A stretch of 64,000 nt of DNA from Patescibacteria group bacterium (GTDB lineage: Bacteria; Patescibacteriota; Patescibacteriia; JAXHNJ01). Of this stretch, positions 1 through 64,000 are shown piece after piece (the first letter of the stretch is position 1; every line of letters starts with the position of its first letter). A program made the position numbers and the translations under genes. The notes under the pieces were generated by a model, which did not search any database, was not told the DNA's origin, and saw only the letters and a program-made list of their open reading frames with translations. The stretch spans positions 13,824 to 77,823 of the forward strand of contig JBDRMK010000017.1 in NCBI GenBank assembly GCA_043812155.1. The letters run 5' to 3'.

Positions 1-95
1 AGGCGCGGATCAGGCGCCACGTCAAAAACACGGTCTTCAAGAGCTTCTTCGCCGATCTTTTTCCCTTCTGAATTTAAAACGTCTATTTTGATCAT
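1..95 (-). CDS. rplD: 50S ribosomal protein L4, N-terminal part (gene continues beyond window start)
   Basis: Reverse-complement of 1-95 reads MIKIDVLNSEGKKIGEEALEDRVFDVAPDPR, a typical L4 N-terminus. It sits immediately downstream of rplC in the expected S10-operon order. Confidence 0.6.
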   Translation of the reverse strand, partial: MIKIDVLNSEGKKIGEEALEDRVFDVAPDPR

Positions 96-98
96 ATA

Positions 99-794
99 TT
101 ATTTTTTCTTGGCGGCCTGGGCTTTCGCCGGCTTCTTCTCTTTTCCCTCGGACAAAGCCTCTTCTTCCACCGTATTTTTTTTCTTAATGCCTTCACCGAT
201 GATAAGAAGGAGGCTTTGGCGGACGCCGGGCGTGGCGCCTTTGAGATATATAATCTTGTTTTCCTCATCGATCTTGATGACTTCCAGATTTTTTACCGTT
301 ACTTTTTCATATCCCATTCTTCCAGGGCCACGCCTTCCTTTTATGACGTGCTGGGGAAAAGTGGGGCCGGCGGAGCCGGGCATGCGCAGCTGATCCTTGG
401 TTCCGTGGCTGGCCGGCGCGCCGTGAAAATGATGCCGGCGAACCACCCCTTGAAAACCCTTACCTTTGGACATCCCTTGGACAGAAACCAGCTCCTGGGG
501 TTCAAATATATTCAATTTAATTTCCTGGCCTTTTTGAAAATTCGCAATATCATCAATCCTGAATTCCCGCAAATGCCGGAAATCCCGGGCGCTTTTAGGC
601 GTGCCTTCTTTCTTTTTTTTATTCTTTTTTTTCTCGCCCAGGCCGAGCTGAATCGCCTGATAGCCGTCCTTCTCCTTGTTCTTCACCTGCGTCACGACTA
701 AAGATTCGACTAAAACCTTGGTCACCGGCGTGACCCGCCCGTTTTCGTCAAAAATTTGCGACATTTCAATTTTTTTCCCTAAAATTGCTTTCAT
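99..794 (-). CDS. rplC: 50S ribosomal protein L3
   Basis: 231-aa ORF with an L3-like sequence (GMSKGKGFQGVVRRHHFHGAPASHG... region) and a Lys-rich C-terminal tail. Positioned between rpsJ and rplD. Confidence 0.9.
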   Translation of the reverse strand: MKAILGKKIEMSQIFDENGRVTPVTKVLVESLVVTQVKNKEKDGYQAIQLGLGEKKKNKKKKEGTPKSARDFRHLREFRIDDIANFQKGQEIKLNIFEPQELVSVQGMSKGKGFQGVVRRHHFHGAPASHGTKDQLRMPGSAGPTFPQHVIKGRRGPGRMGYEKVTVKNLEVIKIDEENKIIYLKGATPGVRQSLLLIIGEGIKKKNTVEEEALSEGKEKKPAKAQAAKKK

Positions 795-962
795 GTTAAT
801 GGAATAACCTTGCTTTTACGAAAAAAACCGAGACTGCAAGTTATAAACCAAAATTGTAAGCTCGGTTTTTTTACTGGCAAATCGTTATCTGGGGATTAAA
901 GACCTTTTTTTTCGTATTTTCATCCTCAGAACCTATTTACGCTTTATTTGATTATTATTAAT

Positions 963-1313
963 TTACATCTTTATTTCCACGTCCACGCCGGCCGGCAAAT
1001 TCAAACTCATCATGGAATCAACTGTTTTGGGCGTCGGGTCCAGAATATCGATCAAGCGCTTGTGGATCCGCATCTCATACTGGTCGCGCGAATCCTTATG
1101 GACAAAAGAAGAACGGTTGACCGTGTATTTGCTTTTCTCGGTCGGCAAAGGCACCGGACCCTTGACTTTCGCGCCCGAACGCAAAGCCGTCTCAATGATC
1201 GTCCGCGTCGATTGATCGATTATCTTATGATCATAGGCGCGGATTTTTATCCGGATCCGCTGACGCGGCTCTTCTTCTTTCTCGCTATTTACGACTTTTT
1301 CGTGGGTAAGCAT
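963..1313 (-). CDS. rpsJ: 30S ribosomal protein S10
   Basis: Translation carries the S10 signature [40 protein letters not shown] and lies downstream of tuf. Confidence 0.9.
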
Positions 1314-1359
1314 GGAAAGATCAAAATTATGTTTTTATATATTTATCTAAGTTAATCTT

Positions 1360-2544
1360 TTATTTAATGATCTTGGTCACGACCCCGGCGCCAACGGTAT
1401 GACCGCCTTCACGGATCGCCAATCTTTGATGCTCTTCCAAAGCGATAGGTTTGACCAGCTTTACCTTTAACTTGACTGTATCTCCCGGCATGACCATTTC
1501 GGTCTTTTCCGGCAATTCCACTTCGCCCGTGACGTCAGTCGTCCGGATATAGAACTGCGGCTTGTAGCCTTTGAAAAACGGAGTATGGCGGCCGCCTTCT
1601 TCTTTGGTCAAAATATAGATCTCACTTTCAAATTCAGTGTGAGGGGTGACGGAGCCCGGTTTGACGATGACCTGGCCTCTTTCCACATCTTCTTTCTTGA
1701 TGCTGCGCAATAATATGCCCGCATTGTCTCCGGCCATGCCTTCATCCAATGATTTATTGAACATTTCAATGCCGGTGACCACGGTTTTTCTGGTCTCGCC
1801 CAGACCGACGATCTCCACTTCGTCATTGATCTTCACCATGCCTCTTTCAATTCTGCCGGTCACGACCGTGCCGCGGCCTTCAATGGAAAAGATATCTTCG
1901 ATCGGCATCAAGAAAGGCTTTTCCGTTTCGCGCTTCGGCTCGGGAATATATTCATCCAAAGTTTTGATCAATTCCATGACGGCATCCTGTGAAGCCGCAT
2001 CGCCCTCTAAGGCTTTCAAAGCTGAACCTTTGATAAAGGGCGTGGTATCACCGGGATATTCATACTTTTTGAGCAAGTCCCTTACTTCTTCTTCCACTAG
2101 ATCCACCAGTTCTTTATCTTCCACTTGATCAATTTTATTCAAAAAAACCACGATGGCCGGTACGCCAACCTGGTGCGCCAAAAGGATATGTTCGCGGGTC
2201 TGAGGCATCGGACCGTCCGCGGCGCTGACGACTAATACGGCGCCGTCCATCTGGGCCGCCCCGGTAATCATGTTTTTCACGTAATCCGCGTGGCCCGGAC
2301 AGTCAATATGAGCATAGTGTCTTTTTTCGCTTTCATATTCTTCATGAGAAGTGGCGATGGTCAGGCCTCTTTCCTTTTCTTCCGGAGAATTATCAATATC
2401 GTCCACGCTTTTATCCTTAGCCTTAAAACCCTTGGCGCTTAAAGTCTTTAAAATGGCCGCCGTTAAAGTGGTCTTGCCGTGGTCAACATGACCGATCGTT
2501 CCCACATTAACATGGGGTTTTGTTCTTTCAAATTTTTCCGTCAT
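1360..2544 (-). CDS. tuf: Elongation factor Tu
   Basis: 394 aa with the [11 protein letters not shown]-loop, DCPGHADY and NKID motifs; full-length EF-Tu. Confidence 0.97.
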
Positions 2545-2719
2545 TTTTTTAATTCCTTTCTATTAGCCCTAAAGTCTAAAATTATCGCTTTAGGGGGTGT
2601 AAAAATTGATATTGGATTAATGATACTAAAAAAGCCTTTAATTGGCAATAGCGATTATAGCAATATATATAATTTTTGGCAAGTTTTTATTATAAGGATC
2701 AGTATTAATGCGGGTATTT

Positions 2720-2737
2720 TTGGCTAAATTTAGCCAA
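2720..2737. promoter_or_regulatory. Perfect 18-bp palindrome TTGGCTAAATTTAGCCAA upstream of tuf (candidate operator)
   Basis: Read directly from the sequence. It lies in the tuf 5' region and is not followed by a T-run on either strand, so it is not a terminator. Confidence 0.3.
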
Positions 2738-2793
2738 AAAATAAGGTATTATATTTTAAACGATGTTTTATTCCGACTAAGAACTAAAAACAG

Positions 2794-4164
2794 CTACATC
2801 ACGCCGATATACTCATAAAAAACATCTCCCGCCTGGTTTAAACCCGTGCCTTCAGACATTGTATCCTGGGTATATAAGATATAATCTTCGCGGCTTTCCG
2901 TATTTAAGGCATGGAGCCTGATTATTTCCTTATTTTGGCCCTCCGTAACTTCATAAGTCTGATAGATAATGGTCTGGCTGTCCGGCCACCAGGCCTTGAA
3001 TTCGCCCTGATCGCTCAATTTGACCTTTTCTTTCGACTTAATATCATAAAGAATTAAGCCTTGGTCATAATAGGCGTCATTTAAAAGGATTATTTTATTT
3101 CCGTCCGGAGAGATGATCCGGCCGCCATAACCCACCTGATCGGTTTTTTCATTGATAAAAATATCCTGGAATTGACCGGTCTTCAGATCTAATTTTTGCA
3201 GCTGGGTCCGTAAAATCGTCTCCCCTTCTTTGACGACCTGCGGGCCCCGGTTCACTAGGGCAAAACCTTGCGCCGGATAAAAACCAAGCAGTACGATAAT
3301 ATCTTTATCCTCATTTTCCTCGATTGAAGAATAATAGATTTCAGAGGAAGTCATGTTTTCTAAATTTAAGGCGTAAAGCCCGCCGGGATTTAGAACATAA
3401 TCATCGCTAACTTGATCTTGCGCGAAAATATAAACCAAAGAATTGTCATCGGAAAAAGAGACCGGCAAATACAGATCAAAACTATTTTCTTGATGCTTGA
3501 TACTGGTGGGATCGAATTCCAAAACATCACCTTCATCCAGATCTTTTATTTTTAACAAATAATTAAAGCCGGAAATATCGTCGGTTTGGCTGACGGTCTT
3601 ATTTTCCAGATAAGCAATGATATTTTTATCAGACGACAGGATAAAATCAGTGCCGAACGCGACCGGCGGGAGAAAAAAATCTTTTTTTTCACCGTCTACG
3701 CCCACCGCCCGGTTTTCGGCTTGGCCGAATTCCGTCACGATAATGATGCTGCCTGCAAGATAAGGATAGGCCGTTTCATAGGTCAGATCTTCGGCCGAGT
3801 AAAATTTGAATTTTTTCTCGCCCTTCTCGCCCGTCAGAAAAAAATTTGTCTGATATTTATTTTCGCCCAAGCTGTTAACCTCCATTACTTCTTTTTCCGC
3901 GTAGATCAACAGGTTCTGTCCGCTAATTTCTTGGTAGGTGTCAACATTCTCTCCCTTGGCGGAAAAATAGGAAATATCAAGGCCCTCTTTTTTTGTTTCA
4001 TTATTTTTGGCGTTTTTGTGGAAATAAAAAAAACCTCCCAGAGCCACGAACATCAGCAAAAAGATCACCAGCGGCAGTATAAATTTGATATCTTTATCTG
4101 CTATACTTTTATTTTTGGGCATAAATGATCTACTTTTTTTTGCCTTCAATGATCTCGGCGGCAA
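2794..4164 (-). CDS. Membrane-anchored WD40/TolB-like beta-propeller protein inserted between fusA and tuf
   Basis: 456-aa ORF with an N-terminal TM helix ([20 protein letters not shown]) followed by PD40/TolB-like repeats ([23 protein letters not shown]). No clear orthologue recognised. Confidence 0.5.
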
Positions 4165-6205
4165 TGTGGGCGGAGACCGGCGAGTAATTGGAAAATTCCA
4201 TATTATAGGAAGCGCGGCCCTGGCTCATGGAACGCAATGAAGTGGCATAGCCGAACATGGTCGCCAAGGGCACGTCCGCGTCAATTATTTTCGAGTTGCC
4301 GCGGTCACGCATGTTCTTTATATGGGCTCTTTTGGAATTCAAGTCGCCGATGATGTCTCCCATGAATTTTTCCGGGGTGACCACTTCCACTTTCATGATC
4401 GGCTCAAGCAATATAGGCTTGGCTTTTTTGGCGGCCGCCTGCAAGGCCATGGACCCGGCGATCTTAAAAGCGGCTTCCGAAGAATCAACTTCATGATAAG
4501 TGCCGTCAAATACCGTCACCTTAATATCAACCATGGGGTAGCCGGCCAAGACGCCGTTATCCAGGGCTTCCTTGACCCCTTTTTGGATCGGCAGGATGTA
4601 TTCCTTGGGAATGGTGCCGCCTTTTACCTCATCCACGAATTCAAAGCCTTTGTTGCCTTTCTGCTTTTCCACCCGCAAAAAGCAATGGCCGTATTGGCCG
4701 CGGCCGCCGGATTGCTTGATATATTTGCCTTCCGCCTCCGCCGTCTGAGTGATCGTTTCCTTGTAGGCGACCTGCGGCTGGCCGACATTGGCCTCCACCT
4801 TGAATTCCCGCTTCATCCGGTCCACCAGGATTTCCAAATGCAGCTCGCCCATGCCGGAAATGATCGTCTGGTTGATCTCTTCGTCTGACTTAACCTTAAA
4901 AGTCGGGTCTTCCTGCATCAGCTTAGCCAAGGCAAAACCCATTTTTTCCTGGTCCGCCTTAGTCTTCGGCTCAATAGCCACGGAAATGACCGGTTCGGGG
5001 AAAACGATATTTTCCAAAGTAATGGGGTTATTTTCATCGCATAAAGTATCGCCAGTGGTCGTGTTTTTCAAGCCCACCGCCGCGGCGATATCGCCGGCAT
5101 AAACTTCTTTCACTTCTTCCCGGTGGTTGGCGTGAAGTCTTACGATACGGCCGACTCTTTCTTTTTTATCGGTGCGCGTGTTCAAAACATAGGAACCGGC
5201 GGCCAGCGTGCCGGAATAGACCCGGAAAAAAGATAAAGTGCCGACAAAAGGATCCGTGGCCACTTTAAAAGCCAGGGCGGAAAATGACTCTTCATCGCTT
5301 GTTTTCCGGACGATCTTATTTTCCGTCCGGGGCTCAAAACCTTCGATCGGAGGGACTTCCAAAGGCGAAGGAAGATAATCATTGACCGCGTCCAGCATGA
5401 ACTGCACCCCTTTATTCTTTAAGGCCGAGCCGCAAAGCACGGGAAAAAGCTTATGAGCGATGGTCGCCTGGCGCAGGATTTTTTTCATTTCGGAAACGTC
5501 AGGCTCTTTGCCTTCCAAATATTCATGCAGTAATTTATCATTCTGCTCACAGATCGCTTCCACCATTTGATGGCGGTACTCTTCCACTTTTTCTTTCATC
5601 TCTTCAGGCACCTCGGTATCCTCCCACTCTTTGCCGTCCTCGTCTTTATAGAGCCGAGCTTTTCTTTCAAACAAATCAATGATCCCTTTAAAATTCTCTT
5701 CCGCCCCGATCGGCAGCTGGATGGGCACGGCGTCCTTGCTCAATCTTTCGTGAATGGAATCCAGATCAAAATAAAAATTGGCGCCCATCCGGTCCATCTT
5801 ATTGACAAAACAGATCAGAGGCACTTTGAATTTTTCCGCCTGGTGCCAGACAGTTTCCGATTGGGGCTCCACTCCGGCCACGCCGTCAAAAACCACCACC
5901 CCGCCGTCCAGGACGCGCAAAGAGCGCTGGACCTCGGCCGTAAAATCAATATGACCGGGCGTGTCAATGATATTTATCCGGTGGTCTTTCCAAAAACAGG
6001 TGGTGGCGGCGGAAGTGATGGTAATGCCGCGCTCCTTTTCCTGCTCCATCCAGTCCATTTCCGCTTCGCCGTTGTGCACTTCGCCGATCTTATGCTTTTT
6101 TCCGGTGTAATACAAAATGCGCTCGGAAACCGTGGTTTTTCCGGCGTCAATGTGAGCTATAATCCCAATATTCCTTGTTTTTTCTAATGAATACTCTCTT
6201 GCCAT
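4130..6205 (-). CDS. fusA: Elongation factor G
   Basis: 691 aa with [17 protein letters not shown] and NKMD motifs and a full EF-G domain set. Starts [25 protein letters not shown]. Confidence 0.97.
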
Positions 6206-6220
6206 AATTCAAAATTTCCC

Positions 6221-6310
6221 TTATTTTATTTTACTCATCCTGAGCCGCGTCGAAGGATGAGCGATAATGCCGATATTTCTCGTTTTTTCTAATGAATACT
6301 CTCTGGCCAT
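6221..6310 (-). pseudogene. Diverged duplicate of the fusA 5' end (first 18 codons), truncated
   Basis: Reverse-complement reads ATGGCCAGAGAGTATTCATTAGAAAAAACGAGAAATATCGGCATTATCGCTCAT... = [18 protein letters not shown], then diverges into PSTRLRMSKIK*. It differs from the real fusA start at 7 synonymous third positions and no replacement sites. There is no SD upstream. Confidence 0.5.
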
Positions 6311-6344
6311 AATAAAAAAAGACTTTTGTTAATTATTGATAATA

Positions 6345-6881
6345 TTATTGGCTTGCCTGAGCCTCTCTTATAAAACCCTCTAGTTGGCCAAAAATATATT
6401 TAAAAGCGGCTTTAACTTCTTCTGAATCTGGATCCTTACCTATTGTTTCCTCTTTTCTTGGATTTATCTTTTCTTTCAGCAACTCGTCCAAACTGCTTCT
6501 TAGAAGCGAGTCTCCAACTGTGAGTTCGTAAGCTTCTCTTAGCTTAGCTTGATACTTACTGTTTAAATCGTTAGAGCCTTCAATTTTTCTTAAATGGTCT
6601 GGGTCAATTTCCGTTATTCTTTTACCGGTCATTTTTTTAACTATAGCGTTAACCTTATCTATCTTATCAATCTTATCTATTTCTTCTTGACGGCGTTCTA
6701 TTTCTTTAGGAGTTACCGGCCTTCTTAATTCTCTTGCCGCATAGGTATTTAAATCATCTATTGAATCTTCAATTGATCCAAGATTACCCTTTTTACGGGC
6801 TTCCTCAAATTTCTTAGTCATTCCTTCTCTTTCTCTTTGTTCTTCTGGCTCAATCGCGGAGAATTCTTTATTTTCTGCCAT
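6345..6881 (-). CDS. Hypothetical acidic protein, paralog 1 of a tandem pair inserted in the str operon
   Basis: 178 aa. N-terminus MAENKEFSAIEPEEQREREGMTKKFEEARKKG parallels the neighbouring ORF (MNEGKEFKLISPEEKNRIEGVTPEFEEARMGK). AT-richer than the flanking ribosomal genes. Confidence 0.6.
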   Translation of the reverse strand: MAENKEFSAIEPEEQREREGMTKKFEEARKKGNLGSIEDSIDDLNTYAARELRRPVTPKEIERRQEEIDKIDKIDKVNAIVKKMTGKRITEIDPDHLRKIEGSNDLNSKYQAKLREAYELTVGDSLLRSSLDELLKEKINPRKEETIGKDPDSEEVKAAFKYIFGQLEGFIREAQASQ

Positions 6882-6935
6882 ATGTTTTAATAATTTATCT
6901 TATACTCTTCTATATAAATCTTAAATGAATATTTG

Positions 6936-7436
6936 TCAAATCTGCTGCTGAAATTCCCTCATTTTATTAAGAATCTCTTCGGTCTCATTTTGGAGATGCC
7001 AAAAATGCGATAGATCATATCTCTCTTCCATTGTCGACTCTAATAATTCATTGTACCTCATCAAGCACGACGTGTAGGAATCCTGAACTTCCATAAGTCT
7101 TTTGGAATGTTCGACCCCCGCTACCGCCCTAATTTCATCCCATAAGACACCACATGCCGTCAGTTTCTCGCGGGCGTTTTGTATTGCCTCTTTAATATCA
7201 TTTATTTCTCGTAAAGTATTCCTAGCGCTCAAAAACTCATTAACTTTGCTGTCGAGTTTCACTTTCATCGCCACCGCACTTTCAAAACGCCGCTCATACG
7301 TTGAGGCACTTTTGTCTTCAACAAATGCATCTATTGCCCGTTTTCCCATTCTTGCTTCCTCAAACTCTGGAGTTACTCCCTCTATTCTATTCTTTTCCTC
7401 AGGGCTAATCAGTTTGAATTCTTTTCCTTCATTCAT
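6936..7436 (-). CDS. Hypothetical protein, paralog 2 of the tandem pair
   Basis: 166 aa. Shares the N-terminal motif M-x-E-x-KEF-x-I-x-PEE-x-R-x-EG-x-T-x-x-FEEAR with the 6345-6881 ORF. Confidence 0.6.
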   Translation of the reverse strand: MNEGKEFKLISPEEKNRIEGVTPEFEEARMGKRAIDAFVEDKSASTYERRFESAVAMKVKLDSKVNEFLSARNTLREINDIKEAIQNAREKLTACGVLWDEIRAVAGVEHSKRLMEVQDSYTSCLMRYNELLESTMEERYDLSHFWHLQNETEEILNKMREFQQQI

Positions 7437-7468
7437 AACAATTATATTAGTGCCTTATTAACTAATAT

Positions 7469-7939
7469 TTATCTCCGGCCAAAATGAGCGAAAGCGCGGT
7501 TGGCTTCGGCCATCCGGTGGACATCCTCGCGTTTGGCCATGGCCGCCCCGGTTTTCTGGGAAGCGGCGATCAGTTCTTCGGCCAGCTTTTCCGCCATCTC
7601 TTTGCCTTTCTTCTCGCGAGCGGCGCCTAATATCCAGCGGAAAGCGAGAGCCTGCCTCCGGTCGCCTCTCACTTCCATCGGAATTTGGTAATTGGCGCCG
7701 CCGATCCGCTTTGATTTCACCTCCACGGCCGGGGACACGTTTTTTAAAGCGAGGTCAAAAATCTCCAAAGGATCTTTCTTGGTCTTCTCGGAAATTATAT
7801 CAAAGGATTTATAAAATAACCTCTGGGCCGTGGACTTTTTCCCTTGGCGCATGACCTGATTGATGAACTTGGCGATCACTACGCTTGAAAACTTGGGATC
7901 AGCCGCGATTTTTCTTTTTTTGGCTTGTTTTGATCTCAT
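7469..7939 (-). CDS. rpsG: 30S ribosomal protein S7
   Basis: S7-like sequence (RIGGANYQIPMEVRGDRRQALAFRWI). Start chosen at Met50 of the listed ORF (MRSKQAKKRK...), which abuts the rpsL stop. Confidence 0.85.
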   Translation of the reverse strand: MRSKQAKKRKIAADPKFSSVVIAKFINQVMRQGKKSTAQRLFYKSFDIISEKTKKDPLEIFDLALKNVSPAVEVKSKRIGGANYQIPMEVRGDRRQALAFRWILGAAREKKGKEMAEKLAEELIAASQKTGAAMAKREDVHRMAEANRAFAHFGRR

Positions 7940-7940
7940 A

Positions 7941-8366
7941 TTATTTCTTCTCCTTTTCCCGTTTGGCGCCGTAAAGGCTGCGGCCCTGTTTTCTCCCCTC
8001 AACGCCCAGGGAATCATAAACCCCGCGCACGATGTGATAACGCACGCCTGGCAGGTCTTTAACCCGGCCGCCACGGACCAAGACAATGGAATGCTCCTGT
8101 AAATTATGGCCCACGCCGGGGATATAAGCGGTCACTTCCTGGCCATTGGACAGCCTGACCCGGGCGATCTTGCGCAAAGCGGAATTAGGCTTTTTAGGCG
8201 TGGTCGTGGTCACTTTTAAGCAGACGCCCCGCTTGAACGGGCTGCCATGGGCTAATTTGGTCCGGCGCCTTTTAATGGTGTCCAAGACGGTTTCCAAGGC
8301 CGGAGTCTTGGTTTTTCTTTTCAGGGATTTCCTGCCCTTTCTTATTAGCTGACTGATGGTTGGCAT
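7941..8366 (-). CDS. rpsL: 30S ribosomal protein S12
   Basis: 141 aa starting [13 protein letters not shown], with the [11 protein letters not shown]12 signature. Confidence 0.92.
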
Positions 8367-8728
8367 AATTGATTATATTTTAGCAAATATTATTTATTAT
8401 TTCAATAAAAGGTATTAAAACCCTAGAGCAAGCCCTGGACTCAATTGCCGCAGCAAACTGGAGGGATATTAAGCCTTTTGATGCCTTCGCTCGTTCGGAA
8501 AAGAAAATGCTTTTTCTTTTTACTCGCTCGCTCGGCAATAAAAAAACCTCTTAACGCTAACGAGGATTCCTTGTTGATAATATAGCAGAAAGAGACTAAA
8601 AATGTCAAATCTAGCTTAAATTCTGGAAAATCTGCTCAGAAAGCTAGCTATCCAAAATTAATTTTGGCCTCATTGAGTCCTGCCCGCCGTAGCCCCGAGC
8701 GAAGTCGAGGGGCGAAGGCGGGTCAAAT

Positions 8729-9358
8729 CTAGCCGAAAATACGGAAAATTGCCTGAGAAAAAAAGTTAAAAAGGCCGGCAAACAGGCCAAGATTTAAGAT
8801 CCGGTCCAAAATAATGATAAATAGAAGTATCATCGGCCCGGACTTTTCCAGCCTTAATTTAAAATTATCAAGAGAAGGCGGCAAAATTTTCATTAAGATC
8901 TTTGAGCCGTCCAAAGGCGGAACAGGAATAAGGTTAAAAACCATCAGGATAATATTGATGTAAATAAGAGTGAAAAGAAAATAGACCAAAAGATTTTCCG
9001 GGCCCAGGAAGGCCAAAAATTTAAGGGCCAGGCCGAAAATAAAAATCTGGGCCAAATTGGAAAGCGGGCCGGCCGCGGAAACAAAAACTTCGCCCCATTT
9101 CTGATTCTTAAGATTATAAGGATTGACCGGCACCGGTTTGCCGTAGCCAAAACCGACCAGCAATAAAAAAAGCAGTCCCCAGAGATCAAGATGGGCCAGA
9201 GGATTCAAAGTGAGACGGCCGGAATTCTTGGCGGTGGGATCGCCGGCGAGATTGGCGGCGAAAGCGTGGGAAAACTCGTGGATCGTGATGCCGATCAAAA
9301 TCGCCGCCAGCCAAATGAGGAAAAATACCGGCTCAGAAAAAAGTAAATTGATTATCAT
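8729..9358 (-). CDS. Site-2 protease family (peptidase M50) membrane zinc metalloprotease
   Basis: 209 aa, multi-TM. HEFSHAF matches the HExxH motif characteristic of M50/SpoIVFB-like proteases. Confidence 0.65.
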   Translation of the reverse strand: MIINLLFSEPVFFLIWLAAILIGITIHEFSHAFAANLAGDPTAKNSGRLTLNPLAHLDLWGLLFLLLVGFGYGKPVPVNPYNLKNQKWGEVFVSAAGPLSNLAQIFIFGLALKFLAFLGPENLLVYFLFTLIYINIILMVFNLIPVPPLDGSKILMKILPPSLDNFKLRLEKSGPMILLFIIILDRILNLGLFAGLFNFFSQAIFRIFG

Positions 9359-9446
9359 ATGATATTTATGCCTCTTGAAAAATTTTTAAAAAGTGATATG
9401 CTGATAAAAGGCGAATTTAATAAAGAATAAATAAGGAAAAAACGTT

Positions 9447-9620
9447 ATGGCCAAGTCCTGCGCGATCTGCGGTAAAACGGCGAGAAAAAGCTTTTCCCGC
9501 AGTCATTCTAACATAGCCACCAAAAGATTACAAAAAGCCAATCTGCAAACTTTGATCAAAGACGGAAAAAAATACCGGGCGTGTACCTCTTGTATCAAAA
9601 GTTATTCCAAAAATAAATAA
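9447..9620 (+). CDS. rpmB: 50S ribosomal protein L28 (57 aa, below the ORF-track cutoff)
   Basis: ATG at 9447 and TAA at 9618. Translation MAKSCAICGKTARKSFSRSHSNIATKRLQKANLQTLIKDGKKYRACTSCIKSYSKNK matches the L28 pattern (C-x-x-C...SHSN...K-x-x-PNLQ). Confidence 0.75.
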   Translation: MAKSCAICGKTARKSFSRSHSNIATKRLQKANLQTLIKDGKKYRACTSCIKSYSKNK

Positions 9621-9674
9621 GGGGTATTTATTTAATGTAACTGGCCGGGATCTGAGAAAAGAAATTTCCTGAGT

Positions 9675-9709
9675 CGGGGTGTAGCGTAGTTGGTAGCGCG
9701 CATGCATGG
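9675..9709 (+). other. Orphan canonical tRNA 5' half (acceptor, D-arm and anticodon-stem 5' strand), followed by a hairpin at 9710-9738
   Basis: CGGGGTG-TA-GCGT-AGTTGGTA-GCGC-G-CATGC-ATGG has a canonical D-loop with GG. It shares GCGCATGCATGG with the downstream tRNA-Pro. No matching 3' half follows directly; instead there is the hairpin CCCGCC-TTAGTCTCTAAGACTT-CGGCGGG. Confidence 0.4.
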
Positions 9710-9769
9710 CCCGCCTTAGTCTCTAAGACTTCGGCGGGTAAAAGTGCTTTGAAAATTGACTGTTCGGGT

Positions 9770-9844
9770 CGGGGTATGGCCCAGCTAGCTTAGGGCGCAT
9801 GCATGGGGTGCATGAGATCGTGGGTGCGAATCCCACTACCCCGA
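9770..9844 (+). tRNA. tRNA-Pro (anticodon GGG), 75 nt, atypical D-loop
   Basis: Hand-folded: acceptor CGGGGTA/TACCCCG, anticodon stem CATGC/GCATG, loop ATGGGGT (anticodon GGG), T-arm GTGGG-TGCGAAT-CCCAC, discriminator A. The D-loop AGCTAGCTTA lacks the conserved GG. No encoded CCA. Confidence 0.55.
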
Positions 9845-9955
9845 CCCGAGTATTTTATTAAGAGCATGCCTGTCCGCCGAAGCTCGAATAACTATGAGAG
9901 CGTAGGCGGAAGGTCGCGAATTTACCGCCACAAAAATATAATTAATATAAACCCT

Positions 9956-11275
9956 ATGAAAAAAACCAAGGTTCTTATCATGGGCGCGGCCGGACGCGAT
10001 TTCCATGATTTTAACACTTATTACCGGGATAACAAAAATTACGAGGTGGTCGCTTTTACCGCCACCCAGATTCCCAATATTGACGGCCGGCTATATCCGG
10101 CGGTTTTGGCAGGAAAACTCTACCCGGCCGGCATTCCTATCCATGCGGAAAACGAATTGACGGAACTAATAAAAAAGCATGACGTGGATGAAGTGTTGCT
10201 TTCTTATTCCGACCAGCCGCACAAGACCGTAATGAATAAGGCTTCCCAGGCCATGGCCGCGGGCGCCGATTTTCGGCTTCTGGGTCCGAAAAAAACCATG
10301 ATCAAGTCTAAGAAACCGATGATCGCCATCTGCGCCGTGCGCACCGGCTGCGGCAAATCCCAGACTTCCCGCAAAGTGGTGGAATATTACAAAAACAAAG
10401 GAGTTAAGGTAGTTGCCATCCGCCACCCTATGCCCTACGGCGACCTGGCCAAACAGGCGGTCCAGCGCTTTGCCACTTATGAAGATATGTATAAACACGA
10501 ATGCACGATTGAAGAACGGGAGGAATACGAGCCATACGTGGAAAAAGGCCTGGTTATCTACGCCGGCGTGGATTACGGCGCGATCTTAAAGGAAGCAGAA
10601 AAAGAAGCCGATGTCATCATCTGGGACGGCGGAAACAACGACACGCCTTTTTATAAACCCGACTTGCACATTACCGTGGCTGATCCGCACCGGGCCGGAA
10701 ATGAAGTCAGCTATTACCCCGGAGAAACAAATTTCCGCATGGCTGATGTCATTGTCATCAATAAAATAGACACGGCTGATCCCGCCAACGTGAAAATCAT
10801 TGAAGAAAATATCAAAAAATTCAATCCGAAAGCAACAGTCATTAAAGCCAATTCTTCTTTCACGGTTGATGACCCGAAAATCATTGAAGGCAAAAGGGTG
10901 TTGGTGGTGGAAGACGGCCCGACTCTGACGCATGGAGAAATGGCCTATGGCGCCGGTTACTTTGCCGCCAAAAAATTCAACGCCAAGGAATTGATTGATC
11001 CTCGGCCGTTTGCCGTCGGCTCCATTAAAAAGACTTTTGAAAAATTCAGCCATCTTTCGGAAATCCTGCCGGCCATGGGTTACAGCCCGGAACAGATGAA
11101 AGAACTGGAAGAAACCATTAACTCCAGTGACGCGGAAGGGGTAGTAGTGGGCACCCCGATTGACCTGGTTAAACTCCTGAAAATAAACAAACCGGCCACC
11201 CGAGTCAACTACTATCTGGATGAAATCGGCCAACCGGATATCAAAGAAATTTTGGATAAAGCCAATCTGATATAG
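9956..11275 (+). CDS. P-loop domain protein, possibly cyclic 2,3-diphosphoglycerate synthetase-like (tentative)
   Basis: About 440 aa from the ATG at 9956 (MKKTKVLIMGAAGRDF...). The listed ORF start at 9803 overlaps tRNA-Pro and is rejected. Internal P-loop-like CAVRTGCGKSQTS. The family assignment is from memory and not verified. Confidence 0.35.
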   Translation: MKKTKVLIMGAAGRDFHDFNTYYRDNKNYEVVAFTATQIPNIDGRLYPAVLAGKLYPAGIPIHAENELTELIKKHDVDEVLLSYSDQPHKTVMNKASQAMAAGADFRLLGPKKTMIKSKKPMIAICAVRTGCGKSQTSRKVVEYYKNKGVKVVAIRHPMPYGDLAKQAVQRFATYEDMYKHECTIEEREEYEPYVEKGLVIYAGVDYGAILKEAEKEADVIIWDGGNNDTPFYKPDLHITVADPHRAGNEVSYYPGETNFRMADVIVINKIDTADPANVKIIEENIKKFNPKATVIKANSSFTVDDPKIIEGKRVLVVEDGPTLTHGEMAYGAGYFAAKKFNAKELIDPRPFAVGSIKKTFEKFSHLSEILPAMGYSPEQMKELEETINSSDAEGVVVGTPIDLVKLLKINKPATRVNYYLDEIGQPDIKEILDKANLI

Positions 11276-11381
11276 TTGTTGAGTTGTTAAGAAGTTGGGA
11301 AGTTAAATAATTTTGTTAAATAAATTTCAAAAAACTGCCTGGAAAAATCCGGGCGGTTTTTGTTTACAAAAAAATCTCTGG

Positions 11382-11408
11382 CCACGCAGGTGACCAGAGA
11401 TAGACGAC
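11382..11408 (-). terminator. Rho-independent terminator for the 11423-11884 gene (a convergent weak terminator for the plus-strand gene is nearby)
   Basis: Minus-strand hairpin CTCTGGTCAC-ctgc-GTGGCCAGAG followed by ATTTTTTTGT. Confidence 0.5.
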
Positions 11409-11422
11409 AGATCGATACTGGG

Positions 11423-11884
11423 TTATCTGATATAGCTTCTCAGATCCTGAAAGACTTCATTCTTTCTCTCGTTGGCCAACGCCTTAGCCATCACTAAGGG
11501 CAGAAAGCCGAGCTTGGCGGCAATCAAGAGAACAATGGCCTCGTTCTCCTCAGGAGTGAAACCTTTCACCACTAGGATGAAGCCTCTAGCCCTCAAGCCG
11601 CCAGCCGTCTCCCTTTCGGTCAAAACCACTTCCTTTTCCAAGTTATTGAACAAGAGAATTCCTTCCGTGTTCCACAGGCTCTTGATATCGGTAAACTCCC
11701 GTCCGTTGACCGAGCCGATGGGAAGGAGAAGTATGGCCGCTTCTTCCCGAGTCGATCCCTTTTCTTCGTTCGACGCGATAAGAAGATAACCTCTTGAGGA
11801 AAAACGGTGATCCAGGTGACCGGCCAAAAGGCAGGCGGTCTTGAGAATTTCTTCCACTCTCTCGGCAATGATAAAGGACTCCAT
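11423..11884 (-). CDS. Hypothetical protein
   Basis: Start chosen at MESFIIAERVEEIL, which has the SD GGAGGG 7 nt upstream. No family recognised. Confidence 0.4.
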   Translation of the reverse strand: MESFIIAERVEEILKTACLLAGHLDHRFSSRGYLLIASNEEKGSTREEAAILLLPIGSVNGREFTDIKSLWNTEGILLFNNLEKEVVLTERETAGGLRARGFILVVKGFTPEENEAIVLLIAAKLGFLPLVMAKALANERKNEVFQDLRSYIR

Positions 11885-11992
11885 TCGCTTCCCTCCTTGA
11901 AAAAAGACCAAAAACACTACTATCTATTATTCGTAGCTGAATCTTTACACAAAAACATAAGACTGTCAAGCCTTTATCTAAATTTTTTGGCC

Positions 11993-12021
11993 TTGACATT
12001 TCTCTTTTCTGATGCTACATT
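11993..12021 (+). promoter_or_regulatory. Sigma70-like promoter (TTGACA-17 nt-TACATT)
   Basis: Read from the sequence upstream of the 12092 CDS. Confidence 0.35.
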
Positions 12022-12091
12022 ATTCTGACAAACTTTTTTGTTTGTTAATTGTTTTCCGGCTCTTTTCACCCTAACCTTTGAGGAGGTTTTA

Positions 12092-12769
12092 ATGATTCAA
12101 TCACCGCTGCCACCCGGCAAGGCTTTCGCCATCGTGAACGCGCAAGGCAAGCTGGCCGCTCCCGGCGAACGCAAACATGGCTATGTCTGTTTTGATAAAG
12201 GCGTCGCCCACTGCCTGCACTTGGCTACCGGCCAAGCTTTTCCTTTGTCTTCCTCTCAAGTGCGGAACATCTTCGCTCCGACCCGGCCCGCCGCGAGAAA
12301 AAAGACAGTCCCGCCAATCATCTTCTCTTCTCTTCCGGCAGCGACGGATAATCTCTGGTGCCCTCGTTGCCATGAGATTTGGCGCACTCTGCTGATCGAC
12401 ACAATGACGGACGAAGGAGTAAAAAAGGTCGGCCTCTGTACCCACTGCGAGGGTTTATTCCGGCCCTGGCAGCCGCCGGAACCCGCGGGAGAAACCTTCC
12501 GGATTTCCAGATTCGGGTCAAACGATGACCGCGAGATACCCTCTCCTCTCCTGAAGAAGCCGGCGCGAAAGAAAACCGCCAAGCCGAGAAAACCGAAAGT
12601 CATCGTTTTTTCCAAACTCGTCCGCGCGTTAAGCCATCAGCAAGAATGTTTCTACTGCAACCACGAAACCAATGACTGCCGGATGATGGATACGGATGAA
12701 GGCCGGAAAAGACTGGTCGTCTGCGAGGAATGCGGCGAGATCATGCGCCCCTTCGCCAAGAAGAACTGA
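12092..12769 (+). CDS. Hypothetical double zinc-ribbon protein in a GC-rich islet
   Basis: SD AGGAGG 5 nt before the ATG at 12092. Carries CPRC-x17-CTHC and CFYC-x20-CEEC motifs. Local GC and codon usage differ markedly from neighbouring genes. Confidence 0.55.
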   Translation: MIQSPLPPGKAFAIVNAQGKLAAPGERKHGYVCFDKGVAHCLHLATGQAFPLSSSQVRNIFAPTRPAARKKTVPPIIFSSLPAATDNLWCPRCHEIWRTLLIDTMTDEGVKKVGLCTHCEGLFRPWQPPEPAGETFRISRFGSNDDREIPSPLLKKPARKKTAKPRKPKVIVFSKLVRALSHQQECFYCNHETNDCRMMDTDEGRKRLVVCEECGEIMRPFAKKN

Positions 12770-12793
12770 TCCTTCCCCAATATGTACTTTCAC

Positions 12794-12823
12794 CCGCTCC
12801 CCTAAAAAAGGAGCGGTTTTTTA
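12794..12823 (+). terminator. Rho-independent terminator
   Basis: CCGCTCC-cctaaaaaa-GGAGCGG followed by TTTTTT. Confidence 0.7.
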
Positions 12824-12904
12824 TTGACAAACCGTAATATTGATAATAAACTATCCTCATCCAATATAAGGCTTTGATAACTTTACTCCGGCCGGAGGTG
12901 ATCC

Positions 12905-13150
12905 GTGAAAGGAAAAATCATTGTTATCAGCCAGGCTAAATTCAAGGCTTTAGGCTGTCCTCACTGCGGCGCCAAGCAAGGCTGCTTCTATCCTGACAAA
13001 GTCCACGATAACGTGGTAAAGAAGTGCTGTTGCGGCGTCTGCCTCAAGGAATTCTTCGTCTGCCTCAACGAAGCGCTTTCAAAAGTCATTCTCCCCGGCC
13101 GCAAAAGGCCGGTGTCCATCCAGCCCCATCCGCTGGCCAGACAAGCCTGA
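12905..13150 (+). CDS. Small Cys-rich hypothetical protein (GTG start)
   Basis: SD GGAGGTG 4 nt before the GTG. 81 aa with CPHC, CCCGVC and C-x-N motifs. Followed by a terminator at about 13176-13208 (CCGCCTTC-atcgc-GAAGGCGG-TTTTTATTT). Confidence 0.45.
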   Translation: MKGKIIVISQAKFKALGCPHCGAKQGCFYPDKVHDNVVKKCCCGVCLKEFFVCLNEALSKVILPGRKRPVSIQPHPLARQA

Positions 13151-13277
13151 AATGTTCTTTATCGCTTTCATTCAACGGCCGCCTTCATCGCGAAGGCGGT
13201 TTTTATTTGACTACATTCTAAAAGAATATTATAATTACATTGAAATCAATAGAATTAATTATTAAAAAGGACAAACA

Positions 13278-13313
13278 TATGATTAAACCTCCCTGCGGCG
13301 GATGCGGCTGCTA
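13278..13313 (+). other. Tiny Cys-rich ORF MIKPPCGGCGC (11 aa) with its own SD, upstream of the ABC exporter
   Basis: AAGGA, 7-nt spacer, ATG at 13278, TAA at 13311. Speculative small peptide gene. Confidence 0.2.
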
Positions 13314-13374
13314 AAGCCACCGCTGATAATGACAAAGGTCATCTGAAATTTATCAGGTGACTTTTGTTTTTGCT

Positions 13375-13403
13375 TTGACTTTCCGCTGAATTTTGCCTAT
13401 AAT
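13375..13403 (+). promoter_or_regulatory. Near-consensus sigma70 promoter TTGACT-17 nt-TATAAT for the ABC transporter operon
   Basis: TTGACT at 13375-13380, TATAAT at 13398-13403, 12 nt upstream of the 13416 start. Confidence 0.5.
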
Positions 13404-13415
13404 ATAATATATTCT

Positions 13416-14087
13416 ATGACTAATCCCATTATTAAAGTCGTCAATCTCTTCAAAACCTACAAATTAGGGGAAGTATATGTTCAGGCTTTAAACGGCGTCT
13501 CCTTGGAAATAAACAAAGGGGATTTTTTGATAATCACCGGCCGCAACGGCTCAGGAAAATCCACTCTTATGCGGCAGCTGGCTTTGGTTGACCGGCCGAA
13601 TTCTGGCGAAATTTTGATTAAAGGCCGGGAAGTCGCAAAAATGTCTTCCCGAGAAAGACGGGAAATGCGGCTGACCCGCCTGGGCTATATTTTCCAGGAA
13701 TACGCCCTGATCGCCGAATTATCCGCTTTGGAAAATGTGATGATTCCGGCCATGATGCTTAAAAGCGCCAAGGCGTGCCGCGGCCGGGCCAAGGAACTCC
13801 TTTCAAAAGTCGGCCTGGAAGACAAAATAAACAATCTCCCCTCCCAGCTTTCCGGCGGGGAACAGCAAAAAGTCGCCATTGCCCGCTCTCTGATCAACGA
13901 CCCGGAAGTGATTTTTGCCGATGAGCCGACCGCCAATCTTGACTCTTCGGCCGCCCAGGACGTGCTGGCGATCTTCAAGCAGCTGAACGAAAAAGACAAG
14001 CACACGATCATTATGATCACCCATGAAAAAGAAGAAGAAATTTTTGCCAACCGGATAATTAGACTTTCTGACGGAAAAATAATATGA
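13416..14087 (+). CDS. ABC transporter ATP-binding protein (LolD/MacB/FtsE-like)
   Basis: Walker A GRNGSGKST, ABC signature LSGGEQQ and Walker B IFADEPT. Confidence 0.9.
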   Translation: MTNPIIKVVNLFKTYKLGEVYVQALNGVSLEINKGDFLIITGRNGSGKSTLMRQLALVDRPNSGEILIKGREVAKMSSRERREMRLTRLGYIFQEYALIAELSALENVMIPAMMLKSAKACRGRAKELLSKVGLEDKINNLPSQLSGGEQQKVAIARSLINDPEVIFADEPTANLDSSAAQDVLAIFKQLNEKDKHTIIMITHEKEEEIFANRIIRLSDGKII

Positions 14088-15289
14088 CCAAATACGAAGC
14101 CCGAATCCCCTTTTTCCTGATGTGGAAATATTTAAAAAGAGGCAATAAATGGACCTTGTTTCTGATCATCTTTTTAATGGCTATCGCCTTTATCAATCTT
14201 GTTTTTATCACTTCACTATTTAACGGCATTATAAGATCATCCGAAGACCAGATAATTAATACCTACACCGGCCACATCATGATCACTCCGAAAGCCGGCC
14301 AAGATTTCATCAATAACGCCTCGGCCATAACAGAAAAAATATTGAAGACAGAAAATGTTACCGGCGTCAGCAGCCAGACTTATGTTTCCGGAAGCTTAGA
14401 ATACAATAAAATAAAAGGCAGCTGGCCGATTTTAGCGATTGATCCAACGCAAGAAAAAACCGTGACCAATGTGGCCGAGAAAATGACCAGCGGAGAATAC
14501 TTGGACGCCAATGACACGGACAAGATAATCATCGGCCGGCAAATCGCCGGCGGCCAAGATGTAGAAATGGATGCCTTTTCTTTTAAAGACGCAAAAGTCG
14601 GGGATAAAGTAAAACTTAATCTTGGCCAAGAAACCCGCGAATTAACCGTTAAGGGCATTTTTTACACCAAATTCATTGACACTGACCAAAGAGCTTTTAT
14701 CACGGAAAAAGCCTGGCAGGAAATTAATCCGGCGGCCGGTGACACAGCCACTTCCATTATCGTCCGTCTGGCTAAAAGGGACGGCGAACAGGCGATTGCC
14801 AGAATGAAAGCCGCCGGCATTAACGAAACTTTTGTCACCTGGGAGGATGTTTCCGGCTTGATGGACACGGTCACCTCAAGTTTCTTAAGCATTAACGTCC
14901 TGCTGACTTTTGTCGGCACTTTGATCGCGGCGACCACCATTTTTATCGTCATTTATATTGATATCAACAATAAAAAACGGCAGATCGGCATTTTGCGGGC
15001 CATCGGCATCAAGCCCTATTTGATCCGGACCGCTTACGTCATCCAAACCTCCATTTACTCGGTTTCCGGGGTGCTGCTGGGATCAGCCATATTTTTTGGG
15101 ATTCTAGTCCCCTATTTCAATCATTTCCCTTTTGTCCTGCCCATCGGCGACGCGACATTAGTCGTCAATCCGGCCGATTTTATCATCCGCCTGGAAACCA
15201 TATTGTGGGTGGCGATCGCCGCCTGCCTTATCCCGGCTTTCATGGTCACACGGATAAAAATCCTGGACGCCATCTGGGGCCGGAATTAA
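14084..15289 (+). CDS. ABC transporter permease, FtsX/MacB-like
   Basis: 401 aa with an N-terminal TM, a large periplasmic domain and three C-terminal TMs. Overlaps the ATPase stop by 4 nt (ATGA). Confidence 0.8.
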   Translation: MTKYEARIPFFLMWKYLKRGNKWTLFLIIFLMAIAFINLVFITSLFNGIIRSSEDQIINTYTGHIMITPKAGQDFINNASAITEKILKTENVTGVSSQTYVSGSLEYNKIKGSWPILAIDPTQEKTVTNVAEKMTSGEYLDANDTDKIIIGRQIAGGQDVEMDAFSFKDAKVGDKVKLNLGQETRELTVKGIFYTKFIDTDQRAFITEKAWQEINPAAGDTATSIIVRLAKRDGEQAIARMKAAGINETFVTWEDVSGLMDTVTSSFLSINVLLTFVGTLIAATTIFIVIYIDINNKKRQIGILRAIGIKPYLIRTAYVIQTSIYSVSGVLLGSAIFFGILVPYFNHFPFVLPIGDATLVVNPADFIIRLETILWVAIAACLIPAFMVTRIKILDAIWGRN

Positions 15290-15316
15290 TAAAAAAATTC
15301 TTATCTCTTTAAGAAA

Positions 15317-15910
15317 ATGGTAAAAGCGATAATTTTTGATCTAAACGGGGTCTTTATTAAAAGCCCTGTTTTAAGCGAGAGATTTGCCAAAGATTTTCGC
15401 ATTAAAAACCTCGTATTTTTGCCGGCTTTAAAAAAAATATTGAATAAAGTCAGACTACCGAAAGCCGGGCCGGCTTATGAATACTGGCGGCCTTATTTTA
15501 AAAAATGGAAAGTTGATTTAACCCGGGATGAATTTTATAAATACTGGTTTGGGGCGGAAAAACCTGTTTCGGAAATGATCAGCCTGGCGGAAAAACTTAA
15601 ACAAAAAGGATTAAAAATATATATCCTTTCCAATAATTTTCGGGAAAGATCAAATTATTATGGGGAGAATTTCCCTTTTTTAAAAATTTTCAATAAAGTT
15701 TATTATTCCTGGCAGACCGGTTTTCGCAAGCCGGAAAAAGAAGCCTATCTAGACCTTTTGCGAAAAAATAATTTAAAACCGGAAGAATGCCTTTTCTTTG
15801 ATAATTCTCCTAAAAATGTCAAAACGTCAAAATCGCTCGGCATCATAAGCTACATTTTTAAAAACAAAAAACAGGTAGAAAATATTTCAGGCCTTCATGT
15901 AAAAAAATAA
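15317..15910 (+). CDS. HAD-superfamily hydrolase
   Basis: N-terminal motif IIFDLNGVFI (DxD-type nucleophile). Confidence 0.6.
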   Translation: MVKAIIFDLNGVFIKSPVLSERFAKDFRIKNLVFLPALKKILNKVRLPKAGPAYEYWRPYFKKWKVDLTRDEFYKYWFGAEKPVSEMISLAEKLKQKGLKIYILSNNFRERSNYYGENFPFLKIFNKVYYSWQTGFRKPEKEAYLDLLRKNNLKPEECLFFDNSPKNVKTSKSLGIISYIFKNKKQVENISGLHVKK

Positions 15911-15927
15911 AGGGGGGAAATAATCTC

Positions 15928-16326
15928 CTAAGTCTCACGACGCCCTGGCAATATTTTCAGTTTCTCGTTTATCTTTGCGAGCAAATCAGGGATTTTATTA
16001 TTTATTTTGGAAATAATTTCATATTTTCCGCCCACCAACTCTTCGATCCCCGGATACTCGGGAAAATTCGTCAAAATTAATATCGGAACATTACGCCCCC
16101 ATTCGTCATTTTCAAGGATTTTAATCACTTCGTAGCCGTGCATTCCCGGCATAATCATGTCCATCATAATTAGATCGGGATGTTCGACTAAAGAGATCTC
16201 TAGGGCTTCATGACCTGTTTTGGCTTGCAGTACCTGAAAATTTTCCCTTGTCAGAAACTTATAAAATAAGTTTCTGATCAACTCTTCGTCATCAACAATA
16301 AGTATTTTTTTCTTTTTTTCGATCAT
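15928..16326 (-). CDS. Single-domain response regulator (CheY-like receiver)
   Basis: ILIVDDEE with a conserved Asp in LIMMDMIMPGMHG, and K in the C-terminal part. Confidence 0.8.
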   Translation of the reverse strand: MIEKKKKILIVDDEELIRNLFYKFLTRENFQVLQAKTGHEALEISLVEHPDLIMMDMIMPGMHGYEVIKILENDEWGRNVPILILTNFPEYPGIEELVGGKYEIISKINNKIPDLLAKINEKLKILPGRRET

Positions 16327-16463
16327 TTTTTAAAAAGATATGTAACTATATTAGCATAAATCAGGATATTCGGCAAATTTCTGGTTTTACTGAATAATTT
16401 TTATATAAAGATTTATAAATTTAATTATTGTCTTGATGCGGCAAGAAGAGTAATATTATCCAT

Positions 16464-17579
16464 ATGCAAGGAATCCACGGCATTTATAAACAACAAGGGC
16501 CGACTTCCCACGACATTATCAAAGAATTAAGGAAAATCACGGGAATTAAAACGATCGGCCACGCCGGCACTTTGGATCCGCAAGCCTCCGGTGTCTTGGT
16601 CGTCGGCATCGGCCATTGGGCGACGGCCAAACTTGTGCAAGAAGTAAAAAAAGAAAAGGAATATCTGGCGAAAATCAAGCTTGGAGAAACAAGCACGACT
16701 GATGACCGCGCCGGAATGATAAAAAAAGCGGAAAATATCGAAATTCCCTCACTAACAGAGATTAGGAAAGCGTTAATAAATTTTAAAGGAAATATAAAGC
16801 AAATCCCTCCTGATTTTTGCGCTTTAAATATAAAAGGACGCAAAGCATATAAAATCGCGAGGCAGGGCCATAAGCCAGAATTAAAATTCCGCGTAGTTAA
16901 CATTAAATCAATAAGAATAATCTATTACGCCTGGCCGTATCTTGAAATAAAAGTAATCACCGGACCGGGCGTCTATATCCGCTCTCTCGCCCGAGATTTA
17001 GGCCGTAAATTAAAAACCGGCGGATATCTTTTTTCTTTGGAAAGAACACGAGTCGGAGATTTCACTAAAGAAAAATCATTGACTCTGAAAGAATTTAATG
17101 AAAAACGTAAAAAAAATATTAAAGTCATGTCCCTATGCTTTGTCAGGCAGGACAAAAAGATATTGCTGGGCTTGAAAAAACGAGGCTTTGGGATTAATCG
17201 GTGGAACGGCTTTGGCGGAAAAGTAAACAAGGGCGAAAAAATAGAAGAATCCGCGGCCAGAGAAACAAACGAAGAAGCCGGTATTATACCGACTAAGATA
17301 CAAAAAAAAGGGACGCTGATTTTTGAATTTCAGGACAGCCCGTCAATTATTGAAGTCCATGTATTTGAAATTCTAAAATATAACGGCAAAATCAAAGAAA
17401 GTGAAGAAATGAAACCTCTATGGTTTGATCTTTCTAAAATACCTTATGAAAATATGTGGCCGGATGACAGGTTTTGGCTGCCTTTATTCTTGAAAGGCAG
17501 AAAATTCAAAGGGGAATTCTATTTCAAAGATATCGATACTTTGCTTTACCACAGTTTAAGAGAAGTAAAATACATTTGA
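16464..17579 (+). CDS. truB: tRNA pseudouridine-55 synthase TruB fused to a C-terminal NUDIX (MutT/MTH1-like) hydrolase
   Basis: The N-terminal part has GHAGTLDPQASGVLVVG (TruB catalytic Asp motif). The C-terminal part (about aa 225-371) has the Nudix box GGKVNKGEKIEESAARETNEEAGI and the tail WPDDRFWLPLFLKGRKFKGEFYF, recalled as resembling human MTH1. Confidence 0.7.
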   Translation: MQGIHGIYKQQGPTSHDIIKELRKITGIKTIGHAGTLDPQASGVLVVGIGHWATAKLVQEVKKEKEYLAKIKLGETSTTDDRAGMIKKAENIEIPSLTEIRKALINFKGNIKQIPPDFCALNIKGRKAYKIARQGHKPELKFRVVNIKSIRIIYYAWPYLEIKVITGPGVYIRSLARDLGRKLKTGGYLFSLERTRVGDFTKEKSLTLKEFNEKRKKNIKVMSLCFVRQDKKILLGLKKRGFGINRWNGFGGKVNKGEKIEESAARETNEEAGIIPTKIQKKGTLIFEFQDSPSIIEVHVFEILKYNGKIKESEEMKPLWFDLSKIPYENMWPDDRFWLPLFLKGRKFKGEFYFKDIDTLLYHSLREVKYI

Positions 17580-17580
17580 T

Positions 17581-17913
17581 ATGCGAATTTGGGACTTGCC
17601 GTTAAAATGTCTCTGCCGCCAGCATTTACTCGCCGAACATCGCGAACTCCACGCCATCTGGAGTATTTTAACCGGGAATAAAAAAGGTTACGCGCACCAT
17701 CCGGAAACCTTGCGCTGGAAAGGCAAGCTAAAGGCTTTATACAAAAGACATGAGTCTGAAGTGGCTGAATTTAAAAGAAGGAATTACCAACATCGTACGT
17801 CTTTAAACAAAAAAATGGCGAAAGGCCGGGGTAAACAAACCGTCTTCTTGGCCAGTAAAAAAGAACAAACCATTATATTAAAAAATAAGAATTGTCCCTG
17901 CCTGAATAAATAA
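17581..17913 (+). CDS. Pyrimidine-dimer DNA glycosylase (T4 endonuclease V / DenV-like)
   Basis: MRIWDLPLKCLCRQHLLAEHRELHAIW is recalled as matching T4 DenV [27 protein letters not shown]. Followed by the terminator AACCCCGTTT-atcaata-AAACGGGGTT at about 17918-17950. Confidence 0.5.
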   Translation: MRIWDLPLKCLCRQHLLAEHRELHAIWSILTGNKKGYAHHPETLRWKGKLKALYKRHESEVAEFKRRNYQHRTSLNKKMAKGRGKQTVFLASKKEQTIILKNKNCPCLNK

Positions 17914-18007
17914 TAAAACCCCGTTTATCAATAAAACGGGGTTTTCCGCAAAAAGCGCGAAATAAAGAGCTAAATCGGTTATTTGTTTGACCTTTTTAAC
18001 ACCTGGC

Positions 18008-18178
18008 CTAAACCGGCAGATCAGCCAAACGGCTTTTTTTGATTTCAACCGGCAAGCCGAACGCCGCCGGGTGACAGTAGGGACAGTCTATAACCGCTTT
18101 TTTACCCTCCACCGAGTCGGTCACTAGTCTCATCCTCATAGGACAGCCGCAAACCGGGCATTTCTCCTGATCCGACAT
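18008..18178 (-). CDS. Small zinc-ribbon protein (56 aa, below the ORF-track cutoff)
   Basis: SD AGGAGA. Reads MSDQEKCPVCGCPMRMRLVTDSVEGKKAVIDCPYCHPAAFGLPVEIKKSRLADLPV, with CxxC...CxxC. Confidence 0.4.
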   Translation of the reverse strand: MSDQEKCPVCGCPMRMRLVTDSVEGKKAVIDCPYCHPAAFGLPVEIKKSRLADLPV

Positions 18179-18395
18179 TTTCTTTCTCCTTTAATAAAGG
18201 TTTTAAAGGGCGTAACTAATTTAAAAAACCGGCCCTGATATTAGGGCTCGGAATAATTTTGATATTTTTTACATCAAAACTATGCCGAACCGGGCCGGAT
18301 AATAATAATATTTACTGTAATTGTTTTTTGGCGCTGTTTATTCATTATTTTGTTCATAGCCTGATGATATCATAATCCCCTAAAATTTGTCAAAA

Positions 18396-18989
18396 TTATT
18401 CGAACATCACCTGTTCATCAGAACGTTTGTAATCATTTATCTCCGGCTTTCTGAACCAGAGCTCTTCCTCGTATTTCGCTTCCTCCGCGTTGCCGGAAGC
18501 ATGGACAAGATTTTTCACGGCACGTTTGCGAGAATTAGCCAAAGCCGGCGAATCAACGGAAAAATCGCCGCGGATAGTGCCGGGGCTGGCAAAAGTCGGC
18601 AGGGTATTGCCGGCCATCATCCGGACATTATCAATGGCGTGCAAACCAGTAAGCAATATCGCCACCACCGGTCCGGAAGTCAAAAAATCCATATTCCAAT
18701 TATTGACCATTTTGCCGATCTCTAAAGGATCCATGGTGCCCAAACTTTCATTCGGATCCATGCCGTATTTCTTGTAGGTCTCCAAGGTCTTTTCCCCCAT
18801 TCCTTTCAATAACGCGGTACGAGAATTGGGGTAATGTTTGCCCGCTAAGTCTCGGTCCACCCAGACCATTTTAAGAGCGATAATTTTTAAGCCCGCTTTT
18901 TCAAAACGCGAGATGATCTCGCCGATCAAGCCCCGCATGACCCCGTCAGGCTTGATCAAAACCACGGTTTTTTCCACTAATTCTTTCAT
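18396..18989 (-). CDS. ndk: Nucleoside diphosphate kinase (with insertions)
   Basis: TVVLIKPDGV...RGLIGEII...; conserved His in NLVHASGN. Confidence 0.75.
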   Translation of the reverse strand: MKELVEKTVVLIKPDGVMRGLIGEIISRFEKAGLKIIALKMVWVDRDLAGKHYPNSRTALLKGMGEKTLETYKKYGMDPNESLGTMDPLEIGKMVNNWNMDFLTSGPVVAILLTGLHAIDNVRMMAGNTLPTFASPGTIRGDFSVDSPALANSRKRAVKNLVHASGNAEEAKYEEELWFRKPEINDYKRSDEQVMFE

Positions 18990-18991
18990 AT

Positions 18992-19372
18992 TTATTTTTT
19001 TAATTGCTCTCTTACCTGCTCCACGATCTCGGCCGGACTATGGTCGGCTTTAACAAAATATCCCTCAGCCCCTAAAGATTTTCCTTTTTTTATGTCGTCA
19101 TCCTGACCCAAATTAGTCAGCAAAAGAACCGGCGTCTTTTTAAGAACAGGGTCAGACTTTACTTCTTTTAACACTAAAAAACCGTCCAGTTTCGGTAATA
19201 TTATATCCAAAAGGATGATCGCGGGTTTTTCGGCCTTTATTTTTTCTAAACCTTCTTTGCCGTCAAAGGCCTGAAAAACCTCAAACCCTTCCATCTCAAA
19301 TTTGGTTTTATACATCTCTGAAAGCATTTTTTCGTCTTCAATTACGAGAACTTTGGTTTTTTGCGTGGTCAT
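18992..19372 (-). CDS. Single-domain response regulator (receiver only)
   Basis: VLVIEDE, LLDIILPKLDG and a conserved K. Paralogous to the 31455-31865 ORF. Confidence 0.8.
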   Translation of the reverse strand: MTTQKTKVLVIEDEKMLSEMYKTKFEMEGFEVFQAFDGKEGLEKIKAEKPAIILLDIILPKLDGFLVLKEVKSDPVLKKTPVLLLTNLGQDDDIKKGKSLGAEGYFVKADHSPAEIVEQVREQLKK

Positions 19373-19426
19373 AATTTATTCTATTATTTTTATTAAATAA
19401 ACAATATTAGTAATATTATATCATTT

Positions 19427-20869
19427 TTAAAGGCTGGGTGCAAGAATTCCTTTTTCAATAAAATTTGAGACGCTCAAAAGTCTACTTTCCGAGAAATGAT
19501 CGCCGATCAGCTGCAAAGAATACGGCAGTTTTCCGCCGTTATAAAAAGGCAAGGCAATGGCCGGCAGACCGGCTAAGCTTGGGGCAGTCAGAAAAATATC
19601 GGATAAATACATCTCTAAAGGACTTTGTTTTTCCCCTATTTTAAAAGGGAGGGTGGGAGTAGTCGGCGTCAAAATTAAATCCACTTTTTCAAAAGCATTT
19701 TTGAAATCCTGGGCGATCAAACGGCGGGCCTTCATCGCTATAAGATAATAGTCATCGTAATAACCGGAGGAAAGGGAAAAAGTCCCAAGCATGATTCTTC
19801 TTTTTGGCTCCGCTCCCAATCCTTCTTCCCTGGAATTAAGGTAAGTTTCCAATAAATCATAGCTTTTATTTTCCGCCAAACCGAATTTGATGCCGTCGTA
19901 ACGGGCCAAATTAGAAGAAGCCTCGCTCGGAGTGATAATATAATAAGCAGCGACCGCGTATTCCGTATGTGGCAAAGAAATTTCCACTATTTCAAAACCC
20001 TGGCTGGCTATTTTTTTTACCACTTTTTCTATCGCCTGCTTGATATTATCAGCCAAACCAGCGGAAAAATATTCTTTCGGCAGGCCGATTTTTAATTTCT
20101 TTTCAGTTTTTATAAGGTCAGCCGGATAATCATCAACTTTTATATTTTTCGTGGTGGCGTCACGCTTGTCTACTCCGGCCATCGCTTCTAAAACATAAGC
20201 CGCATCTTCCACCGTCCTGGTTAAAGTTCCAATAACATCAGTGGAAGAGGTTAAAGCGATCAAGCCGTAGCGCGAGACGCGGCCGTAGGTGGGCTTTAGG
20301 CCCACCAAGCCGCAGAAAGCGGCTGGCTGGCGGACTGAGCCGCCAGTATCCGAGCCAAGCGCATATAAACACATGCCGCCAGCCACGGCCGCGGCACTGC
20401 CGGCCGATGAACCGCCGGGCACCCGGGTTAAATCCCGCGGGTTTTTGGTGGGAAAAAAAGCGGAATTTTCTCCGGAAGAGCCCATGGCGAACTCGTCTAA
20501 ATTTGTTTTCCCTAGAAAAACCGCGTCTTTCTCCTTTAATTTCTTTATGACCGAGGCGTCGTATGGAGCCAAGAAATTTTCCAATATTTTTGAGCCAGCC
20601 GTGGTCTTTAAGCCTTCCATTAAAATATTGTCTTTAATCGCGCAAGGAAGCCCGGATAATATATCGATTTTCCCGCCATTTTTTATTTTCTTATCCACCT
20701 CTTTTGCCTTATTTATGGCCGACTCCTGATTAACGTTGATAAAAGCATGTATTTCTTTGTCCGACTTTTCAATATTATTTAAAAAACCGCAGGTTAGCTC
20801 CTCGCTGGAAAATTCACGGTCTTTCAAACCCTGGTGGGCGCTTTTTAGAGTAAGTTTGGCAAGATCCAT
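19427..20869 (-). CDS. gatA: Glutamyl-tRNA(Gln) amidotransferase subunit A
   Basis: Amidase signature GGSSGGSAAAVA; 480 aa. Confidence 0.92.
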   Translation of the reverse strand: MDLAKLTLKSAHQGLKDREFSSEELTCGFLNNIEKSDKEIHAFINVNQESAINKAKEVDKKIKNGGKIDILSGLPCAIKDNILMEGLKTTAGSKILENFLAPYDASVIKKLKEKDAVFLGKTNLDEFAMGSSGENSAFFPTKNPRDLTRVPGGSSAGSAAAVAGGMCLYALGSDTGGSVRQPAAFCGLVGLKPTYGRVSRYGLIALTSSTDVIGTLTRTVEDAAYVLEAMAGVDKRDATTKNIKVDDYPADLIKTEKKLKIGLPKEYFSAGLADNIKQAIEKVVKKIASQGFEIVEISLPHTEYAVAAYYIITPSEASSNLARYDGIKFGLAENKSYDLLETYLNSREEGLGAEPKRRIMLGTFSLSSGYYDDYYLIAMKARRLIAQDFKNAFEKVDLILTPTTPTLPFKIGEKQSPLEMYLSDIFLTAPSLAGLPAIALPFYNGGKLPYSLQLIGDHFSESRLLSVSNFIEKGILAPSL

Positions 20870-20873
20870 GGTA

Positions 20874-21158
20874 TTATTTAAAAACTCCTTTCACCTCAAT
20901 AAAATTATTGGTTGTTTTCGGCGCATTTTTAAGGATTTTTTCTTTCCCGGCAAAAACCGAGACCTGGTCATCGCGGGTCTTATTTTCCTGACCAAACGTT
21001 TTTGGCGATAAAAACTTTTTTTCTTTCAGCTCTTTTAGTTTATCGATATAATCAATAATGACCGTCAGCTCCCGGGAGAATTTTTCCGTTTCTTTCGGGG
21101 ACAACTTGATCCGCGACAGTTTGGCGATATGTTCCACTTCTTTTTTTGAAATTTTCAT
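20874..21158 (-). CDS. gatC: Glutamyl-tRNA(Gln) amidotransferase subunit C
   Basis: 94 aa starting MKISKKEVEHIAKLSRIKL, immediately upstream of gatA. Confidence 0.8.
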   Translation of the reverse strand: MKISKKEVEHIAKLSRIKLSPKETEKFSRELTVIIDYIDKLKELKEKKFLSPKTFGQENKTRDDQVSVFAGKEKILKNAPKTTNNFIEVKGVFK

Positions 21159-21161
21159 ATT

Positions 21162-23183
<2,022 letters not shown>

Positions 23184-24041
23184 TTATTTCTTTTCAATGA
23201 TTTCCTCAGAAAACAAAACAAAGTCAAATATGCCCTGGGAAGGTAAGATCCACGGGATGCTGGCGGATAAGGCAATCTTAGAATTCTCGTAAGTTCCTGT
23301 GGATTTCAAGGAAATCCGATTGGAAATATCCTTCTCGGCTCCCGCAGAAGCGCTATCATTGCTGAAGGCTGACACTTTTAAATAATCAATGTCGCAATAT
23401 AAGGGGGTGATTATCAAACGGTAATAATTACCCGCCAGAAAAGTGGTATTATTCCTTTCCGTGCAGGCGTAATTGCTTAAAGCGCAAGGATAAATATTTT
23501 CATAAGGATTAGTGGTGGCGTCAAAACCGCCCGTATTAGCCAAAGAAACGTAGCTTAATTTCAGCCAGCCAGACCCGGCGACCACGCCTTGCCCTAGGCA
23601 ATTATCCCGCCAATTTATTTTAATGGATTCCACGCCGCCGCCGCCAGACAAAGCATTCGGATCAAAAAGATCAATGGTTATTTTTTCATTCATTTTCAGA
23701 TGGCTTAAGGCGTATTTTTCCGAAGGACTGGCGGTCGTTTGCCAATTCCCTAAATTAGTCCCCTCAAAAGACAATAAAGAACTCCCATCCATATCCGTAA
23801 CCGTACTGCTTAAAGTTTCAGCCAGTGCATCTCTATTAGTTTTAATTACCGCCAATTTTGCTTCCAGACCGGTTTCCGCCGCGTAAAACGCGAGAATAGA
23901 ATGGTCAACATTAGTGGAATATTCGTGCTGATTGATGATCAATACGGAAACGCCAATCGCCACCGCCACCACCGTGGACATGATAAGCAGGGAAAGAAAA
24001 AGAGTGACCCCTTTTTGATTTTTTATTATCTTTCGCATCAT
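23184..24041 (-). CDS. Type IV pilus minor component, PilX-like (N-terminal TM)
   Basis: Start chosen at MMRKIIKNQKGVTLFLSLLIMSTVVAVAIG (PilX-type N-terminus). The listed upstream ORF start would overlap the next gene. Confidence 0.45.
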   Translation of the reverse strand: MMRKIIKNQKGVTLFLSLLIMSTVVAVAIGVSVLIINQHEYSTNVDHSILAFYAAETGLEAKLAVIKTNRDALAETLSSTVTDMDGSSLLSFEGTNLGNWQTTASPSEKYALSHLKMNEKITIDLFDPNALSGGGGVESIKINWRDNCLGQGVVAGSGWLKLSYVSLANTGGFDATTNPYENIYPCALSNYACTERNNTTFLAGNYYRLIITPLYCDIDYLKVSAFSNDSASAGAEKDISNRISLKSTGTYENSKIALSASIPWILPSQGIFDFVLFSEEIIEKK

Positions 24042-24045
24042 AAAT

Positions 24046-24729
24046 TTATCTTGAATATTGTCGGGAAGAAACCGTAATTTGCAATTTTGAGGTAAAAGCA
24101 TAGGGCTTGGTTTTTATTATCGTGCTGGTCCCCAAAACAATGGTCACTAAAGGCTGTTCTTGGGCAAGATAAACGCCTGTTGCTTCATTTAATTCAAAGG
24201 GATTTTCCGTCGGTGTAATCCAAATAAGAAATTTATCCACAGTGACGTTATCCGGAGTAACGGTCTCCCAATTGGCATAACCATTAACATCGGGTAAACA
24301 ACGGTCCGCTTTTTGATTTACGTCATTAACGATAAAAACGCAGGATTTAATGACATATCGGGTGGCCGTAACCGACACTCTCTCAAAAAAATACTGGTTA
24401 TTATCCTGGTCCCGGATAACTAGAATTTTATTTGAATTTTGATCGTATAATTCATTAAAATAGATTTTGTCAAGAGTGCTCCCATCACCGTTTGGGTCAT
24501 TGTAAAAATCATAATCAATCACGCCGGTACGCACCAGCCGCGCCATATCTTCCAGGTTATTCCTGGCGTCCACCTGGATCGTTTGGACATAATTTGTCCT
24601 TTTTTGGACTTTGACAATGGTAAAAAAAAGATCCACGCCAATAACCACGGTGATGGCGAAAATGGCGGTAGAAATCAAGAGTTCCAGCAAGGTGAAACCT
24701 TTTTTATTTGTTGATAAATTATTATTCAT
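24046..24729 (-). CDS. Prepilin-type N-terminal cleavage/methylation domain pseudopilin
   Basis: NKKGFTLLELLISTAIFAITVV, a class III signal peptide. Confidence 0.75.
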   Translation of the reverse strand: MNNNLSTNKKGFTLLELLISTAIFAITVVIGVDLFFTIVKVQKRTNYVQTIQVDARNNLEDMARLVRTGVIDYDFYNDPNGDGSTLDKIYFNELYDQNSNKILVIRDQDNNQYFFERVSVTATRYVIKSCVFIVNDVNQKADRCLPDVNGYANWETVTPDNVTVDKFLIWITPTENPFELNEATGVYLAQEQPLVTIVLGTSTIIKTKPYAFTSKLQITVSSRQYSR

Positions 24730-25312
24730 AGCGCCAGTTGGTCAAATCTTCTTCTAAAGTAATGATTTTGGCTTGGTTGTTTTCCAGCCATTTTACCTTC
24801 ACAATCACTTTTAAAATATTCGGGGTTGACGTATCAATTTTTAAAGCCCGGGAAAAACCGCTCAGTGTGCCTGAAGTTAAACTATAGGTGAAATAAGTTG
24901 AGTCAATTCTTAACTCGCAGGTGGCGCAGTTATTTATATACACACCGGCCGCCAAGGGAGTCTTAACCCAAGTCCAGACAGAACTGACTAATCGGTAATC
25001 AAGAGTGCACCAAACAGATGAGCAGCCGTCCAGTCCAGTATCCCAATCATAATATTCTACGGGCGGACCGGGATTTAACACCGTTCTTTGGCTTTTTTTC
25101 AGCCAATTGCTGTCTCTTATATTTCTCGCGTATTCAATCCCCTCCCGGGCCAGATTATAAGCGACCAGCCTATTCTGGCTTGAACGGCCTATTCTGGTCG
25201 TATATATGCTAATACCGATGGAGCTTATGACCACCGACATAACCAGGCCGATCGCCAAGATGCTTTCCATTAAAGACTGTCCGCGATATTTTTTTTCTGA
25301 AATTTTATTCAT
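24722..25312 (-). CDS. Pseudopilin-like protein with a degenerate prepilin motif
   Basis: YRGQSLMESILAIGLVMSVVI. Confidence 0.55.
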   Translation of the reverse strand: MNKISEKKYRGQSLMESILAIGLVMSVVISSIGISIYTTRIGRSSQNRLVAYNLAREGIEYARNIRDSNWLKKSQRTVLNPGPPVEYYDWDTGLDGCSSVWCTLDYRLVSSVWTWVKTPLAAGVYINNCATCELRIDSTYFTYSLTSGTLSGFSRALKIDTSTPNILKVIVKVKWLENNQAKIITLEEDLTNWRYE

Positions 25313-25324
25313 TTGATTGATATA

Positions 25325-26008
25325 TTATTGGCAAACCGTCCAACTGACGGCTTGCTCGTTTATCTGGCCGGTATTCTTCTTCACGTTTACTTTGCGGCAG
25401 ATATTTTTATCCTTTAATTTCAAAAAAATATCCACGCTTTTGGCGGACGCGACGCCGGGATAACGCATGGCGGCGGCATCGCCTGTCCCTGTGTATGGCA
25501 TACGCATGGGCGATTTAAAAGAAACATCAAAAATTGAACCCGCAATCGCCTGATTTGTATTAACCAGTATTTTATGAACTATCACTCCTTCATGCAAAAA
25601 GATACCGCTACCCAACGGGTTTTCACCGCAGATGGGATTACTTAATAGATTGTCATAACGCTGGTTACCTTGAGTGTCATCACATAAATTGGTAGTGCTA
25701 TTCACCGAATAGGTATCGGCAAAAATAAAATATTCGGTATTTGCCGGATTAACCAAGTCCAGATTAAAATGCACTCCGTATCCGCCGACCGGAACAATGC
25801 CTGATACCGCGTAACCGGTTAAGGCGTAATTTTGGGCTTTTTGCAGGGTGCTGACTAATTCCAAGGCGCTCTGCCGCAGTCTTTCCAGTTTTCGGGTGTC
25901 CATAAAACCGGAAAGAACAATGCCCATGAGAATCGCGAAGATGCCAAAGGATATCAAAATCTCAATCAGAGTGAAGCCATTTTTTAAATAACGGTTATGT
26001 TTTCCCAT
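25325..26008 (-). CDS. Prepilin-type pseudopilin
   Basis: KNGFTLIEILISFGIFAILMGIV. Confidence 0.75.
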   Translation of the reverse strand: MGKHNRYLKNGFTLIEILISFGIFAILMGIVLSGFMDTRKLERLRQSALELVSTLQKAQNYALTGYAVSGIVPVGGYGVHFNLDLVNPANTEYFIFADTYSVNSTTNLCDDTQGNQRYDNLLSNPICGENPLGSGIFLHEGVIVHKILVNTNQAIAGSIFDVSFKSPMRMPYTGTGDAAAMRYPGVASAKSVDIFLKLKDKNICRKVNVKKNTGQINEQAVSWTVCQ

Positions 26009-26788
26009 TTATAAATTAAAAAGCGGATCTAAGAAACTGCCCTCCAGATACCAATCTATGATCGCCTGCCCGAAAATCAGGCAGACAAAAGCGGCCACTA
26101 CCAGAAAAGGGCCGAAAGGCAAGCGGCTTTTCATTGTTTTCCGGCGGAAGATAATCAGAAACAGGGAAACCAGGGAACCGGAAATATAAGCCAGGAAAAG
26201 AGCCGCCAATAATTTTTGCCAGCCTAAAGCGGCGCCCATCAGGCCGCCGAGCCGGATATCGCCGCCGCCGACCCATTTGCCGCGCGACAAAGTAAACTGC
26301 AGGAAAAAAAACCCGGCTCCGATGACCAGGCCGATGAGAATTTCCAAAACCGGCATTTTTAAGATCAGGCTGAAAATAAAAGCCAAAAACAAGGCCGGCA
26401 GAGAAACTTTATCAAGGATCAGGTGATATTTAAGATCGTAGACAAAAATCAAGGCCAGAAAAGCGGTTATAATTAAGTAAAAGACAAATTGAAGCGACCA
26501 GCCATAGGTAAAATAGATAATAACAAATGAAACCGCGACGAAAAATTCCACCAGCGGGTATTGCCAGGAAATTTTTTTATCGCAGTAGCGGCAGCGGCCG
26601 CCGAGCAAAATAAAACTCAAAATAGGCACTAAATCCATAGCTGACAGGGAATGCCCGCACTGGGGGCAAAAAGAACGGCCACGGATAAATGATTTTCCCT
26701 GATGCAAGCGGTAGATCACCGCGTTTAAAAAACTGCCGACAATGAGGCCGAAAATTATAACTAATAAATAATATCCCAGATTATTCAT
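26009..26788 (-). CDS. pilD: Prepilin peptidase (A24 family)
   Basis: N-terminal CPQCGH...CRYC zinc-binding region and polytopic membrane core; 259 aa. Confidence 0.85.
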   Translation of the reverse strand: MNNLGYYLLVIIFGLIVGSFLNAVIYRLHQGKSFIRGRSFCPQCGHSLSAMDLVPILSFILLGGRCRYCDKKISWQYPLVEFFVAVSFVIIYFTYGWSLQFVFYLIITAFLALIFVYDLKYHLILDKVSLPALFLAFIFSLILKMPVLEILIGLVIGAGFFFLQFTLSRGKWVGGGDIRLGGLMGAALGWQKLLAALFLAYISGSLVSLFLIIFRRKTMKSRLPFGPFLVVAAFVCLIFGQAIIDWYLEGSFLDPLFNL

Positions 26789-26890
26789 AGCGTTATTATA
26801 CCATATTTTGCCGATATAAAAAAGCGGCCTGGCAGACTAAGTATTTTAGCGCTACTGCCTTTTCAAACCGGCTTTCTTGTTTTTAAATGT

Positions 26891-26947
26891 GGACGCCACT
26901 AAAGTGGCTATGAAGATAAACTTCCCAGCGAATTCATTCGCGTACGC
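26891..26947 (+). repeat. REP-like palindromic repeat unit (GGACGCCACTnAAGTGGCTATGAAG...CAGCGAATTCATTCGCGTACGC), copy A
   Basis: Two palindromic modules (GCCACT..AGTGGC and GCGAAT..ATTCGC/CGCGTACGCG). Overlaps the 3' end of the transposase gene. Copies recur at 27519-27641, 30272-30330 and 53950-53972. Confidence 0.7.
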
Positions 26948-27473
26948 TTTTGCCAAAATTATTTTTAATAAATTCCTCGTCGGTTATTTGAATTACCGAT
27001 TGAATATAATTATCAATATTTCCCTTACCTATTATTTTTATCAACGAGGAATAACTTGAAAATGGGTATTTTTCTAACTTCTTAAGCGTTTTCACCTCCT
27101 TATGCTTTAAGGGATTTCCCGCGACGTAACCGATAACTTTGCTCAACAAAATATCACTCTCAATTAAATACACGTGGTATTCACCCCAAACTGGTTTTTT
27201 GTTGCCTGTTATTTTATTCAAGCGGTAAGCGCTAACACCATAAATATGTTTTAAAATTTTGGGGATAATCCCGGCATTATTATAAAATGAAACAAAATGA
27301 TAATGATTTGACATTATGCTAAAATTAAAATCTTTTAGTTTATTAATTCCAATCGCGGATTTTATCTGATTAAGTATCAAGTTTTTCTTCAAAAATGTGT
27401 CAAAAAAATGATAGCGATAGGCGGTTGGAACGGTTATAAAATAATATGAATGGTTGACAAAATATCTGGACAT
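26934..27473 (-). mobile_element. IS200/IS605-like HUH (Y1) transposase, REP-associated tyrosine transposase (RAYT) type
   Basis: 179 aa with the HUH motif in SNHYHFV and catalytic Tyr in YVAGNPLKH. Flanked on both sides by REP-like palindromes. Confidence 0.6.
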
Positions 27474-27518
27474 AAATAATCTATTAATACTGATCTAATC
27501 GAATAAATTTTTAATGGC

Positions 27519-27641
27519 GGACGCCACTGAAGTGGCTATGAAGGTAAACTTCTCAGCGAATTCATTCGCGTACGCGTTTTGATTTTCGGACGCCACTGAA
27601 GTGGCTGTGAAAAAATAGGCAGGAAAGTGGCTATGAAAAAA
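27519..27641 (+). repeat. REP-like repeat cluster, copy B (module1-module2-module1'-partial)
   Basis: GGACGCCACTGAAGTGGCTATGAAGGTAAACTTCTCAGCGAATTCATTCGCGTACGCG, then GGACGCCACTGAAGTGGCTGTGAAA and GGAAAGTGGCTATGAAAAAA. Confidence 0.7.
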
Positions 27642-27686
27642 TCGGCTGTTTGTTAATAACACCCTTGGCTAAATTTAAAAAAAGTC

Positions 27687-28100
27687 TTATTTAATTCCTT
27701 CCGCGGATAACGTATGTTTGCCCTTAGCCAGGCGGTCATAGCCTTTTTCCAAAGTAAAAGTCACTTCAAAATCTTTCTCACCCGGCACTTTGGTCACCTG
27801 GTATTGGTATTTGCCCGGATCCTTGATTTGAGCGATATTTGCAAGGTAAGCGGAAAGATCGCACGCGGAAACCAAACTGCCAACCTGACGGCAGCCTTCG
27901 CCAGCCTGCGCGTAGGAATTTGTTTCGTTAAAAAGAACTTCAAATCCGAAACGGACTTGAGCCATATCCGCCATTCTTTTGGCGTCCCGCGTCCTGGCCC
28001 TTTCCTGATTTAGCAAAAGCACGCCAAAAATAATAACGATCAACAGCAAACCGGTAAATATGATCAGTTCTTTTAACGAAAAGCCTTTTTGGTCTTTCAT
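27687..28100 (-). CDS. Type IV pilin-like protein (second pilin)
   Basis: KGFSLKELIIFTGLLLIVIIFGVLLL prepilin-type N-terminus, with a C-terminal Cys pair. Confidence 0.65.
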   Translation of the reverse strand: MKDQKGFSLKELIIFTGLLLIVIIFGVLLLNQERARTRDAKRMADMAQVRFGFEVLFNETNSYAQAGEGCRQVGSLVSACDLSAYLANIAQIKDPGKYQYQVTKVPGEKDFEVTFTLEKGYDRLAKGKHTLSAEGIK

Positions 28101-28298
28101 ATTTATATTGTATCATAATATATAATTTCCAGCCAATACACCAGTCGCGCGGCCAGCCAGGATCAAAAATACTATACTATTGAAAAAATAAATACTAAAA
28201 GGTAAAAACAAATACATAAACTCAAAAAAATGTTAGAAAAAATAATAAGGGCAAAACTTTTTAAGTACAGCCCTTATTATTAATACTATATAACTTGC

Positions 28299-28808
28299 TT
28301 AGAATCCGCAATTTGATATTGGCGTTCCAGAAGCTGGCTCCGTTGATATTTCACCACTACCTCCTTCAGAATTCAGATAGTAGAAATTCTCCGCGCCACC
28401 TTCCAATTGCGCATAAAGACAATATCCGACTCCAGCCCCAGGCAAAATGTAATTATATTGACATGCGCCTGCTGGACAAGTATTATTAGTAGGATCTTCT
28501 AAAACATTGCCAAGATATTCGTCATATATAGGATTGGTTCCTTCAGCGAGAACAAATATTGAACCTGCTGTATGGGCAACAGAATCGCCGGCGGTCGGTG
28601 GATAAGCATTTGGGGTCTGATCATCATAAAATAAAGTCAAAGCCGTCCGAATCTGGGACAAGTCGGATTTTCTCTGGGCGTCTCTGGCCTTTTCCCGGGC
28701 GCCGTTTAAGGCGACCAAGCCGATAGCCGACAAAATACCGATGATGGCGATAACCACCAACAACTCAATTAAAGTAAAGCCTTTTTTTGTTTTTCTCATT
28801 ATTTTCAC
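28299..28808 (-). CDS. pilA: Type IV major pilin (PilA-like)
   Basis: [50 protein letters not shown]. Own SD GGAGGTG and a flanking terminator on the pilC side. Confidence 0.85.
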
Positions 28809-28811
28809 CTC

Positions 28812-28829
28812 CTTCCAATTAATTGGAAG
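28812..28829. promoter_or_regulatory. Perfect 18-bp palindrome CTTCCAATTAATTGGAAG abutting the pilA Shine-Dalgarno
   Basis: Read directly from the sequence. On the mRNA the 3' arm ends at the GGAGGTG SD. Confidence 0.3.
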
Positions 28830-28960
28830 CCATTTTTTGTTTTGTTATCAGCAATCGACTGTCTGACAACCGGCAAAAATTGGCTTATCTTCAATGTTTA
28901 ATCTACTTAATATTAACACATAAAAGCGTTTTTGTCAAAAAATGCCTTGTCTTTCCCTTT

Positions 28961-30244
28961 TTATATGGCCTGGGAAAGATTATACATCGGCATTAAAACG
29001 GACATGACAATGACCGCTACCGCCACGCCCATGATCACCAGGATCAAAGGCTGGATCAGGCTGACCAGGTTTTCCACCATATTTTCAAGCTCCCGGGCGT
29101 AAAAACCGGAGATCTTGTCCAAGATCAGGTCAAGTTTTCCGGTCTGCTCGCCAATGGCCATCATATGGGGCAGCATGATCGGAATCTCCTTGCTGCGGAT
29201 GAAAACCGAGGCAATGGATTTGCCGGCCTCCACTTCTTTTATTGTCTCCGAGATCAAGTCCTTATAAACGCGGTTGCCGATGATATCGGCCGTAATTTCC
29301 AAAGAACGGGTGAGGGGGACGCCGGAGACCAGAAGCGTGGCCAGGCTGCGGGCGAAACGGACCATGTAAATATTCTGGTAAATGCCGCCGAAGATCGGCA
29401 AGCGCATTTTTAGGCTGTCTATTTTTTTCCGGCCGGCAGGCTGGCGGTTGATGAAATTAAAAACAAACACCGCGATTATTATGACCAAAACCAGCAGCCA
29501 CCATTTGCTCTGCAAAAAGGCGCTTGTTCCCATGACCAGCTTGGTTGACCAAGGGAGCTCCGCTCCGCCTTGCGTTAATACTTCCGTCAGCTTAGGCATG
29601 ACAAAAATCATCATCAGAACTCCCACCGCGGACATGGCGACAATGATAAAAATGGGGTAAATCATCGCGCCCTTCATTTTGCTCACCAGGTCATAATCCT
29701 TTTCCTGCTGATCCGCCAAATAATTCAAAGTCTCGTCCAGTTTGCCGGTGGTTTCGCCAGACTTGACCATGTGAGTAAAAAAATCGGAGAAAACCTGCGG
29801 ATAACGGCCCAGGGTCTGCGACAACCGGGCGCCGCCGTCCACTTCATCCGCCACTTCAGAAAGGATGATCTTAAAATTAATATTCTTTGACTGCTTGACG
29901 AGAATGCGCAATGCCTGGACAATCGGCACGGTGGCGGAGATCAAAACGGCGAGCTGGCGGGAAAACATGACCACTTCTTTCCGCGGCACTCTTTTTAAGA
30001 AGCCGAAAGTCGACTGGAACAAAGTGATTTTTTTTCTTTCAGACAAAGCCAAAAGAACCAGATCGCGTTCTTGGAGCATTTCCTGGGCGACGTTCTCGGT
30101 CGGCGCCTCCACCGCTCCGACCAGGGTATTGCCTTCCCGGTCTTTAGCTTTGTAGTCGAATAAAACCACGCGTTTGTTTATTAATTTATTATATGATGTA
30201 ATTTTTTCGAGATGAGGAGAAAAAAACACGAAGACATCAGACAT
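28961..30244 (-). CDS. pilC: Type IV pilus platform protein PilC (GspF family)
   Basis: 427 aa with two GspF domains and three TM segments. Confidence 0.85.
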   Translation of the reverse strand: MSDVFVFFSPHLEKITSYNKLINKRVVLFDYKAKDREGNTLVGAVEAPTENVAQEMLQERDLVLLALSERKKITLFQSTFGFLKRVPRKEVVMFSRQLAVLISATVPIVQALRILVKQSKNINFKIILSEVADEVDGGARLSQTLGRYPQVFSDFFTHMVKSGETTGKLDETLNYLADQQEKDYDLVSKMKGAMIYPIFIIVAMSAVGVLMMIFVMPKLTEVLTQGGAELPWSTKLVMGTSAFLQSKWWLLVLVIIIAVFVFNFINRQPAGRKKIDSLKMRLPIFGGIYQNIYMVRFARSLATLLVSGVPLTRSLEITADIIGNRVYKDLISETIKEVEAGKSIASVFIRSKEIPIMLPHMMAIGEQTGKLDLILDKISGFYARELENMVENLVSLIQPLILVIMGVAVAVIVMSVLMPMYNLSQAI

Positions 30245-30271
30245 TTAGACATGAAGACAGGAAGACAATTT

Positions 30272-30330
30272 TCCCAGCGAATTTATTCGCGTACGCTTTG
30301 AAGGGCGGACACCATTGAAATGACTATGAA
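30272..30330 (+). repeat. REP-like repeat, copy C (module order module2-module1)
   Basis: CCAGCGAATTTATTCGCGTACGC...GCGGACACCATTGAAATGACTATGAA between pilC and the pilT-like gene. Confidence 0.6.
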
Positions 30331-30394
30331 TGCAAAGTGATTCAACGAGCGGCGCGATTTAACAACTTTAACAGTTTCAACATTTTCAACAGCA

Positions 30395-31468
30395 TCAACG
30401 TCTAAGCATCAGCTTTAAATTCTGCTTATCCACGGCATTGGCCAAGGCGTCATCAATCAGTATCTCGCCGGTCCTGACCAGTTCCACTAAAGAGCGGTCA
30501 AGGGAAATCATGCCCTCTTCCCGGGAGGTCTGCAAAATATTATTGATCTGATAGATCGCCCCTTCGCGGATGACCGAGCGGACTGGATCATTCGGGATCA
30601 TCACTTCCGCCACCGCGATCCGGCCCCCGCCCACCCGGGGCAGAAGACGCTGCGAGATCACTCCTTCAACCACACTGGCCAGCTGGGCCCGTATTTGCTC
30701 CTGCCTGTCTTCCGGAAAAAAAGAAATGATTTTTTCAAGGGTGCGCAAAACCGAATCCGTGTTCATGCTCGTAATGACCAGGCGGGAGGATTCGGCCGCG
30801 TTCAAAACGCTTTCCGCCACTTCCGGCGAATCCATTTCCGAAACATAGATCACGTCCACGTCCTCGTGCGAAGCGGTCCGCAAAGCCTGAGTAAAAGAGC
30901 GGGTGTCTCTTCCCACTTCCCGTTGCTCAATGATACTTTTATTGTTGGTAAAGACAAATTCAATGGGCTTCTCAATAGTAACGATATGCTCGGACCTGAC
31001 CTTATTAATGGTATTAATAAGGGCGGCCAGCGTGCCGGTCCGGCCGGAGCCAAAAGGACCGGTGATAACGACCAGGCCTTTTTCCAATTCCGCGAATTTT
31101 TCCACGACGCCGGGCAGGCCCAACTCTTTTATGGATTTAATTTGGGAAGAAATAAGCCTTAACGAAACGGACAGATTCCCTTTTTGGAAAAAAATGCTTA
31201 TTTTGAACCGGGCCTTATTGCCCATGGTATAAGCGAAAACGATCTCCTTTTCCTCGGCCAGGACTTTTTGCTGTTCTTTATCCAGGATAGAGGCGACAAA
31301 ATCATTTAAAAAATCCGTATTTAAAATCGGCTCTTTGGTGAGAGGGATCAGCTTGCCGTCCACCCGCAATATTGGCGGATTGCCCACGGAAAAATGAAAA
31401 TCCGAGGCTTTATACTCCGCCCCCGTAGCCAGTATTTTATCCAGGAAAATTTTTTCAGACGCCTGCAT
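30395..31468 (-). CDS. PilT-like ATPase with degenerate catalytic motifs (probable pseudo-ATPase)
   Basis: Compared with PilT motifs recalled from memory: Walker A GPFGSGRTGT (Lys replaced by Arg143), the Asp box DVDVIYVSEMDS replaces DPDIILVGEMRD, and the His box SRLVITSMNT replaces GHLVFGTLHT (both His lost). Confidence 0.75.
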   Translation of the reverse strand: MQASEKIFLDKILATGAEYKASDFHFSVGNPPILRVDGKLIPLTKEPILNTDFLNDFVASILDKEQQKVLAEEKEIVFAYTMGNKARFKISIFFQKGNLSVSLRLISSQIKSIKELGLPGVVEKFAELEKGLVVITGPFGSGRTGTLAALINTINKVRSEHIVTIEKPIEFVFTNNKSIIEQREVGRDTRSFTQALRTASHEDVDVIYVSEMDSPEVAESVLNAAESSRLVITSMNTDSVLRTLEKIISFFPEDRQEQIRAQLASVVEGVISQRLLPRVGGGRIAVAEVMIPNDPVRSVIREGAIYQINNILQTSREEGMISLDRSLVELVRTGEILIDDALANAVDKQNLKLMLRR

Positions 31469-31865
31469 GCTTTTTCTTTATTATATTTTTTACTTTATCG
31501 ATCACTTCCGAAGGCATAAAATGAGCCTTGATCAGATAATCTTTCGCCCCCAGAGCAAAGCCTTTTTCCACGTCTTTTTTCTGGCCTAAATTAGTCAGTA
31601 AAATCACCGGGATGTCTTTTGTTTTTTTGTCTTTCTTCATCTCTTTCAGCAGGTCAAAACCGCTCATTTTCGGCAAGATTATATCAAGCAGGATCAGATC
31701 AGGCGGCTGGTCCTGGATCATTTTTAAGCCTTGTTTGCCGTCCGAAGCCAGCAAGACCTCAAAATCCTCCATTTCCAGTTTTTTTACGTACATCCCGGAA
31801 AGAAAAGTGTCGTCCTCCACGAGCATAACCCTGGCTTTCCGGTCTTTTGGTTTATTCTCAGTCAT
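31455..31865 (-). CDS. Single-domain response regulator (receiver only)
   Basis: RVMLVEDD, LLDIILPKMSGFD and K in LGAKDYLIK. Confidence 0.8.
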   Translation of the reverse strand: MTENKPKDRKARVMLVEDDTFLSGMYVKKLEMEDFEVLLASDGKQGLKMIQDQPPDLILLDIILPKMSGFDLLKEMKKDKKTKDIPVILLTNLGQKKDVEKGFALGAKDYLIKAHFMPSEVIDKVKNIIKKKHAGV

Positions 31866-31900
31866 ATATTTAAATTAAGTGCTCTGCATTATTATTGTGT

Positions 31901-33670
31901 TTAAGCGCGGGTGGCGTCCCAAACCTCCTCGATCGTGGTCATGCCGCGCATCGCTTTCACTATCCCGTCCTGCCGCATATAAAAGTTGCCTTGTTTGACG
32001 AACTCGGCTCTCATTTTTTCCATCACATCGCCGCCGCTCAAGATTATTTTTTTCATGCTTTCATTGATCTCCAAAACTTCAACAATGGCGATCCTTCCTT
32101 TGTACCCTGTGTTCTCGCAGCGGACGCAGCCCTTGCCCATGAACATCTTTAAAGGCTTGGTCATTTTTATGTCATCCGGCAGATTTTCTTTAGGGATGTT
32201 CTCAATCTCCTTCCAGACATCGGCCTCTAGTACAGGGGGCAGGGTGTATTCTTTTTTGCAGTTCGGGCAGATGCGCCGCACCAAGCGCTGGGCCATGATC
32301 AGGTTTAGGGAAGAGGTAAGCAAAAAAGGCTCGATCTTCATATCCGTCAAGCGCGGCACCGCGCCTAAAGAATCATTGGTATGCAAAGTGGAAAGAACGA
32401 TATGGCCGGTCAAGGCGGCGTGCACCCCGAGCTCGGCGGTCTCGCCGTCTCTGATCTCGCCGACCATGATAATATCCGGATCCTGGCGCAATATGGAGCG
32501 CAAACCGGCGGCAAAGGTCAGACCGACCTCGGGGTTAACCTGGCTTTGATTGACGCCGCTGATATAATATTCCACCGGATCTTCCAAAGTGATAATATTG
32601 ACTGACTCTTTATTAAGAATATTTAATAAAGCGTAAAGAGTGGTGGATTTGCCGGAACCGGTCGGACCGGTAATGAGAAACATGCCGTGCGATTTTTTGA
32701 TGTTCTCTTCCATCACTTTCAAGGCCTGGCCCCAGAATCCCAGCTCGTCAAGACTCGTCATCGCCGTGCTGGTATCCAAAATACGCATCACAACTTTTTC
32801 GTTGTTGATCAAAGGCAGGGTGGAAACGCGGTAATCAATATCACGATTCTCATAGGTCATTTTAAAACGGCCGTCCTGCGGCACGCGGGTTTCATCGATT
32901 TTTAAATTGGAAAGGACCTTAATTCTGGCCACGATAGAAGGATGAACATGCTTGGGCAAGACCAGAGAAGTATGGAGGATGCCGTCAATGCGGTAGCGCA
33001 CCCGCGTTTCATTGCTGACCGGCTCAATATGGACGTCCGAGGCCTTGCCTTCCACGGCGTGTCGCAGAATGACAGAAACCATCTTGGAAACCGGCGCCGC
33101 CCTCACCACTTCCTCCAGGCCTTCTTCCGCCAAAGAAACTTCCTTGAATTCAGCCGCCTCGGCTTCGGTCCCTTTCAGGGCTTCTTCCACTTCGGCGGAC
33201 AAATTCTCGTACTGCCTCAGTATATACTTTAGAGCCGAGGCGGAAGTGATAAAATATTTGATCTTAAAATGATTTTTGCGGGCGATATATTCAATCGCTT
33301 CCAAAGCCCGGAAATTCGAGGGCTCGACCATGGCCACGCTCACTTCGTCACCCGCTTTGTTAAAAGCCGCCATCCGATAATTTTTAGCCAGCTCGGCCGG
33401 AACGATATTTAAAATCTCGGCCCGGACGATGCGGCCGAAAAGATCGATATAAGGCAGATTATAAACTTTTGATTTAAGACGGGAAAAATCCTCTTCCCGG
33501 ATTATCTTGTTTTCTTCGATAATTTTTTCCGTGGTCTTGTGCTTTTTGGCCGCTTCTTCTTTTATTTCCTCGTACTGGGTGCGGCTGATCATTTTTTCCT
33601 GCAAAATAAGCTCCAGGAGTTCGTCTTCGCCGGCTCCGGCCTCAAAAGTTTGGTTGTCGTTTCTCGGCAT
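31901..33670 (-). CDS. pilB: Type IV pilus assembly ATPase PilB (GspE family), canonical motifs
   Basis: Walker A ITGPTGSGKSTTLYA, Asp box DPDIIMVGEIRD, His box GHIVLSTLHTND, tetracysteine CPNC...CVRC. Confidence 0.92.
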   Translation of the reverse strand: MPRNDNQTFEAGAGEDELLELILQEKMISRTQYEEIKEEAAKKHKTTEKIIEENKIIREEDFSRLKSKVYNLPYIDLFGRIVRAEILNIVPAELAKNYRMAAFNKAGDEVSVAMVEPSNFRALEAIEYIARKNHFKIKYFITSASALKYILRQYENLSAEVEEALKGTEAEAAEFKEVSLAEEGLEEVVRAAPVSKMVSVILRHAVEGKASDVHIEPVSNETRVRYRIDGILHTSLVLPKHVHPSIVARIKVLSNLKIDETRVPQDGRFKMTYENRDIDYRVSTLPLINNEKVVMRILDTSTAMTSLDELGFWGQALKVMEENIKKSHGMFLITGPTGSGKSTTLYALLNILNKESVNIITLEDPVEYYISGVNQSQVNPEVGLTFAAGLRSILRQDPDIIMVGEIRDGETAELGVHAALTGHIVLSTLHTNDSLGAVPRLTDMKIEPFLLTSSLNLIMAQRLVRRICPNCKKEYTLPPVLEADVWKEIENIPKENLPDDIKMTKPLKMFMGKGCVRCENTGYKGRIAIVEVLEINESMKKIILSGGDVMEKMRAEFVKQGNFYMRQDGIVKAMRGMTTIEEVWDATRA

Positions 33671-33687
33671 ACGATAATAATTTTATA

Positions 33688-33978
33688 TCAACGGGTAAAA
33701 GGGTTATCCTTACCTTTGTTAATATTTTGAAAATTTAAAGGCAGTTTTTCTTCGCCATAGCCTTCCAAGCCTTGGTAGTCTTTCTGGGAAAACAAATTTT
33801 CGTCAAAACTGCTGATTACGGGTAATCTTTTTATATAACCTGTGTCCGACGGGGTGGCTGTGTTTCCGGCCGGCTTTAATACACTATAGACCAAATAACC
33901 GCCAAAAATAACAAAGACGCCGATAATAACGGTAAAAGTAATGATTTTTTTTATATCTCTTTTTCTTACTAAGGCCAT
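33688..33978 (-). CDS. Small membrane protein, PilP-like position
   Basis: 96 aa with one TM, at the end of the pilMNO block. Confidence 0.35.
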   Translation of the reverse strand: MALVRKRDIKKIITFTVIIGVFVIFGGYLVYSVLKPAGNTATPSDTGYIKRLPVISSFDENLFSQKDYQGLEGYGEEKLPLNFQNINKGKDNPFTR

Positions 33979-33984
33979 ATGGAA

Positions 33985-34671
33985 TTAAGGCGTCTGATTA
34001 TTAAAATAATAGGTGATTAAATTTATATTATATTCACTTATTTCTCCGGCGGAATCACTTTTCGAGGGCGAAAAAGACAATGATTTAATATCCATAATTC
34101 TCAGCTCTTTTTCTAAATTGACTAATAATTTTTTCATATCATCATATTTTGAGCTGCCGGAAAACACTAAAGAAATATTAAGCGCGTAAATATTTTGCGT
34201 AACCGGCAAATTTTCCTTGGCTTTAACATCAGTTCCGGCTGCCCCCCCTAGATTGGCGGAAACGGCGGCCTGATTCAACGCCGCCAAACTTTCGCCTTCT
34301 GCTATATCAATGGAATTAAGGTTAAAATCCGCGCTGGCCGCGACTTCTTCCATAATAATAAACAGATCCTCAACTCCCTTTTCTGAAGGAAGGCTTTGTT
34401 CTAATTTATCAATATCGCTTGAGTTTATGGCTTGAAATTTATCTAAGGAATTTTTCAAGCGGACAAGATAATTTTCCGCATCCTCCTTGTTCTTCACCTC
34501 TTTATTATAGTCAAAAATACCCGTTTCTCTGACTTCAACCCACTTCGGCTGAATAAGGAGTAAATAACCGATAACGAGAACGACGACGGCGAAAAAAATC
34601 GCGATATAGATGAAGAAACGGCCTAATATTTCCGTTAATTTCCCGCCGAATTTTTCTATATTAATGGCCAT
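33985..34671 (-). CDS. PilO-like inner-membrane pilus alignment protein
   Basis: N-terminal TM, then coiled-coil, then a C-terminal domain. Downstream of pilM and the pilN-like gene. Confidence 0.5.
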   Translation of the reverse strand: MAINIEKFGGKLTEILGRFFIYIAIFFAVVVLVIGYLLLIQPKWVEVRETGIFDYNKEVKNKEDAENYLVRLKNSLDKFQAINSSDIDKLEQSLPSEKGVEDLFIIMEEVAASADFNLNSIDIAEGESLAALNQAAVSANLGGAAGTDVKAKENLPVTQNIYALNISLVFSGSSKYDDMKKLLVNLEKELRIMDIKSLSFSPSKSDSAGEISEYNINLITYYFNNQTP

Positions 34672-34701
34672 GATATTAAAAACTAAGTTAGGAATTTTTT
34701 A

Positions 34702-36444
34702 TTAATTTTGATAATTTTCAAGACTTAAAGCCGCTAGGTCTTTTAGAATTGTCTCCGCCACATCCGTCTTCTGCCCCGAATATTCAATCGCATATAATGT
34801 ATTGGATTTTTGAAAAATCAGTAAATAAGACCCGGTTAGTATAAAACCAGTGGATTCAACATATTTAGCTCTATCACCAATATCATTAATATCTTTTTTA
34901 TCGTCATAATTCCAGCCCAATACAGACAAATATGCGCCACCAAAAAAATCATGGTTGCTCACATTATCATAAGCCAGTGTCGCCTGTTCATTTGAAGCAA
35001 AAGAAAATATGTGTTGTTCTATAGTCACAACGGTATTTTCATCTTTAAATTCAATTCGATAACCATCATTCGCTTTTGCGCCTTCCGTAAACGTAAGCCA
35101 ATAATCATCAAATTTTTCTGAATCTGTTAATTGAAGATTTGAATTAATAGTTTTTACTTGTGTTTCGGTTAAAGCTAATGGTGATATAAGACTGCTAACC
35201 GAAATGCTGGCATTTGTATTAATATTTTCGTTAACGCTTGTATTAATATTCACGGAATTATTAGTATTACTATTAACATTACTGTTTGCCTCAATACTGG
35301 TATTAGTATTCGTGGTTGAGCCGCTCTCAATTTCTTCCTCTGTTTTATAAAAAATATCCGGGACCAGATTTAAGCTCACGCCAAAGTCCACTTGGCTGCT
35401 TAAGAGCGCTCCTTCAGGCAAAGCAATGGAAAGCGAAGCTGTTTCTCTTTGCGCCGAAGTAATGGATACGCTCTGGATAAAATCAGGCGCGTTTTTAAAA
35501 ACCACTAATTGTTGAGAGACTGTTTCAAAATCCGGGGCCGTCGCCTTTAAACTAATGGTCCCGGTGGTGGAAGCGTTAAAAGCGCCGGTATAGTAAACGT
35601 CAGGCAGGGTGTACTTTTCGAGCTTCTCAAAAAATTTAGTCCAATAAATATGCGTGCCGAGCAAAGACTTGATATTATCTATCCTCTGCTTCAATTCAAT
35701 GGTCTTTTTTTGCTCCTCTTCCCGCTTTTTTATCTGATCTTCAACGGCCAGTCTTTCCTTTTTCGCGTTATCAGTTTTTTCCACCAGATTTTTTTGGTAA
35801 AAAAACAAAGCAAAATAAGAAAGAGCGACCAGCAGGGCGGCGCCTAAAACGATCAATGAAAGATTGATTATTTTTTTTCTTGGCTCTTCGCGGCTAACCA
35901 ACTCTTCGGGCAGTAAATTTACCAGAAAAGACTGGTCTTCTCTTTTGTCCGCTTTTTCTTTTTTCTCCTTCTTGGGATTTATGGCCGGCGGCGGTTCGGG
36001 AGGCGACAGAGGAGCTGGAGAAGGTGAAGACGGTTTTTCTATTAAATCCTTCTTAAAAATATCTTCCGTGTTTTCCTCTTTGGAAAACGGCGCGGCCGGC
36101 GGAGGAGGAGAAAACGGCTCATCTTCTTTTTCTTGAGGATCTTTTTCAAAAATGTCCTCAACATTCTCTTCTTTATGATAAGGAGTGACCGAAGAGGAAA
36201 ACGGAGTGGGGGTCGCCTTTTTTACGATTTTTTCCTCGACAATGCCCGGTTCTGACTCTATTTTCGGTTTTCGCGAAAAAAAAGATCTAAAAAACATAGA
36301 CAGGGAAGAAGGCGCCTTCGCTTCTCCGGGCGATTTTTCTTCCTTTGGCGGATGGGTTAAAGAAAAAGAAGTATTTTCATCTTTTTCTTTTTTCCTTTTC
36401 GGCTCCGGTCGCAGGGTATTTTTTATTAAATTAATATCAGGCAT
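34702..36444 (-). CDS. PilN-like protein with a long disordered Pro/Glu/Lys-rich N-terminus and an Asn-rich low-complexity insert
   Basis: 580 aa with a central TM (LIVLGAALLVALSYFALFFY), a PilN-like fimbrial assembly region and an Asn/Ser/Thr-rich tract (NSNVNSNTNNSVNINTSVNENINTN). Confidence 0.45.
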   Translation of the reverse strand: MPDINLIKNTLRPEPKRKKEKDENTSFSLTHPPKEEKSPGEAKAPSSLSMFFRSFFSRKPKIESEPGIVEEKIVKKATPTPFSSSVTPYHKEENVEDIFEKDPQEKEDEPFSPPPPAAPFSKEENTEDIFKKDLIEKPSSPSPAPLSPPEPPPAINPKKEKKEKADKREDQSFLVNLLPEELVSREEPRKKIINLSLIVLGAALLVALSYFALFFYQKNLVEKTDNAKKERLAVEDQIKKREEEQKKTIELKQRIDNIKSLLGTHIYWTKFFEKLEKYTLPDVYYTGAFNASTTGTISLKATAPDFETVSQQLVVFKNAPDFIQSVSITSAQRETASLSIALPEGALLSSQVDFGVSLNLVPDIFYKTEEEIESGSTTNTNTSIEANSNVNSNTNNSVNINTSVNENINTNASISVSSLISPLALTETQVKTINSNLQLTDSEKFDDYWLTFTEGAKANDGYRIEFKDENTVVTIEQHIFSFASNEQATLAYDNVSNHDFFGGAYLSVLGWNYDDKKDINDIGDRAKYVESTGFILTGSYLLIFQKSNTLYAIEYSGQKTDVAETILKDLAALSLENYQN

Positions 36445-36453
36445 AATATATTC

Positions 36454-37539
36454 TTAAACAACTTCTCTTAAAGCCAGGCCCGAGGCGACTGCGAAACGGG
36501 GGCCGATTTCCTCCAGGACCGGTTTTAATTCTTCGGGGTAAGCCACTCTCGCCCAGGGATCGCCGATAATTGTTTTAATCTGGAAAAAATTGGATATATA
36601 ATCGGTCAGCCCCGGCAAAAAAGACGAGCCGCCGGCCAGAACTATTTTCTCCACCGGCACATCCTCTACATTATGATAAAGATTGAAGCAATGCTTGACT
36701 TCATTGGTAATAGAGGAAATGACAAATTCAATGGTTTTAGGAATCTGGCTTTGAGGATTAGAACCGGCGGAAAGGCCAAAATCCCTTTTAAACTGTTCCG
36801 CTCGCGCTAAATCAATATTCAAAGCGTTGGCGATGGCCTTGGTTATCGTTTCCCCGCCCACGTCAATCCCGCGGTTTAAAATCGGCACCCCTTCATAAAT
36901 GATGCAGATATTGGTGGCTAAAGCGCCGATATCAATGATCATAACCGGGGAAGGATCGGCTCCGATCAACGAGCGTTCCAGGGCGAAAGCTTCCGTCTCC
37001 AGGCTCACGATCTGCAAGTTAAGGGCCTTAAAAATTTCAATATATCTTTTAACCAGATTCTTGGGGGCGGCAGTCAATAATATTTTCAGATTTTTTGCCA
37101 TTTCCTTTGACTTCATGGCCATTGTCGGTGTCGTGTCCCGTCTAGGGCCGGCTAATTCTTTCAATAACCGCCAGTCTAATACCATTTCATCCAAAGGCAT
37201 GGGCACGAATTTCTTCGCCTCCCAGCGGATAGCGGCATTCAGATCCTTGTTGGACATCGCCGGCAGGGAAATTATTGAGGAAAAAACCGTAAAAGAAGGC
37301 AGGGCGGCCACGACTTTCGTGGCGGTGGCCCGGCTTTTTTTGATCAATTCCTTTAAAAGCTTGACGGTGCGGGCCTGGGCGGCTTGCGAGTCCGCTTTGA
37401 TAATATCAGTCGGTTCTTCAATAAAACCATACGTAATAAGCCTTGGTTCGCCGCTCCCGCCGGATAATTCCACTAATTTAAGGGAGGAAGTGCCTAAATC
37501 CAGACCAAGATAGCTTTTTTTACCCCCAAAAAGGGCCAT
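36454..37539 (-). CDS. pilM: Type IV pilus assembly protein PilM (actin-like ATPase)
   Basis: SYLGLDLGTSSLKLVEL and IDIGALATNICI, an actin/HSP70 fold. Confidence 0.85.
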   Translation of the reverse strand: MALFGGKKSYLGLDLGTSSLKLVELSGGSGEPRLITYGFIEEPTDIIKADSQAAQARTVKLLKELIKKSRATATKVVAALPSFTVFSSIISLPAMSNKDLNAAIRWEAKKFVPMPLDEMVLDWRLLKELAGPRRDTTPTMAMKSKEMAKNLKILLTAAPKNLVKRYIEIFKALNLQIVSLETEAFALERSLIGADPSPVMIIDIGALATNICIIYEGVPILNRGIDVGGETITKAIANALNIDLARAEQFKRDFGLSAGSNPQSQIPKTIEFVISSITNEVKHCFNLYHNVEDVPVEKIVLAGGSSFLPGLTDYISNFFQIKTIIGDPWARVAYPEELKPVLEEIGPRFAVASGLALREVV

Positions 37540-37620
37540 ATCATGACTTAATTAATTTTTATATTCAATACTGACTTAACTCTTATATTATAACAGATTT
37601 TTTTGAATTTTACAAGGGCT

Positions 37621-40600
37621 TTACGGAGAAACCTCGCTAATTTTCGGCAAAGCCTGGCTTAGATCCCGGAATCCCGGCGGCGGATTGAGCTGAACCCGGC
37701 CGTCATATATAAATAGTTCAGAGGGTTCAGGCGAAGAAATGGTACCTTTATAACGCCGGCCAAAACCAAATTCTTTGGCGATCATTAAGCCATATGCGGT
37801 TAATTTTTTATCGGCGGAGCCCATGCTTTGGACAATGATTTTCTTTTCAGAATAGTAAGCGCCTACCAACGTATCGACTGAAGGGCCAATATAAATATTG
37901 CCTTTGACATAAAAAGCGAGCGAAGCCAGTTTTTTCAGATTATCCACGTTTGTTGCCTTATAATTTATATTGCTTTCTATTATTAAATCGCCGTCAACAA
38001 CGAACAACCCAGAACCGTCAACAAGACCATTTTTAAAGATAAGGCCGGAAGTCAAAGTTAAATCACCCGGATGAAAACCCGCATAATCATTTTTATCGCG
38101 AATGCATATTACTCTTCCGTTTAAATCAATGTCATTGCCGCCGAAATATCCCGGCCCGGTTGATAAACTCCCCGAATAAGTTTGCGAGCATTTCGAAATC
38201 ATATCATTATAATCAACCCGGCCGAGAATACTGTTTGGCGCGGTATTTACCGGCAAAGTGAATTTCCGGTAATTTTGCACCAGCCAGGGGTTGGCGCTTG
38301 ATTGGGGTAATAAAAAAGAAGGATTCAAACGAGTGCTTGCCGATCCTTGAGAGGAAGAGCAAAAATTGACGATCCGGCCGGTGTCGCCGGCTAAAATAAG
38401 ATAGGTGGCGTTGCAGGCGTTGCCTTCTTCTTTGTAGCCGGGCGCTTTTGCCATTTCCTGCGACCCGACGCCTTTTTGGCCATATATATCTCCGTACAAA
38501 GTTTGCAGCCAAGCGGCGCCCGCCAGGCTGACCCGAGACATATCAACCCAGCCGAAATCCTCCGACCAGGCGTAGCCGTAAAAATTTCCGGCGTTTATAT
38601 CCGCGGATACGCCGTAGGCGTCGCAGCTTTCGCATTTATTGCAGGAAATATAATTTATTATCTCGCAAGTACCGGCTCCGCAATCATTGCTGTTATAGCA
38701 AGGATTACTGGGAATATTTGAGCAATTTCCGCGTTTACAGATGCCCCCGTTGCAATCGCTATTCCCAAGGCAAGGCCGGTAACGGAAAAGTTCGGGAGAG
38801 CTTGAAGAGCAGTAGCCGCTTGGAATGCAATCTCCCTGACCAATGTCTTGACAATGATCTTTGAGCGGATCTTCATTCACCACGCAGACTTCCTCCGGCT
38901 TGCCTTCGCAACGTCCGTCACCGCACTGGTTGTTAGAGCCATCGCATACATTGCAGGCATAATTTTCGCCTGGCTTAGTCACATCAATATTCAAGCCATC
39001 GCAAATTTTGCAAGTCATAAAAGCGTTGACCGTGTCAGGATTAGATAAAGTGCAGGCGTTGCAATTATGATAAATGTATTGGTCAGTCGGATTATTAATC
39101 TCCGGCGGAGCGGGCGGATTAGCAGGGCTGAAGTTCTGGCCGCCCCTTAATTTCAGCCAGCCGGCGGCCGGGGCATCAGCAAAATCCTTGTTCTTATATT
39201 CACAATTTTCAGAGATGCAGAATCCAGTACCGCAATCAGCGCCAGATAAACAAGCCTTGCCCGCATATTCGCCCAAAATACAAAATTTGCATTCATCATT
39301 TTTATAACAAGCGGTATCTTGGTGCGAACTGCACTGGCCCAGTTTAAACCGGCCCCAGCCAGTCAAGGCGTAACTTTGATAATCAAAAAAGGCCATGGCG
39401 TTATCTTCGTAGTCGCCTGCGGAAATAGTTTTTCCGCAAGGCGTATTAAAACTATTAAAACCGGAATCCGGGCAAACATTGCTAATTTTAAATTGATAAG
39501 GGCAGGCGGGCGGCTCACCGGTTTCATCCCGGTTAAACGAAAGCCAGCCCGCGGAAAAACAGCTTTTTGGATTATTGGCGCATAAAGCGCAGTCATCATC
39601 ATCATCACAGGTCAATGAATTATTATTGGAGCATACGACGGAAAAACACGTGGCGTCACTGCGTTCATTCGGATCAGTTACTCCAAGCCAGGCCTGGCCG
39701 GAAAGAGCGCCGACATCCTTATCCTGAAAACTGGGAGCCGGATCCCGGGCAACGCATGAATTTTGAGTATCCGCGGTTTCAGTTTCCTTCTTTAAATCAA
39801 CGCCATAAGAAAAAGTATTGCTCTCGCAAGAACCATTATTAAGGCAATTAAAGCTTATCCAGCCCATCGGCGCCTGGCGGGGGGTGCCATCGGCGCAAGT
39901 TTTTGTCAACAGGTTCGTCTGGCAGCTACCGCCGATATCAACGCAAAAATTATCGCAGTTATCGCCGCCCACATAAGCGTAACCGGCCGCATTGCCCGGC
40001 GAAAGTTTTAAGGCGACATTATCGCTGAGCTGGCCGGCGGTCGCCGATTGAAAATATCCGGCTGACCAGGTATGGGTCAGATCAAGGGAACTCATCCCAT
40101 ATAGGCGGCCGTTCTCCAGTTTGGGAACCGACTGGCGCGACCAATGCGAAGGATTATTATTCGCGTTCGCCGAAAAAATGGTCATGCCTTTGTCGCCGGA
40201 AAACCAGATATAAGGGGTGCCATTATCCAAACCGCCGGAAACAGCGTACATTTTTGTTTCCGGCTCGCTTGCCGGACGATAGGTGTCCCTTTGATTCCAG
40301 CTGCTGCCGTCATAATATAAATATTTTCGGCTGGAGATAGGGATATAGCCTTTGCCATCGCTGGTAAAAAAAACATCATAAAAATCCATGATGCAGTCGT
40401 TTTTCCAGGTTTTATTGGCCGTAACGGTTTCACAGGCCCACTCGCTGTTACCGGCGCAGAAACCGGAAGGCTGGCAAGGGCCATAATCTATGGGTGAAAA
40501 ACTCGTCTTTGCCCATGATATGCCTGATTTATTATAAATAATGGAATTCCCGCCCACGGCCCAACCGGTAGAATTATCGATCATATGCAGAGCCAAAAAA

Positions 40601-41295
40601 GGAACGCTTGGCCGGCTGCTGCCCGAGGCATAAGTGACCGGATTCCAGCATAAGTTTTGATTTGAAGATTCATAAATATCCCCTTTTTTTGTGGCTGGAT
40701 CATAACTGGTCGCCCAGCCACGACTATTTGTCCCCGCATTAGTAAAGCTGACGTCAGTTAAATTATCAGTCGTAAATAAAGCGCCGCTAAATGAGTTTTG
40801 AATCTCAGTTGAGGTACACGTCGTAAGTTGCTTATAGCTCACGTACCATTGATTCCCGGGTAAAGAGGTATAAAAAATTATACCTCCGTCTCCAACCGCC
40901 CAGAGTAATTCATTACCGGAAGTAATTTTCACCACGTTTGAGATAGCGTTTAATTTTACTTCCGTAACGCTAGAAAATTTATTAGCGAATAAACCCGCCC
41001 AAGCCCCTGCCTGACTGTTATATGACATGATAATGGGCACTTCAAGGTCGTTATCATGGACTGTGCCTGAAAGAAAGCCGCCGCCGACCGCCCAGGCTAA
41101 ATAGCGGTTATTTTCCGCGTCGTAATAAGCGGTAATATCAGAAAGCCGGCCTTGAGTGAAGCCGGCCGGCGAACCCAGCCGCTCCCATTCTTTGGCCTGG
41201 CTTTTATCTTCCGCCCAAAAAAACACCGCCCCGATGATCAGGACGAAGACCGGGACGATAAAATAAGCGGGATTTTCACGGATTAACTTGGGCAT
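37621..41295 (-). CDS. Giant (1224 aa) Cys-rich secreted/surface protein
   Basis: N-terminal TM/signal (YFIVPVFVLIIGAVFFWA). Many CxxC/CxC clusters; no recognised catalytic domain. Confidence 0.5.
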   Translation of the reverse strand: MPKLIRENPAYFIVPVFVLIIGAVFFWAEDKSQAKEWERLGSPAGFTQGRLSDITAYYDAENNRYLAWAVGGGFLSGTVHDNDLEVPIIMSYNSQAGAWAGLFANKFSSVTEVKLNAISNVVKITSGNELLWAVGDGGIIFYTSLPGNQWYVSYKQLTTCTSTEIQNSFSGALFTTDNLTDVSFTNAGTNSRGWATSYDPATKKGDIYESSNQNLCWNPVTYASGSSRPSVPFLALHMIDNSTGWAVGGNSIIYNKSGISWAKTSFSPIDYGPCQPSGFCAGNSEWACETVTANKTWKNDCIMDFYDVFFTSDGKGYIPISSRKYLYYDGSSWNQRDTYRPASEPETKMYAVSGGLDNGTPYIWFSGDKGMTIFSANANNNPSHWSRQSVPKLENGRLYGMSSLDLTHTWSAGYFQSATAGQLSDNVALKLSPGNAAGYAYVGGDNCDNFCVDIGGSCQTNLLTKTCADGTPRQAPMGWISFNCLNNGSCESNTFSYGVDLKKETETADTQNSCVARDPAPSFQDKDVGALSGQAWLGVTDPNERSDATCFSVVCSNNNSLTCDDDDDCALCANNPKSCFSAGWLSFNRDETGEPPACPYQFKISNVCPDSGFNSFNTPCGKTISAGDYEDNAMAFFDYQSYALTGWGRFKLGQCSSHQDTACYKNDECKFCILGEYAGKACLSGADCGTGFCISENCEYKNKDFADAPAAGWLKLRGGQNFSPANPPAPPEINNPTDQYIYHNCNACTLSNPDTVNAFMTCKICDGLNIDVTKPGENYACNVCDGSNNQCGDGRCEGKPEEVCVVNEDPLKDHCQDIGQGDCIPSGYCSSSSPELFRYRPCLGNSDCNGGICKRGNCSNIPSNPCYNSNDCGAGTCEIINYISCNKCESCDAYGVSADINAGNFYGYAWSEDFGWVDMSRVSLAGAAWLQTLYGDIYGQKGVGSQEMAKAPGYKEEGNACNATYLILAGDTGRIVNFCSSSQGSASTRLNPSFLLPQSSANPWLVQNYRKFTLPVNTAPNSILGRVDYNDMISKCSQTYSGSLSTGPGYFGGNDIDLNGRVICIRDKNDYAGFHPGDLTLTSGLIFKNGLVDGSGLFVVDGDLIIESNINYKATNVDNLKKLASLAFYVKGNIYIGPSVDTLVGAYYSEKKIIVQSMGSADKKLTAYGLMIAKEFGFGRRYKGTISSPEPSELFIYDGRVQLNPPPGFRDLSQALPKISEVSP

Positions 41296-41325
41296 GGAAA
41301 AATTCTTGTCAAAAAATAGTTGGAT

Positions 41326-43269
41326 CTACGGCGTGGTATCAAAATAGCACAAACACTTATTTGCCAGGGTGGTATTGGCACAACCGACAGAAGCGCCGTT
41401 GGCATCAAACTGAGCCAGACATTTTGCCGTAGTGTATGTAGGCGTAGGACTTAAAGGAGTGGTAAAGCCAGTACAGACAACCGCGCAGGAAATGGCGCCA
41501 CTTTTTTCTACGACAAAGGTTGACCATGCCGTCTGGGTGGCGTCAGAATTTTTTACCATCGGTACACCCTGAACCGCCACATTACCCTCAAAATATCCGG
41601 CGTAAGCATTAGTTTGCCCGGCGAATTTTGAATTGGAAAGATTAGCCTTAGCATACAAAGCATAACTGGTGCCAGCGCCAGAAATATGCACCGCATTACC
41701 AACATCAGAATAAATCCCATAATTGATAATATTTGATCCGCCGCTATTGTCATGGTCGCCCGTCGCTATATTTATTCCATAAATCGGCCCATTAAATGTC
41801 CAGCGAGAATTCGCTACTTGCACATCAAGGCCAATAGGTTGGGTGTATTCTGAATTACTTATCCTTAAGCCAGTCGTAGAACCATTATTAACATATTGCT
41901 TGGGAATCTCTATTTTCACCTCACCATAAAAATAACCAGCCCAACAATTTCCAGTATCTAGATAATTCTCTAAATCGCTTGGACCGCCACATTTAAAGTA
42001 GCCGGCGTAAAAAGGTCCGGGATTATCTATCGGCGAATTATAAACTTCCGCTCTAACCGCATAACCAGTTGCCTGCTTCGCCGAGCCGGTATCTACATCC
42101 AATATTGCTCTAACCGCCGAGCTATATTTAGCTGGGTCAGCTAAAGGCTCCCGGTCGCCTTTGGTGCTAAAATATCCGCCATATCCTTCGCCACCTTGTT
42201 CACCTACCAAGGCCGCATTATCAGAATTGGCATAGGCATAAATAGCGTCCCCGGAAGAACCGACTTTCAAAGCGGTAGTAGGATTATTGACCACGAACTT
42301 GGCCGTGGGGCTGTTTTGGCCGATACCAATCTTACTCCCTGTTTCATAAATAATGGAATTGGCTAAAGTATTCCCGTCAGGGCTAAATTTGGTCACCCAA
42401 TTCACCGCTCCGTTACTAACTACTCCGCCAGAGCCGGAAGGCCAGGAAGAAATACAATTGGCTCCGGCAATGCAATATTGGCTGGCAGACACTTTCCCGG
42501 AAAAATTGCCGGCGTAGCCGGTGCTGCTATTTTCCGCATAAATAGCCGAACCAGCGGAAGTATTTTTGACCATCAGAGAATCGAAGTTTTCGGCAGTTAA
42601 AGAGTCGGGCGTAAAACCAACGTAGAATTTACCCGGCGTATAAACGCCGTGGGAAAAATCGTTATTATAGTTCAAAGTCAAAAGTCCGTTGCTGTTCAAA
42701 TTCACCAGCGCCCGGCAGCCGTTGCTATTGCAGACGCCCTCGCGGTAAATATGCAAATCGCCGTAACGGCCGGCGCCCTGCATCCCGGTATATATCTGTC
42801 CGGGAAAATAAGTGGTCCCTGTATTAGAATCCAATTGTATAAAATTCTCGCTGGCCGAGGTTTTTGAGCCTAATATCAAGCTACCGGAAGAATATAGGCC
42901 TAAACCGTTCGCGATCCAGGGAAACTTGACAGGTTTGAAAAACTTGCCCATTTCCAGGACATACGTGTCGGAAGCGTCGCCGTTGATCACAGAGGCCACT
43001 CCAGCATAGAGAGTTAATTTCCGATTATTTAACGCATCAAAAGGGATAGCGGCATTGGCCACGGGGATAATATTAGTAAACCAATCGGTTTTATCCTTGA
43101 CTTGATTGTCTAAAAGAGAAGGGCTTAAAAGAGCGGTCAAACCGCTTTGAGATAAATAAAAACTTGAGCTGGCCTGATTAAAGGCTTTTTCCGGCTGAAT
43201 CACGAGTAATCCGGCAAAAATAAAAGCGATGACCAGGAAAATTTTAGGGATGATTTTTAAGAATTTCAA
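41326..43269 (-). CDS. Large secreted Gly/Ser/Asn-rich beta-helix-like surface protein
   Basis: 647 aa with an N-terminal signal/TM and repetitive GxxGYAG/YAGYF segments. Confidence 0.45.
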   Translation of the reverse strand: MKFLKIIPKIFLVIAFIFAGLLVIQPEKAFNQASSSFYLSQSGLTALLSPSLLDNQVKDKTDWFTNIIPVANAAIPFDALNNRKLTLYAGVASVINGDASDTYVLEMGKFFKPVKFPWIANGLGLYSSGSLILGSKTSASENFIQLDSNTGTTYFPGQIYTGMQGAGRYGDLHIYREGVCNSNGCRALVNLNSNGLLTLNYNNDFSHGVYTPGKFYVGFTPDSLTAENFDSLMVKNTSAGSAIYAENSSTGYAGNFSGKVSASQYCIAGANCISSWPSGSGGVVSNGAVNWVTKFSPDGNTLANSIIYETGSKIGIGQNSPTAKFVVNNPTTALKVGSSGDAIYAYANSDNAALVGEQGGEGYGGYFSTKGDREPLADPAKYSSAVRAILDVDTGSAKQATGYAVRAEVYNSPIDNPGPFYAGYFKCGGPSDLENYLDTGNCWAGYFYGEVKIEIPKQYVNNGSTTGLRISNSEYTQPIGLDVQVANSRWTFNGPIYGINIATGDHDNSGGSNIINYGIYSDVGNAVHISGAGTSYALYAKANLSNSKFAGQTNAYAGYFEGNVAVQGVPMVKNSDATQTAWSTFVVEKSGAISCAVVCTGFTTPLSPTPTYTTAKCLAQFDANGASVGCANTTLANKCLCYFDTTP

Positions 43270-43309
43270 AACTAAATGGATTAATATAATTAATTAAAAT
43301 TAATATCGC

Positions 43310-44845
43310 TTAATCAGATATAAAACCGGTTTCAGTTTCTCCAGGACCGCAACTCTTTTTGCATTGGTAAGAAGGAGCGCAGCATTTTCCGCCGGCGGGA
43401 CAGTTAGCGCTGGTAATGCAATAAACGCAACAATCATAGGACGTTCCGCCGATAGAACCGTCTCCATCGTCGCAAGGATTTGTTATCGGATCACTATCCA
43501 TGCACCATTGGTTGATCGGACAACGGCCGGCGAGGGCGAATTTATTGGCGCAGTCCGCAGGGCAGCTTTGGCAGGTTTCCGGCACGCCGCATATTCCGTC
43601 CCCGCAATAATAAGCGGAGTTTAAAGTCTTAAAAGTTTTCGTTTCGCCGTATGTGTAATTGCCGTAGATATCCCAAATAATCACCCGGTAGGAGTAAGTT
43701 AAATTTTTTGTTAAACCAGATAATGGTAATGAATAGGCGGTATTCTCGGGGATCAAAAGCGGCGCCAGCTTGTAATAACTCCATTGATTATCAGTAATGT
43801 CAAAATCATATTCCACTTTTCCGTAATGGTCTTCCGTTGATTGCCAGTTGATTACAGCACTGGTTTCCTTGATATTTGTCACGGTGATCCCTGGAGGCGA
43901 AGTGAAAGTTGGCGGACAATCCTGGGTGCAAGTGGCATTCGTTTCATTGTTATTGCAGGCCCCGTCGCCGCAAGTATATATAGTGTCGGGCGGTTTCTTT
44001 TCCAAATCGCCCGGCTGGCCGATAATCACGCTGCCTTTATTCGTCGCTTTTACGTAAAATTTGGCGTCCGCGCTGCTGGTGCCGCCTACCGCTAAATTTG
44101 AACTTAAATTTGTGACATAGGTGTCGACATTATTCTGGCTCCAATATCCCCCAGAACCGCTGGTCGGCCAAGTATCTCGGAAGACTCCGCCTAACCATAA
44201 ACCGCCGTTTTCAATTCTAACGTCCCCGTAAAAATAACCGGCGTAAGAATCATCACCCAAGGCGCTGCCATAAATACCGCTGCAACGATTGTCATTGCAG
44301 ACCGCCTGACCCCAAACGCCATAAGTCTGGGTACCTCCAGTAACAAGAGACGCTGTGGTGCCAAAAATCCCCGTCGTTCTTCCCGACGATAGCGTGGGCG
44401 GCGCATAGCCGGAAACCGCGAACCTGCTGCCGCTGTCGTCTGTCGGCTTAAGCGTGGTCCAGCCCGCGTTTTCCAGATCTAATACCACGTAATCGCCCGC
44501 CGCTCCGGCGGCTAGTGAAGTCCAAGCGGTATTTTTACAATAATATACAGTATTATCTGCCGAATTATAGGCTACTTGCCCAGTCTCGCAAGGATTGGCA
44601 GTCAATGTTCCAGGATTTAACTTAATTATGCCAAGAGTACCGCCGCTTCCAATATTTAAAGTTCCTATTTTTGTTTGAGTAGTGGCAGAAACATTGATCG
44701 GGGCGGCGACATTTCCTCCGGGCGGGGCGGCGGTCGGCTCGGTCCAAGCTCTTGCTTCCGGCCCAAAAACAAAAAATCCTCCCAAAAACAGACAAAAAAT
44801 AAGGGAGAATAGGGGGATTTTTGCGATTTTATCCTTTATAAGCAT
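43310..44845 (-). CDS. Secreted surface protein with FN3-like region and Cys-rich C-terminal tail
   Basis: Start chosen at MLIKDKIAKIPLFSLIFCLFLGGFFVFGPEARA (signal peptide), which avoids overlap with the 44982 plus-strand gene. Internal ITVTNIKETSAVINWQ... (FN3-like). C-terminal CGDGICG...CPADC.... Confidence 0.45.
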   Translation of the reverse strand: MLIKDKIAKIPLFSLIFCLFLGGFFVFGPEARAWTEPTAAPPGGNVAAPINVSATTQTKIGTLNIGSGGTLGIIKLNPGTLTANPCETGQVAYNSADNTVYYCKNTAWTSLAAGAAGDYVVLDLENAGWTTLKPTDDSGSRFAVSGYAPPTLSSGRTTGIFGTTASLVTGGTQTYGVWGQAVCNDNRCSGIYGSALGDDSYAGYFYGDVRIENGGLWLGGVFRDTWPTSGSGGYWSQNNVDTYVTNLSSNLAVGGTSSADAKFYVKATNKGSVIIGQPGDLEKKPPDTIYTCGDGACNNNETNATCTQDCPPTFTSPPGITVTNIKETSAVINWQSTEDHYGKVEYDFDITDNQWSYYKLAPLLIPENTAYSLPLSGLTKNLTYSYRVIIWDIYGNYTYGETKTFKTLNSAYYCGDGICGVPETCQSCPADCANKFALAGRCPINQWCMDSDPITNPCDDGDGSIGGTSYDCCVYCITSANCPAGGKCCAPSYQCKKSCGPGETETGFISD

Positions 44846-44981
44846 GGAAAAGGATTCAAATTTTTGTTTATATTTATTCAATATCTGGCCAAAACGAGCT
44901 TTTGACAGCCGGGCGTCTAAACTATATAATAACATAAGAAAGACTATTTTGTCCAGGATAATACGAAACATAACATAACCT

Positions 44982-45521
44982 TTGTCAATGATAAATAACA
45001 AAAGGGATAATAAAAGGCGTACGGCCTTACCTTGGCCTAAATTCTTGATCATTTCCGGACTGCTGATCGCCGCGCAAATTTTATTTATCACAGCTAATTA
45101 CTTGGGGCGAGAATCAAAGAATGGAAAACCGGCCACGGAGCCTAAGATTCTGGGAGTCATCACGCCAGGCGAAAACGAACCCAAGGAATTCGAAAAACCG
45201 GAAAATTTCAACCGGACCGGAAAAATATTGAAAATAGAAGCCAACAAAATCAGCCTGGAATCGATCTACCTTCTTGACATGAAAATTGTCCAGGCGGTTT
45301 TAACCATCAGGACGGACCATAACACGAAAATACAAAAAAGAGACCTGGCTCAAATTTTTAAATCAGCGGACTCGGAAAACGCTGGAGTGGAAATGATGGA
45401 AATTAAAGACTTAAAAATCGGCGATAATGTGGTCGTCACGGCCGGCGAAAATATAAAATACAAAAATGATTTTCTGGCCGAAATTATCGAATTAAGATAC
45501 GATTCAAGCGATAAAAATTAA
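44982..45521 (+). CDS. Hypothetical membrane-anchored protein
   Basis: 179 aa with one TM (FLIISGLLIAAQILFITA). Confidence 0.4.
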   Translation: MSMINNKRDNKRRTALPWPKFLIISGLLIAAQILFITANYLGRESKNGKPATEPKILGVITPGENEPKEFEKPENFNRTGKILKIEANKISLESIYLLDMKIVQAVLTIRTDHNTKIQKRDLAQIFKSADSENAGVEMMEIKDLKIGDNVVVTAGENIKYKNDFLAEIIELRYDSSDKN

Positions 45522-45548
45522 TATAAAATAAAGAAAGGAAAAATCAAT

Positions 45549-46103
45549 ATGTGGATCATTTATGTCCTGGTCGGAATAATCGTTGTCTTGATCTTCTGGC
45601 TGATCGGGGTTTACAACGCCCTTATCCGCTTGAAGAACCAGACTGACGAAGCCTGGTCGGATATTGACGTCCAGCTAAAAAGAAGGTATGACCTTATCCC
45701 GAATTTGATTGAAACCGTCAAAGGCTACGCCACTCACGAGCGCGAAGTTTTTGAAAACGTGACCAAGGCCCGGGCCCAAGCCATGGGCGCCCAGAATCCG
45801 GAGGAAAAAGGCAAAGCGGAAAATATGCTGACCGGCGCTTTAAAATCCCTTTTCGCGGTGGCGGAAAACTATCCGCAGTTGAGAGCGTCAGAAAACTTCG
45901 CTAAACTGCAGGATGAACTGTCCGACACGGAAAACAAGATCCAGGCCTCAAGACGCTTTTACAACGGCAATGTCCGCGACTTCAACACCAAAATTCAGGT
46001 CTTCCCTAATAACATGATCGCCGCTCGCCTGGGATTCAAAAATCGCGAATTCTTTGAACTGGAAGAAGAAGCGGCCAAACAAGCACCGAAGGTCAGTTTC
46101 TAG
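45549..46103 (+). CDS. lemA: LemA family protein
   Basis: N-terminal TM followed by ALIRLKNQTDEAWSDIDVQLKRRYDLIPNLIETVKGYATHEREVFENVTKAR, a LemA signature. Confidence 0.8.
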   Translation: MWIIYVLVGIIVVLIFWLIGVYNALIRLKNQTDEAWSDIDVQLKRRYDLIPNLIETVKGYATHEREVFENVTKARAQAMGAQNPEEKGKAENMLTGALKSLFAVAENYPQLRASENFAKLQDELSDTENKIQASRRFYNGNVRDFNTKIQVFPNNMIAARLGFKNREFFELEEEAAKQAPKVSF

Positions 46104-46269
46104 AAATTCAAAGCACCATAATCAAAACGCTATACCACACTTTGTCATTCCGGACTCGATCCGGAATCCCGTTAATTAAAGCAACTTGTTTTTTTAAACG
46201 AGACCCCGAATCAAGTTCGGGGTGACAGTTAGTATAAATTAACGTTATATTAGTTTTGTATTTTCAAAT

Positions 46270-47181
46270 ATGACAACATACGACTTCATCAGTTCAAACA
46301 AGCGCCGCAGTTTTTTCCTGATTTTTGCCTTTATCCTGCTGGTTTTAGCCTTGGGTTACTTTATCGGCCAATTCTCGGACGCGGGCTATGCCGGCCTGGT
46401 CTTTGCTTTGGTTATTTCCGGGATTATGGCTTTAATAAGCTGGTATTCCGGAGATAAGATCGCCCTTTGGACGGCCGGAGCCTCCCCTTTGCAAAAAGAA
46501 GAAAACCCTTATGTTTACCGTCTGGTGGAAAATCTTTGCATTACCGCCGGAATGCCGGTGCCAAAAATATTTATAATTAATGATCCTACCCCTAATGCCT
46601 TTGCCACCGGCCGCGACCCCAAGCATGCTTCTATCGCTCTAACCTCGGGAATAATCGAAAAATTGGAAAATGAGGAACTTGAAGGGGTTATCGCCCATGA
46701 ACTTTCCCACATCAAAAATTATGATATCCGGCTGATGATGCTTGTCATTGTCCTGGTCGGAACCGTGACTTTAATCGGACAATGGTTTTTCCGTTTCAGA
46801 TTATTCGGCGGCCGGCGCAACCGCAGTTCAGGCGGCGGACAATTCGCCCTCATTCTTTTGATAGTCGGCTTGGTATTTCTAATCCTCTCGCCGATTTTTG
46901 CCAAACTCCTTCAATTCGCCATCTCCAGAAAAAGAGAATATCTAGCTGACGCTTCCGGATCGCTTCTCACCCGTTACCCGGAAGGACTGGCCAGCGCTTT
47001 GCAAAAAATTTCGCAATATAAACAACCGCTCCTTCATGCCAACCAGGCAACGGCTCATCTCTATATTTCAAGTCCTTTCGGCGAAAAAGCAACCAAGGGC
47101 TTTAACCGTCTTTTTGCCACTCACCCGCCGATCGAAGAAAGGATCGCCGTTTTAAAGAAGATGGCGGAAATCAAGGAATAA
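46270..47181 (+). CDS. htpX: HtpX-like M48 zinc metalloprotease
   Basis: HELSHIKNYD (HExxH) in a 4-TM protein. Confidence 0.85.
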   Translation: MTTYDFISSNKRRSFFLIFAFILLVLALGYFIGQFSDAGYAGLVFALVISGIMALISWYSGDKIALWTAGASPLQKEENPYVYRLVENLCITAGMPVPKIFIINDPTPNAFATGRDPKHASIALTSGIIEKLENEELEGVIAHELSHIKNYDIRLMMLVIVLVGTVTLIGQWFFRFRLFGGRRNRSSGGGQFALILLIVGLVFLILSPIFAKLLQFAISRKREYLADASGSLLTRYPEGLASALQKISQYKQPLLHANQATAHLYISSPFGEKATKGFNRLFATHPPIEERIAVLKKMAEIKE

Positions 47182-47389
47182 ATTCATAAATTTTTTCTAG
47201 TGGTCACATTATCGCTTTATCATGATTTAATCAAGGCTGTTTTGTTTTAGATATCAAGATATTAAGATATCAAGAATTTATATACACAAAGCTAATTTAT
47301 TACTTAATATCTCAACATCTCGACATCTCAATATCTTATTATCGTCTTGATTTACACGTCAAATAAAGCTATAATACTACATACAAAAT

Positions 47390-49894
47390 ATGGACATTCC
47401 AGTCTTAAAAAAATTCACCCAGCACCTGAAAAATACGCTTAACGCCGCGGCCAAGCTCGCTTTAGAATTGAAAAACAAGTATATCAATCCGGAGCATTTT
47501 CTTTACGGACTTTTAAGCACTCGGGGCGGCATTGCCCATGACATTTTAGGAAAAACCAAATTAAGCCCTGAATTGCTAAAAATCGCCATTCGCGCCGCTA
47601 ATGAACCGGCTCTTCATGATGATCTTGATCTCACGAAATTAAAATTTTCTCTAACGGCGAAAAAAGCCCTGGAAAAATCGGTCTTGACCGCCAACCGCTA
47701 CAAGCATAAATACGTGGGCACGGAGCATCTGCTTTTTTCCCTGTTGGAGCTTAATGACGCTTCTTTGGCAAAAATCCTGGAAGAAAGCCATATTGACCGG
47801 GAAAACCTCAAAAAAAATCTCACCGCGATCTTGAAAAATACCTCCAAGTTTCCCGATCTCTCGGGATTTTTTGCCGAAGAAAAAGAAATGGAAAAGGAAT
47901 TCGCCGGCCTTAAACCTTCCAAAACTCCGGCTCTTGATTTCTTTTCCCATGATCTGACCGACCCGGCTTTGCAAAAATCAATTGATCCCCTGGTCGGCCG
48001 AAGCCAGGAAGTGGAAAGATTGATCCATATTTTATCCCGCCGAACGAAAAATAATCCGATCCTGCTCGGGGATCCCGGCGTGGGAAAAACCGCCATTGTC
48101 GAAGGCTTAGCCAAAAAAATCCTGAAAGGCGAAGTGCCGGACGTTCTGGCCAAGAAAAAAATTCTTTCTTTGGATTTGGGAATGGTCGTGGCCGGCACCA
48201 TTTACCGCGGCGAATTTGAAAGCCGCTTAAAACAGGTGATCGAGGAAATCCGGGCCGATGAAAACATCATCCTTTTTATTGATGAGATCCATAACATCAT
48301 CGGCACCGGCTCAGCCACCGGCTCCATGGACGCCGCCAATATTTTAAAGCCGGCCCTGGCCAAAGGCCAGATCCGCTGCATCGGCGCCACCACCCTGGAA
48401 GAATTCAAAAAAAACATTGAATCCGACCCGGCCTTGGAAAGACGCTTCCAGCCCATCATTATTAAGGAATCTAACGTGGCAGAAACCCTGGAAATACTTG
48501 CGGGTGTAAAAAAGAATTTTGAAGACTATCACCACGTAAAAATAAATGAAGACGCGTTGACGGCCGCGGTCAAACTTTCTTCGCGCTATATTCAAGACAA
48601 ATTTTTGCCGGATAAGGCCATTGACCTGATTGACGAAGCCGCCGCCAAAATTAAAGTCAGCGCAAAAACAAGCCCGCTTTTAAAGAAAATCAAAGCTAAA
48701 GAAAAAGAGCGGGAAAAATTAGAAAGAGAAAAAGAACAGGCCGTTTTAAAAGAGAATTTTGACGAGGCCCTGGCTCTTAAGCAAAAAGAAGGTCAGCTTA
48801 AAATTGATTTGAACAAACTTGGGGAAAAATACGCCAAAGAAACAACCGGCTATGTCGGGGAAATAACGGAAAAAGACATCGCGGAAATAATTTCCAAGAT
48901 CACCGGCGTGCCCTTGGCCGAATTAGTGAAATCAGAAAAAGAAAGACTGGTTAACTTGGAAAAAGAACTGGGGAAATTCATTATCGGCCAAAACGAAGCG
49001 ACCAAAGCGATCGCCGATTTCATCCGCCGCTCCCGGGTCGGACTTTCCCATCCCAACCGCCCGCTTGGCTCTTTTATTTTTTTAGGGCCTTCGGGTGTGG
49101 GCAAAACAGAAATGGCTAAAGTGCTGGCTAAGGTGGTTTTTGAGGATGATAACGCTCTCATCCGCCTGGACATGTCGGAATTCACGGAAAGCTTCAATAT
49201 CTCCAAACTGATCGGCGCCCCGGCCGGCTATGTCGGCTATAAGGAAGGGACAAAATTATCCGACCAGGTAAAAAGAAAACCTTATTCCGTGGTGCTTTTT
49301 GACGAAATGGAAAAAGCCCATCCTGATGTTTTTAATCTTCTCCTGCAGATCCTGGATGAAGGCCATCTGACCGACGCCGTGGGCAAAAAGATAAATTTCA
49401 AAAACACGATCATCATCATGACCTCGAATGTCGGCCTGAAAAACCTCAATCAGCTGGCCGGCATGGGCTTTGAAACGGAAAACGAAGACACAAAAAAGAA
49501 ATGGCAGGAAAAATACGAAGCCATAAAAAATCAGGTTCTTAAAGACCTGCGCGAAAAATTTCGTCCTGAGTTTTTAAACCGGGTGGATAAAACTATCGTT
49601 TTTAAGCCTTTGGATGACGCTGCCGTGGAGAAAATAGTGGAATTGCAAATCAGAGAATTAGGCGAAAGACTGAAAGAGAAAAATATCACGTTTACGCTCA
49701 ATAGCCGGGCGCGCGCCAGCTTGGCCAAAAAGGCTTTTTCCCCTGATTCCGGGGCGCGCGCCGTCCGCAAGTTAATTCAGGAGCTGATAGAAAATCCGCT
49801 GGCGGAAAAAATACTTACCGGTGAAATCAAGGAAGGCGATCGTCTTGACATTCTTTTAGAAAAAGATAATATTAAATTAGCCAAAGCCAAATAG
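47390..49894 (+). CDS. clpC: Clp ATPase, ClpC/ClpB family (two AAA+ modules, Clp_N repeats, short middle domain)
   Basis: GDPGVGKTAIVEGLA, FIDEIHNIIG, GPSGVGKTEMAKVLA and VVLFDEMEKAH. The linker with the ENFDEALALKQKE UVR-like motif favours ClpC. Confidence 0.85.
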   Translation: MDIPVLKKFTQHLKNTLNAAAKLALELKNKYINPEHFLYGLLSTRGGIAHDILGKTKLSPELLKIAIRAANEPALHDDLDLTKLKFSLTAKKALEKSVLTANRYKHKYVGTEHLLFSLLELNDASLAKILEESHIDRENLKKNLTAILKNTSKFPDLSGFFAEEKEMEKEFAGLKPSKTPALDFFSHDLTDPALQKSIDPLVGRSQEVERLIHILSRRTKNNPILLGDPGVGKTAIVEGLAKKILKGEVPDVLAKKKILSLDLGMVVAGTIYRGEFESRLKQVIEEIRADENIILFIDEIHNIIGTGSATGSMDAANILKPALAKGQIRCIGATTLEEFKKNIESDPALERRFQPIIIKESNVAETLEILAGVKKNFEDYHHVKINEDALTAAVKLSSRYIQDKFLPDKAIDLIDEAAAKIKVSAKTSPLLKKIKAKEKEREKLEREKEQAVLKENFDEALALKQKEGQLKIDLNKLGEKYAKETTGYVGEITEKDIAEIISKITGVPLAELVKSEKERLVNLEKELGKFIIGQNEATKAIADFIRRSRVGLSHPNRPLGSFIFLGPSGVGKTEMAKVLAKVVFEDDNALIRLDMSEFTESFNISKLIGAPAGYVGYKEGTKLSDQVKRKPYSVVLFDEMEKAHPDVFNLLLQILDEGHLTDAVGKKINFKNTIIIMTSNVGLKNLNQLAGMGFETENEDTKKKWQEKYEAIKNQVLKDLREKFRPEFLNRVDKTIVFKPLDDAAVEKIVELQIRELGERLKEKNITFTLNSRARASLAKKAFSPDSGARAVRKLIQELIENPLAEKILTGEIKEGDRLDILLEKDNIKLAKAK

Positions 49895-49952
49895 CTTTTT
49901 GGTGGCCAGATAACCCTTTAGAGTCTTTTCTAAAATAAAAGACTTATTTATT

Positions 49953-50615
49953 ATGCTTATTAAATACAACCAAATAAAAAAATTCCTGCTGGATCTCATC
50001 TTTCCGGTCTTTTGTGTAGATTGCAATAAAGAGGGTGAATGGCTTTGTGTAAGATGCCTTAAAAAAATAAAGTTCAAAGAGCCATTTTTGCCTTTGAAAA
50101 ATGGCTCCGGTCTAAACGGCTTGATCATCATGGCTGATTACCAAAATGAAACGGTTAAACAAGTGATCCATCTTTTAAAATACAATTTCGCTTATGATTT
50201 AAGAACAGCCATAGGAAGCCTGCTGGCCGATTTCATTAAAAAAAGCCGCATTAATTTTCCGGCCCAAACCCTGGTTATTCCCATTCCCCTGCACAAAAAA
50301 CGTTTGCGATGGCGGGGATTCAACCAGGCCCAGATCATCGGCGAAGAGCTGGCGAAAATTTTTTCTTTTAAAGTATCCATTGACAATCTGCGCCGGATAA
50401 AATATACTCAGCCGCAAGTGGAACTTGATGCCAAGGCGCGAAAAAACAATATTATTGACGCCTTTATGCTTCATAATCCTCTTGAAATTTCCGGTCAATC
50501 TGTTATTCTTATAGATGACGTTTATACGACCGGCAGTACCATGAAAGAGGCGGCCAAAGTTCTAAAAAAAGCCGGGACGAAAGAAGTAATCGGATTCGTG
50601 ATTGCGAAAGGTTAA
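49953..50615 (+). CDS. comF: ComF family protein (phosphoribosyltransferase domain, competence)
   Basis: N-terminal CVDC...CVRC zinc finger; C-terminal VILIDDVYTTGSTMKEA, a PRTase motif. Confidence 0.75.
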   Translation: MLIKYNQIKKFLLDLIFPVFCVDCNKEGEWLCVRCLKKIKFKEPFLPLKNGSGLNGLIIMADYQNETVKQVIHLLKYNFAYDLRTAIGSLLADFIKKSRINFPAQTLVIPIPLHKKRLRWRGFNQAQIIGEELAKIFSFKVSIDNLRRIKYTQPQVELDAKARKNNIIDAFMLHNPLEISGQSVILIDDVYTTGSTMKEAAKVLKKAGTKEVIGFVIAKG

Positions 50616-50651
50616 AAATTATTAATAAACGTAGGGAATCCTATAAAACGT

Positions 50652-50745
50652 GGAGAGGTGGCCGAGTGGCTGAAGGCGGCAGGTTGCTAACCTGTTATGC
50701 GGGTTTAAATCCGTATCGCGAGTTCGAATCTCGCCCTCTCCGCCA
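50652..50745 (+). tRNA. tRNA-Ser (anticodon GCT), with encoded CCA
   Basis: Acceptor GGAGAGG/CCTCTCC, anticodon arm GCAGG-TTGCTAA-CCTGT, long variable arm, T-arm GCGAGTTCGAATCTCGC. Confidence 0.85.
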
Positions 50746-50801
50746 ACCTACGCTCCTTTGGAGCTTCGGTTGGCAGGCCTAGGTATATTTATTGGAAAAT
50801 A

Positions 50802-51062
50802 ATGTGGTATGTATATATTTTAAAAAGTAGAAAGTTGAATAATTGGATATATGTGGGTTCAACTAATAAATTGTCCCGAAGAATTAAAGAACATCAAGAG
50901 AGTAAGTGTCTATCGACTAAACCCTATATGCCAATTTATGTAGTTGCTTATATCGCTGTCATTTCTGTAAAAGTAGCTCGATCACTGGAAAAATACTTGA
51001 AAACTGGCTCAGGAAAAGCGATTTTAAAGAAAAGAATTTTAAGCGACGAAACTTTAGTGTAG
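50802..51062 (+). CDS. GIY-YIG nuclease domain protein (mini mobile element cargo)
   Basis: WYVYILKS...YVGSTNKLSRRIKEH, a GIY-YIG motif. Confidence 0.7.
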   Translation: MWYVYILKSRKLNNWIYVGSTNKLSRRIKEHQESKCLSTKPYMPIYVVAYIAVISVKVARSLEKYLKTGSGKAILKKRILSDETLV

Positions 51063-51066
51063 TCGC

Positions 51067-51080
51067 TCTCGCCCTCTCCG
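51067..51080 (+). repeat. 14-nt direct repeat of the tRNA-Ser(GCT) 3' end (TCTCGCCCTCTCCG); a second copy lies at 50729-50742
   Basis: Exact match read from the sequence; the two copies bracket the GIY-YIG ORF. Confidence 0.7.
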
Positions 51081-51116
51081 TTTAAAAAATAAATATTCTT
51101 ATTACTTCCGCGTCAG

Positions 51117-51215
51117 AACGGAGGGGTGCCAGAGCGGTTGAATCCCGTCATTCGGCGGGACAAGTGGGACGGTCTTGCCACCCCGCCGTAGGGGGGTCAC
51201 GCCCGAGGCGGGAAA
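51117..51215 (+). other. GC-rich tRNA-like remnant or unidentified structured RNA
   Basis: The 5' end GGAGGGGTGCCAGAGCGGTTGAA resembles the tRNA-Ser 5' end GGAGAGGTGGCCGAGTGGCTGAA. Long-range pairing GGGGTG...CACCCC. No complete cloverleaf can be drawn. Confidence 0.3.
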
Positions 51216-51236
51216 AACCTTACATAAAATATATCT

Positions 51237-51326
51237 GGTGGGATGGCTGAGTGGCTGAAGGCGCTGGTCTTGAAAACCAGAGTCGCTGCAAGGCGACCGC
51301 AGGTTCAAATCCTGCTCCCACCGCCA
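51237..51326 (+). tRNA. tRNA-Ser (anticodon TGA), with encoded CCA
   Basis: Acceptor GGTGGGA/TCCCACC, anticodon arm CTGGT-CTTGAAA-ACCAG, long variable arm GTCGCTGCAAGGCGAC, T-arm GCAGGTTCAAATCCTGC. Confidence 0.85.
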
Positions 51327-51362
51327 TCAATATTAAATAATATAAATAAGAGGAATAAATTT

Positions 51363-51863
51363 ATGCCCGAAGAACAAAAAAAAGAAATAGACCACGGCGA
51401 AACGCTCGCGACTTGGACTTTCCCGGAATTTACCGCCCACCAAAGGGGCAAGGTTTGGTATGTTTCCATAATCATCATTTGCGCCGCGGCTCTGATCTGG
51501 TCGCTTTTTACCGCCAATTATCTTTTTTCTCTTATTATCATCATTATCGGCTTTATATTGGTCCTGCAAAACCGCCAAAAAGCCAGTCTTCTTTCCTGTC
51601 AGATCAAAGAAGACGGCCTGGAAGTCGGGCGCAACTTCTATAATTTTAAGGATATAAAAAAATTCTATATCATCTACCAGCCGCCGGAAGTAAAAACTCT
51701 TTATTTTGATTTTAAAAACACGCTTCGCCCGACCCTGCCTCTCCCCTTACAAGACCAAAATCCTTTGAAAGTCCGCGAAATCCTGAAAAAATATCTGGAA
51801 GAAGACCTGGAAAAAGAGGAAGAGCCGGCTTCCGACGCTATTACCCGCTCGCTGAAGATATAG
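51363..51863 (+). CDS. Hypothetical membrane protein
   Basis: Start chosen at MPEEQKKEIDHGE; the listed ORF start overlaps tRNA-Ser. Two TM helices. Confidence 0.45.
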   Translation: MPEEQKKEIDHGETLATWTFPEFTAHQRGKVWYVSIIIICAAALIWSLFTANYLFSLIIIIIGFILVLQNRQKASLLSCQIKEDGLEVGRNFYNFKDIKKFYIIYQPPEVKTLYFDFKNTLRPTLPLPLQDQNPLKVREILKKYLEEDLEKEEEPASDAITRSLKI

Positions 51864-51965
51864 GTTGAACTGTTGAAATTGTTAAAAATGTTAAAGATGT
51901 TGATTTGCTTGTGATATTATTTTAAAATAACTTCAACAATTTTAACAATTCAACAACTTTCTGCC
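51864..51965. repeat. Imperfect inverted repeat built from GTTGAA/TTCAAC-type units
   Basis: GTTGAACTGTTGAAATTGTTAAAAATGTTAAAGATGTTGA ... AACTTCAACAATTTTAACAATTCAACAAC. A related tract lies at 30361-30400. Confidence 0.4.
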
Positions 51966-51974
51966 ACCACCCCT

Positions 51975-52046
51975 GCCCTCGTCGTTCAACGGATAGGACG
52001 CAGGATTGCGGATCCTGCAATAGAGGTTCGATTCCCCTCGAGGGCA
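51975..52046 (+). tRNA. tRNA-Arg with unusual anticodon GCG (one A-C mismatch in the T-stem)
   Basis: Acceptor GCCCTCG/CGAGGGC, D-arm GTTC-AACGGATA-GGAC, anticodon arm CAGGA-TTGCGGA-TCCTG, T-arm AGAGG-TTCGATT-CCCCT, discriminator A. Confidence 0.55.
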
Positions 52047-52211
52047 TAGGCGGCGGCGGATAAATATGAGATGCCGTTATTACCCTTGACGGTATTATTA
52101 AGTTATTTGACAAAAATAGCTATCTTTGGTTAAATACTTTCATCGATAATTGTTACGGCTTTCCGAAAAAAGCCGAAAGTTCGTTTCACTTGCTGGACTT
52201 AGGAGGTTGAC

Positions 52212-53477
52212 ATGACAAGAAGTCCAGTCATCGAAAGATTCCTGTCTTTGGTCGGTTTCGACACCCAATCGGTGGAAACCGCTCCTGGTCAGGAAGCTCG
52301 ACATCCGTCAAGCCCAGGCCAAGAGGTTCTGGCGACACACATCAAGGAGCAGATCGCCTCTTTCCCGGGTTTCCAACCGGAAATGCTTACCATTTTCGCC
52401 GACGGATCATTCGTTGTCCAGATACCGGCTTCCCAGGGCTTTGAAGGGAAACCGCACGTCGCCTTCGCGGCCCACCTCGACACGTACTACAACTTCTCCG
52501 GCGCAACCAAGCCGATCATCCGCGTGAACTACTCCGGAGGAGACATCACGCTTCCCAACGGCGGAACGGTCATCACGGCGGAAGATCTAAAAGGCCTGGA
52601 AGGCAAGACTATCATCACGAGCGACGGAGGAAGCGTGCTCGGTTCGGATGACAAGGCTGGGGTCGCCGCCATCATCGAAGTCCTCAAGCAGATCCTTGAA
52701 GGCAATGGCGGTTCGCATGGGCCGCTCACTTTCTGGTTCTGCGTGGACGAGGAGATCGGGCAACTGGACATCTCTGTCCTGCCCGAGGATCTCGTGAAAT
52801 CCTGGGCCATCCTCTGGACGGTCGACGGATCGGAAGTCGGTAAGATCGACATCGGCTGCTTCGTCTGCCGGAAGATCTTCGCCACCTTCAAGGGCGTCGA
52901 CAGCCATCCCGGCGAGTACGGAAAGAAACTCAAACCCGCTCACTACGCGGCGATCTGGCTGGCGGCGGCTATCGGCACAGACGGCCAGTACCTCACCCCA
53001 ATGGAAACCAGCGGTCTCGAATCGTTCCACTATGTCACCTCCATCGAGGGAAACGCTTCCAAGGCCACGGTCATCCTCGTCCCCAGGACTTTCGATAAGG
53101 ATGAGTCCGAAGAGATGGCCAAGGAAATCCGCGAGCTGGCCGAGCGGGCCGCCACGGAATACGGGGTCGAATTCACCTTCGAGGACAAGCTGATGTGCGG
53201 CAACACGGTGGAGGGGATCGAGGCGAACCGTCCGCTCGTTCAGGTCGGCGTCAACGCGCACGAAGGCCAGGGATTCGAGGTCATCGAGCACCAGTGCCGT
53301 GGCGGCACGGATGGCGCCATGATCAACATGAAGTATCCGGATCTGCCCGCTCCCAACATGGGTCACGGCGGCCGCCTTTTCCACGGTCCCAGCGAGTTCC
53401 TCGTCGTCGAGGAGCTGGAAGCGGTTCCGAACATTATCATGGACATGATCGCAGAATACGCCGTGTTTGCCGAGTAA
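52212..53477 (+). CDS. M20-family metallopeptidase, peptidase T-like (GC-rich, probably horizontally acquired)
   Basis: AHLDTY (HxD) and GSDDKAGVAAI (M20 GxDDKxG motif). GC is about 58% with strong GC3 bias, unlike the flanking genes. SD AGGAGG. Terminator CTGGGAGAA-acctt-TTCTCCCAG-TTTTTTT at about 53510-53540. Confidence 0.6.
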   Translation: MTRSPVIERFLSLVGFDTQSVETAPGQEARHPSSPGQEVLATHIKEQIASFPGFQPEMLTIFADGSFVVQIPASQGFEGKPHVAFAAHLDTYYNFSGATKPIIRVNYSGGDITLPNGGTVITAEDLKGLEGKTIITSDGGSVLGSDDKAGVAAIIEVLKQILEGNGGSHGPLTFWFCVDEEIGQLDISVLPEDLVKSWAILWTVDGSEVGKIDIGCFVCRKIFATFKGVDSHPGEYGKKLKPAHYAAIWLAAAIGTDGQYLTPMETSGLESFHYVTSIEGNASKATVILVPRTFDKDESEEMAKEIRELAERAATEYGVEFTFEDKLMCGNTVEGIEANRPLVQVGVNAHEGQGFEVIEHQCRGGTDGAMINMKYPDLPAPNMGHGGRLFHGPSEFLVVEELEAVPNIIMDMIAEYAVFAE

Positions 53478-53730
53478 ACAAACAACGGCAAGTTAGGAGG
53501 AATCAAACACACTGGGAGAAACCTTTTCTCCCAGTTTTTTTATTTATTAATATTTGATATAATATAAAAGTACCTTTTTCTTCTTAAGATTATCCGGAAA
53601 GGGGTGTCCAAGAAAGAAATAGAAGGGGGGTGATAAGCGCACCACTGTTAGTGACAGGATAATCTTTAAGAAGAAACCAGTCGTGTAAATTTGGCTTTTC
53701 CACAGGGGAAACACGGAGGTAGTACTTTAT

Positions 53731-53829
53731 ATGAATGGACTCAACCTGAAGGCCAGTGATATCAAGGACGCAAGCCAGAGCAAGAAGATGAACGGCGCGC
53801 CCCTCGATGCAGAGGGCAGCTTGGCCTAG
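53731..53829 (+). other. Small 32-aa ORF with its own SD and terminator (MNGLNLKASDIKDASQSKKMNGAPLDAEGSLA)
   Basis: GGAGG 8 nt upstream. Followed by AGGGTGCC-ccaacagtggc-GGCACCCT-TTTTTTT at about 53885-53920. Preceded by the inverted repeat AAGATTATCC...GGATAATCTT (53588-53665). Confidence 0.25.
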
Positions 53830-53949
53830 GACGTCGCGATTGTCCTTAAAGCCATAGCACTGAATAACGCGTCAAGCAGTAGAAAGGGTGCCCCAACAGT
53901 GGCGGCACCCTCTTTTTTTATTCATTTTTAAATTACACTTTCTAATTTT

Positions 53950-53972
53950 CCTAGCCACTTCAGTGGCGTAAG
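53950..53972 (-). repeat. REP-like module 1 copy (reverse orientation)
   Basis: The reverse complement reads ACGCCACTGAAGTGGCTAGG, matching the GGACGCCACTGAAGTGGCTATGAAG family. Confidence 0.55.
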
Positions 53973-54081
53973 CCAGGGAAAACTAACCCGACTGAAGTCG
54001 GTTTGAAGGTTTGAACCGGGACTAGGCGGATTTAGGAATCCGCCCTTCTCCCAAAAATAAGATATGTGCTAAAATTAAAGC

Positions 54082-56154
54082 ATGCTCACCCTTAATTCCG
54101 ATATTTCCGAAATCCCGAAAGTCGGGCCGGCCATGGCTAAAAGAATCAAATCTTTAGGCCTGGAGAGCGTTTCCGACCTGCTTTTTTATTTCCCCTACCG
54201 CTGGGAAGATTTTTCGCAAATTATAAAAGTCAACCAGGTGCGGCCGCATGAGATCTGCACTATCCGCGGCAAGGTCCAGCTCATTACCGGCCGCCGCAGT
54301 TTCCGAAGGAGAAGGATGTTCATCACGGAAAGCCTGGTGGCGGACGACACCGGCTCGATCAAAGTCATCTGGTTCAACCAGCCGTACCTTTCAAAAATTT
54401 TAAAAACCGGCGATGAGATCATCTTGTCCGGCAAAGTGACGATGGATTATCTGACCCCGGAATTTACTTCCCCGTCTTTTGAAAAAGTGAAAAAAGAGCA
54501 GACGCATACCGGCCGGATCGTGCCGGTCTATTCCCTGACGGCCGGAATTTCCCAGCGGCAGATGCGATTTTTCCTTAAAACCGTCCTGCCATTGGCAAAA
54601 AATATAACCGATTTTCTTCCGGCGGAAATCATCAGATCAAACCGCTTAATGCCGCTTTCTTTGGCCTTAAAACAGATCCACTTCCCTGACCGCCATGAAA
54701 TACTTTCAAAAGCGGCCCAGCGGCTTAAATTTGACGAGCTGTTTCTAATCCAAGCGCAGGTATTGCAGAATAAAATGTATCTTGATAAAGCGAAGGCTCC
54801 GAAAGTGAAATTCCTGGAAAGTGTTTCCCAGGAATTCGTCAAATCCCTTCCGTTCAAACTGACTAACAGCCAAAAAAAGACGGCCTGGCAGATCCTGCGC
54901 GACCTGGAAAAACCAAGCCCCATGAACCGGTTGCTTTCCGGCGATGTCGGCTCCGGCAAGACCATTGTCGCGGTCATGGCCATTTTAAATACAGTCAGAA
55001 ACGGCTTTCAGGCCGCGTATATGGCCCCCACGGAGATCCTGGCCCGCCAGCATTTTGAAAAAATAAGAATGTTCTTAAAACCGTTCCGCGTAAAAACCGC
55101 CCTGCTTACCCGTAGTTTTAGGGAAAGCGGCGGCAGAAAAATAAGTAAATCCGATTTGATGAAGAAAATAAAAAATGGCGGGGTTGAATTGATCATCGGC
55201 ACACACGCCCTGATCCAGGAAGAAGTTAACTTTAAAAATCTGGCCCTGGTGATCATTGATGAACAGCACCGGTTCGGCGTGGCCCAAAGAAAATCTCTAC
55301 GGGAAAAATTCTCAACCGAACATAAATTAATTTCCCATCTCTTATCCATGACCGCCACGCCGATCCCCCGAAGCCTGGCCCTGACGGTTTACGGCGACCT
55401 TGATTTATCTATAATTTCCGAGATGCCTGCCGGACGCAAAAAAATATTAACCAAAGTGGTCAACCCGGAAAAACGAATTAAAGCCTATGATTTCCTGCGA
55501 AAACAAATTAACGACGGCCGGCAGATTTTCGTCATTTGTCCTTTGATCGAACCCTCGGATAAATTAGGCGTCAGATCCGTCAAGCAGGAGTATGAAAAGC
55601 TGAAAAACGAAATATTTGCCGATCTGAAGATCAGCCTGATACATGGCAAGCTAAAATCGGCGGAAAAAGAAAAAGTGATGAATGATTTTAAAAACAATAA
55701 AATAAATATACTGGTTTCCACTTCGGTAATTGAAGTCGGCATTGATATCCCTAATGCCACGGTAATGATGATCGAAGGGACGGAGCGTTTCGGTCTGGCC
55801 CAACTGCATCAGTTCCGGGGCCGGGTCGGCCGAAGCAGTCATCAATCCTATTGTTTTCTTTTTACGGAAAGCGACAGCCCGAAAACGATCGAACGGCTGG
55901 CCGCTTTGGAAAGATCAAACGACGGCTTTTACCTGGCGGAATTTGATCTGAAAACCCGCGGCCCGGGGGATTTCACCGGAATAAGACAATCTGGTTTACC
56001 AGACTTCCGTATGGCCTCGCTGTCTGACGTCAATTTGATCGCCCAGACCCGGGCCGCGGCCAAAGCCTTAATTGAAAATGATCCGGAATTAAATAATTAT
56101 CCCCTACTTAAGCAAAAAATAGGCGACTGGCAAAAAGAGATGCACGGAGAATGA
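54082..56154 (+). CDS. recG: ATP-dependent DNA helicase RecG
   Basis: 690 aa with an N-terminal wedge, SF2 helicase motifs GDVGSGKT and DEQHRFG, and TATPIPRSLALTVYGDLDLSII. Confidence 0.92.
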   Translation: MLTLNSDISEIPKVGPAMAKRIKSLGLESVSDLLFYFPYRWEDFSQIIKVNQVRPHEICTIRGKVQLITGRRSFRRRRMFITESLVADDTGSIKVIWFNQPYLSKILKTGDEIILSGKVTMDYLTPEFTSPSFEKVKKEQTHTGRIVPVYSLTAGISQRQMRFFLKTVLPLAKNITDFLPAEIIRSNRLMPLSLALKQIHFPDRHEILSKAAQRLKFDELFLIQAQVLQNKMYLDKAKAPKVKFLESVSQEFVKSLPFKLTNSQKKTAWQILRDLEKPSPMNRLLSGDVGSGKTIVAVMAILNTVRNGFQAAYMAPTEILARQHFEKIRMFLKPFRVKTALLTRSFRESGGRKISKSDLMKKIKNGGVELIIGTHALIQEEVNFKNLALVIIDEQHRFGVAQRKSLREKFSTEHKLISHLLSMTATPIPRSLALTVYGDLDLSIISEMPAGRKKILTKVVNPEKRIKAYDFLRKQINDGRQIFVICPLIEPSDKLGVRSVKQEYEKLKNEIFADLKISLIHGKLKSAEKEKVMNDFKNNKINILVSTSVIEVGIDIPNATVMMIEGTERFGLAQLHQFRGRVGRSSHQSYCFLFTESDSPKTIERLAALERSNDGFYLAEFDLKTRGPGDFTGIRQSGLPDFRMASLSDVNLIAQTRAAAKALIENDPELNNYPLLKQKIGDWQKEMHGE

Positions 56155-56637
56155 AATTAACCCTGAACTCTGAACTTAGAACAAAGGATTTTTTGGCTTA
56201 TCTTAAAGAAATATTTGACTTGAGTTCAGAGTTCTAAGTCCAAAGTTCAAAGTCAACCTTGACAATATTTTCAAAATAGTTTAGGATAAAAAGTACTTTT
56301 GAGCTCATTTTTACACGCTAGTATACGGGGGGAATGGACTCTGACGACGGACCACCTTTGCAGAGGGCTCGAATGGGCTTAGTGGACGCCTGCATACGTT
56401 TGATCAGCTTGAATGGCAGTTCCGGCCGATCATATTGTATTGTAAGCGCTCATATTTGTATGTGAGACCGTCAGATGACGAAATGACCCCCTTTGATCTT
56501 TCCACTAATCCACTCCTTCTTTCCGAAGGAAACTAAAGGCAAAACACCGACTTTATAAAAAGTCAAGGAGGTGACAAATACGTTAATTCTGAATTTTGAG
56601 GTTGTCTGCAAGACCTTACTAAATCGGAGGAACTGCC

Positions 56638-56919
56638 ATGTCCGAGACTTTACTCAAGACACTCGAAGAGTCCGGTTCAACTCATGTTGACGATCTGTTG
56701 GCGAAACGCGCCGCAGAAAGGCGTTCTGAACAACTCAAAATGAGGTCGCTCCGAGTGGTACAGGGGATCGGGATTGAAGATCCCTTGTGCGATACCTGCA
56801 AAGGACCGATAGACCAGCAAAGATGGGAAGCTATTAGGGATCTTCCCAAACGAGACTGCCGTTCCTGCGCTGGTCTACTGCCCCTCCGGAAAAAAGGAGG
56901 GAAGAGAGGAAGGGGTTAA
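56638..56919 (+). CDS. Small hypothetical CxxC protein in a GC-rich islet
   Basis: SD GGAGG. CDTCKG...CRSCAG. Terminator AAGCCCCCA...TGGGGGCTT-TTTTTTT at about 56935-56985. Confidence 0.4.
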   Translation: MSETLLKTLEESGSTHVDDLLAKRAAERRSEQLKMRSLRVVQGIGIEDPLCDTCKGPIDQQRWEAIRDLPKRDCRSCAGLLPLRKKGGKRGRG

Positions 56920-57023
56920 GATCGTTCATTCTATAAGCCCCCAAGCTTTATTACAAGAAGCCACATCATGGGGGCTTCTTTTTTTACGCAAAAAAATCAG
57001 GCCTTACCTGATATTATTTATTA

Positions 57024-58373
57024 TTAATAACCGAATACTTCTTTAATAGCCTCGGGTAAATTTTTGACGCGGACAAGATTTAATTTCGACTGGCCGATTT
57101 TGGCATTCGCACTTAATATCACTTTATTGAATCCCATTTTTTCAATTTCATTCAGCCTTTTGTCGATCTGGGAAACCGTGCGGATCTCCCCGCCCAAACC
57201 GATTTCGCCCAAGACGACTGTTTTTTCCGGAATGATCTTATTTTTAAAAGCCGAAGCGATAGCCAAAGCCACGGCCAGATCCACGGCCGGTTCGGTCACT
57301 TTAAAGCCGCCGACCACGTTGACATAAATATCCTGGTTGCCCAAAGACAAGCCGCAGCGCTTGGCTAAGACCGCGATGATCATTTGCAGCCGGTTGTAAT
57401 CCACGCCATTGGCTGTTCTTCTCGGCAGGCCAAAAACCGTGGTATTGACCAAAGCCTGGATCTCCACTAAAAAAGACCGCGAGCCTTCCAAAATGGCGGC
57501 CACGCAGGAACCGGCGGATTTCTGCCGTTCCGCCAGGAATACTTCCGAAGGATTTTTTACCTCGATCAAGCCTTCGGCCCGCATGTCAAAAACTCCCACT
57601 TCATTGGTGGAGCCGAAGCGGTTCTTCGTGCTGCGCAAGATCCGGAACGCGTGGTACTTGTCCCCTTCCAGATATAAAACCGCGTCCACCAGATGCTCCA
57701 TGGACTTAGGCCCGGCCAAGACCCCTTCCTTGGTCACGTGGCCGATGATAATAATGGTGATATTGTTTTTTTTGGCCAGCTCCAAAAGTTTCACCGTGCA
57801 GACCCGCACCTGGCCTTGGCTTCCTGCTTCAGATGGCAGATCCTCCCAAAAAATGGTCTGGATGGAATCAATGATCGCCAGTTTAGGCTTAGCCTTGTCC
57901 AAAGTGGCGATAATATTATCAATGTTTGTTTCCGATAAAAACTTCAAATTCCCGGATTTCAGGCCGATCCGGTCCGCCCGCAGCTTGATCTGCTCCGGTG
58001 ATTCTTCCCCGGAAACATAAATGGTTTCGGCGTCCAATAAATTTATCATCTGCAGAACCAGGGTGGATTTGCCGATCCCCGGCTCGCCGGTCATCAAAAC
58101 CAAAGAACCCGGCACCAGGCCGCCGCCTAACACCCGGTCTAATTCGGCTAAGTTAGTCTTGAAACGCTCAACCTCTTTGCCTTCAATTGAACCGAAATCG
58201 GTCAGCTCCCCGACCTGGCCGGCCGTAATCTGCCGGCGGTCCGGAGCCTGCTTTATTTCCGGCGCTAAAGTCCCCCAGGCGCCGCACTCCAGGCACCGGC
58301 CCAGCCATTTAGGGCTTTGGGCTCCGCATTTGCTGCAGGCGTAAACAGTGTTTTTCTTTAACTTATTTTTCAT
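57024..58373 (-). CDS. radA: DNA repair protein RadA/Sms
   Basis: N-terminal zinc finger CSKCGAQSPKWLGRCLECGAWGT, Walker A GEPGIGKSTL, the KNRFG motif and a C-terminal Lon-protease-like domain. Confidence 0.93.
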   Translation of the reverse strand: MKNKLKKNTVYACSKCGAQSPKWLGRCLECGAWGTLAPEIKQAPDRRQITAGQVGELTDFGSIEGKEVERFKTNLAELDRVLGGGLVPGSLVLMTGEPGIGKSTLVLQMINLLDAETIYVSGEESPEQIKLRADRIGLKSGNLKFLSETNIDNIIATLDKAKPKLAIIDSIQTIFWEDLPSEAGSQGQVRVCTVKLLELAKKNNITIIIIGHVTKEGVLAGPKSMEHLVDAVLYLEGDKYHAFRILRSTKNRFGSTNEVGVFDMRAEGLIEVKNPSEVFLAERQKSAGSCVAAILEGSRSFLVEIQALVNTTVFGLPRRTANGVDYNRLQMIIAVLAKRCGLSLGNQDIYVNVVGGFKVTEPAVDLAVALAIASAFKNKIIPEKTVVLGEIGLGGEIRTVSQIDKRLNEIEKMGFNKVILSANAKIGQSKLNLVRVKNLPEAIKEVFGY

Positions 58374-58381
58374 ATCAGATA

Positions 58382-59596
58382 TTATAGGCTGGGAGTGTTA
58401 TAAACGCCCGGCGGGCAAGGAGTGGAAATACGTATCGCCTCAAAATGCCACCACTCCCCGCAATAGCGATAAAAACCCGCTTTCTGCATGACTTTCTGTA
58501 AAATAGTCTGGGGACCGTAGTCCGGACTGCTCATTGGGGCATTGTTTATCGTGGATAATTTTGTGCATGATGAATCATCATTACCAATTTTATAACATAA
58601 GTCTACGGCCAGACCGCTGACATGCGGCGATTCACAGCTAGGTTTGGCCGCCGGGCTGCAATTACCGATCTTTTTACATTCTTCTGAACAGCCTAAGCCC
58701 TTGTATTGCTCATAACAATCATAAAGTTTTTGCTGTAATTCCAGGGGGCGCCAAGCGCTCATGACCACTATCTTCATGTTTTGTTTTATCAATTCCTTGG
58801 CGGCTTTATCCAGCATAGGAATGACTTGGCTGCGGATTTGGCAGTCACCAGAACATCTACTGCTAATTTCAATGTAATCTTTATTGATATAATCACTTAT
58901 TTTAACCATCTCGCTGTCGGTGGGACATTGACTGATAGATATCGCTTCTTTTTCTAATAATTCCCGGGGGATGATATTCAGCGAAATAGTGCTCCATTTA
59001 ACCAAACCGGGGTTTATGGCGTAAAGCAGAACATAGGCGGTTAAAGTCAGTACCAAGCCGATTAAGGCCCCGTTCATGGTGGATTTGGCTTTTTCAATCC
59101 GGCTGGCATTGCCCGAGGCGGTGACCCATTGAAAACCGGAAAAAAGGATCATCACAGTGGCCAAAATGCCGGCCGCGGCGGCGAAATAACGGTAAAAAGC
59201 GGATATATATTCTCCAATAGTGTTGCCGGTCACTTCTTTTGCCCCTTCAAAACCCGGTAAAGGCTGCTGAAGAGTAATTTTGCCAACACCCAGTGTCTCC
59301 GCCGCCGGCTGACCTTTCGCAATACAAAAAATCTGTGATTTAACCGGGTCAGACTGCAAACAACAATAAGAGGCGGCGCAATCGCAGACAATTTTTTCGG
59401 TATATTTATCGCCGCAAAGATTATTGACGCAAGAAACAGGGTAATAATCCATAGTTGGAGGATCACAAGCCTTTAAAACCCCGTAATCCGGATCAATGAT
59501 GACTTCCTGGGCATGAATTGGCGGTGGAAATAAAAATACTGCCAATCCTAAAACTAAGAGAAAAAAGAAAATATCTATTTTTATTGTCTTACGCAT
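58382..59596 (-). CDS. Mosaic envelope protein: signal peptide, Cys-rich domain, conserved 2-TM hairpin core, and C-terminal M15 (VanY/LAS-type) D,D-peptidase-like domain
   Basis: The C-terminal region has SPHVSGLAVDL (SxHxxGxAxD) and EWWHFE (ExxH), LAS metallopeptidase signatures. The central block IGEYISAFYRYFAAAAGILATVMILFSGFQWVTASGNASRIEKAKSTMNGALIGLVLTLTAY is shared with the 61485-62813 ORF. Confidence 0.55.
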   Translation of the reverse strand: MRKTIKIDIFFFLLVLGLAVFLFPPPIHAQEVIIDPDYGVLKACDPPTMDYYPVSCVNNLCGDKYTEKIVCDCAASYCCLQSDPVKSQIFCIAKGQPAAETLGVGKITLQQPLPGFEGAKEVTGNTIGEYISAFYRYFAAAAGILATVMILFSGFQWVTASGNASRIEKAKSTMNGALIGLVLTLTAYVLLYAINPGLVKWSTISLNIIPRELLEKEAISISQCPTDSEMVKISDYINKDYIEISSRCSGDCQIRSQVIPMLDKAAKELIKQNMKIVVMSAWRPLELQQKLYDCYEQYKGLGCSEECKKIGNCSPAAKPSCESPHVSGLAVDLCYKIGNDDSSCTKLSTINNAPMSSPDYGPQTILQKVMQKAGFYRYCGEWWHFEAIRISTPCPPGVYNTPSL

Positions 59597-60223
59597 TTAT
59601 TTTATCAACTCCTCGTTAATGATCTTCTTTAGTTGTTCATAGGTCGGCAATTCGGTGAACACATATTGATTGACGTAAAAATGCGGAGTCCCGTTCACCC
59701 CCAAGCCTGTTCCCTCGTTAATATCCGCCTCAATTAATTTTATGGTTTCGTGGTTGTTCACGCAACTGGCAAATCTATCTATATCCAAACCGATTTCCTC
59801 CGCCAAGACCACATACAAATCACTCGATAGATTTCTCTGATTCTCGAAGATCTTGTCATGCATCTCCCAGAATTTCCCCTGTTTTTGGCTGCAGCGGGCG
59901 ACCTCCGCCGCGGTCATAGCCTGGGCATGAATGCTGTAAATAGGAAAATCTTTCCAAACGATCCGGATATCCTCTTTATATTCCTCTTTTAATTTATTGA
60001 AAGAAACAGCCAGCTCGGCGCAAAATGGGCATTCAAAATCGCCGAATTCTATAATCTGAATTTTAGCCTTTTTATCGCCTAGGGTCGGAGACTGGCGGCT
60101 TACTTCCGGAAAATCATATGTTTTCGTTTTTCTGGAAAAAGAAAAAACGGAGATCGCCAAAATCAGCAAAACAACCAGGCTTAAGACAATGAGAATATTA
60201 ATGCTTAATTTTGATTTATTCAT
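59597..60223 (-). CDS. DsbA-like thiol:disulfide oxidoreductase (thioredoxin fold), membrane-anchored
   Basis: CPFC active site in EFGDFECPFCAEL, with an N-terminal TM. Confidence 0.7.
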   Translation of the reverse strand: MNKSKLSINILIVLSLVVLLILAISVFSFSRKTKTYDFPEVSRQSPTLGDKKAKIQIIEFGDFECPFCAELAVSFNKLKEEYKEDIRIVWKDFPIYSIHAQAMTAAEVARCSQKQGKFWEMHDKIFENQRNLSSDLYVVLAEEIGLDIDRFASCVNNHETIKLIEADINEGTGLGVNGTPHFYVNQYVFTELPTYEQLKKIINEELIK

Positions 60224-60230
60224 GAAAGGC

Positions 60231-61475
60231 TTATTTCAGTCTGATTTGGTAGAGCCGGCCGGTCGTTTGATCGGTAAAGTATAGCAGGTCTTCGCCTGAA
60301 GAAAGAAAGATCTTATCCGCCGTAAAAGTGCCGTAACCCGAACTATCGACCGGGAGAGCAAGAAGAGTTTTTACCCCCGTATTTAAGTCGATTTTATAAA
60401 ACTCATCAGCCACGCCATTGGTTATTTCCGGATAAAGATCGCTGCCGGAAGGCAAATAGGTGGGCACGGCGCAGTATATGGTGTCTAAACTGCCAAAGGC
60501 GCATTTATCCGGCCAGGTCTGGATGTCTAATTCCTGGGGCGATCCGCCTAGATTGGCCAGGGTGCCGTCCATCACCCAAAGAGTGGGGTTATAACTGGTG
60601 TTTGAGCTGGAAATACTGTATAGGATTTTATCACCGCCCGGAGACCAGCGGCCGTTAAAATTAAGGCCGTCAACTTTTACCGCCGGAAAATTTTCATTAT
60701 TCAGGCCTAAAAAAATAATATCTTGTTCCGTCGACGTGCTGGTATCCGTATAGTAGGCCACCATCTGGTTGTTCGGCGACCAGTCAACTTTGACTAGATT
60801 CGTCTTATCGCCCAAAGCCTCCACTACTTGGGCGCCGGAGCCGTCAGGGTTGGAGACCGCGAGCCAATTTTCATCAGGCTGGGCTCCCACATATTTATAG
60901 GCGATTTGACTGCCGGAAGGAGAAAAAGAAAATTCAGTGGTTTCCCTCGGCAAACTATACTGTTTATCCTGGTTGAAATCATAGACAATTTTTGACCCGT
61001 CAGGGAAACTCAAAACCGCTTTATCGCGTGCCGGCGACCAATAGATTTTATCCACCTGAGGATACTTTTGCTGGGTTAAAAGGGTTTCGCTGGAGCCGTC
61101 GGCCGCTTTCTTTTTGAACTCGCCGGTGTATTTATCATAATAAATAATATCTTTTTTATTGCCGGCCATCACCAGATCCTGAGTGCTCTGGCTGATGATC
61201 TCTTTGGCCGAGGTATAACCGCCCGCCGCCACTTCCGAAGGCGGCTGATAAACGCCGTTGATATTGGGCAAAACCCCATTGACATTCGCTTGGCCGTTTA
61301 TATTGGCCTCCGGCCGATTGATAAGATTCACATTGGGCAGCACCCCGTTGACATTATAATTGCTGATGTTGGCATTCGGCGTCGGCGCAAAAAACAGGCG
61401 GAAAACAAAATAGCCGAAACCGACGGCTATGCCGAGAAAAATGACGACTAAAACGATTTTTTTCCAAAGAGTCAT
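60231..61475 (-). CDS. Membrane-anchored TolB-like (PD40) beta-propeller protein
   Basis: N-terminal TM, then PD40-like repeats (WSPARDKAVLSFPDGSKIVYDF..., WSPGGDKILYSI...). Paralogous in architecture to the 2794-4164 ORF. Confidence 0.5.
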   Translation of the reverse strand: MTLWKKIVLVVIFLGIAVGFGYFVFRLFFAPTPNANISNYNVNGVLPNVNLINRPEANINGQANVNGVLPNINGVYQPPSEVAAGGYTSAKEIISQSTQDLVMAGNKKDIIYYDKYTGEFKKKAADGSSETLLTQQKYPQVDKIYWSPARDKAVLSFPDGSKIVYDFNQDKQYSLPRETTEFSFSPSGSQIAYKYVGAQPDENWLAVSNPDGSGAQVVEALGDKTNLVKVDWSPNNQMVAYYTDTSTSTEQDIIFLGLNNENFPAVKVDGLNFNGRWSPGGDKILYSISSSNTSYNPTLWVMDGTLANLGGSPQELDIQTWPDKCAFGSLDTIYCAVPTYLPSGSDLYPEITNGVADEFYKIDLNTGVKTLLALPVDSSGYGTFTADKIFLSSGEDLLYFTDQTTGRLYQIRLK

Positions 61476-61484
61476 AAATTTTAT

Positions 61485-62813
61485 TTATTGAAAATTTACC
61501 ATTGTTAAATCCAAAGGCACGCAACATTTATTACTGCAGGAGGCTTGTCCAGTTTTATAATTCCCAGGCATGTTATTAAAACCAGTGCTCAAACCTAAAA
61601 TAGCGTCATTACAGCTCACTTCTTCATAATTAAATTTTGGGATTAAATTACAGGCCACCAACGAACAGACAATGTCGCTTTTACTGATAGAGGCGCAGCA
61701 AACCGCATCTAAACCAAAACCAACCCGGTTAGTGTCATTGCAGGGAAAAGTCATTTTTACGATTTTGCCGGTATAAGGCACGTCGGATTCAATTTCCTTG
61801 GGTTCCCCTTTATCCCAGCAAGCGGTTTCCGAATCGTTATTGGAGCCGCCGTACTGGCAAGAAATTCTTAGTTTCGTACTACTGCCGCAGGTTTTCAAAA
61901 TATTCGGATCCATCAAATAGCCAAAGTAACATTTATCCGGATAACCAATGGTTGGCATCCAGGACGTCGCGATCATTTTTAATTTAGTCGTTCGGTCAAT
62001 CTGCCGGCAAATATAGGAAGGGTAGCCACCAGCCTTACTAAAGACATCGTCAATCTGCTGACATTTGCCCGGCTCCGTGTTCTCGCAAAGCTCTTTCGCG
62101 TTTTGACAGTTAAAGGTGTCATTGTCGAAATTCGGGCCGCAAACTTCACCCGTTACCGAACAATAATGGCCGAGGCATTCCCCGCTGCCGTCTTTAAATT
62201 GTAAAATTTTCCCGCAATCCAATGCTGGGCTGTCTTTAGTCAGAGTAACGCCGGCTTTTTGATACTCATCATAAATAGCCAGCTTATCCAAAGTGAATTG
62301 CCGGCAAAAAACCGCGGAAAGATATTCCGATTTAACCGGCGTCAGATAAAGGCTGTTAAAACTTACAAGATCCGGATTAATGGTCCTTAAAAGAACATAA
62401 GAAGTAAGGGTTAAAACTAACCCTATTAGCGCGCCGTTCATGGTGGATTTGGCTTTTTCGATCCGGCTGGCGTTGCCCGAGGCCGTGACCCACTGGAAAC
62501 CGGAAAATAATATCATCACCGTCGCTAAAATTCCGGCGGCGCCGGCGAAATATTTGTAAAATTGGGAGATGTATTCACCGATATCATTAACACAGTATTT
62601 CCCCTGGCTTTTATAAGGCTCCGTCTGGCAGGGCTCGGTGAAACCGTAGATAGGAACCTGCAAAGGGATTTCTTTAATAAAGGTTTCGGTCGCGGCCTGA
62701 GCCTTGACTTCCACGGGTTTAAAGAATAATATGGTAATTAAAAAAACGGGAAGAAGAATAACAAATAATTTTTTTTGATACGGCATACAATAAATATGAT
62801 TAAAAAATTTCAC
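61485..62813 (-). CDS. Mosaic envelope protein sharing the 2-TM core with 58382-59596 but carrying a different Cys-rich C-terminal domain
   Basis: 58 of 62 aa are identical in the core block. The DNA is about 85% identical over roughly 150 bp (62399-62585 vs 59032-59221). The flanking domains are unrelated. Confidence 0.55.
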   Translation of the reverse strand: MKFFNHIYCMPYQKKLFVILLPVFLITILFFKPVEVKAQAATETFIKEIPLQVPIYGFTEPCQTEPYKSQGKYCVNDIGEYISQFYKYFAGAAGILATVMILFSGFQWVTASGNASRIEKAKSTMNGALIGLVLTLTSYVLLRTINPDLVSFNSLYLTPVKSEYLSAVFCRQFTLDKLAIYDEYQKAGVTLTKDSPALDCGKILQFKDGSGECLGHYCSVTGEVCGPNFDNDTFNCQNAKELCENTEPGKCQQIDDVFSKAGGYPSYICRQIDRTTKLKMIATSWMPTIGYPDKCYFGYLMDPNILKTCGSSTKLRISCQYGGSNNDSETACWDKGEPKEIESDVPYTGKIVKMTFPCNDTNRVGFGLDAVCCASISKSDIVCSLVACNLIPKFNYEEVSCNDAILGLSTGFNNMPGNYKTGQASCSNKCCVPLDLTMVNFQ

Positions 62814-62826
62814 AGATTATTATTAT

Positions 62827-63534
62827 TTATTTGCAGACTTTAAAGATCCCTCCAGATTCTCCTATCATCCGAAAGAATGCGGCCGCCTGTAAGTAACCCA
62901 TATCGCTTCTGAAACCACAGGGATCATTCTTGGCGTAAATGATTAAACCCGCCAATATTACACCCACGACAATGACAATAAAAATAATCAACCATATCCA
63001 CCAGCTAACTGATAACAAGGCGGCGCCGATCGGTCCAATAACCACGCGAAGAAGCCACTGCCAACCTTTTTTCACCGCTTGTTTTGCCCCCTCCTTGATC
63101 ATTTTCTGCAGGTATTCTTTTTTCGCTTTTTCTAAGTCTTGTCTAAATTTTCTCGCCCAATTAGATTGTTCGTCATCTCCGGAAGGAGGATAAGAAAGGT
63201 TGACAGAATCATCATCATCGGACGATTCGCCTCCTGTCTTTTTTTCCGCCGGCGATTGGGGGAACGGCGCAGACGAGGGAGACGGATTAATCCCTTTTCC
63301 TTTTTCCTCCTCTCCGCCACCCTTTTTCTCGTCCGGCGGATAAGAATAATTAGAAGGCGACTCCTCGTCCGGCGATTCAGGGGACGGTTCGGCTGATGAT
63401 TCAGGATAATTAACCGGCGAAGGCGACGGCTGACTGCCTTCTCTTTTGCTGGCTAATTTCCGACTGTCAAGCTCGCGGGCAATATTCCTCTCTTGATTAT
63501 TTCGATTAAGATTTTTTTTTGGTTTTGGCGGCAT
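62827..63534 (-). CDS. Membrane protein with a disordered Ser/Pro/Glu-rich N-terminus containing SYPP repeats
   Basis: 235 aa with C-terminal TM helices (WWIWLIIFIVIVVGVILAGLII). Confidence 0.4.
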   Translation of the reverse strand: MPPKPKKNLNRNNQERNIARELDSRKLASKREGSQPSPSPVNYPESSAEPSPESPDEESPSNYSYPPDEKKGGGEEEKGKGINPSPSSAPFPQSPAEKKTGGESSDDDDSVNLSYPPSGDDEQSNWARKFRQDLEKAKKEYLQKMIKEGAKQAVKKGWQWLLRVVIGPIGAALLSVSWWIWLIIFIVIVVGVILAGLIIYAKNDPCGFRSDMGYLQAAAFFRMIGESGGIFKVCK

Positions 63535-63551
63535 ATAAAAAAACCTTTTGT

Positions 63552-64000
63552 CTATTGGGTATTAATTTTATCTTGCCAGGTCGCCTGATTGACCAGCCAG
63601 GTCTCGCCCTCTTTTTTAAATTGTAAAAGTAAATTTTGAAAATAACTGGCCGTTTCGGCGGTTTCGTTTCTCTCTGTCCGCTGGGCCGTTACCTGGCAAT
63701 TCGCTTTTTGGGGAGTTATACCGGTAATATTTTCGGCGACCACTTTGGTAAAAATGGCGAAATACGGGGCGTTTACCGCTTTCACCTGCTCCCGGGCGAC
63801 AAACTGATCAGTTTCGTTCTGCAAAGAAGCGGTCATCCCGCTTTTTAAATCGATAAAGCTCTGAAAATCATTATTGTTCGAGTAACTGCCGTAGCGTTCG
63901 GCAAAAGTAAAGCAGATTTCTTTAATAATGGCTTCATCCGTAATTACGGCGGCGTTGGTATTTTGGTTTGAGTTAATATTGCCATCCGCGTTAGCGTTTG
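63552..64000 (-). CDS. Hypothetical protein, 5' end beyond the window edge
   Basis: The reading frame stays open upstream of the listed Met to position 64000 (..NANADGNINSNQNTNAAVITDEAIIKEICF..). Confidence 0.35.
   Translation of the reverse strand, partial: NANADGNINSNQNTNAAVITDEAIIKEICFTFAERYGSYSNNNDFQSFIDLKSGMTASLQNETDQFVAREQVKAVNAPYFAIFTKVVAENITGITPQKANCQVTAQRTERNETAETASYFQNLLLQFKKEGETWLVNQATWQDKINTQ

Follow-up and report, generated by a model that had tools for sequence, protein, structure and literature searches.

Hairpin-flanked nucleases and elements residing in tRNA genes

Judged by analogy, the closest known system to the locus described here, and its best functional analogue, is that of the Ssn nucleases with their NTS/SRM hairpin repeats (Chenal et al. 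2025, PMC11893778). Its single-domain GIY-YIG proteins, whose genes have inverted hairpins on both sides, cleave ssDNA beside the hairpin, and the authors note an IS-like layout; tRNA is not mentioned in that paper (PMC11893778). In both systems a single-domain GIY-YIG protein (around 90 aa in Ssn, 86 aa here) is encoded by a gene flanked on both sides by inverted, oriented hairpins, and hairpin and protein co-vary. However, the hairpins described here lie outside the published SRM pattern (HGTCWYN(0-2)YYVSBRHN(0-5)WNVSBRGN(0-2)RNCYNB), which was matched neither in the 64-kb window (the whole stretch of DNA that was analysed) nor in any of 68 related elements (regular expression, both strands), and they show no genome-wide amplification in the window. 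Additionally, the element here is tied to one target, nt 60/61 of tRNA-Ser, with a target-derived duplication.

The initial annotation likened the gene to the Seg endonucleases of phage T4, and a loose likeness stands. SegB of the T4 tRNA cluster and I-TevI share with it the GIY-YIG core, a location beside or inside tRNA genes, presence/absence polymorphism, and a spread that probably proceeds via a nuclease-made break. Nevertheless, Seg and Tev enzymes carry added DNA-binding domains and reach at least 200 aa, whereas the 86-aa protein analysed here has a single-domain, Slx1/UPF0213-like fold with no separate DNA-binding domain and no extra Pfam domain; Seg and Tev genes also have neither flanking direct repeats nor hairpin ends.

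Integrase-borne elements occupy the 3' ends of tRNA genes, e.g., NBU2 in a Bacteroides tRNA-Ser gene, and direct repeats of the tRNA 3' end are the established hallmark of such islands. The T-loop-to-3'-end target, the regenerated tRNA, and the direct repeat of the 3' end are common to them and the present element, but the islands span kilobases and use a tyrosine recombinase and an att core, while here 324 bp are found without a recombinase. The nearest proteins by sequence profile and fold are UPF0213 (YhbQ/BH0048) and Slx1, from which the family differs by a distinctive C-terminal helix ending inside the right hairpin; we know of no tRNA-Ser link described for UPF0213 or Slx1. RAYT/REP (REPIN) and IS200/IS605 systems also combine a small nuclease gene between inverted hairpins with gene-less doublets and DNA-hairpin recognition (putative in our case), but they depend on HUH Y1 transposases, with no target duplication and no tRNA target. 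Dada transposons (PMC8869645) likewise have their safe harbour in tRNA or small-RNA genes, which they enter site-specifically; in contrast to the element here, which preserves the tRNA by duplication, they are eukaryotic, encode a DDE transposase, and use multicopy targets that can be sacrificed.

A tRNA-Ser-associated GIY-YIG element of this design was not found described in the searchable literature. When GIY-YIG was combined with tRNA-Ser, tRNA gene, hairpin, transposon, or CPR, only papers on fungal mitochondrial and phage homing and the Ssn paper came up.

The tRNA-Ser(GCT) locus and its direct repeats

The locus comprises the following features:

50652–50745, + strand: intact tRNA-Ser(GCT), the target gene (ARAGORN; Rfam RF00005, 59.3 bits over 50652–50742)
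50729–50742, + strand: left direct repeat, TCTCGCCCTCTCCG (sequence reading, pattern search, repeat family D5)
50742–50779, + strand: left hairpin (LH) with conserved AGGCC tail (inverted repeat I3, 87% complementary)
50743–51066, + strand: element proper, 324 bp, between the direct repeats (sequence reading, pattern search, family architecture)
50802–51062, + strand: GIY-YIG nuclease gene, 86 aa, single domain (Pfam PF01541, 3.7e-11)
51042–51067, + strand: right hairpin (RH) (sequence reading)
51067–51080, + strand: right direct repeat, displaced copy of tRNA nt 60–73 (sequence reading, pattern search)

The exact 14-nt repeat that the initial annotation had seen on both sides of the GIY-YIG ORF was recovered at both of its positions, with the gene intact, and the tRNA-Ser proposed upstream was called by ARAGORN at 50652–50745. 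The left repeat is composed of T60, the T-stem 3' strand, the acceptor 3' strand, and the discriminator G73; nt 61–73 and the encoded CCA of the tRNA correspond to 50730–50745. The right repeat starts 5 nt past the nuclease stop codon, which is also the mode for the family (30/57), and is followed by TTT, not CCA. A pattern search of the window found exact copies of TCTCGCCCTCTCCG at these two places only, and a single site with 2 mismatches (32440), the chance expectation at up to two mismatches being 0.37 sites.

The architecture, as observed directly, combines direct repeats of the tRNA 3' end at both borders, as in islands, with the terminal inverted repeats and flanking target duplication of classical insertion sequences, although the right edge of the duplication is variable. 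Of the ORFs between the repeats, only the GIY-YIG gene matches any protein family; the element holds no transposase of a known class (DDE, HUH, Ser, Tyr), and no recombinase gene lies in or beside it in the window. A promoter and terminator scan of the locus was uninformative.

Hairpin ends and the nuclease

The left hairpin itself (50742–50774; GCCAACC-TACGC-TCC-TTT-GGA-GCTTC-GGTTGGC) starts its stem with G73 and the CCA of tRNA-Ser(GCT). The right hairpin (AGCGAC-GAAAC-TTTA-GTGTA-GTCGCT) holds the codons S-D-E-T-L-V and the stop codon TAG (51060–51062). LH and RH are one motif on opposite strands, i.e., inverted copies flanking the gene. The motif combines an outer stem of 6–7 bp and an inner stem-loop, both variable, with the conserved box GACGAAGY...RCGTAGTC; the box contains G.A and A.G mismatches, and the hairpin is imperfect. 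Of 57 family loci, 46 have an LH whose outer stems are compensatory and whose T.C/C.T boxes are conserved, and 52 have an RH, with G.A in 37/47 and A.G in 32/47. The outer stems of the family hairpins are fully compensatory, and the mismatch boxes of LH and RH mirror each other across the strands. This opposite-strand identity of the motif points to recognition of DNA rather than RNA. Around four such hairpins occur in the whole 64-kb window, with no genome-wide amplification within it.

The PF01541 match spans residues 1–71 of the 86-aa protein, and no further Pfam domains were found. All residues invariant in the family (Y5, Y17, G19, R27, H31, E63, and the GSGK..KKRIL tail) are present in the window protein, and the catalytic residues are invariant across the family. 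The AF2 model (pLDDT 86) consists of one compact domain and a C-terminal helix, and its top Foldseek matches are Slx1 (TM 0.6–0.7, query-normalised) and UPF0213. Concomitantly, a profile search of the PDB gave UPF0213 BH0048 as the nearest solved relative (1zg2, 3.7e-8) and also found Slx1, while it contained no Ssn entry. The NCBIfam model grpIintron_endo scored 23.7 bits against the window protein, below its cut-off of 56. The distinctive C-terminal helix of the family, YLKTGSGKAILKKRILxDEA, extends into the hairpin: the conserved xDEA and the stop codon are encoded within RH. The window protein is absent from the assembly index.

A family of elements behind tRNA-Ser genes

Sequence comparison indicates that the same design recurs behind tRNA-Ser genes in many bacterial phyla. 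Relatives of the nuclease were confirmed 542 times across 185,579 species genomes, and 2256 clusters (50% identity) reach E<=1e-10. The association with tRNA was analysed for 77 related gene copies with full flanks from many phyla. As many as 68 of the 77 sit 47–459 nt behind a same-strand tRNA, and in 66 of these 68 cases it is a tRNA-Ser, with all four anticodon groups represented (GCT 24, GGA 17, TGA 13, CGA 12). The family junction always falls at the T-loop/T-stem boundary, nt 60/61. Nucleotides 61–73 of the local tRNA recur after the stop codon with 0, 1, and 2 mismatches in 39, 12, and 6 of the 68 loci, respectively, while none of 665 non-local 13-mers matched with up to one mismatch. 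The fixed junction and the match to the local tRNA are direct observations, and with 51 of the 68 loci (at most one mismatch) they confirm that other GIY-YIG copies carry tRNA-derived repeats, as the initial annotation had led one to look for.

The extent of the duplication is less uniform. The duplicated segment covers nt 61–73, often 61–76 or beyond, its right edge lying at nt 73, at nt 76, or tens of nt into LH; the downstream repeats derived from the local tRNA measure 13–17 nt. Even at the syntenic ComF–tRNA-Ser(GCT) site the downstream copy covaries with the T stem of each lineage, being CTCGC in the window and in L004, CCCGC in L009, and CTCTC in L093. Tandem copies and ORF-less LH+RH units were observed at several loci (L015, L013, L074, L079, L018, L036, L082). 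Isoacceptor switching was observed as well: the nucleases of L033 (behind a CGA tRNA) and L040 (GCT) are 88% identical, and those of L017 (GGA) and L069 (TGA) 82% identical.

A second, UPF0213-like GIY-YIG family is located upstream of tRNA-Ser in other genomes (L010, L020, L048, L058, L059), and left repeats flank these genes. Searches of plasmids and IMG/VR returned no relative of the nuclease, and a phage search gave only one weak partial match. The lack of relatives on plasmids and in viral contigs leaves the family with no known vector for horizontal spread.

Occupied and empty sites

Presence/absence polymorphism at a fixed genomic site, as known for homing endonucleases, was observed directly. 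Relatives with 72–75% ComF identity, the closest by this measure, do not carry the ORF, whereas relatives with only 39–51% ComF identity do, and the identity of the nuclease does not track that of ComF. The closest relatives without the gene carry decayed relics. Among metagenomic tRNA-Ser genes with the exact 3' 29-mer of the window, 86 of the 97 evaluable ones have neither LH nor the ORF. The target-duplicating insertion into the tRNA 3' end that was first proposed from the window finds strong support in these comparisons: in dozens of unrelated genomes the repeat follows the local tRNA, close relatives do not have the gene, and the tRNA allele is mostly unoccupied in metagenomes.

The predicted empty-site junction joins ...GTTCGAATCTCGCCCTCTCCG to TTTAAAAAATAAAT, and the predicted circle or tandem junction reads ...GTGTAGTCGCTCTCGCCCTCTCCGCCAACCTACGC... 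An exact-junction search of metagenomes with GTTCGAATCTCGCCCTCTCCGTTTAA gave no match and thus no precise empty site for the lineage of the window itself. The sequence TTTAAAAAAC, which follows the tRNA in L092, was considered as a tentative empty-site flank and dropped, being of low complexity and coming from a locus with its own relic insertion.

The GC-rich tract and the neighbouring tRNA-Ser(TGA)

Downstream of the right repeat the window contains a tract that was aligned with the tracts of L087, L091, L092, and L094 and with the intact tRNA-Ser(TGA) of L087:

51106–51219, + strand: GC-rich tract, displaced 5' part of tRNA-Ser(TGA) as read from this alignment
51106–51119, + strand: conserved 5' flank, TTCCGCGTCAGAAC
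51120–51143, + strand: tRNA nt 1–24
51144–51165, + strand: 22-nt hairpin insert, CCCGTCATTCGGCGGGACAAGT
51166–51177, + strand: GGGACGGTCTTG, reaching the anticodon loop
51178–51219, + strand: two small hairpins and AAAAACC
51237–51326, + strand: intact tRNA-Ser(TGA) (ARAGORN, Rfam)

The tract starts with GGAGGGGTGCCAGAGCGGTTGAA, has a GC content of 0.59–0.63 against around 0.35 nearby, and folds at -54.6 kcal/mol (z -2.3). Its flank TTCCGCGTCAGAAC and tRNA nt 1–24 are identical over 38/38 nt, collinearly, to tRNA-Ser(TGA) of L087 with its 5' flank, and GGGACGGTCTTG is identical as well. As a complete tRNA the tract received no ARAGORN call and no Rfam match at E<=1. According to the alignment, the tract consists of the 5' flank and nt 1 to ~35 of a tRNA-Ser(TGA), interrupted in the D loop by a 22-nt hairpin. 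It had been described as a GC-rich, tRNA-like sequence that begins at 51117, forms no cloverleaf, and is probably a tRNA destroyed by an earlier insertion or cleavage event. The tRNA derivation and the lack of a cloverleaf call hold, but the tRNA part begins at 51120, after the conserved flank, and the tract is not a recently destroyed local tRNA: it is of the L087 type, conserved in at least four related lineages, and the matching tRNA-Ser(TGA) is still intact in L087. The intact tRNA-Ser(TGA) at 51237–51326 differs in sequence type from the relic upstream of it. The tract is probably a mirror-image scar, similar to the left repeats beside the UPF0213-like GIY-YIG genes.

Other interpretations of the region were rejected. 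Rfam at E<=1 over 49800–52400 gave nothing for the tract or the hairpins, and an SRP, 6S, or tmRNA origin of the tract was unsupported in this search; matches to Plastid-psbI-rps4 and SCARNA7 were spurious, corresponding to the antisense strand of a tRNA and an AT-rich palindrome. A circularly permuted or split tRNA, assembled from the right repeat and the 5' half (51073–82 and 51117–26 are complementary), was rejected because the pieces are relics of different Ser tRNAs, and Ser acceptor stems are alike. The sequence CGTCATTC, common to NTS and the 22-nt insert, was treated as a coincidence.

Proposed mechanism and alternative explanations

The observations are best explained, in our opinion with good though not full confidence, by assuming that 50743–51066 represents an intact member of a widespread family of mini mobile elements that target tRNA-Ser genes and duplicate the target on insertion. 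The family unit is one single-domain GIY-YIG gene of ~85 aa between inverted hairpin copies. The entry point of such an element in a tRNA-Ser gene would be exactly the boundary of T loop and T-stem 3' strand (nt 60/61). Because tRNA segment 61–73 would then flank the element on either side, the upstream tRNA stays whole. The nuclease gene, directly behind the tRNA, is probably transcribed from the tRNA promoter. The nuclease may recognise its own hairpin ends and/or the tRNA-Ser gene; the hairpin would most likely be recognised as extruded or single-stranded DNA, by analogy with Ssn acting on NTS. A site-specific break at 60/61 could then be made, into which host repair might copy or join the element, while the 3' side would involve another break of lower precision or a repair tract that varies. 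The expected outcome is a target-derived duplication whose left edge is fixed and whose right edge is not.

Several points speak against a mobile element. The regenerated tRNA is again a target, and simple homing leaves immunity and the formation of direct repeats unexplained; with its variable right edge, the duplication also departs from the fixed length of classic target-site duplications. Selection or gene conversion, rather than recent insertion, could underlie the high identity seen in the downstream copy, and occupation of the same ComF–tRNA-Ser(GCT) site in distant relatives could result from long vertical residence with repeated loss. To our knowledge, no GIY-YIG enzyme acts as a transposase. 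The exact-junction search that gave no match and the lack of relatives on plasmids and in viral contigs count against the mobile-element reading as well.

The strongest alternative, which we regard as unlikely, is that the locus is a domesticated host module and not an active mobile element. The nuclease and hairpins would then serve the cell, e.g., by restricting or shaping recombination of incoming ssDNA, as proposed for SsnA/NTS in Neisseria; the gene would ride on the tRNA-Ser promoter, and the tRNA-like copy would be kept identical to the tRNA through a role such as that of an RNA 3'-end processing signal or recombination substrate. The gene is intact and strongly conserved, it occupies the same ComF–tRNA-Ser(GCT) site in lineages with 39–51% ComF identity, the downstream copy is exact in 39/68 loci, and there is usually one copy per locus, with about four hairpins in the 64-kb window. 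No carriers were found in the plasmid and IMG/VR searches, and the Ssn precedent suggests domestication. On the other hand, the closest relatives carry decayed relics in place of the gene, the same tRNA allele is unoccupied in 86/97 cases, near-identical genes stand behind different isoacceptors, and tandem and ORF-less copies occur. Even a domesticated state would require the insertion history described above.

An arrangement acting at the RNA level is very improbable. It assumes a tRNA-LH-ORF-RH-copy transcript in which the copy pairs with the tRNA 5' acceptor and T-stem strands, the element being a T-loop insertion or intron, or a switch between two tRNA 3' ends. All parts do lie close together on one strand, and the downstream copy always starts at nt 61 and is complementary to the local 5' strands. 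However, the upstream tRNA is complete by itself, some downstream copies have two or more mismatches, and the Rfam scan gave no group I/II intron signature or splicing machinery; LH and RH would differ as RNA (U.C/C.U versus G.A/A.G), while they are identical as a DNA motif.

Even less probable is a remnant of a classical integrase-mediated island that has lost everything but a cargo nuclease, for which the hallmark repeats of the tRNA 3' end would speak. The initial annotation had taken the locus for an element integrated into a tRNA 3' end and reduced to its nuclease, having missed the inverted hairpin ends. No recombinase gene is present in or beside the element in the window and an integrase is not involved; ~320–400 bp with a nuclease only is the native, conserved size of the family. 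A layout of ~330 bp with its own hairpin ends and an ORF running into the right end recurs at ~60 independent loci across phyla, which is not expected from independent decay. Finally, a chance match of the 14-nt repeat, favoured by nothing except its shortness, is already refuted by the mere two exact copies of TCTCGCCCTCTCCG in 64 kb and by the 51/68 local versus 0/665 non-local matches with up to one mismatch.

Significance of the proposed tRNA-Ser-targeting elements

If the locus is indeed a mobile element, it would provide the missing insertion evidence for hairpin-flanked single-domain GIY-YIG genes, only suspected in 2025 to be IS-like: the target is defined and the junction fixed, the repeats derive from the target, and there are empty sites as well as tandem and gene-less copies. 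Next to introns and inteins, it would add a third means by which a nuclease gene can reside within an essential gene, made harmless by partial duplication of the target. A compact nuclease of ~85 aa with a predictable target (the hairpin and/or the tRNA-Ser T arm) would be of interest for ssDNA or site-specific tools. Insertions of this kind would also account for the 'broken tRNA' fragments that recur in genomes of CPR, Bacteroidota, and Ignavibacteriota and for the odd repeats next to their tRNA genes, a point of relevance for annotation.

More tentatively, as a possibility that we put somewhat below the probable, the family may constitute a previously unrecognised class of prokaryotic transposable elements, with a single-domain GIY-YIG nuclease that recognises hairpin-forming inverted ends as the sole protein, the tRNA-Ser T loop as a safe harbour, and the tRNA healed by target duplication; a sister family would be its mirror image at the 5' side of tRNA-Ser, in the D or anticodon loop. 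In that case Ssn/NTS pairs would descend from such elements by domestication or amplification, and the present element, with its 324 bp, would rank with the smallest autonomous mobile elements known.

Architecture of the Element

ARAGORN detected four tRNAs in the window, in agreement with Rfam, and the gene for tRNA-Ser(GCT) carries a compact insert at its 3' end. The main features of the site are as follows:

50652-50745, tRNA-Ser(GCT) (ARAGORN, Rfam)
50742-50774, left hairpin (LH), straight after the tRNA: GCCAACC-TACGC-TCC-TTT-GGA-GCTTC-GGTTGGC, then AGGCC
50743-51066, element proper, 324 bp
50802-51062, GIY-YIG ORF of 86 codons (Pfam GIY-YIG, 3.7e-11)
51042-51067, right hairpin (RH), at the opposite end of the element: AGCGAC-GAAAC-TTTA-GTGTA-GTCGCT
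51237-51326, tRNA-Ser(TGA) (ARAGORN, Rfam)

The initial annotation described the ORF as bracketed by an exact 14-nt direct repeat from the tRNA-Ser 3' end, and this was borne out: TCTCGCCCTCTCCG occurs in two exact copies in the 64 kb, at 50729-50742 and 51067-51080, with the ORF between them. The first copy comprises T60 and nt 61-73 of the tRNA, i.e., the 3' strands of the T stem and the acceptor stem and the discriminator. The hairpins were recognised through comparison with related loci, beyond the reach of that annotation, which was made from the sequence alone. The LH stem opens with G73 and the CCA of tRNA-Ser(GCT); the last six codons and the TAG stop of the nuclease ORF lie inside RH, and the right copy of the tRNA segment starts directly after it, 5 nt past the stop codon. 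RH is of the reverse-complement type of LH, so that both ends represent one oriented motif on opposite strands, like terminal inverted repeats. The order of the parts is direct repeat, inverted end, gene extending into the second inverted end, and direct repeat.

The Nuclease Family and Its Association with tRNA-Ser

Hundreds of close homologues about 85 aa long are spread over Patescibacteria, Ignavibacteriota, Bacteroidota and further phyla. Scanning a single genome per species confirmed 542 relatives, and an exhaustive profile search (E<=1e-10) returned 2256 clusters at 50% identity. The catalytic residues Y5, Y17, R27, H31 and E63 are invariant in the family alignment. The C-terminus, YLKTGSGKAILKKRILxDEA, is unusually conserved there; for its terminal xDEA this is explained by the coding overlap with RH, whose outer stem and box (NNNGAC-GAAGC) specify these residues. 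The AlphaFold model is confident (pLDDT 86) and, among solved folds, comes closest to the Slx1 nuclease domain, UPF0213 BH0048 and HIGLE; a profile search of PDB sequences concurs (1zg2, 3.7e-8).

Loci from the species-genome scan were taken for the best 80 of the 542 relatives. Among the 77 nuclease gene copies with sufficient flank, 68 are preceded by a tRNA on the same strand whose end lies no more than 500 nt upstream, with 47-459 nt (median 98) between nt 73 and the ATG. This tRNA is tRNA-Ser in 66 of the 68 (GCT 24, GGA 17, TGA 13, CGA 12), the exceptions being one tRNA-Lys and one tRNA-Gln. The local 13-mer (nt 61-73) recurs within 110 nt past the stop codon with zero, one or two mismatches in 39, 12 and 6 of the 68 loci, respectively; control 13-mers from other loci recur with at most one mismatch in 0 of 665 comparisons. 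The 3' segment of the tRNA is duplicated and the tRNA itself left intact. The downstream copy begins exactly 5 nt past the stop codon in 30 of 57 loci and is always preceded by RCGTAGTYNNN, which places the junction at a fixed point, the boundary of T loop and T stem. The association with nt 60/61 of tRNA-Ser is site-specific.

The inverted hairpin ends are equally a family feature (LH in 46/57 loci, RH in 52/57). Their outer stems vary freely with complementarity kept (AGCGAC/GTCGCT, ACAGAC/GTCTGT, ACCGAC/GTCGGT, CAAAAC/GTTTTG), and their internal boxes retain mismatches, T.C and C.T in LH (39/42), G.A (37/47) and A.G (32/47) in RH. As RNA the motifs of LH and RH would differ, whereas as DNA they are one and the same motif, and both hairpins are therefore read, from their sequences, as putative DNA recognition sites.

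Evidence for Gain, Loss and Movement

Comparison of related loci from other genomes and metagenomes (numbered L; L087-L094 are anchored on the neighbouring ComF gene) documents gain, loss and switching of the element. The nuclease gene is absent from the closest relatives by ComF, L087/L088 (72% ComF identity) and L089/L090 (75%). In L087, tRNA-Ser(GCT) is followed after 5 nt by a homologue of the GC-rich tract discussed below; in L089, a tRNA identical to that of the window is followed by a 68-nt insert, TCGCCCTCTCCGCCA and a solo LH. RH-like relics and then an old tRNA 3' end are found in L091, L092 and L094 (56-63%), and the intact element occupies the same site in the more distant L093 (51%) and L004/L008/L009 (39-42%). 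Nuclease identity is out of step with ComF identity (L001 79%, L007 76%, syntenic L004 67%); the L007 nuclease lies behind tRNA-Ser(TGA). Nearly identical nucleases also lie behind different isoacceptors (88% identity for CGA vs GCT, 82% for GGA vs TGA). At the syntenic site, the downstream copy varies with the T stem of its own locus (CTCGC in the window and L004, CCCGC in L009, CTCTC in L093), which indicates that the repeat derives from the target or is maintained identical to it, and is not brought along unchanged by the element.

Among the 97 evaluable metagenomic tRNA-Ser genes with the exact 3' 29-mer of the window, 86 lack both LH and a GIY-YIG gene within 900 nt; the remainder comprise one solo LH and ten sites with more distant GIY-YIG relatives. 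Seven of the 86 carry a gene-less insert of 70-170 nt and then a second CTCGCCCTCTCCG. Such inserts at the tRNA-Ser 3' end, closed by a second copy of nt 61-73, were seen in L096, L123, L129, L139, L143, L151 and L213, and also in L089, L091, L092 and L094; many hold a stretch resembling GAGAWTCTCGAAG or GAGATTCGAA and a GC-rich hairpin at the end. They look like decayed or non-autonomous derivatives using the same site.

Arrays of gene-less LH+RH units are present in L079, L018, L036 and L082, an RH-repeat-LH junction in L004 and others, and a second partial copy in L013 and L074. In L015 and the metagenomic L191, whole nuclease elements are duplicated in tandem behind one tRNA-Ser, and a separate copy of the tRNA 3' segment closes each unit. 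With 38% identity, the L191 nuclease falls in a more remote GIY-YIG subfamily; the target thus appears to be shared by several subfamilies.

The GC-Rich Tract and a Mirror-Image Pattern

The GC-rich tract downstream of the element, noticed in the initial annotation, has a GC content of 0.59-0.63 and yielded neither an ARAGORN tRNA call nor an Rfam family. Its plus strand folds somewhat better than shuffled sequences (z -2.3), its minus strand no better. It is composed of the following parts:

51106-51119, 5' flank, TTCCGCGTCAGAAC (alignment with relatives)
51120-51143, nt 1-24 of a tRNA-Ser(TGA) (alignment with relatives)
51144-51165, 22-nt hairpin insert, CCCGTCATTCGGCGGGACAAGT (alignment with relatives)
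51166-51177, D-stem 3' strand, anticodon-stem 5' strand and first four loop bases, GGGACGGTCTTG
51178-51219, two small hairpins and AAAAACC (alignment with relatives)

Flank and tRNA-like parts match the intact tRNA-Ser(TGA) of L087, together with its flank, at every position. The tract recurs in L087, L091, L092 (twice) and L094, each time with the insert in the same position, and is therefore both conserved and old. The earlier view of a destroyed tRNA holds as to tRNA origin, and the tract is no fresh wreck.

The 22-nt hairpin (CCCGTCATTCGRCGGGACAAGT), single-copy in the window, lies in the D loop of the tRNA-like tract also at L087 4225-4246 and L092 3528-3549 and 3656-3677. It is found in reverse at L089 1604-1625, within the 68-nt insert at the tRNA-Ser(GCT) 3' end, and this opposite orientation suggests a possible separate small mobile module. 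The right direct repeat at 51073-51082 (CCTCTCCGTT) is 90% complementary to the start of the tract at 51117-51126 (AACGGAGGGG), 34 nt apart; this is probably merely the common acceptor stem of Ser tRNAs, and would permit pairing within a transcript.

Ten of the fetched loci carry partial 5' tRNA-Ser copies upstream of the complete tRNA. In five of these, with 335-460 nt spacing, a gene of a second small GIY-YIG family, UPF0213-like, lies between the two:

L010, 1050-1316
L020, 1081-1347
L048, 1070-1324
L058, 1089-1349
L059, 148-396

On both sides of the gene lie direct repeats of the tRNA 5' part, which stop in the D loop or anticodon loop. The displaced part sometimes brings 7-37 nt of 5' flank, and in L010 the last seven ORF codons and the stop are the first 21 nt of the tRNA. 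The relic in L059 ends in ...GTCTTG, exactly as does the GC-rich tract of the window. By its sequence, the tract resembles a left repeat displaced in a mirror-image event of this kind, with the gene since lost, which is a plausible origin for it.

Other Sites in the Window

A truncated tRNA-Pro 5' copy, ending in the anticodon loop and with a D arm more canonical than that of the complete gene, lies upstream of tRNA-Pro(GGG), which is itself placed between two LH-type hairpins in inverted orientation (site 9674-9910):

9674-9709, truncated tRNA-Pro copy
9710-9738, plus strand, LH-type hairpin, CCCGCC-TTAGT...ACTTC-GGCGGG
9769-9847, tRNA-Pro(GGG)
9873-9910, minus strand, LH-type hairpin, TCCGCC-TACGC...GCTTC-GGCGGA, with a CAGGC tail at 9868-9872

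Downstream of this gene, the tRNA-Pro 3' end was not seen again. A long AT-rich imperfect palindrome (GTTGAACTGTTGAAATTGTTAAAAATG ... CTTCAACAATTTTAACAATTCAACAAC) at 51865-51965, between a DUF5673-like gene and tRNA-Arg(GCG), caused a spurious Rfam match to SCARNA7. GC rises to about 0.6 in a 421-aa ORF at 52212-53477, from 0.35-0.45 in the genes before; the region 52200-53500, directly behind the tRNA cluster, may be of horizontal origin or mark an assembly join.

Relation to Known Systems and Possible Mechanism

The closest precedent, by analogy, is the Ssn family, whose single-domain GIY-YIG enzymes measure about 94 aa and are encoded between inverted hairpin repeats (NTS/SRM); their cleavage is restricted to single-stranded DNA, at a site that precedes the oriented hairpin by a few nucleotides on its upstream side (PMC11893778). 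Protein type and hairpin-gene-hairpin layout are common to both; however, the hairpins show no amplification here, 0 of 68 elements and nothing in the window fit the SRM search pattern as published, and that paper nowhere mentions tRNA, to which the present element is tied. Homing endonucleases of the Seg and I-TevI type share the catalytic core and the tRNA neighbourhood, but have DNA-binding domains and do not leave repeats behind. The tRNA 3'-end repeat is also typical of integrase-borne islands, but these require a recombinase, and none is present here. RAYT/REP systems and IS200/IS605 resemble the element in hairpin logic but use HUH enzymes, and the eukaryotic Dada transposons in tRNA targeting but use DDE enzymes. 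Within the limited full-text collection searched, no prokaryotic GIY-YIG element associated with tRNA-Ser is described.

The mechanism of these mini-elements is not proven. The nuclease may recognise its own hairpin ends and/or the tRNA gene and break the DNA at 60/61, where host repair would install the element. If the enzyme acts like Ssn, plus-strand cleavage some 12 nt 5' of LH would land exactly at 60/61. The left edge of the duplication is fixed and the right edge varies (nt 73, nt 76, points well into LH), which argues against a fixed staggered cut. Such variation would fit one precise and one imprecise break or repair tracts of variable length, and also repeated insertion into the regenerated tRNA, which would yield tandem arrays.

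The main alternative is that the GIY-YIG module is now domesticated. As to the element of the window, the finding of the initial annotation is real, and broader and more interesting than proposed: the element belongs, as an intact copy, to a large and conserved family of tRNA-Ser-associated GIY-YIG mini-elements.

Follow-up and report, generated by a model that had tools for sequence, protein, structure and literature searches.

Two Cys-rich pilin-hairpin proteins, one fused to an M15 peptidase, in the likely distal half of a Patescibacteria T4SS operon

Patescibacteria live mostly as obligate epibionts, with a T4SS that is suspected to act on the host (PMC11665869). This T4SS has VirB2-like pilin arrays near virB4 and a mostly undetectable VirB1, and ABY1 loci adjoin recG and radA (PMC12102498, 2025). 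The T4SS of S. epibionticum, its pilins and the lysozyme-like protein encoded next to it (SEML1_0006) are scored as essential (PMC10633639). The MPF_FATA-derived T4SS of Patescibacteria (CPR) is the closest described system to the locus presented here (Wang et al. 2023, PMC10633639; Quiñonero-Coronel et al. 2025, PMC12102498; review PMC12857230), and the same surveys make no mention of M15, DsbA, thioredoxin or propeller proteins.

We analyzed positions 58382-63534 of a 64,000-nucleotide stretch of Patescibacteria DNA (the window), where all five ORFs of a cluster outlined in an earlier note were confirmed on the minus strand. That note did not recognise the combination as a described system. 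We found, however, that the membrane block shared by two of the proteins is PF18895 and that the cluster matches the distal T4SS operon of Patescibacteria (PMC12102498, PMC10633639) rather than an envelope module standing on its own. The region likely represents the distal half of a chromosomal, Gram-positive-conjugation-derived T4SS operon of the ABY1 class, followed by radA/recG, and would function by the mechanism outlined below.

Related loci display the conserved order X – PrgI/VirB3-like – TraC/TrsD-like – VirB4 – Y – Z – pilinB – propeller – DsbA – pilin-hydrolase – radA. In L001, L002/L003 and L084 the same genes come directly after PrgI, TraC-like and VirB4 (P-loop_TraG 99 bits), and in L002, L003 and L084 radA follows next, adjoining the pilin-hydrolase gene as it does here; in relatives, radA and recG lie downstream of the cluster. 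More distant relatives (L005, L008, L015, L017, L027, L034) also have the propeller–DsbA–pilin-M15 triad, which in L005 and L006 is contiguous with VirB4. Contiguity with VirB4, PrgI and TraC-like genes holds in every related locus of sufficient length. The cluster is conserved as a unit.

No virB4 is present within the window, and the link to a T4SS comes from these orthologous loci, at 42-93% identity. A virB4 gene is nevertheless expected just past position 64000, because the very end of the window holds Y200, the C-terminal 148 aa of a T4SS-operon protein of ~195 aa (63555..64000, minus strand, cut by the window end). The HMM of its L001/L002 orthologs matches residues 1-148 at 2e-64, and Y200 aligns with a 194-aa protein encoded directly 3' of virB4 in L001. 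These orthologs combine a TM anchor, an Asn-rich linker and a domain of ~130 aa. By this sequence evidence, the window ends within the T4SS operon. A 94-aa ORF at 63552-63836 is a portion of the Y200 gene.

The next gene, Z235 (235 aa; 62827..63534, minus strand), is a conserved component of the T4SS operon, matching its ortholog HMM at 6e-110 and keeping its position in L001 and L002, and has no family match in Pfam or NCBIfam. Its N-terminal half is of low complexity, rich in Pro, Ser and acidic residues. A predicted hydrophobic TM region (~residues 162-198) follows, and the protein ends in a short tail that contains 2 Cys. At the other end, radA (57024..58373, minus strand; Pfam matches) has the same orientation as the pilin-M15 gene, begins 8 bp 3' of it, and appears to be the final gene of the transcription unit: the sole terminator-like hairpin that a scan of the minus strand revealed lies after it, at 57012-56996.

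Only two pilin-domain genes are present at the locus. One codes for a pilin-hairpin–M15 peptidase fusion of 404 aa (58382..59596, minus strand), identical to an NCBI 'M15 family metallopeptidase' (P0001). The other codes for a protein named 'pilin' by NCBI (P0009), here protein B (61485..62786, minus strand; 433 aa from ATG). Its ORF reaches a GTG at 62813 (61485-62813), giving 442 aa; ortholog alignment favours the ATG at 62786, in agreement with the NCBI gene call of 433 aa. The near-identical block reported earlier in the two ORFs was borne out, with 58 of 62 residues identical (59033-59218 and 62397-62582). Their DNA is also similar, although the figure of ~85% over ~150 bp was slightly high: identity is 147/186 (79%), reaching 83% in the best 150-nt window. 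The match is far above chance (blastp E = 1e-43, blastn E = 6e-46) and is surrounded by weaker homology (~130 aa, 62% identity), beyond which blast comparison of the pair found no similarity, the flanking Cys-rich domains being unrelated. No third copy of the core was found in the window. Both hairpin cores lie on the minus strand (59000..59218, aa 127-199 of the M15 fusion; 62364..62582, aa 78-150 of protein B in the 442-aa numbering). The two proteins score above the cutoff (26.6) of a common annotated domain, PF18895 T4SS_pilin, at 35.2 bits (M15 fusion) and 35.5 bits (protein B). Judging from these matches, the shared 2-TM core is a VirB2-like T4SS_pilin hairpin, an already known family, and this is a result that the earlier note itself had named as refuting its reading.

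The block had been taken as a signature of recent domain shuffling or gene conversion; recent conversion is not supported by its DNA. Third codon positions account for 29 of the 39 differences, and the core has a dN of 0.10 and a pS of 0.66, where random synonymous codons would give 0.78±0.08. Because synonymous sites are near saturation, gene conversion is not recent in this genome; a dN/dS of ~0.06 implies very strong purifying selection. In seven genomes, the paralog hairpins are more alike within than between genomes (cores 74-94% identical within a genome versus 44-70% between distant genomes), which indicates their concerted evolution. The need for both hairpins to fit the same assembly would keep them alike within each genome, and occasional gene conversion may contribute. 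Their co-variation and the selection acting on them suggest a specific helix packing.

Cys represents 5.0% and 5.5% of the two hairpin proteins versus 1.18% in the other genes of the window. In line with the earlier placement of the Cys-rich domains outside the cell, topology prediction puts every Cys in extracytoplasmic segments, in even numbers (8 + 12 in the M15 fusion, 2 + 22 in protein B). Both proteins would be inserted by Sec, with subsequent cleavage of the signal peptide, and would then sit with the K/R-rich loop of the hairpin facing the cytoplasm and the two Cys-rich domains exposed on the outer side. Protein B consists of a signal peptide, a short N-segment with 2 Cys, the VirB2-like hairpin, and a C-terminal ectodomain of ~290 aa with 22 Cys, which has no match in PDB or Pfam and may act at the cell surface or in contact with the host. 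Its AF2 model is of low confidence (pLDDT 48.8), helices 69-101 and 106-136 alone being moderately confident.

The M15 fusion is made of a signal peptide, an N-domain with 8 Cys, the hairpin and, as its ectodomain, a Zn peptidase that resembles VanX and VanY and contains 12 Cys. The M15/LAS nature of its C-terminal domain, already proposed as VanY-like, is supported by scores above cutoffs (PF01427 Peptidase_M15, 31.5 bits, cutoff 27; PF02557 VanY, 26.2 bits, cutoff 25), if only just. The catalytic region (~aa 250-390; 58427..58849, minus strand) contains R283, H325-x6-D332 and E381-W-W-H384. All 14 homologous fusions compared (27-61% identity) preserve H325, D332, E381 and H384, and the catalytic residues align to the Zn site of VanX, which provides the best solved-structure match (1r44). 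At E ≤ 1e-30, 1,153 proteins match the fusion, and 119 of the best 150 representatives (50%-identity clusters) combine the hairpin with the H-x6-D…E-x-W-H motifs. The family is indeed modular, as had been suggested: N-domains vary, some members have tandem hairpins, and in L084 and L085 a T4SS_pilin + SLT protein (60-64 bits) replaces the M15 fusion in the slot after propeller–DsbA. The last slot of the operon is that of a pilin hairpin joined to a peptidoglycan hydrolase, which is of the M15 type here and, in the sister genomes, an SLT lytic transglycosylase. This fusion, the one point here that we did not find described in the literature, probably supplies the function of VirB1, which most Patescibacteria T4SSs are reported to lack. 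Like the VirB1/PrgK-type hydrolases of other T4SSs, the M15 domain would cut peptide stems or cross-links of peptidoglycan locally, letting the machine cross a wall; it may do so as a D,D-carboxypeptidase, a dipeptidase, an L,D-peptidase or an endopeptidase.

Between the two hairpin genes, the locus encodes a DsbA-like thiol:disulfide oxidoreductase (208 aa; 59597..60223, minus strand), whose position is kept in 11 related loci. Its earlier description as a membrane-anchored CPFC thioredoxin-fold enzyme is correct: it matches Thioredoxin_4 (104.5 bits) and DSBA (68.3 bits), with CPFC at 65-68, a cis-Pro-type GTP motif at 178-180 and a predicted TM anchor at residues 10-28. It would form the disulfides of both Cys-rich proteins, and may also serve other exported Cys-rich proteins of this genome.

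The neighbouring 414-aa protein (60231..61475, minus strand) comprises a TM helix (3-29), a disordered Asn-rich linker (35-73) and a β-propeller (80-414; AF2 model, pLDDT 89.2, pTM 0.78) with an invariant pair, C325/C335, probably a further DsbA substrate. At least 144 clusters of homologs exist in Patescibacteria, all ~405-430 aa. Of its earlier 'TolB-like' label, a generic membrane-anchored β-propeller stands and TolB proper does not (TIGR02800, 32 bits versus a cutoff of 343). The Foldseek matches were to generic propellers: TolB came tenth (TMq 0.40) and was one among ~1,800 propeller matches, and prolyl oligopeptidase, WD40 and tricorn propellers ranked equal or above. TolB shares the propeller with weak PD40-like repeats, but has an N-terminal α/β domain in place of the TM anchor and linker, and the present locus is without Tol-Pal context.

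The hairpins would dock their ectodomains onto a VirB4-powered machine, and may either build a short pilus or stalk or be membrane-embedded subunits beside one. VirB2-type helical packing may not accommodate an ectodomain of 200-290 aa per subunit, and the proteins may never polymerise. It is possible, if doubtful, that the hairpins are mere membrane anchors of a surface enzyme and an adhesin and never form a pilus, in a T4SS class lacking a filament. Each protein is 3-4 times as large as classical VirB2 pilins and the 104-185-aa pilins of S. epibionticum, and bears bulky disulfide-rich domains on one or both ends; there are two copies only, a small stand-alone pilin being absent from the window and from the 20-kb orthologous loci, and pili are generally absent from Gram-positive T4SSs (PMC10633639). 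However, such strong purifying selection and within-genome co-variation exceed the needs of a simple anchor, and the domain scores above the pilin-family threshold. In VirB2-type pili (F- and T-pilus structures), moreover, subunit termini face outward, making external decoration conceivable. It is rather unlikely that the M15 or SLT domain serves for attack on the wall of the host bacterium at the epibiont–host contact, with no VirB1-like role on the cell's own wall. The epibiotic lifestyle and suspected T4SS action on the host (PMC11665869) would fit, as would the extracellular tethering of the enzyme to a type of subunit that belongs to the secretion machine itself and the use of either peptidase or transglycosylase in one slot, as if host walls differed. 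Yet a tethered enzyme would have to reach across the cell's own envelope, no signal for its cleavage or release was found, and self-wall remodelling, as by VirB1 and PrgK, explains the domain swap equally well.

That the M15 protein is a housekeeping D,D-/L,D-carboxypeptidase (VanY/LdcB-like), in the operon by chance and with no tie to the T4SS, seems very unlikely. Its profile does match VanY-like, YodJ, LdcB and DacB structures too, and its NCBI name says only 'M15 family metallopeptidase', but a T4SS pilin domain is fused to it in at least 119 representative clusters, its operon position is fixed across diverse Patescibacteria, and a pilin–SLT fusion takes the same position in sister loci. 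The earlier note's own reading, an undescribed, dedicated surface or host-interface module shaped by recent shuffling or conversion and independent of known secretion systems, is largely refuted and hardly tenable. It could appeal to the lack of a secretion ATPase beside the cluster inside the window, to the true modularity of the family, and to the silence of the T4SS surveys on M15, DsbA, thioredoxin and propeller proteins. Against it, the core is PF18895 with near-saturated synonymous sites, the window stops within the operon, and all sufficiently long related loci have the cluster contiguous with VirB4, PrgI and TraC-like genes.

Read as the distal half of a Patescibacteria T4SS operon, the locus shares with its closest described counterpart a single chromosomal operon with PrgI/VirB3-like, TraC/TrsD-like, VirB4 and PF18895 pilin genes, no relaxase or coupling protein seen nearby, and adjoining radA and recG, as in class ABY1. 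A wall hydrolase is encoded within the cluster in S. epibionticum as well, although as a separate lysozyme-like protein rather than fused to a pilin hairpin, and with six small pilins (104-185 aa) instead of two large ones (404 and 433 aa) with Cys-rich ectodomains. The hairpin proteins resemble VirB2/TrbC/TraA pilins (PF04956; PF18895) in their signal peptide, two hydrophobic helices, short basic loop, Pfam scores above threshold and linkage to VirB4. Classical VirB2 pilins measure ~70-130 aa, whereas the proteins here are 3-4 times larger, with disulfide-rich domains on both sides of the hairpin, one of them catalytic. Like VirB1, PrgK (pCF10) and TraG (pIP501), the fusion is an operon-encoded extracytoplasmic wall-cleaving enzyme attached to a T4SS; it is membrane-anchored and multidomain like the Gram-positive hydrolases of PrgK/TraG type, and sister loci use the SLT domain of VirB1. 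It differs in its catalytic domain, an M15 Zn peptidase and neither SLT nor CHAP, and in its VirB2-like anchor. It is undetectable with VirB1/TrsG/CD419 profiles, which is presumably why VirB1 was scored absent in the 2025 survey. It has the Zn/catalytic motifs of VanX, VanY and LdcB (MEROPS M15, LAS fold), H-x6-D and E-x-x-H, as well as a conserved Arg upstream of them, but its domain is extracytoplasmic, has 12 Cys, is tethered by a pilin hairpin, and lies outside any resistance-operon context. Finally, TrbB and TraF of the F plasmid are thioredoxin-fold proteins encoded in a conjugation operon and, with Gram-positive BdbD/DsbA, parallel the CxxC oxidoreductase found here in a T4SS operon, where by analogy its task is presumably to fold exported disulfide-containing machine components; here, in contrast, it is of the membrane-anchored Thioredoxin_4/DsbA type, and its likely clients are unusually Cys-rich, with 20-24 Cys.

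The five minus-strand open reading frames of the cluster are present as the earlier note described them. The two large products are a 404-aa protein (58382-59596, minus strand), identical to the NCBI entry P0001 'M15 family metallopeptidase [Patescibacteria group bacterium]', and protein B (61485-62786, minus strand), the NCBI 'pilin' P0009, whose length is 433 aa when translation begins at the ATG at 62786 (442 aa as first read). For both entries the longest contig on record measures 212,565 bp, so that they probably lie on the same one. By blastp they are homologous over a single stretch (aa 94-214 of the 404-aa protein against 37-165 of the 442-aa form, E = 1e-43), with no similarity beyond it. 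The 62-residue block said to be common to both is exact, with 58/62 identical residues (59033-59218 and 62397-62582), and its DNA is identical at 147/186 positions (79%; 83% in the best 150-nt window; blastn E = 6e-46), 29 of the 39 nucleotide differences falling at third codon positions. No further copies of this core occur within the window.

Hydropathy and charge give the same order of elements in both proteins: signal peptide, N-domain, TM1, K/R-rich loop, TM2 and C-domain. Cysteine makes up 5.0% and 5.5% of their residues, against 1.18% in the remaining genes of the window, and is found exclusively in predicted outside segments, in even counts (8 + 12 and 2 + 22). The shared block matches the T4SS_pilin family PF18895 (35.2 and 35.5 bits; gathering score 26.6), as do 13/13 homologues of protein B, and has sub-threshold NCBIfam matches to a Mycoplasma ICE pilin-like conjugation protein. 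A known pilin/secretion domain is the outcome that the earlier note had itself named as telling against its view that this was not a described system, and that view has to be given up. As expected of a pilin, both proteins have a signal peptide ahead of two hydrophobic helices, which form a hairpin around a short, basic and predicted cytoplasmic loop; in an AF2 model of protein B these helices (69-101 and 106-136) are placed with moderate confidence, the model as a whole being poor (pLDDT 48.8). Their size is not that of a pilin: mature pilins have ~70-130 aa and are essentially the hairpin, whereas these two run to 404 and 433 aa and carry additional domains of about 65-290 aa beyond it. Homologues of protein B are 26-86% identical to it and conserve its cysteines, and profile searches with its 290-aa C-domain gave no PDB or Pfam match beyond the hairpin. 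Five metagenomic representatives (P0184, P0185, P0218, P0220 and P0302; 460-620 aa, few cysteines) contain 3-6 tandem T4SS_pilin hairpins per polypeptide; judged from domain matches these are covalently concatenated 'pilins', of which we found no description in the searched Patescibacteria T4SS literature.

Orthologues of the 404-aa pilin-M15 fusion could be placed in their genomic context for P0002 (60% identity, locus L001) and P0003 (42%, loci L002 and L003). In L001 and L002/L003 the first genes code for a ~500-570-aa protein, PrgI (VirB3-like), a TraC-like protein (PF26593), a VirB4-type ATPase (P-loop_TraG 99 bits, with matches to AAA_10 and DUF87 too), a ~195-aa protein and a ~180-aa protein, and are followed by a pilin-domain protein (424-432 aa), a 414-418-aa protein, DsbA and pilin-M15. 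Downstream of pilin-M15, L002 and L003 continue with radA, recG and ClpB; L001 ends shortly after. HMMs of the orthologues recognise the last 148 residues of the ~195-aa protein at positions 63555-64000 (minus strand) of the window (E = 2e-64), so that the window stops inside the operon and virB4 should adjoin just past 64000. Intergenic spacing in the window is 0-13 bp, or 40 bp ahead of protein B when the ATG at 62786 is taken as its start. Since radA (57024-58373, minus strand) starts 8 bp past the stop of pilin-M15, and the sole minus-strand terminator-like hairpin (57012-56996) comes after radA, radA would seem to share a transcript with the T4SS genes. It likewise directly follows the pilin-hydrolase gene in L002, L003 and L084.

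A broader locus scan used a 6-sequence alignment and was seeded on EWWHF. Most of the 80 loci that it returned are ordinary M15 genes from other phyla, and only L004-L015, L017, L027 and L034 are informative; the distant Patescibacteria loci are labelled Kerfeld-, Falkow-, Uhr- and Parcubacteria. A triad of propeller, DsbA and pilin-M15 genes is present in L005, L008, L015, L017, L027 and L034, and is contiguous with VirB4 in L005 and L006. The DsbA and the conserved propeller accompany the pilin-anchored hydrolase, the triad being partial in L006 and L007. Pilin genes adjoin virB4 in L001, L002, L005, L006 and L084; on that side of the pilin genes the window itself shows only the ~195-aa protein (Y200) and Z235 (62827-63534, minus strand) before it ends. 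Gene set and gene order in these same five loci are those of an ABY1-type locus, and radA and recG lie inside the window. The cluster is therefore not the independent, undescribed module that had been suggested, but part of the T4SS already known from Patescibacteria, in its ABY1 type of locus. We take the relatives as probable members of GTDB class ABY1, partly on the radA/recG context given in PMC12102498. Four of the loci (L008, L012, L015 and L027) come from MAGs titled 'uncultured Gammaproteobacteria bacterium' (binchicken co-assemblies, species representatives) and are yet of Patescibacteria type: all four have the pilin-M15 fusion, and L008, L015 and L027 the full triad. Their Gammaproteobacteria labels are probably wrong.

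The M15 assignment of the C-domain of the 404-aa protein holds, with marginal scores for both families concerned (PF01427 31.5 bits, cutoff 27; PF02557 VanY 26.2 bits, cutoff 25). Among 14 aligned fusions (27-61% identity), R283, Q288, H325, D332, E381, W383 and H384 do not vary, and conservation extends to several cysteines. The best structure match of the family profile is VanX (1r44, E = 2.9e-5), in which the H-x6-D motif is aligned to SSHSRGSAID and EWWH to EWWH; VanY-like structures, YodJ, VanXY, Ply500 and LdcB rank after it. The domain can be assigned to M15 on these motifs, with H-x6-D and the distal H as predicted zinc ligands and the Glu of E-x-x-H as the predicted catalytic residue. 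Such fusions are common. When 1.84 billion representatives were searched with the profile, 1,153 proteins matched at E <= 1e-30, and among the best 150 of these the hairpin is present in 150/150 and the hairpin together with the H-x6-D…E-x-W-H motifs in 119/150, with a median of 15 cysteines.

At two further loci, L084 (GCA_964637345.1) and L085, the gene right after propeller and DsbA, where the window has pilin + M15, codes for a fusion of T4SS_pilin (33.6-34.7 bits) with an SLT domain (60-64 bits, cutoff 21.3), which in L084 directly precedes radA. With M15 in the window and SLT in L084/L085, one operon position is always occupied by a pilin hairpin plus a peptidoglycan hydrolase, the chemistry of which varies. 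From these domain architectures, one 'pilin' in a large set of genomes would really be a pilin-anchored peptidoglycan hydrolase with a swappable catalytic domain.

The gene next to pilin-M15 (59597-60223, minus strand) is confirmed as a DsbA homologue by a Thioredoxin_4 match of 104.5 bits (cutoff 23.2), a CPFC motif (65-68), a cis-Pro-type GTP (178-180) and an N-terminal TM anchor (10-28). It has the thioredoxin fold, CxxC and cis-Pro loop of the family and is predicted to be membrane-anchored, its orientation being inferred. The propeller (60231-61475, minus strand) had been called TolB-like, a name that its equivalog score and generic fold matches do not sustain: it is a membrane-anchored propeller and not TolB. 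It reaches 32.1 bits with TIGR02800 against a cutoff of 343, and TolB comes at Foldseek rank 10 (TMq 0.40), within about 1,800 propellers of similar scores that include prolyl endopeptidase, designed and natural WD40 proteins and tricorn. In its AF2 model (pLDDT 89.2) a TM helix is joined to a β-propeller by an Asn-rich linker (35-73) that is disordered; the N-terminal α/β TolA-binding domain of TolB is missing, and no tol or pal genes are present in the locus (window, L001 and L002). In this family, of which at least 144 clusters exist, lengths stay within about 405-430 aa, every source is a member of the Patescibacteria or an unnamed MAG, and the cysteine pair C325/C335 is invariant.

Concerning the remaining operon proteins, the first conserved gene in the relatives, X570 (L001 523-2232; L002 1008-2486), codes for ~490-570 aa and lacks cysteines, predicted TM segments and Pfam matches. 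Without a TM prediction, X570 is not the VirB6 that might be expected, and the 10 kb that lie upstream of the pilin genes contain no polytopic VirB6 candidate. Y200 (63555-64000, minus strand, in the window; L001 5601-6185) is encoded immediately after virB4 and combines a TM anchor and an Asn-rich linker with a ~130-aa domain. The protein gives a weak sub-threshold SpoIIIAH-like match (20.8 bits against 30.6), and a ring-building or VirB8-like role is possible. Its linker is of the same kind as that of the propeller.

The earlier note read the likeness of the two hairpins as recent domain shuffling or gene conversion. In this genome the 73-aa cores have 90% protein and 76% DNA identity, with pS = 0.685 and dN = 0.10, and over 66 aa pS is 0.66 against a random-codon expectation of 0.78±0.08 for the same peptide; a pS so near to that expectation speaks against a recent event, and the identity of the cores here reflects strong purifying selection. 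Conversion is retained as an episodic contributor on account of L005, L006 and L001, where core pS is under the random-codon expectation (0.27, 0.49 and 0.50). Pure orthology of the hairpins is rejected, as the paralogues group by genome: identity within a genome is 90% in the window genome, 92% in L001, 81% in L002, 88% in L005, 94% in L006, 81% in L009 and 74% in L017, against 44-70% between distantly related genomes. The simplest reading is a concerted evolution in which occasional conversion tracts combine with selection for hairpins that fit the same assembly, the two contributions being inseparable in these data.

A working order can be proposed. Sec would insert both proteins, with cleavage of the signal peptide, leaving the hairpin loop inside and both ectodomains outside, where these would be oxidised by the DsbA of the operon. 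The hairpins would then dock into, or polymerise on, a machine of VirB4, PrgI and TraC-like proteins, the M15 or SLT domain would open the peptidoglycan locally, and the propeller and the Cys-rich domain of protein B would provide a scaffold or contact surfaces. The main rival readings differ on whether a filament is made at all, and on the target of the hydrolase, which may be the organism's own wall or that of a host. We consider it unlikely, but worth stating, that the VirB2-like hairpin serves as a portable 'address tag' which loads interchangeable disulfide-stabilised ectodomains (M15, SLT or other Cys-rich domains) onto the filament or stalk of a Gram-positive-type T4SS, to give an enzyme-decorated heteropolymeric conduit that drills through the cell wall, possibly the host's, in epibiosis. 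If this were true, the co-variation of hairpins within a genome would be a signature of co-assembly.

Elsewhere in the window, the region 28961-45091 (minus strand) comprises a type IV pilus cluster (PilC, PilT, PilB, a PilO-like protein and PilM) and, after it, genes for three large proteins: one of 1224 aa with 56 Cys, one of 647 aa, and one of 593 aa with 26 Cys. None of the three matches a Pfam family above the curated cutoff, the 593-aa protein having a sub-threshold match to Pur_ac_phosph_N (22.2 bits against 30). A further Cys-rich protein of 243 aa (12 Cys) is encoded at 12038-12769. Cys-rich exported proteins are thus a wider theme in this genome, and the operon DsbA may accordingly have more clients. 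Rfam identified four tRNAs and no other family at threshold in the window: two long ones on the plus strand, of 91 nt (50652-50742) and 87 nt (51237-51323), which are probably class II tRNAs, and two others at 9770-9844 and 51975-52046.

Patescibacteria are known to carry a chromosomal, usually relaxase-free T4SS related to MPF_FATA, with PrgI, TrsD, VirB6 and VirB2-like (PF18895) genes, and loci of class ABY1 'commonly include' comF, recG and radA (PMC12102498); these systems are also highlighted in a 2025 review (PMC12857230). The T4SS is essential in the sole Patescibacteria species tested (PMC10633639, PMC11665869). In Southlakia epibionticum the cluster scored as essential by Tn-seq, and with it its six small pilins and the lysozyme-like protein encoded next to them (PMC10633639). 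A 2025 survey found VirB1 homologues in few genomes, most systems being without a VirB1-type hydrolase, and inferred that pilus biogenesis is independent of VirB1 while allowing for substitute hydrolases (PMC12102498). The searched Patescibacteria T4SS texts make no mention of M15, DsbA, thioredoxin or a propeller, and thioredoxin, VanY and M15 are absent from the text supplements of PMC12102498. The survey counted each PF18895 match as a pilin (PMC12102498), and the fusions would have been scored as 'VirB2', a warning that pilin-domain matches are not to be counted as pilus subunits. The system itself is known and no new kind of system is revealed; the observation of the earlier note was accurate and its domain calls mostly right. 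What we found no description of are the oversized pilin-domain proteins, the putative pilin-anchored hydrolase with its swappable catalytic domain, the apparently dedicated DsbA and propeller partners, and the co-variation of hairpins within each genome. They offer concrete candidates for how a T4SS machine crosses the wall, and the pilin-hydrolase fusions are a candidate for a concrete substitute for VirB1.
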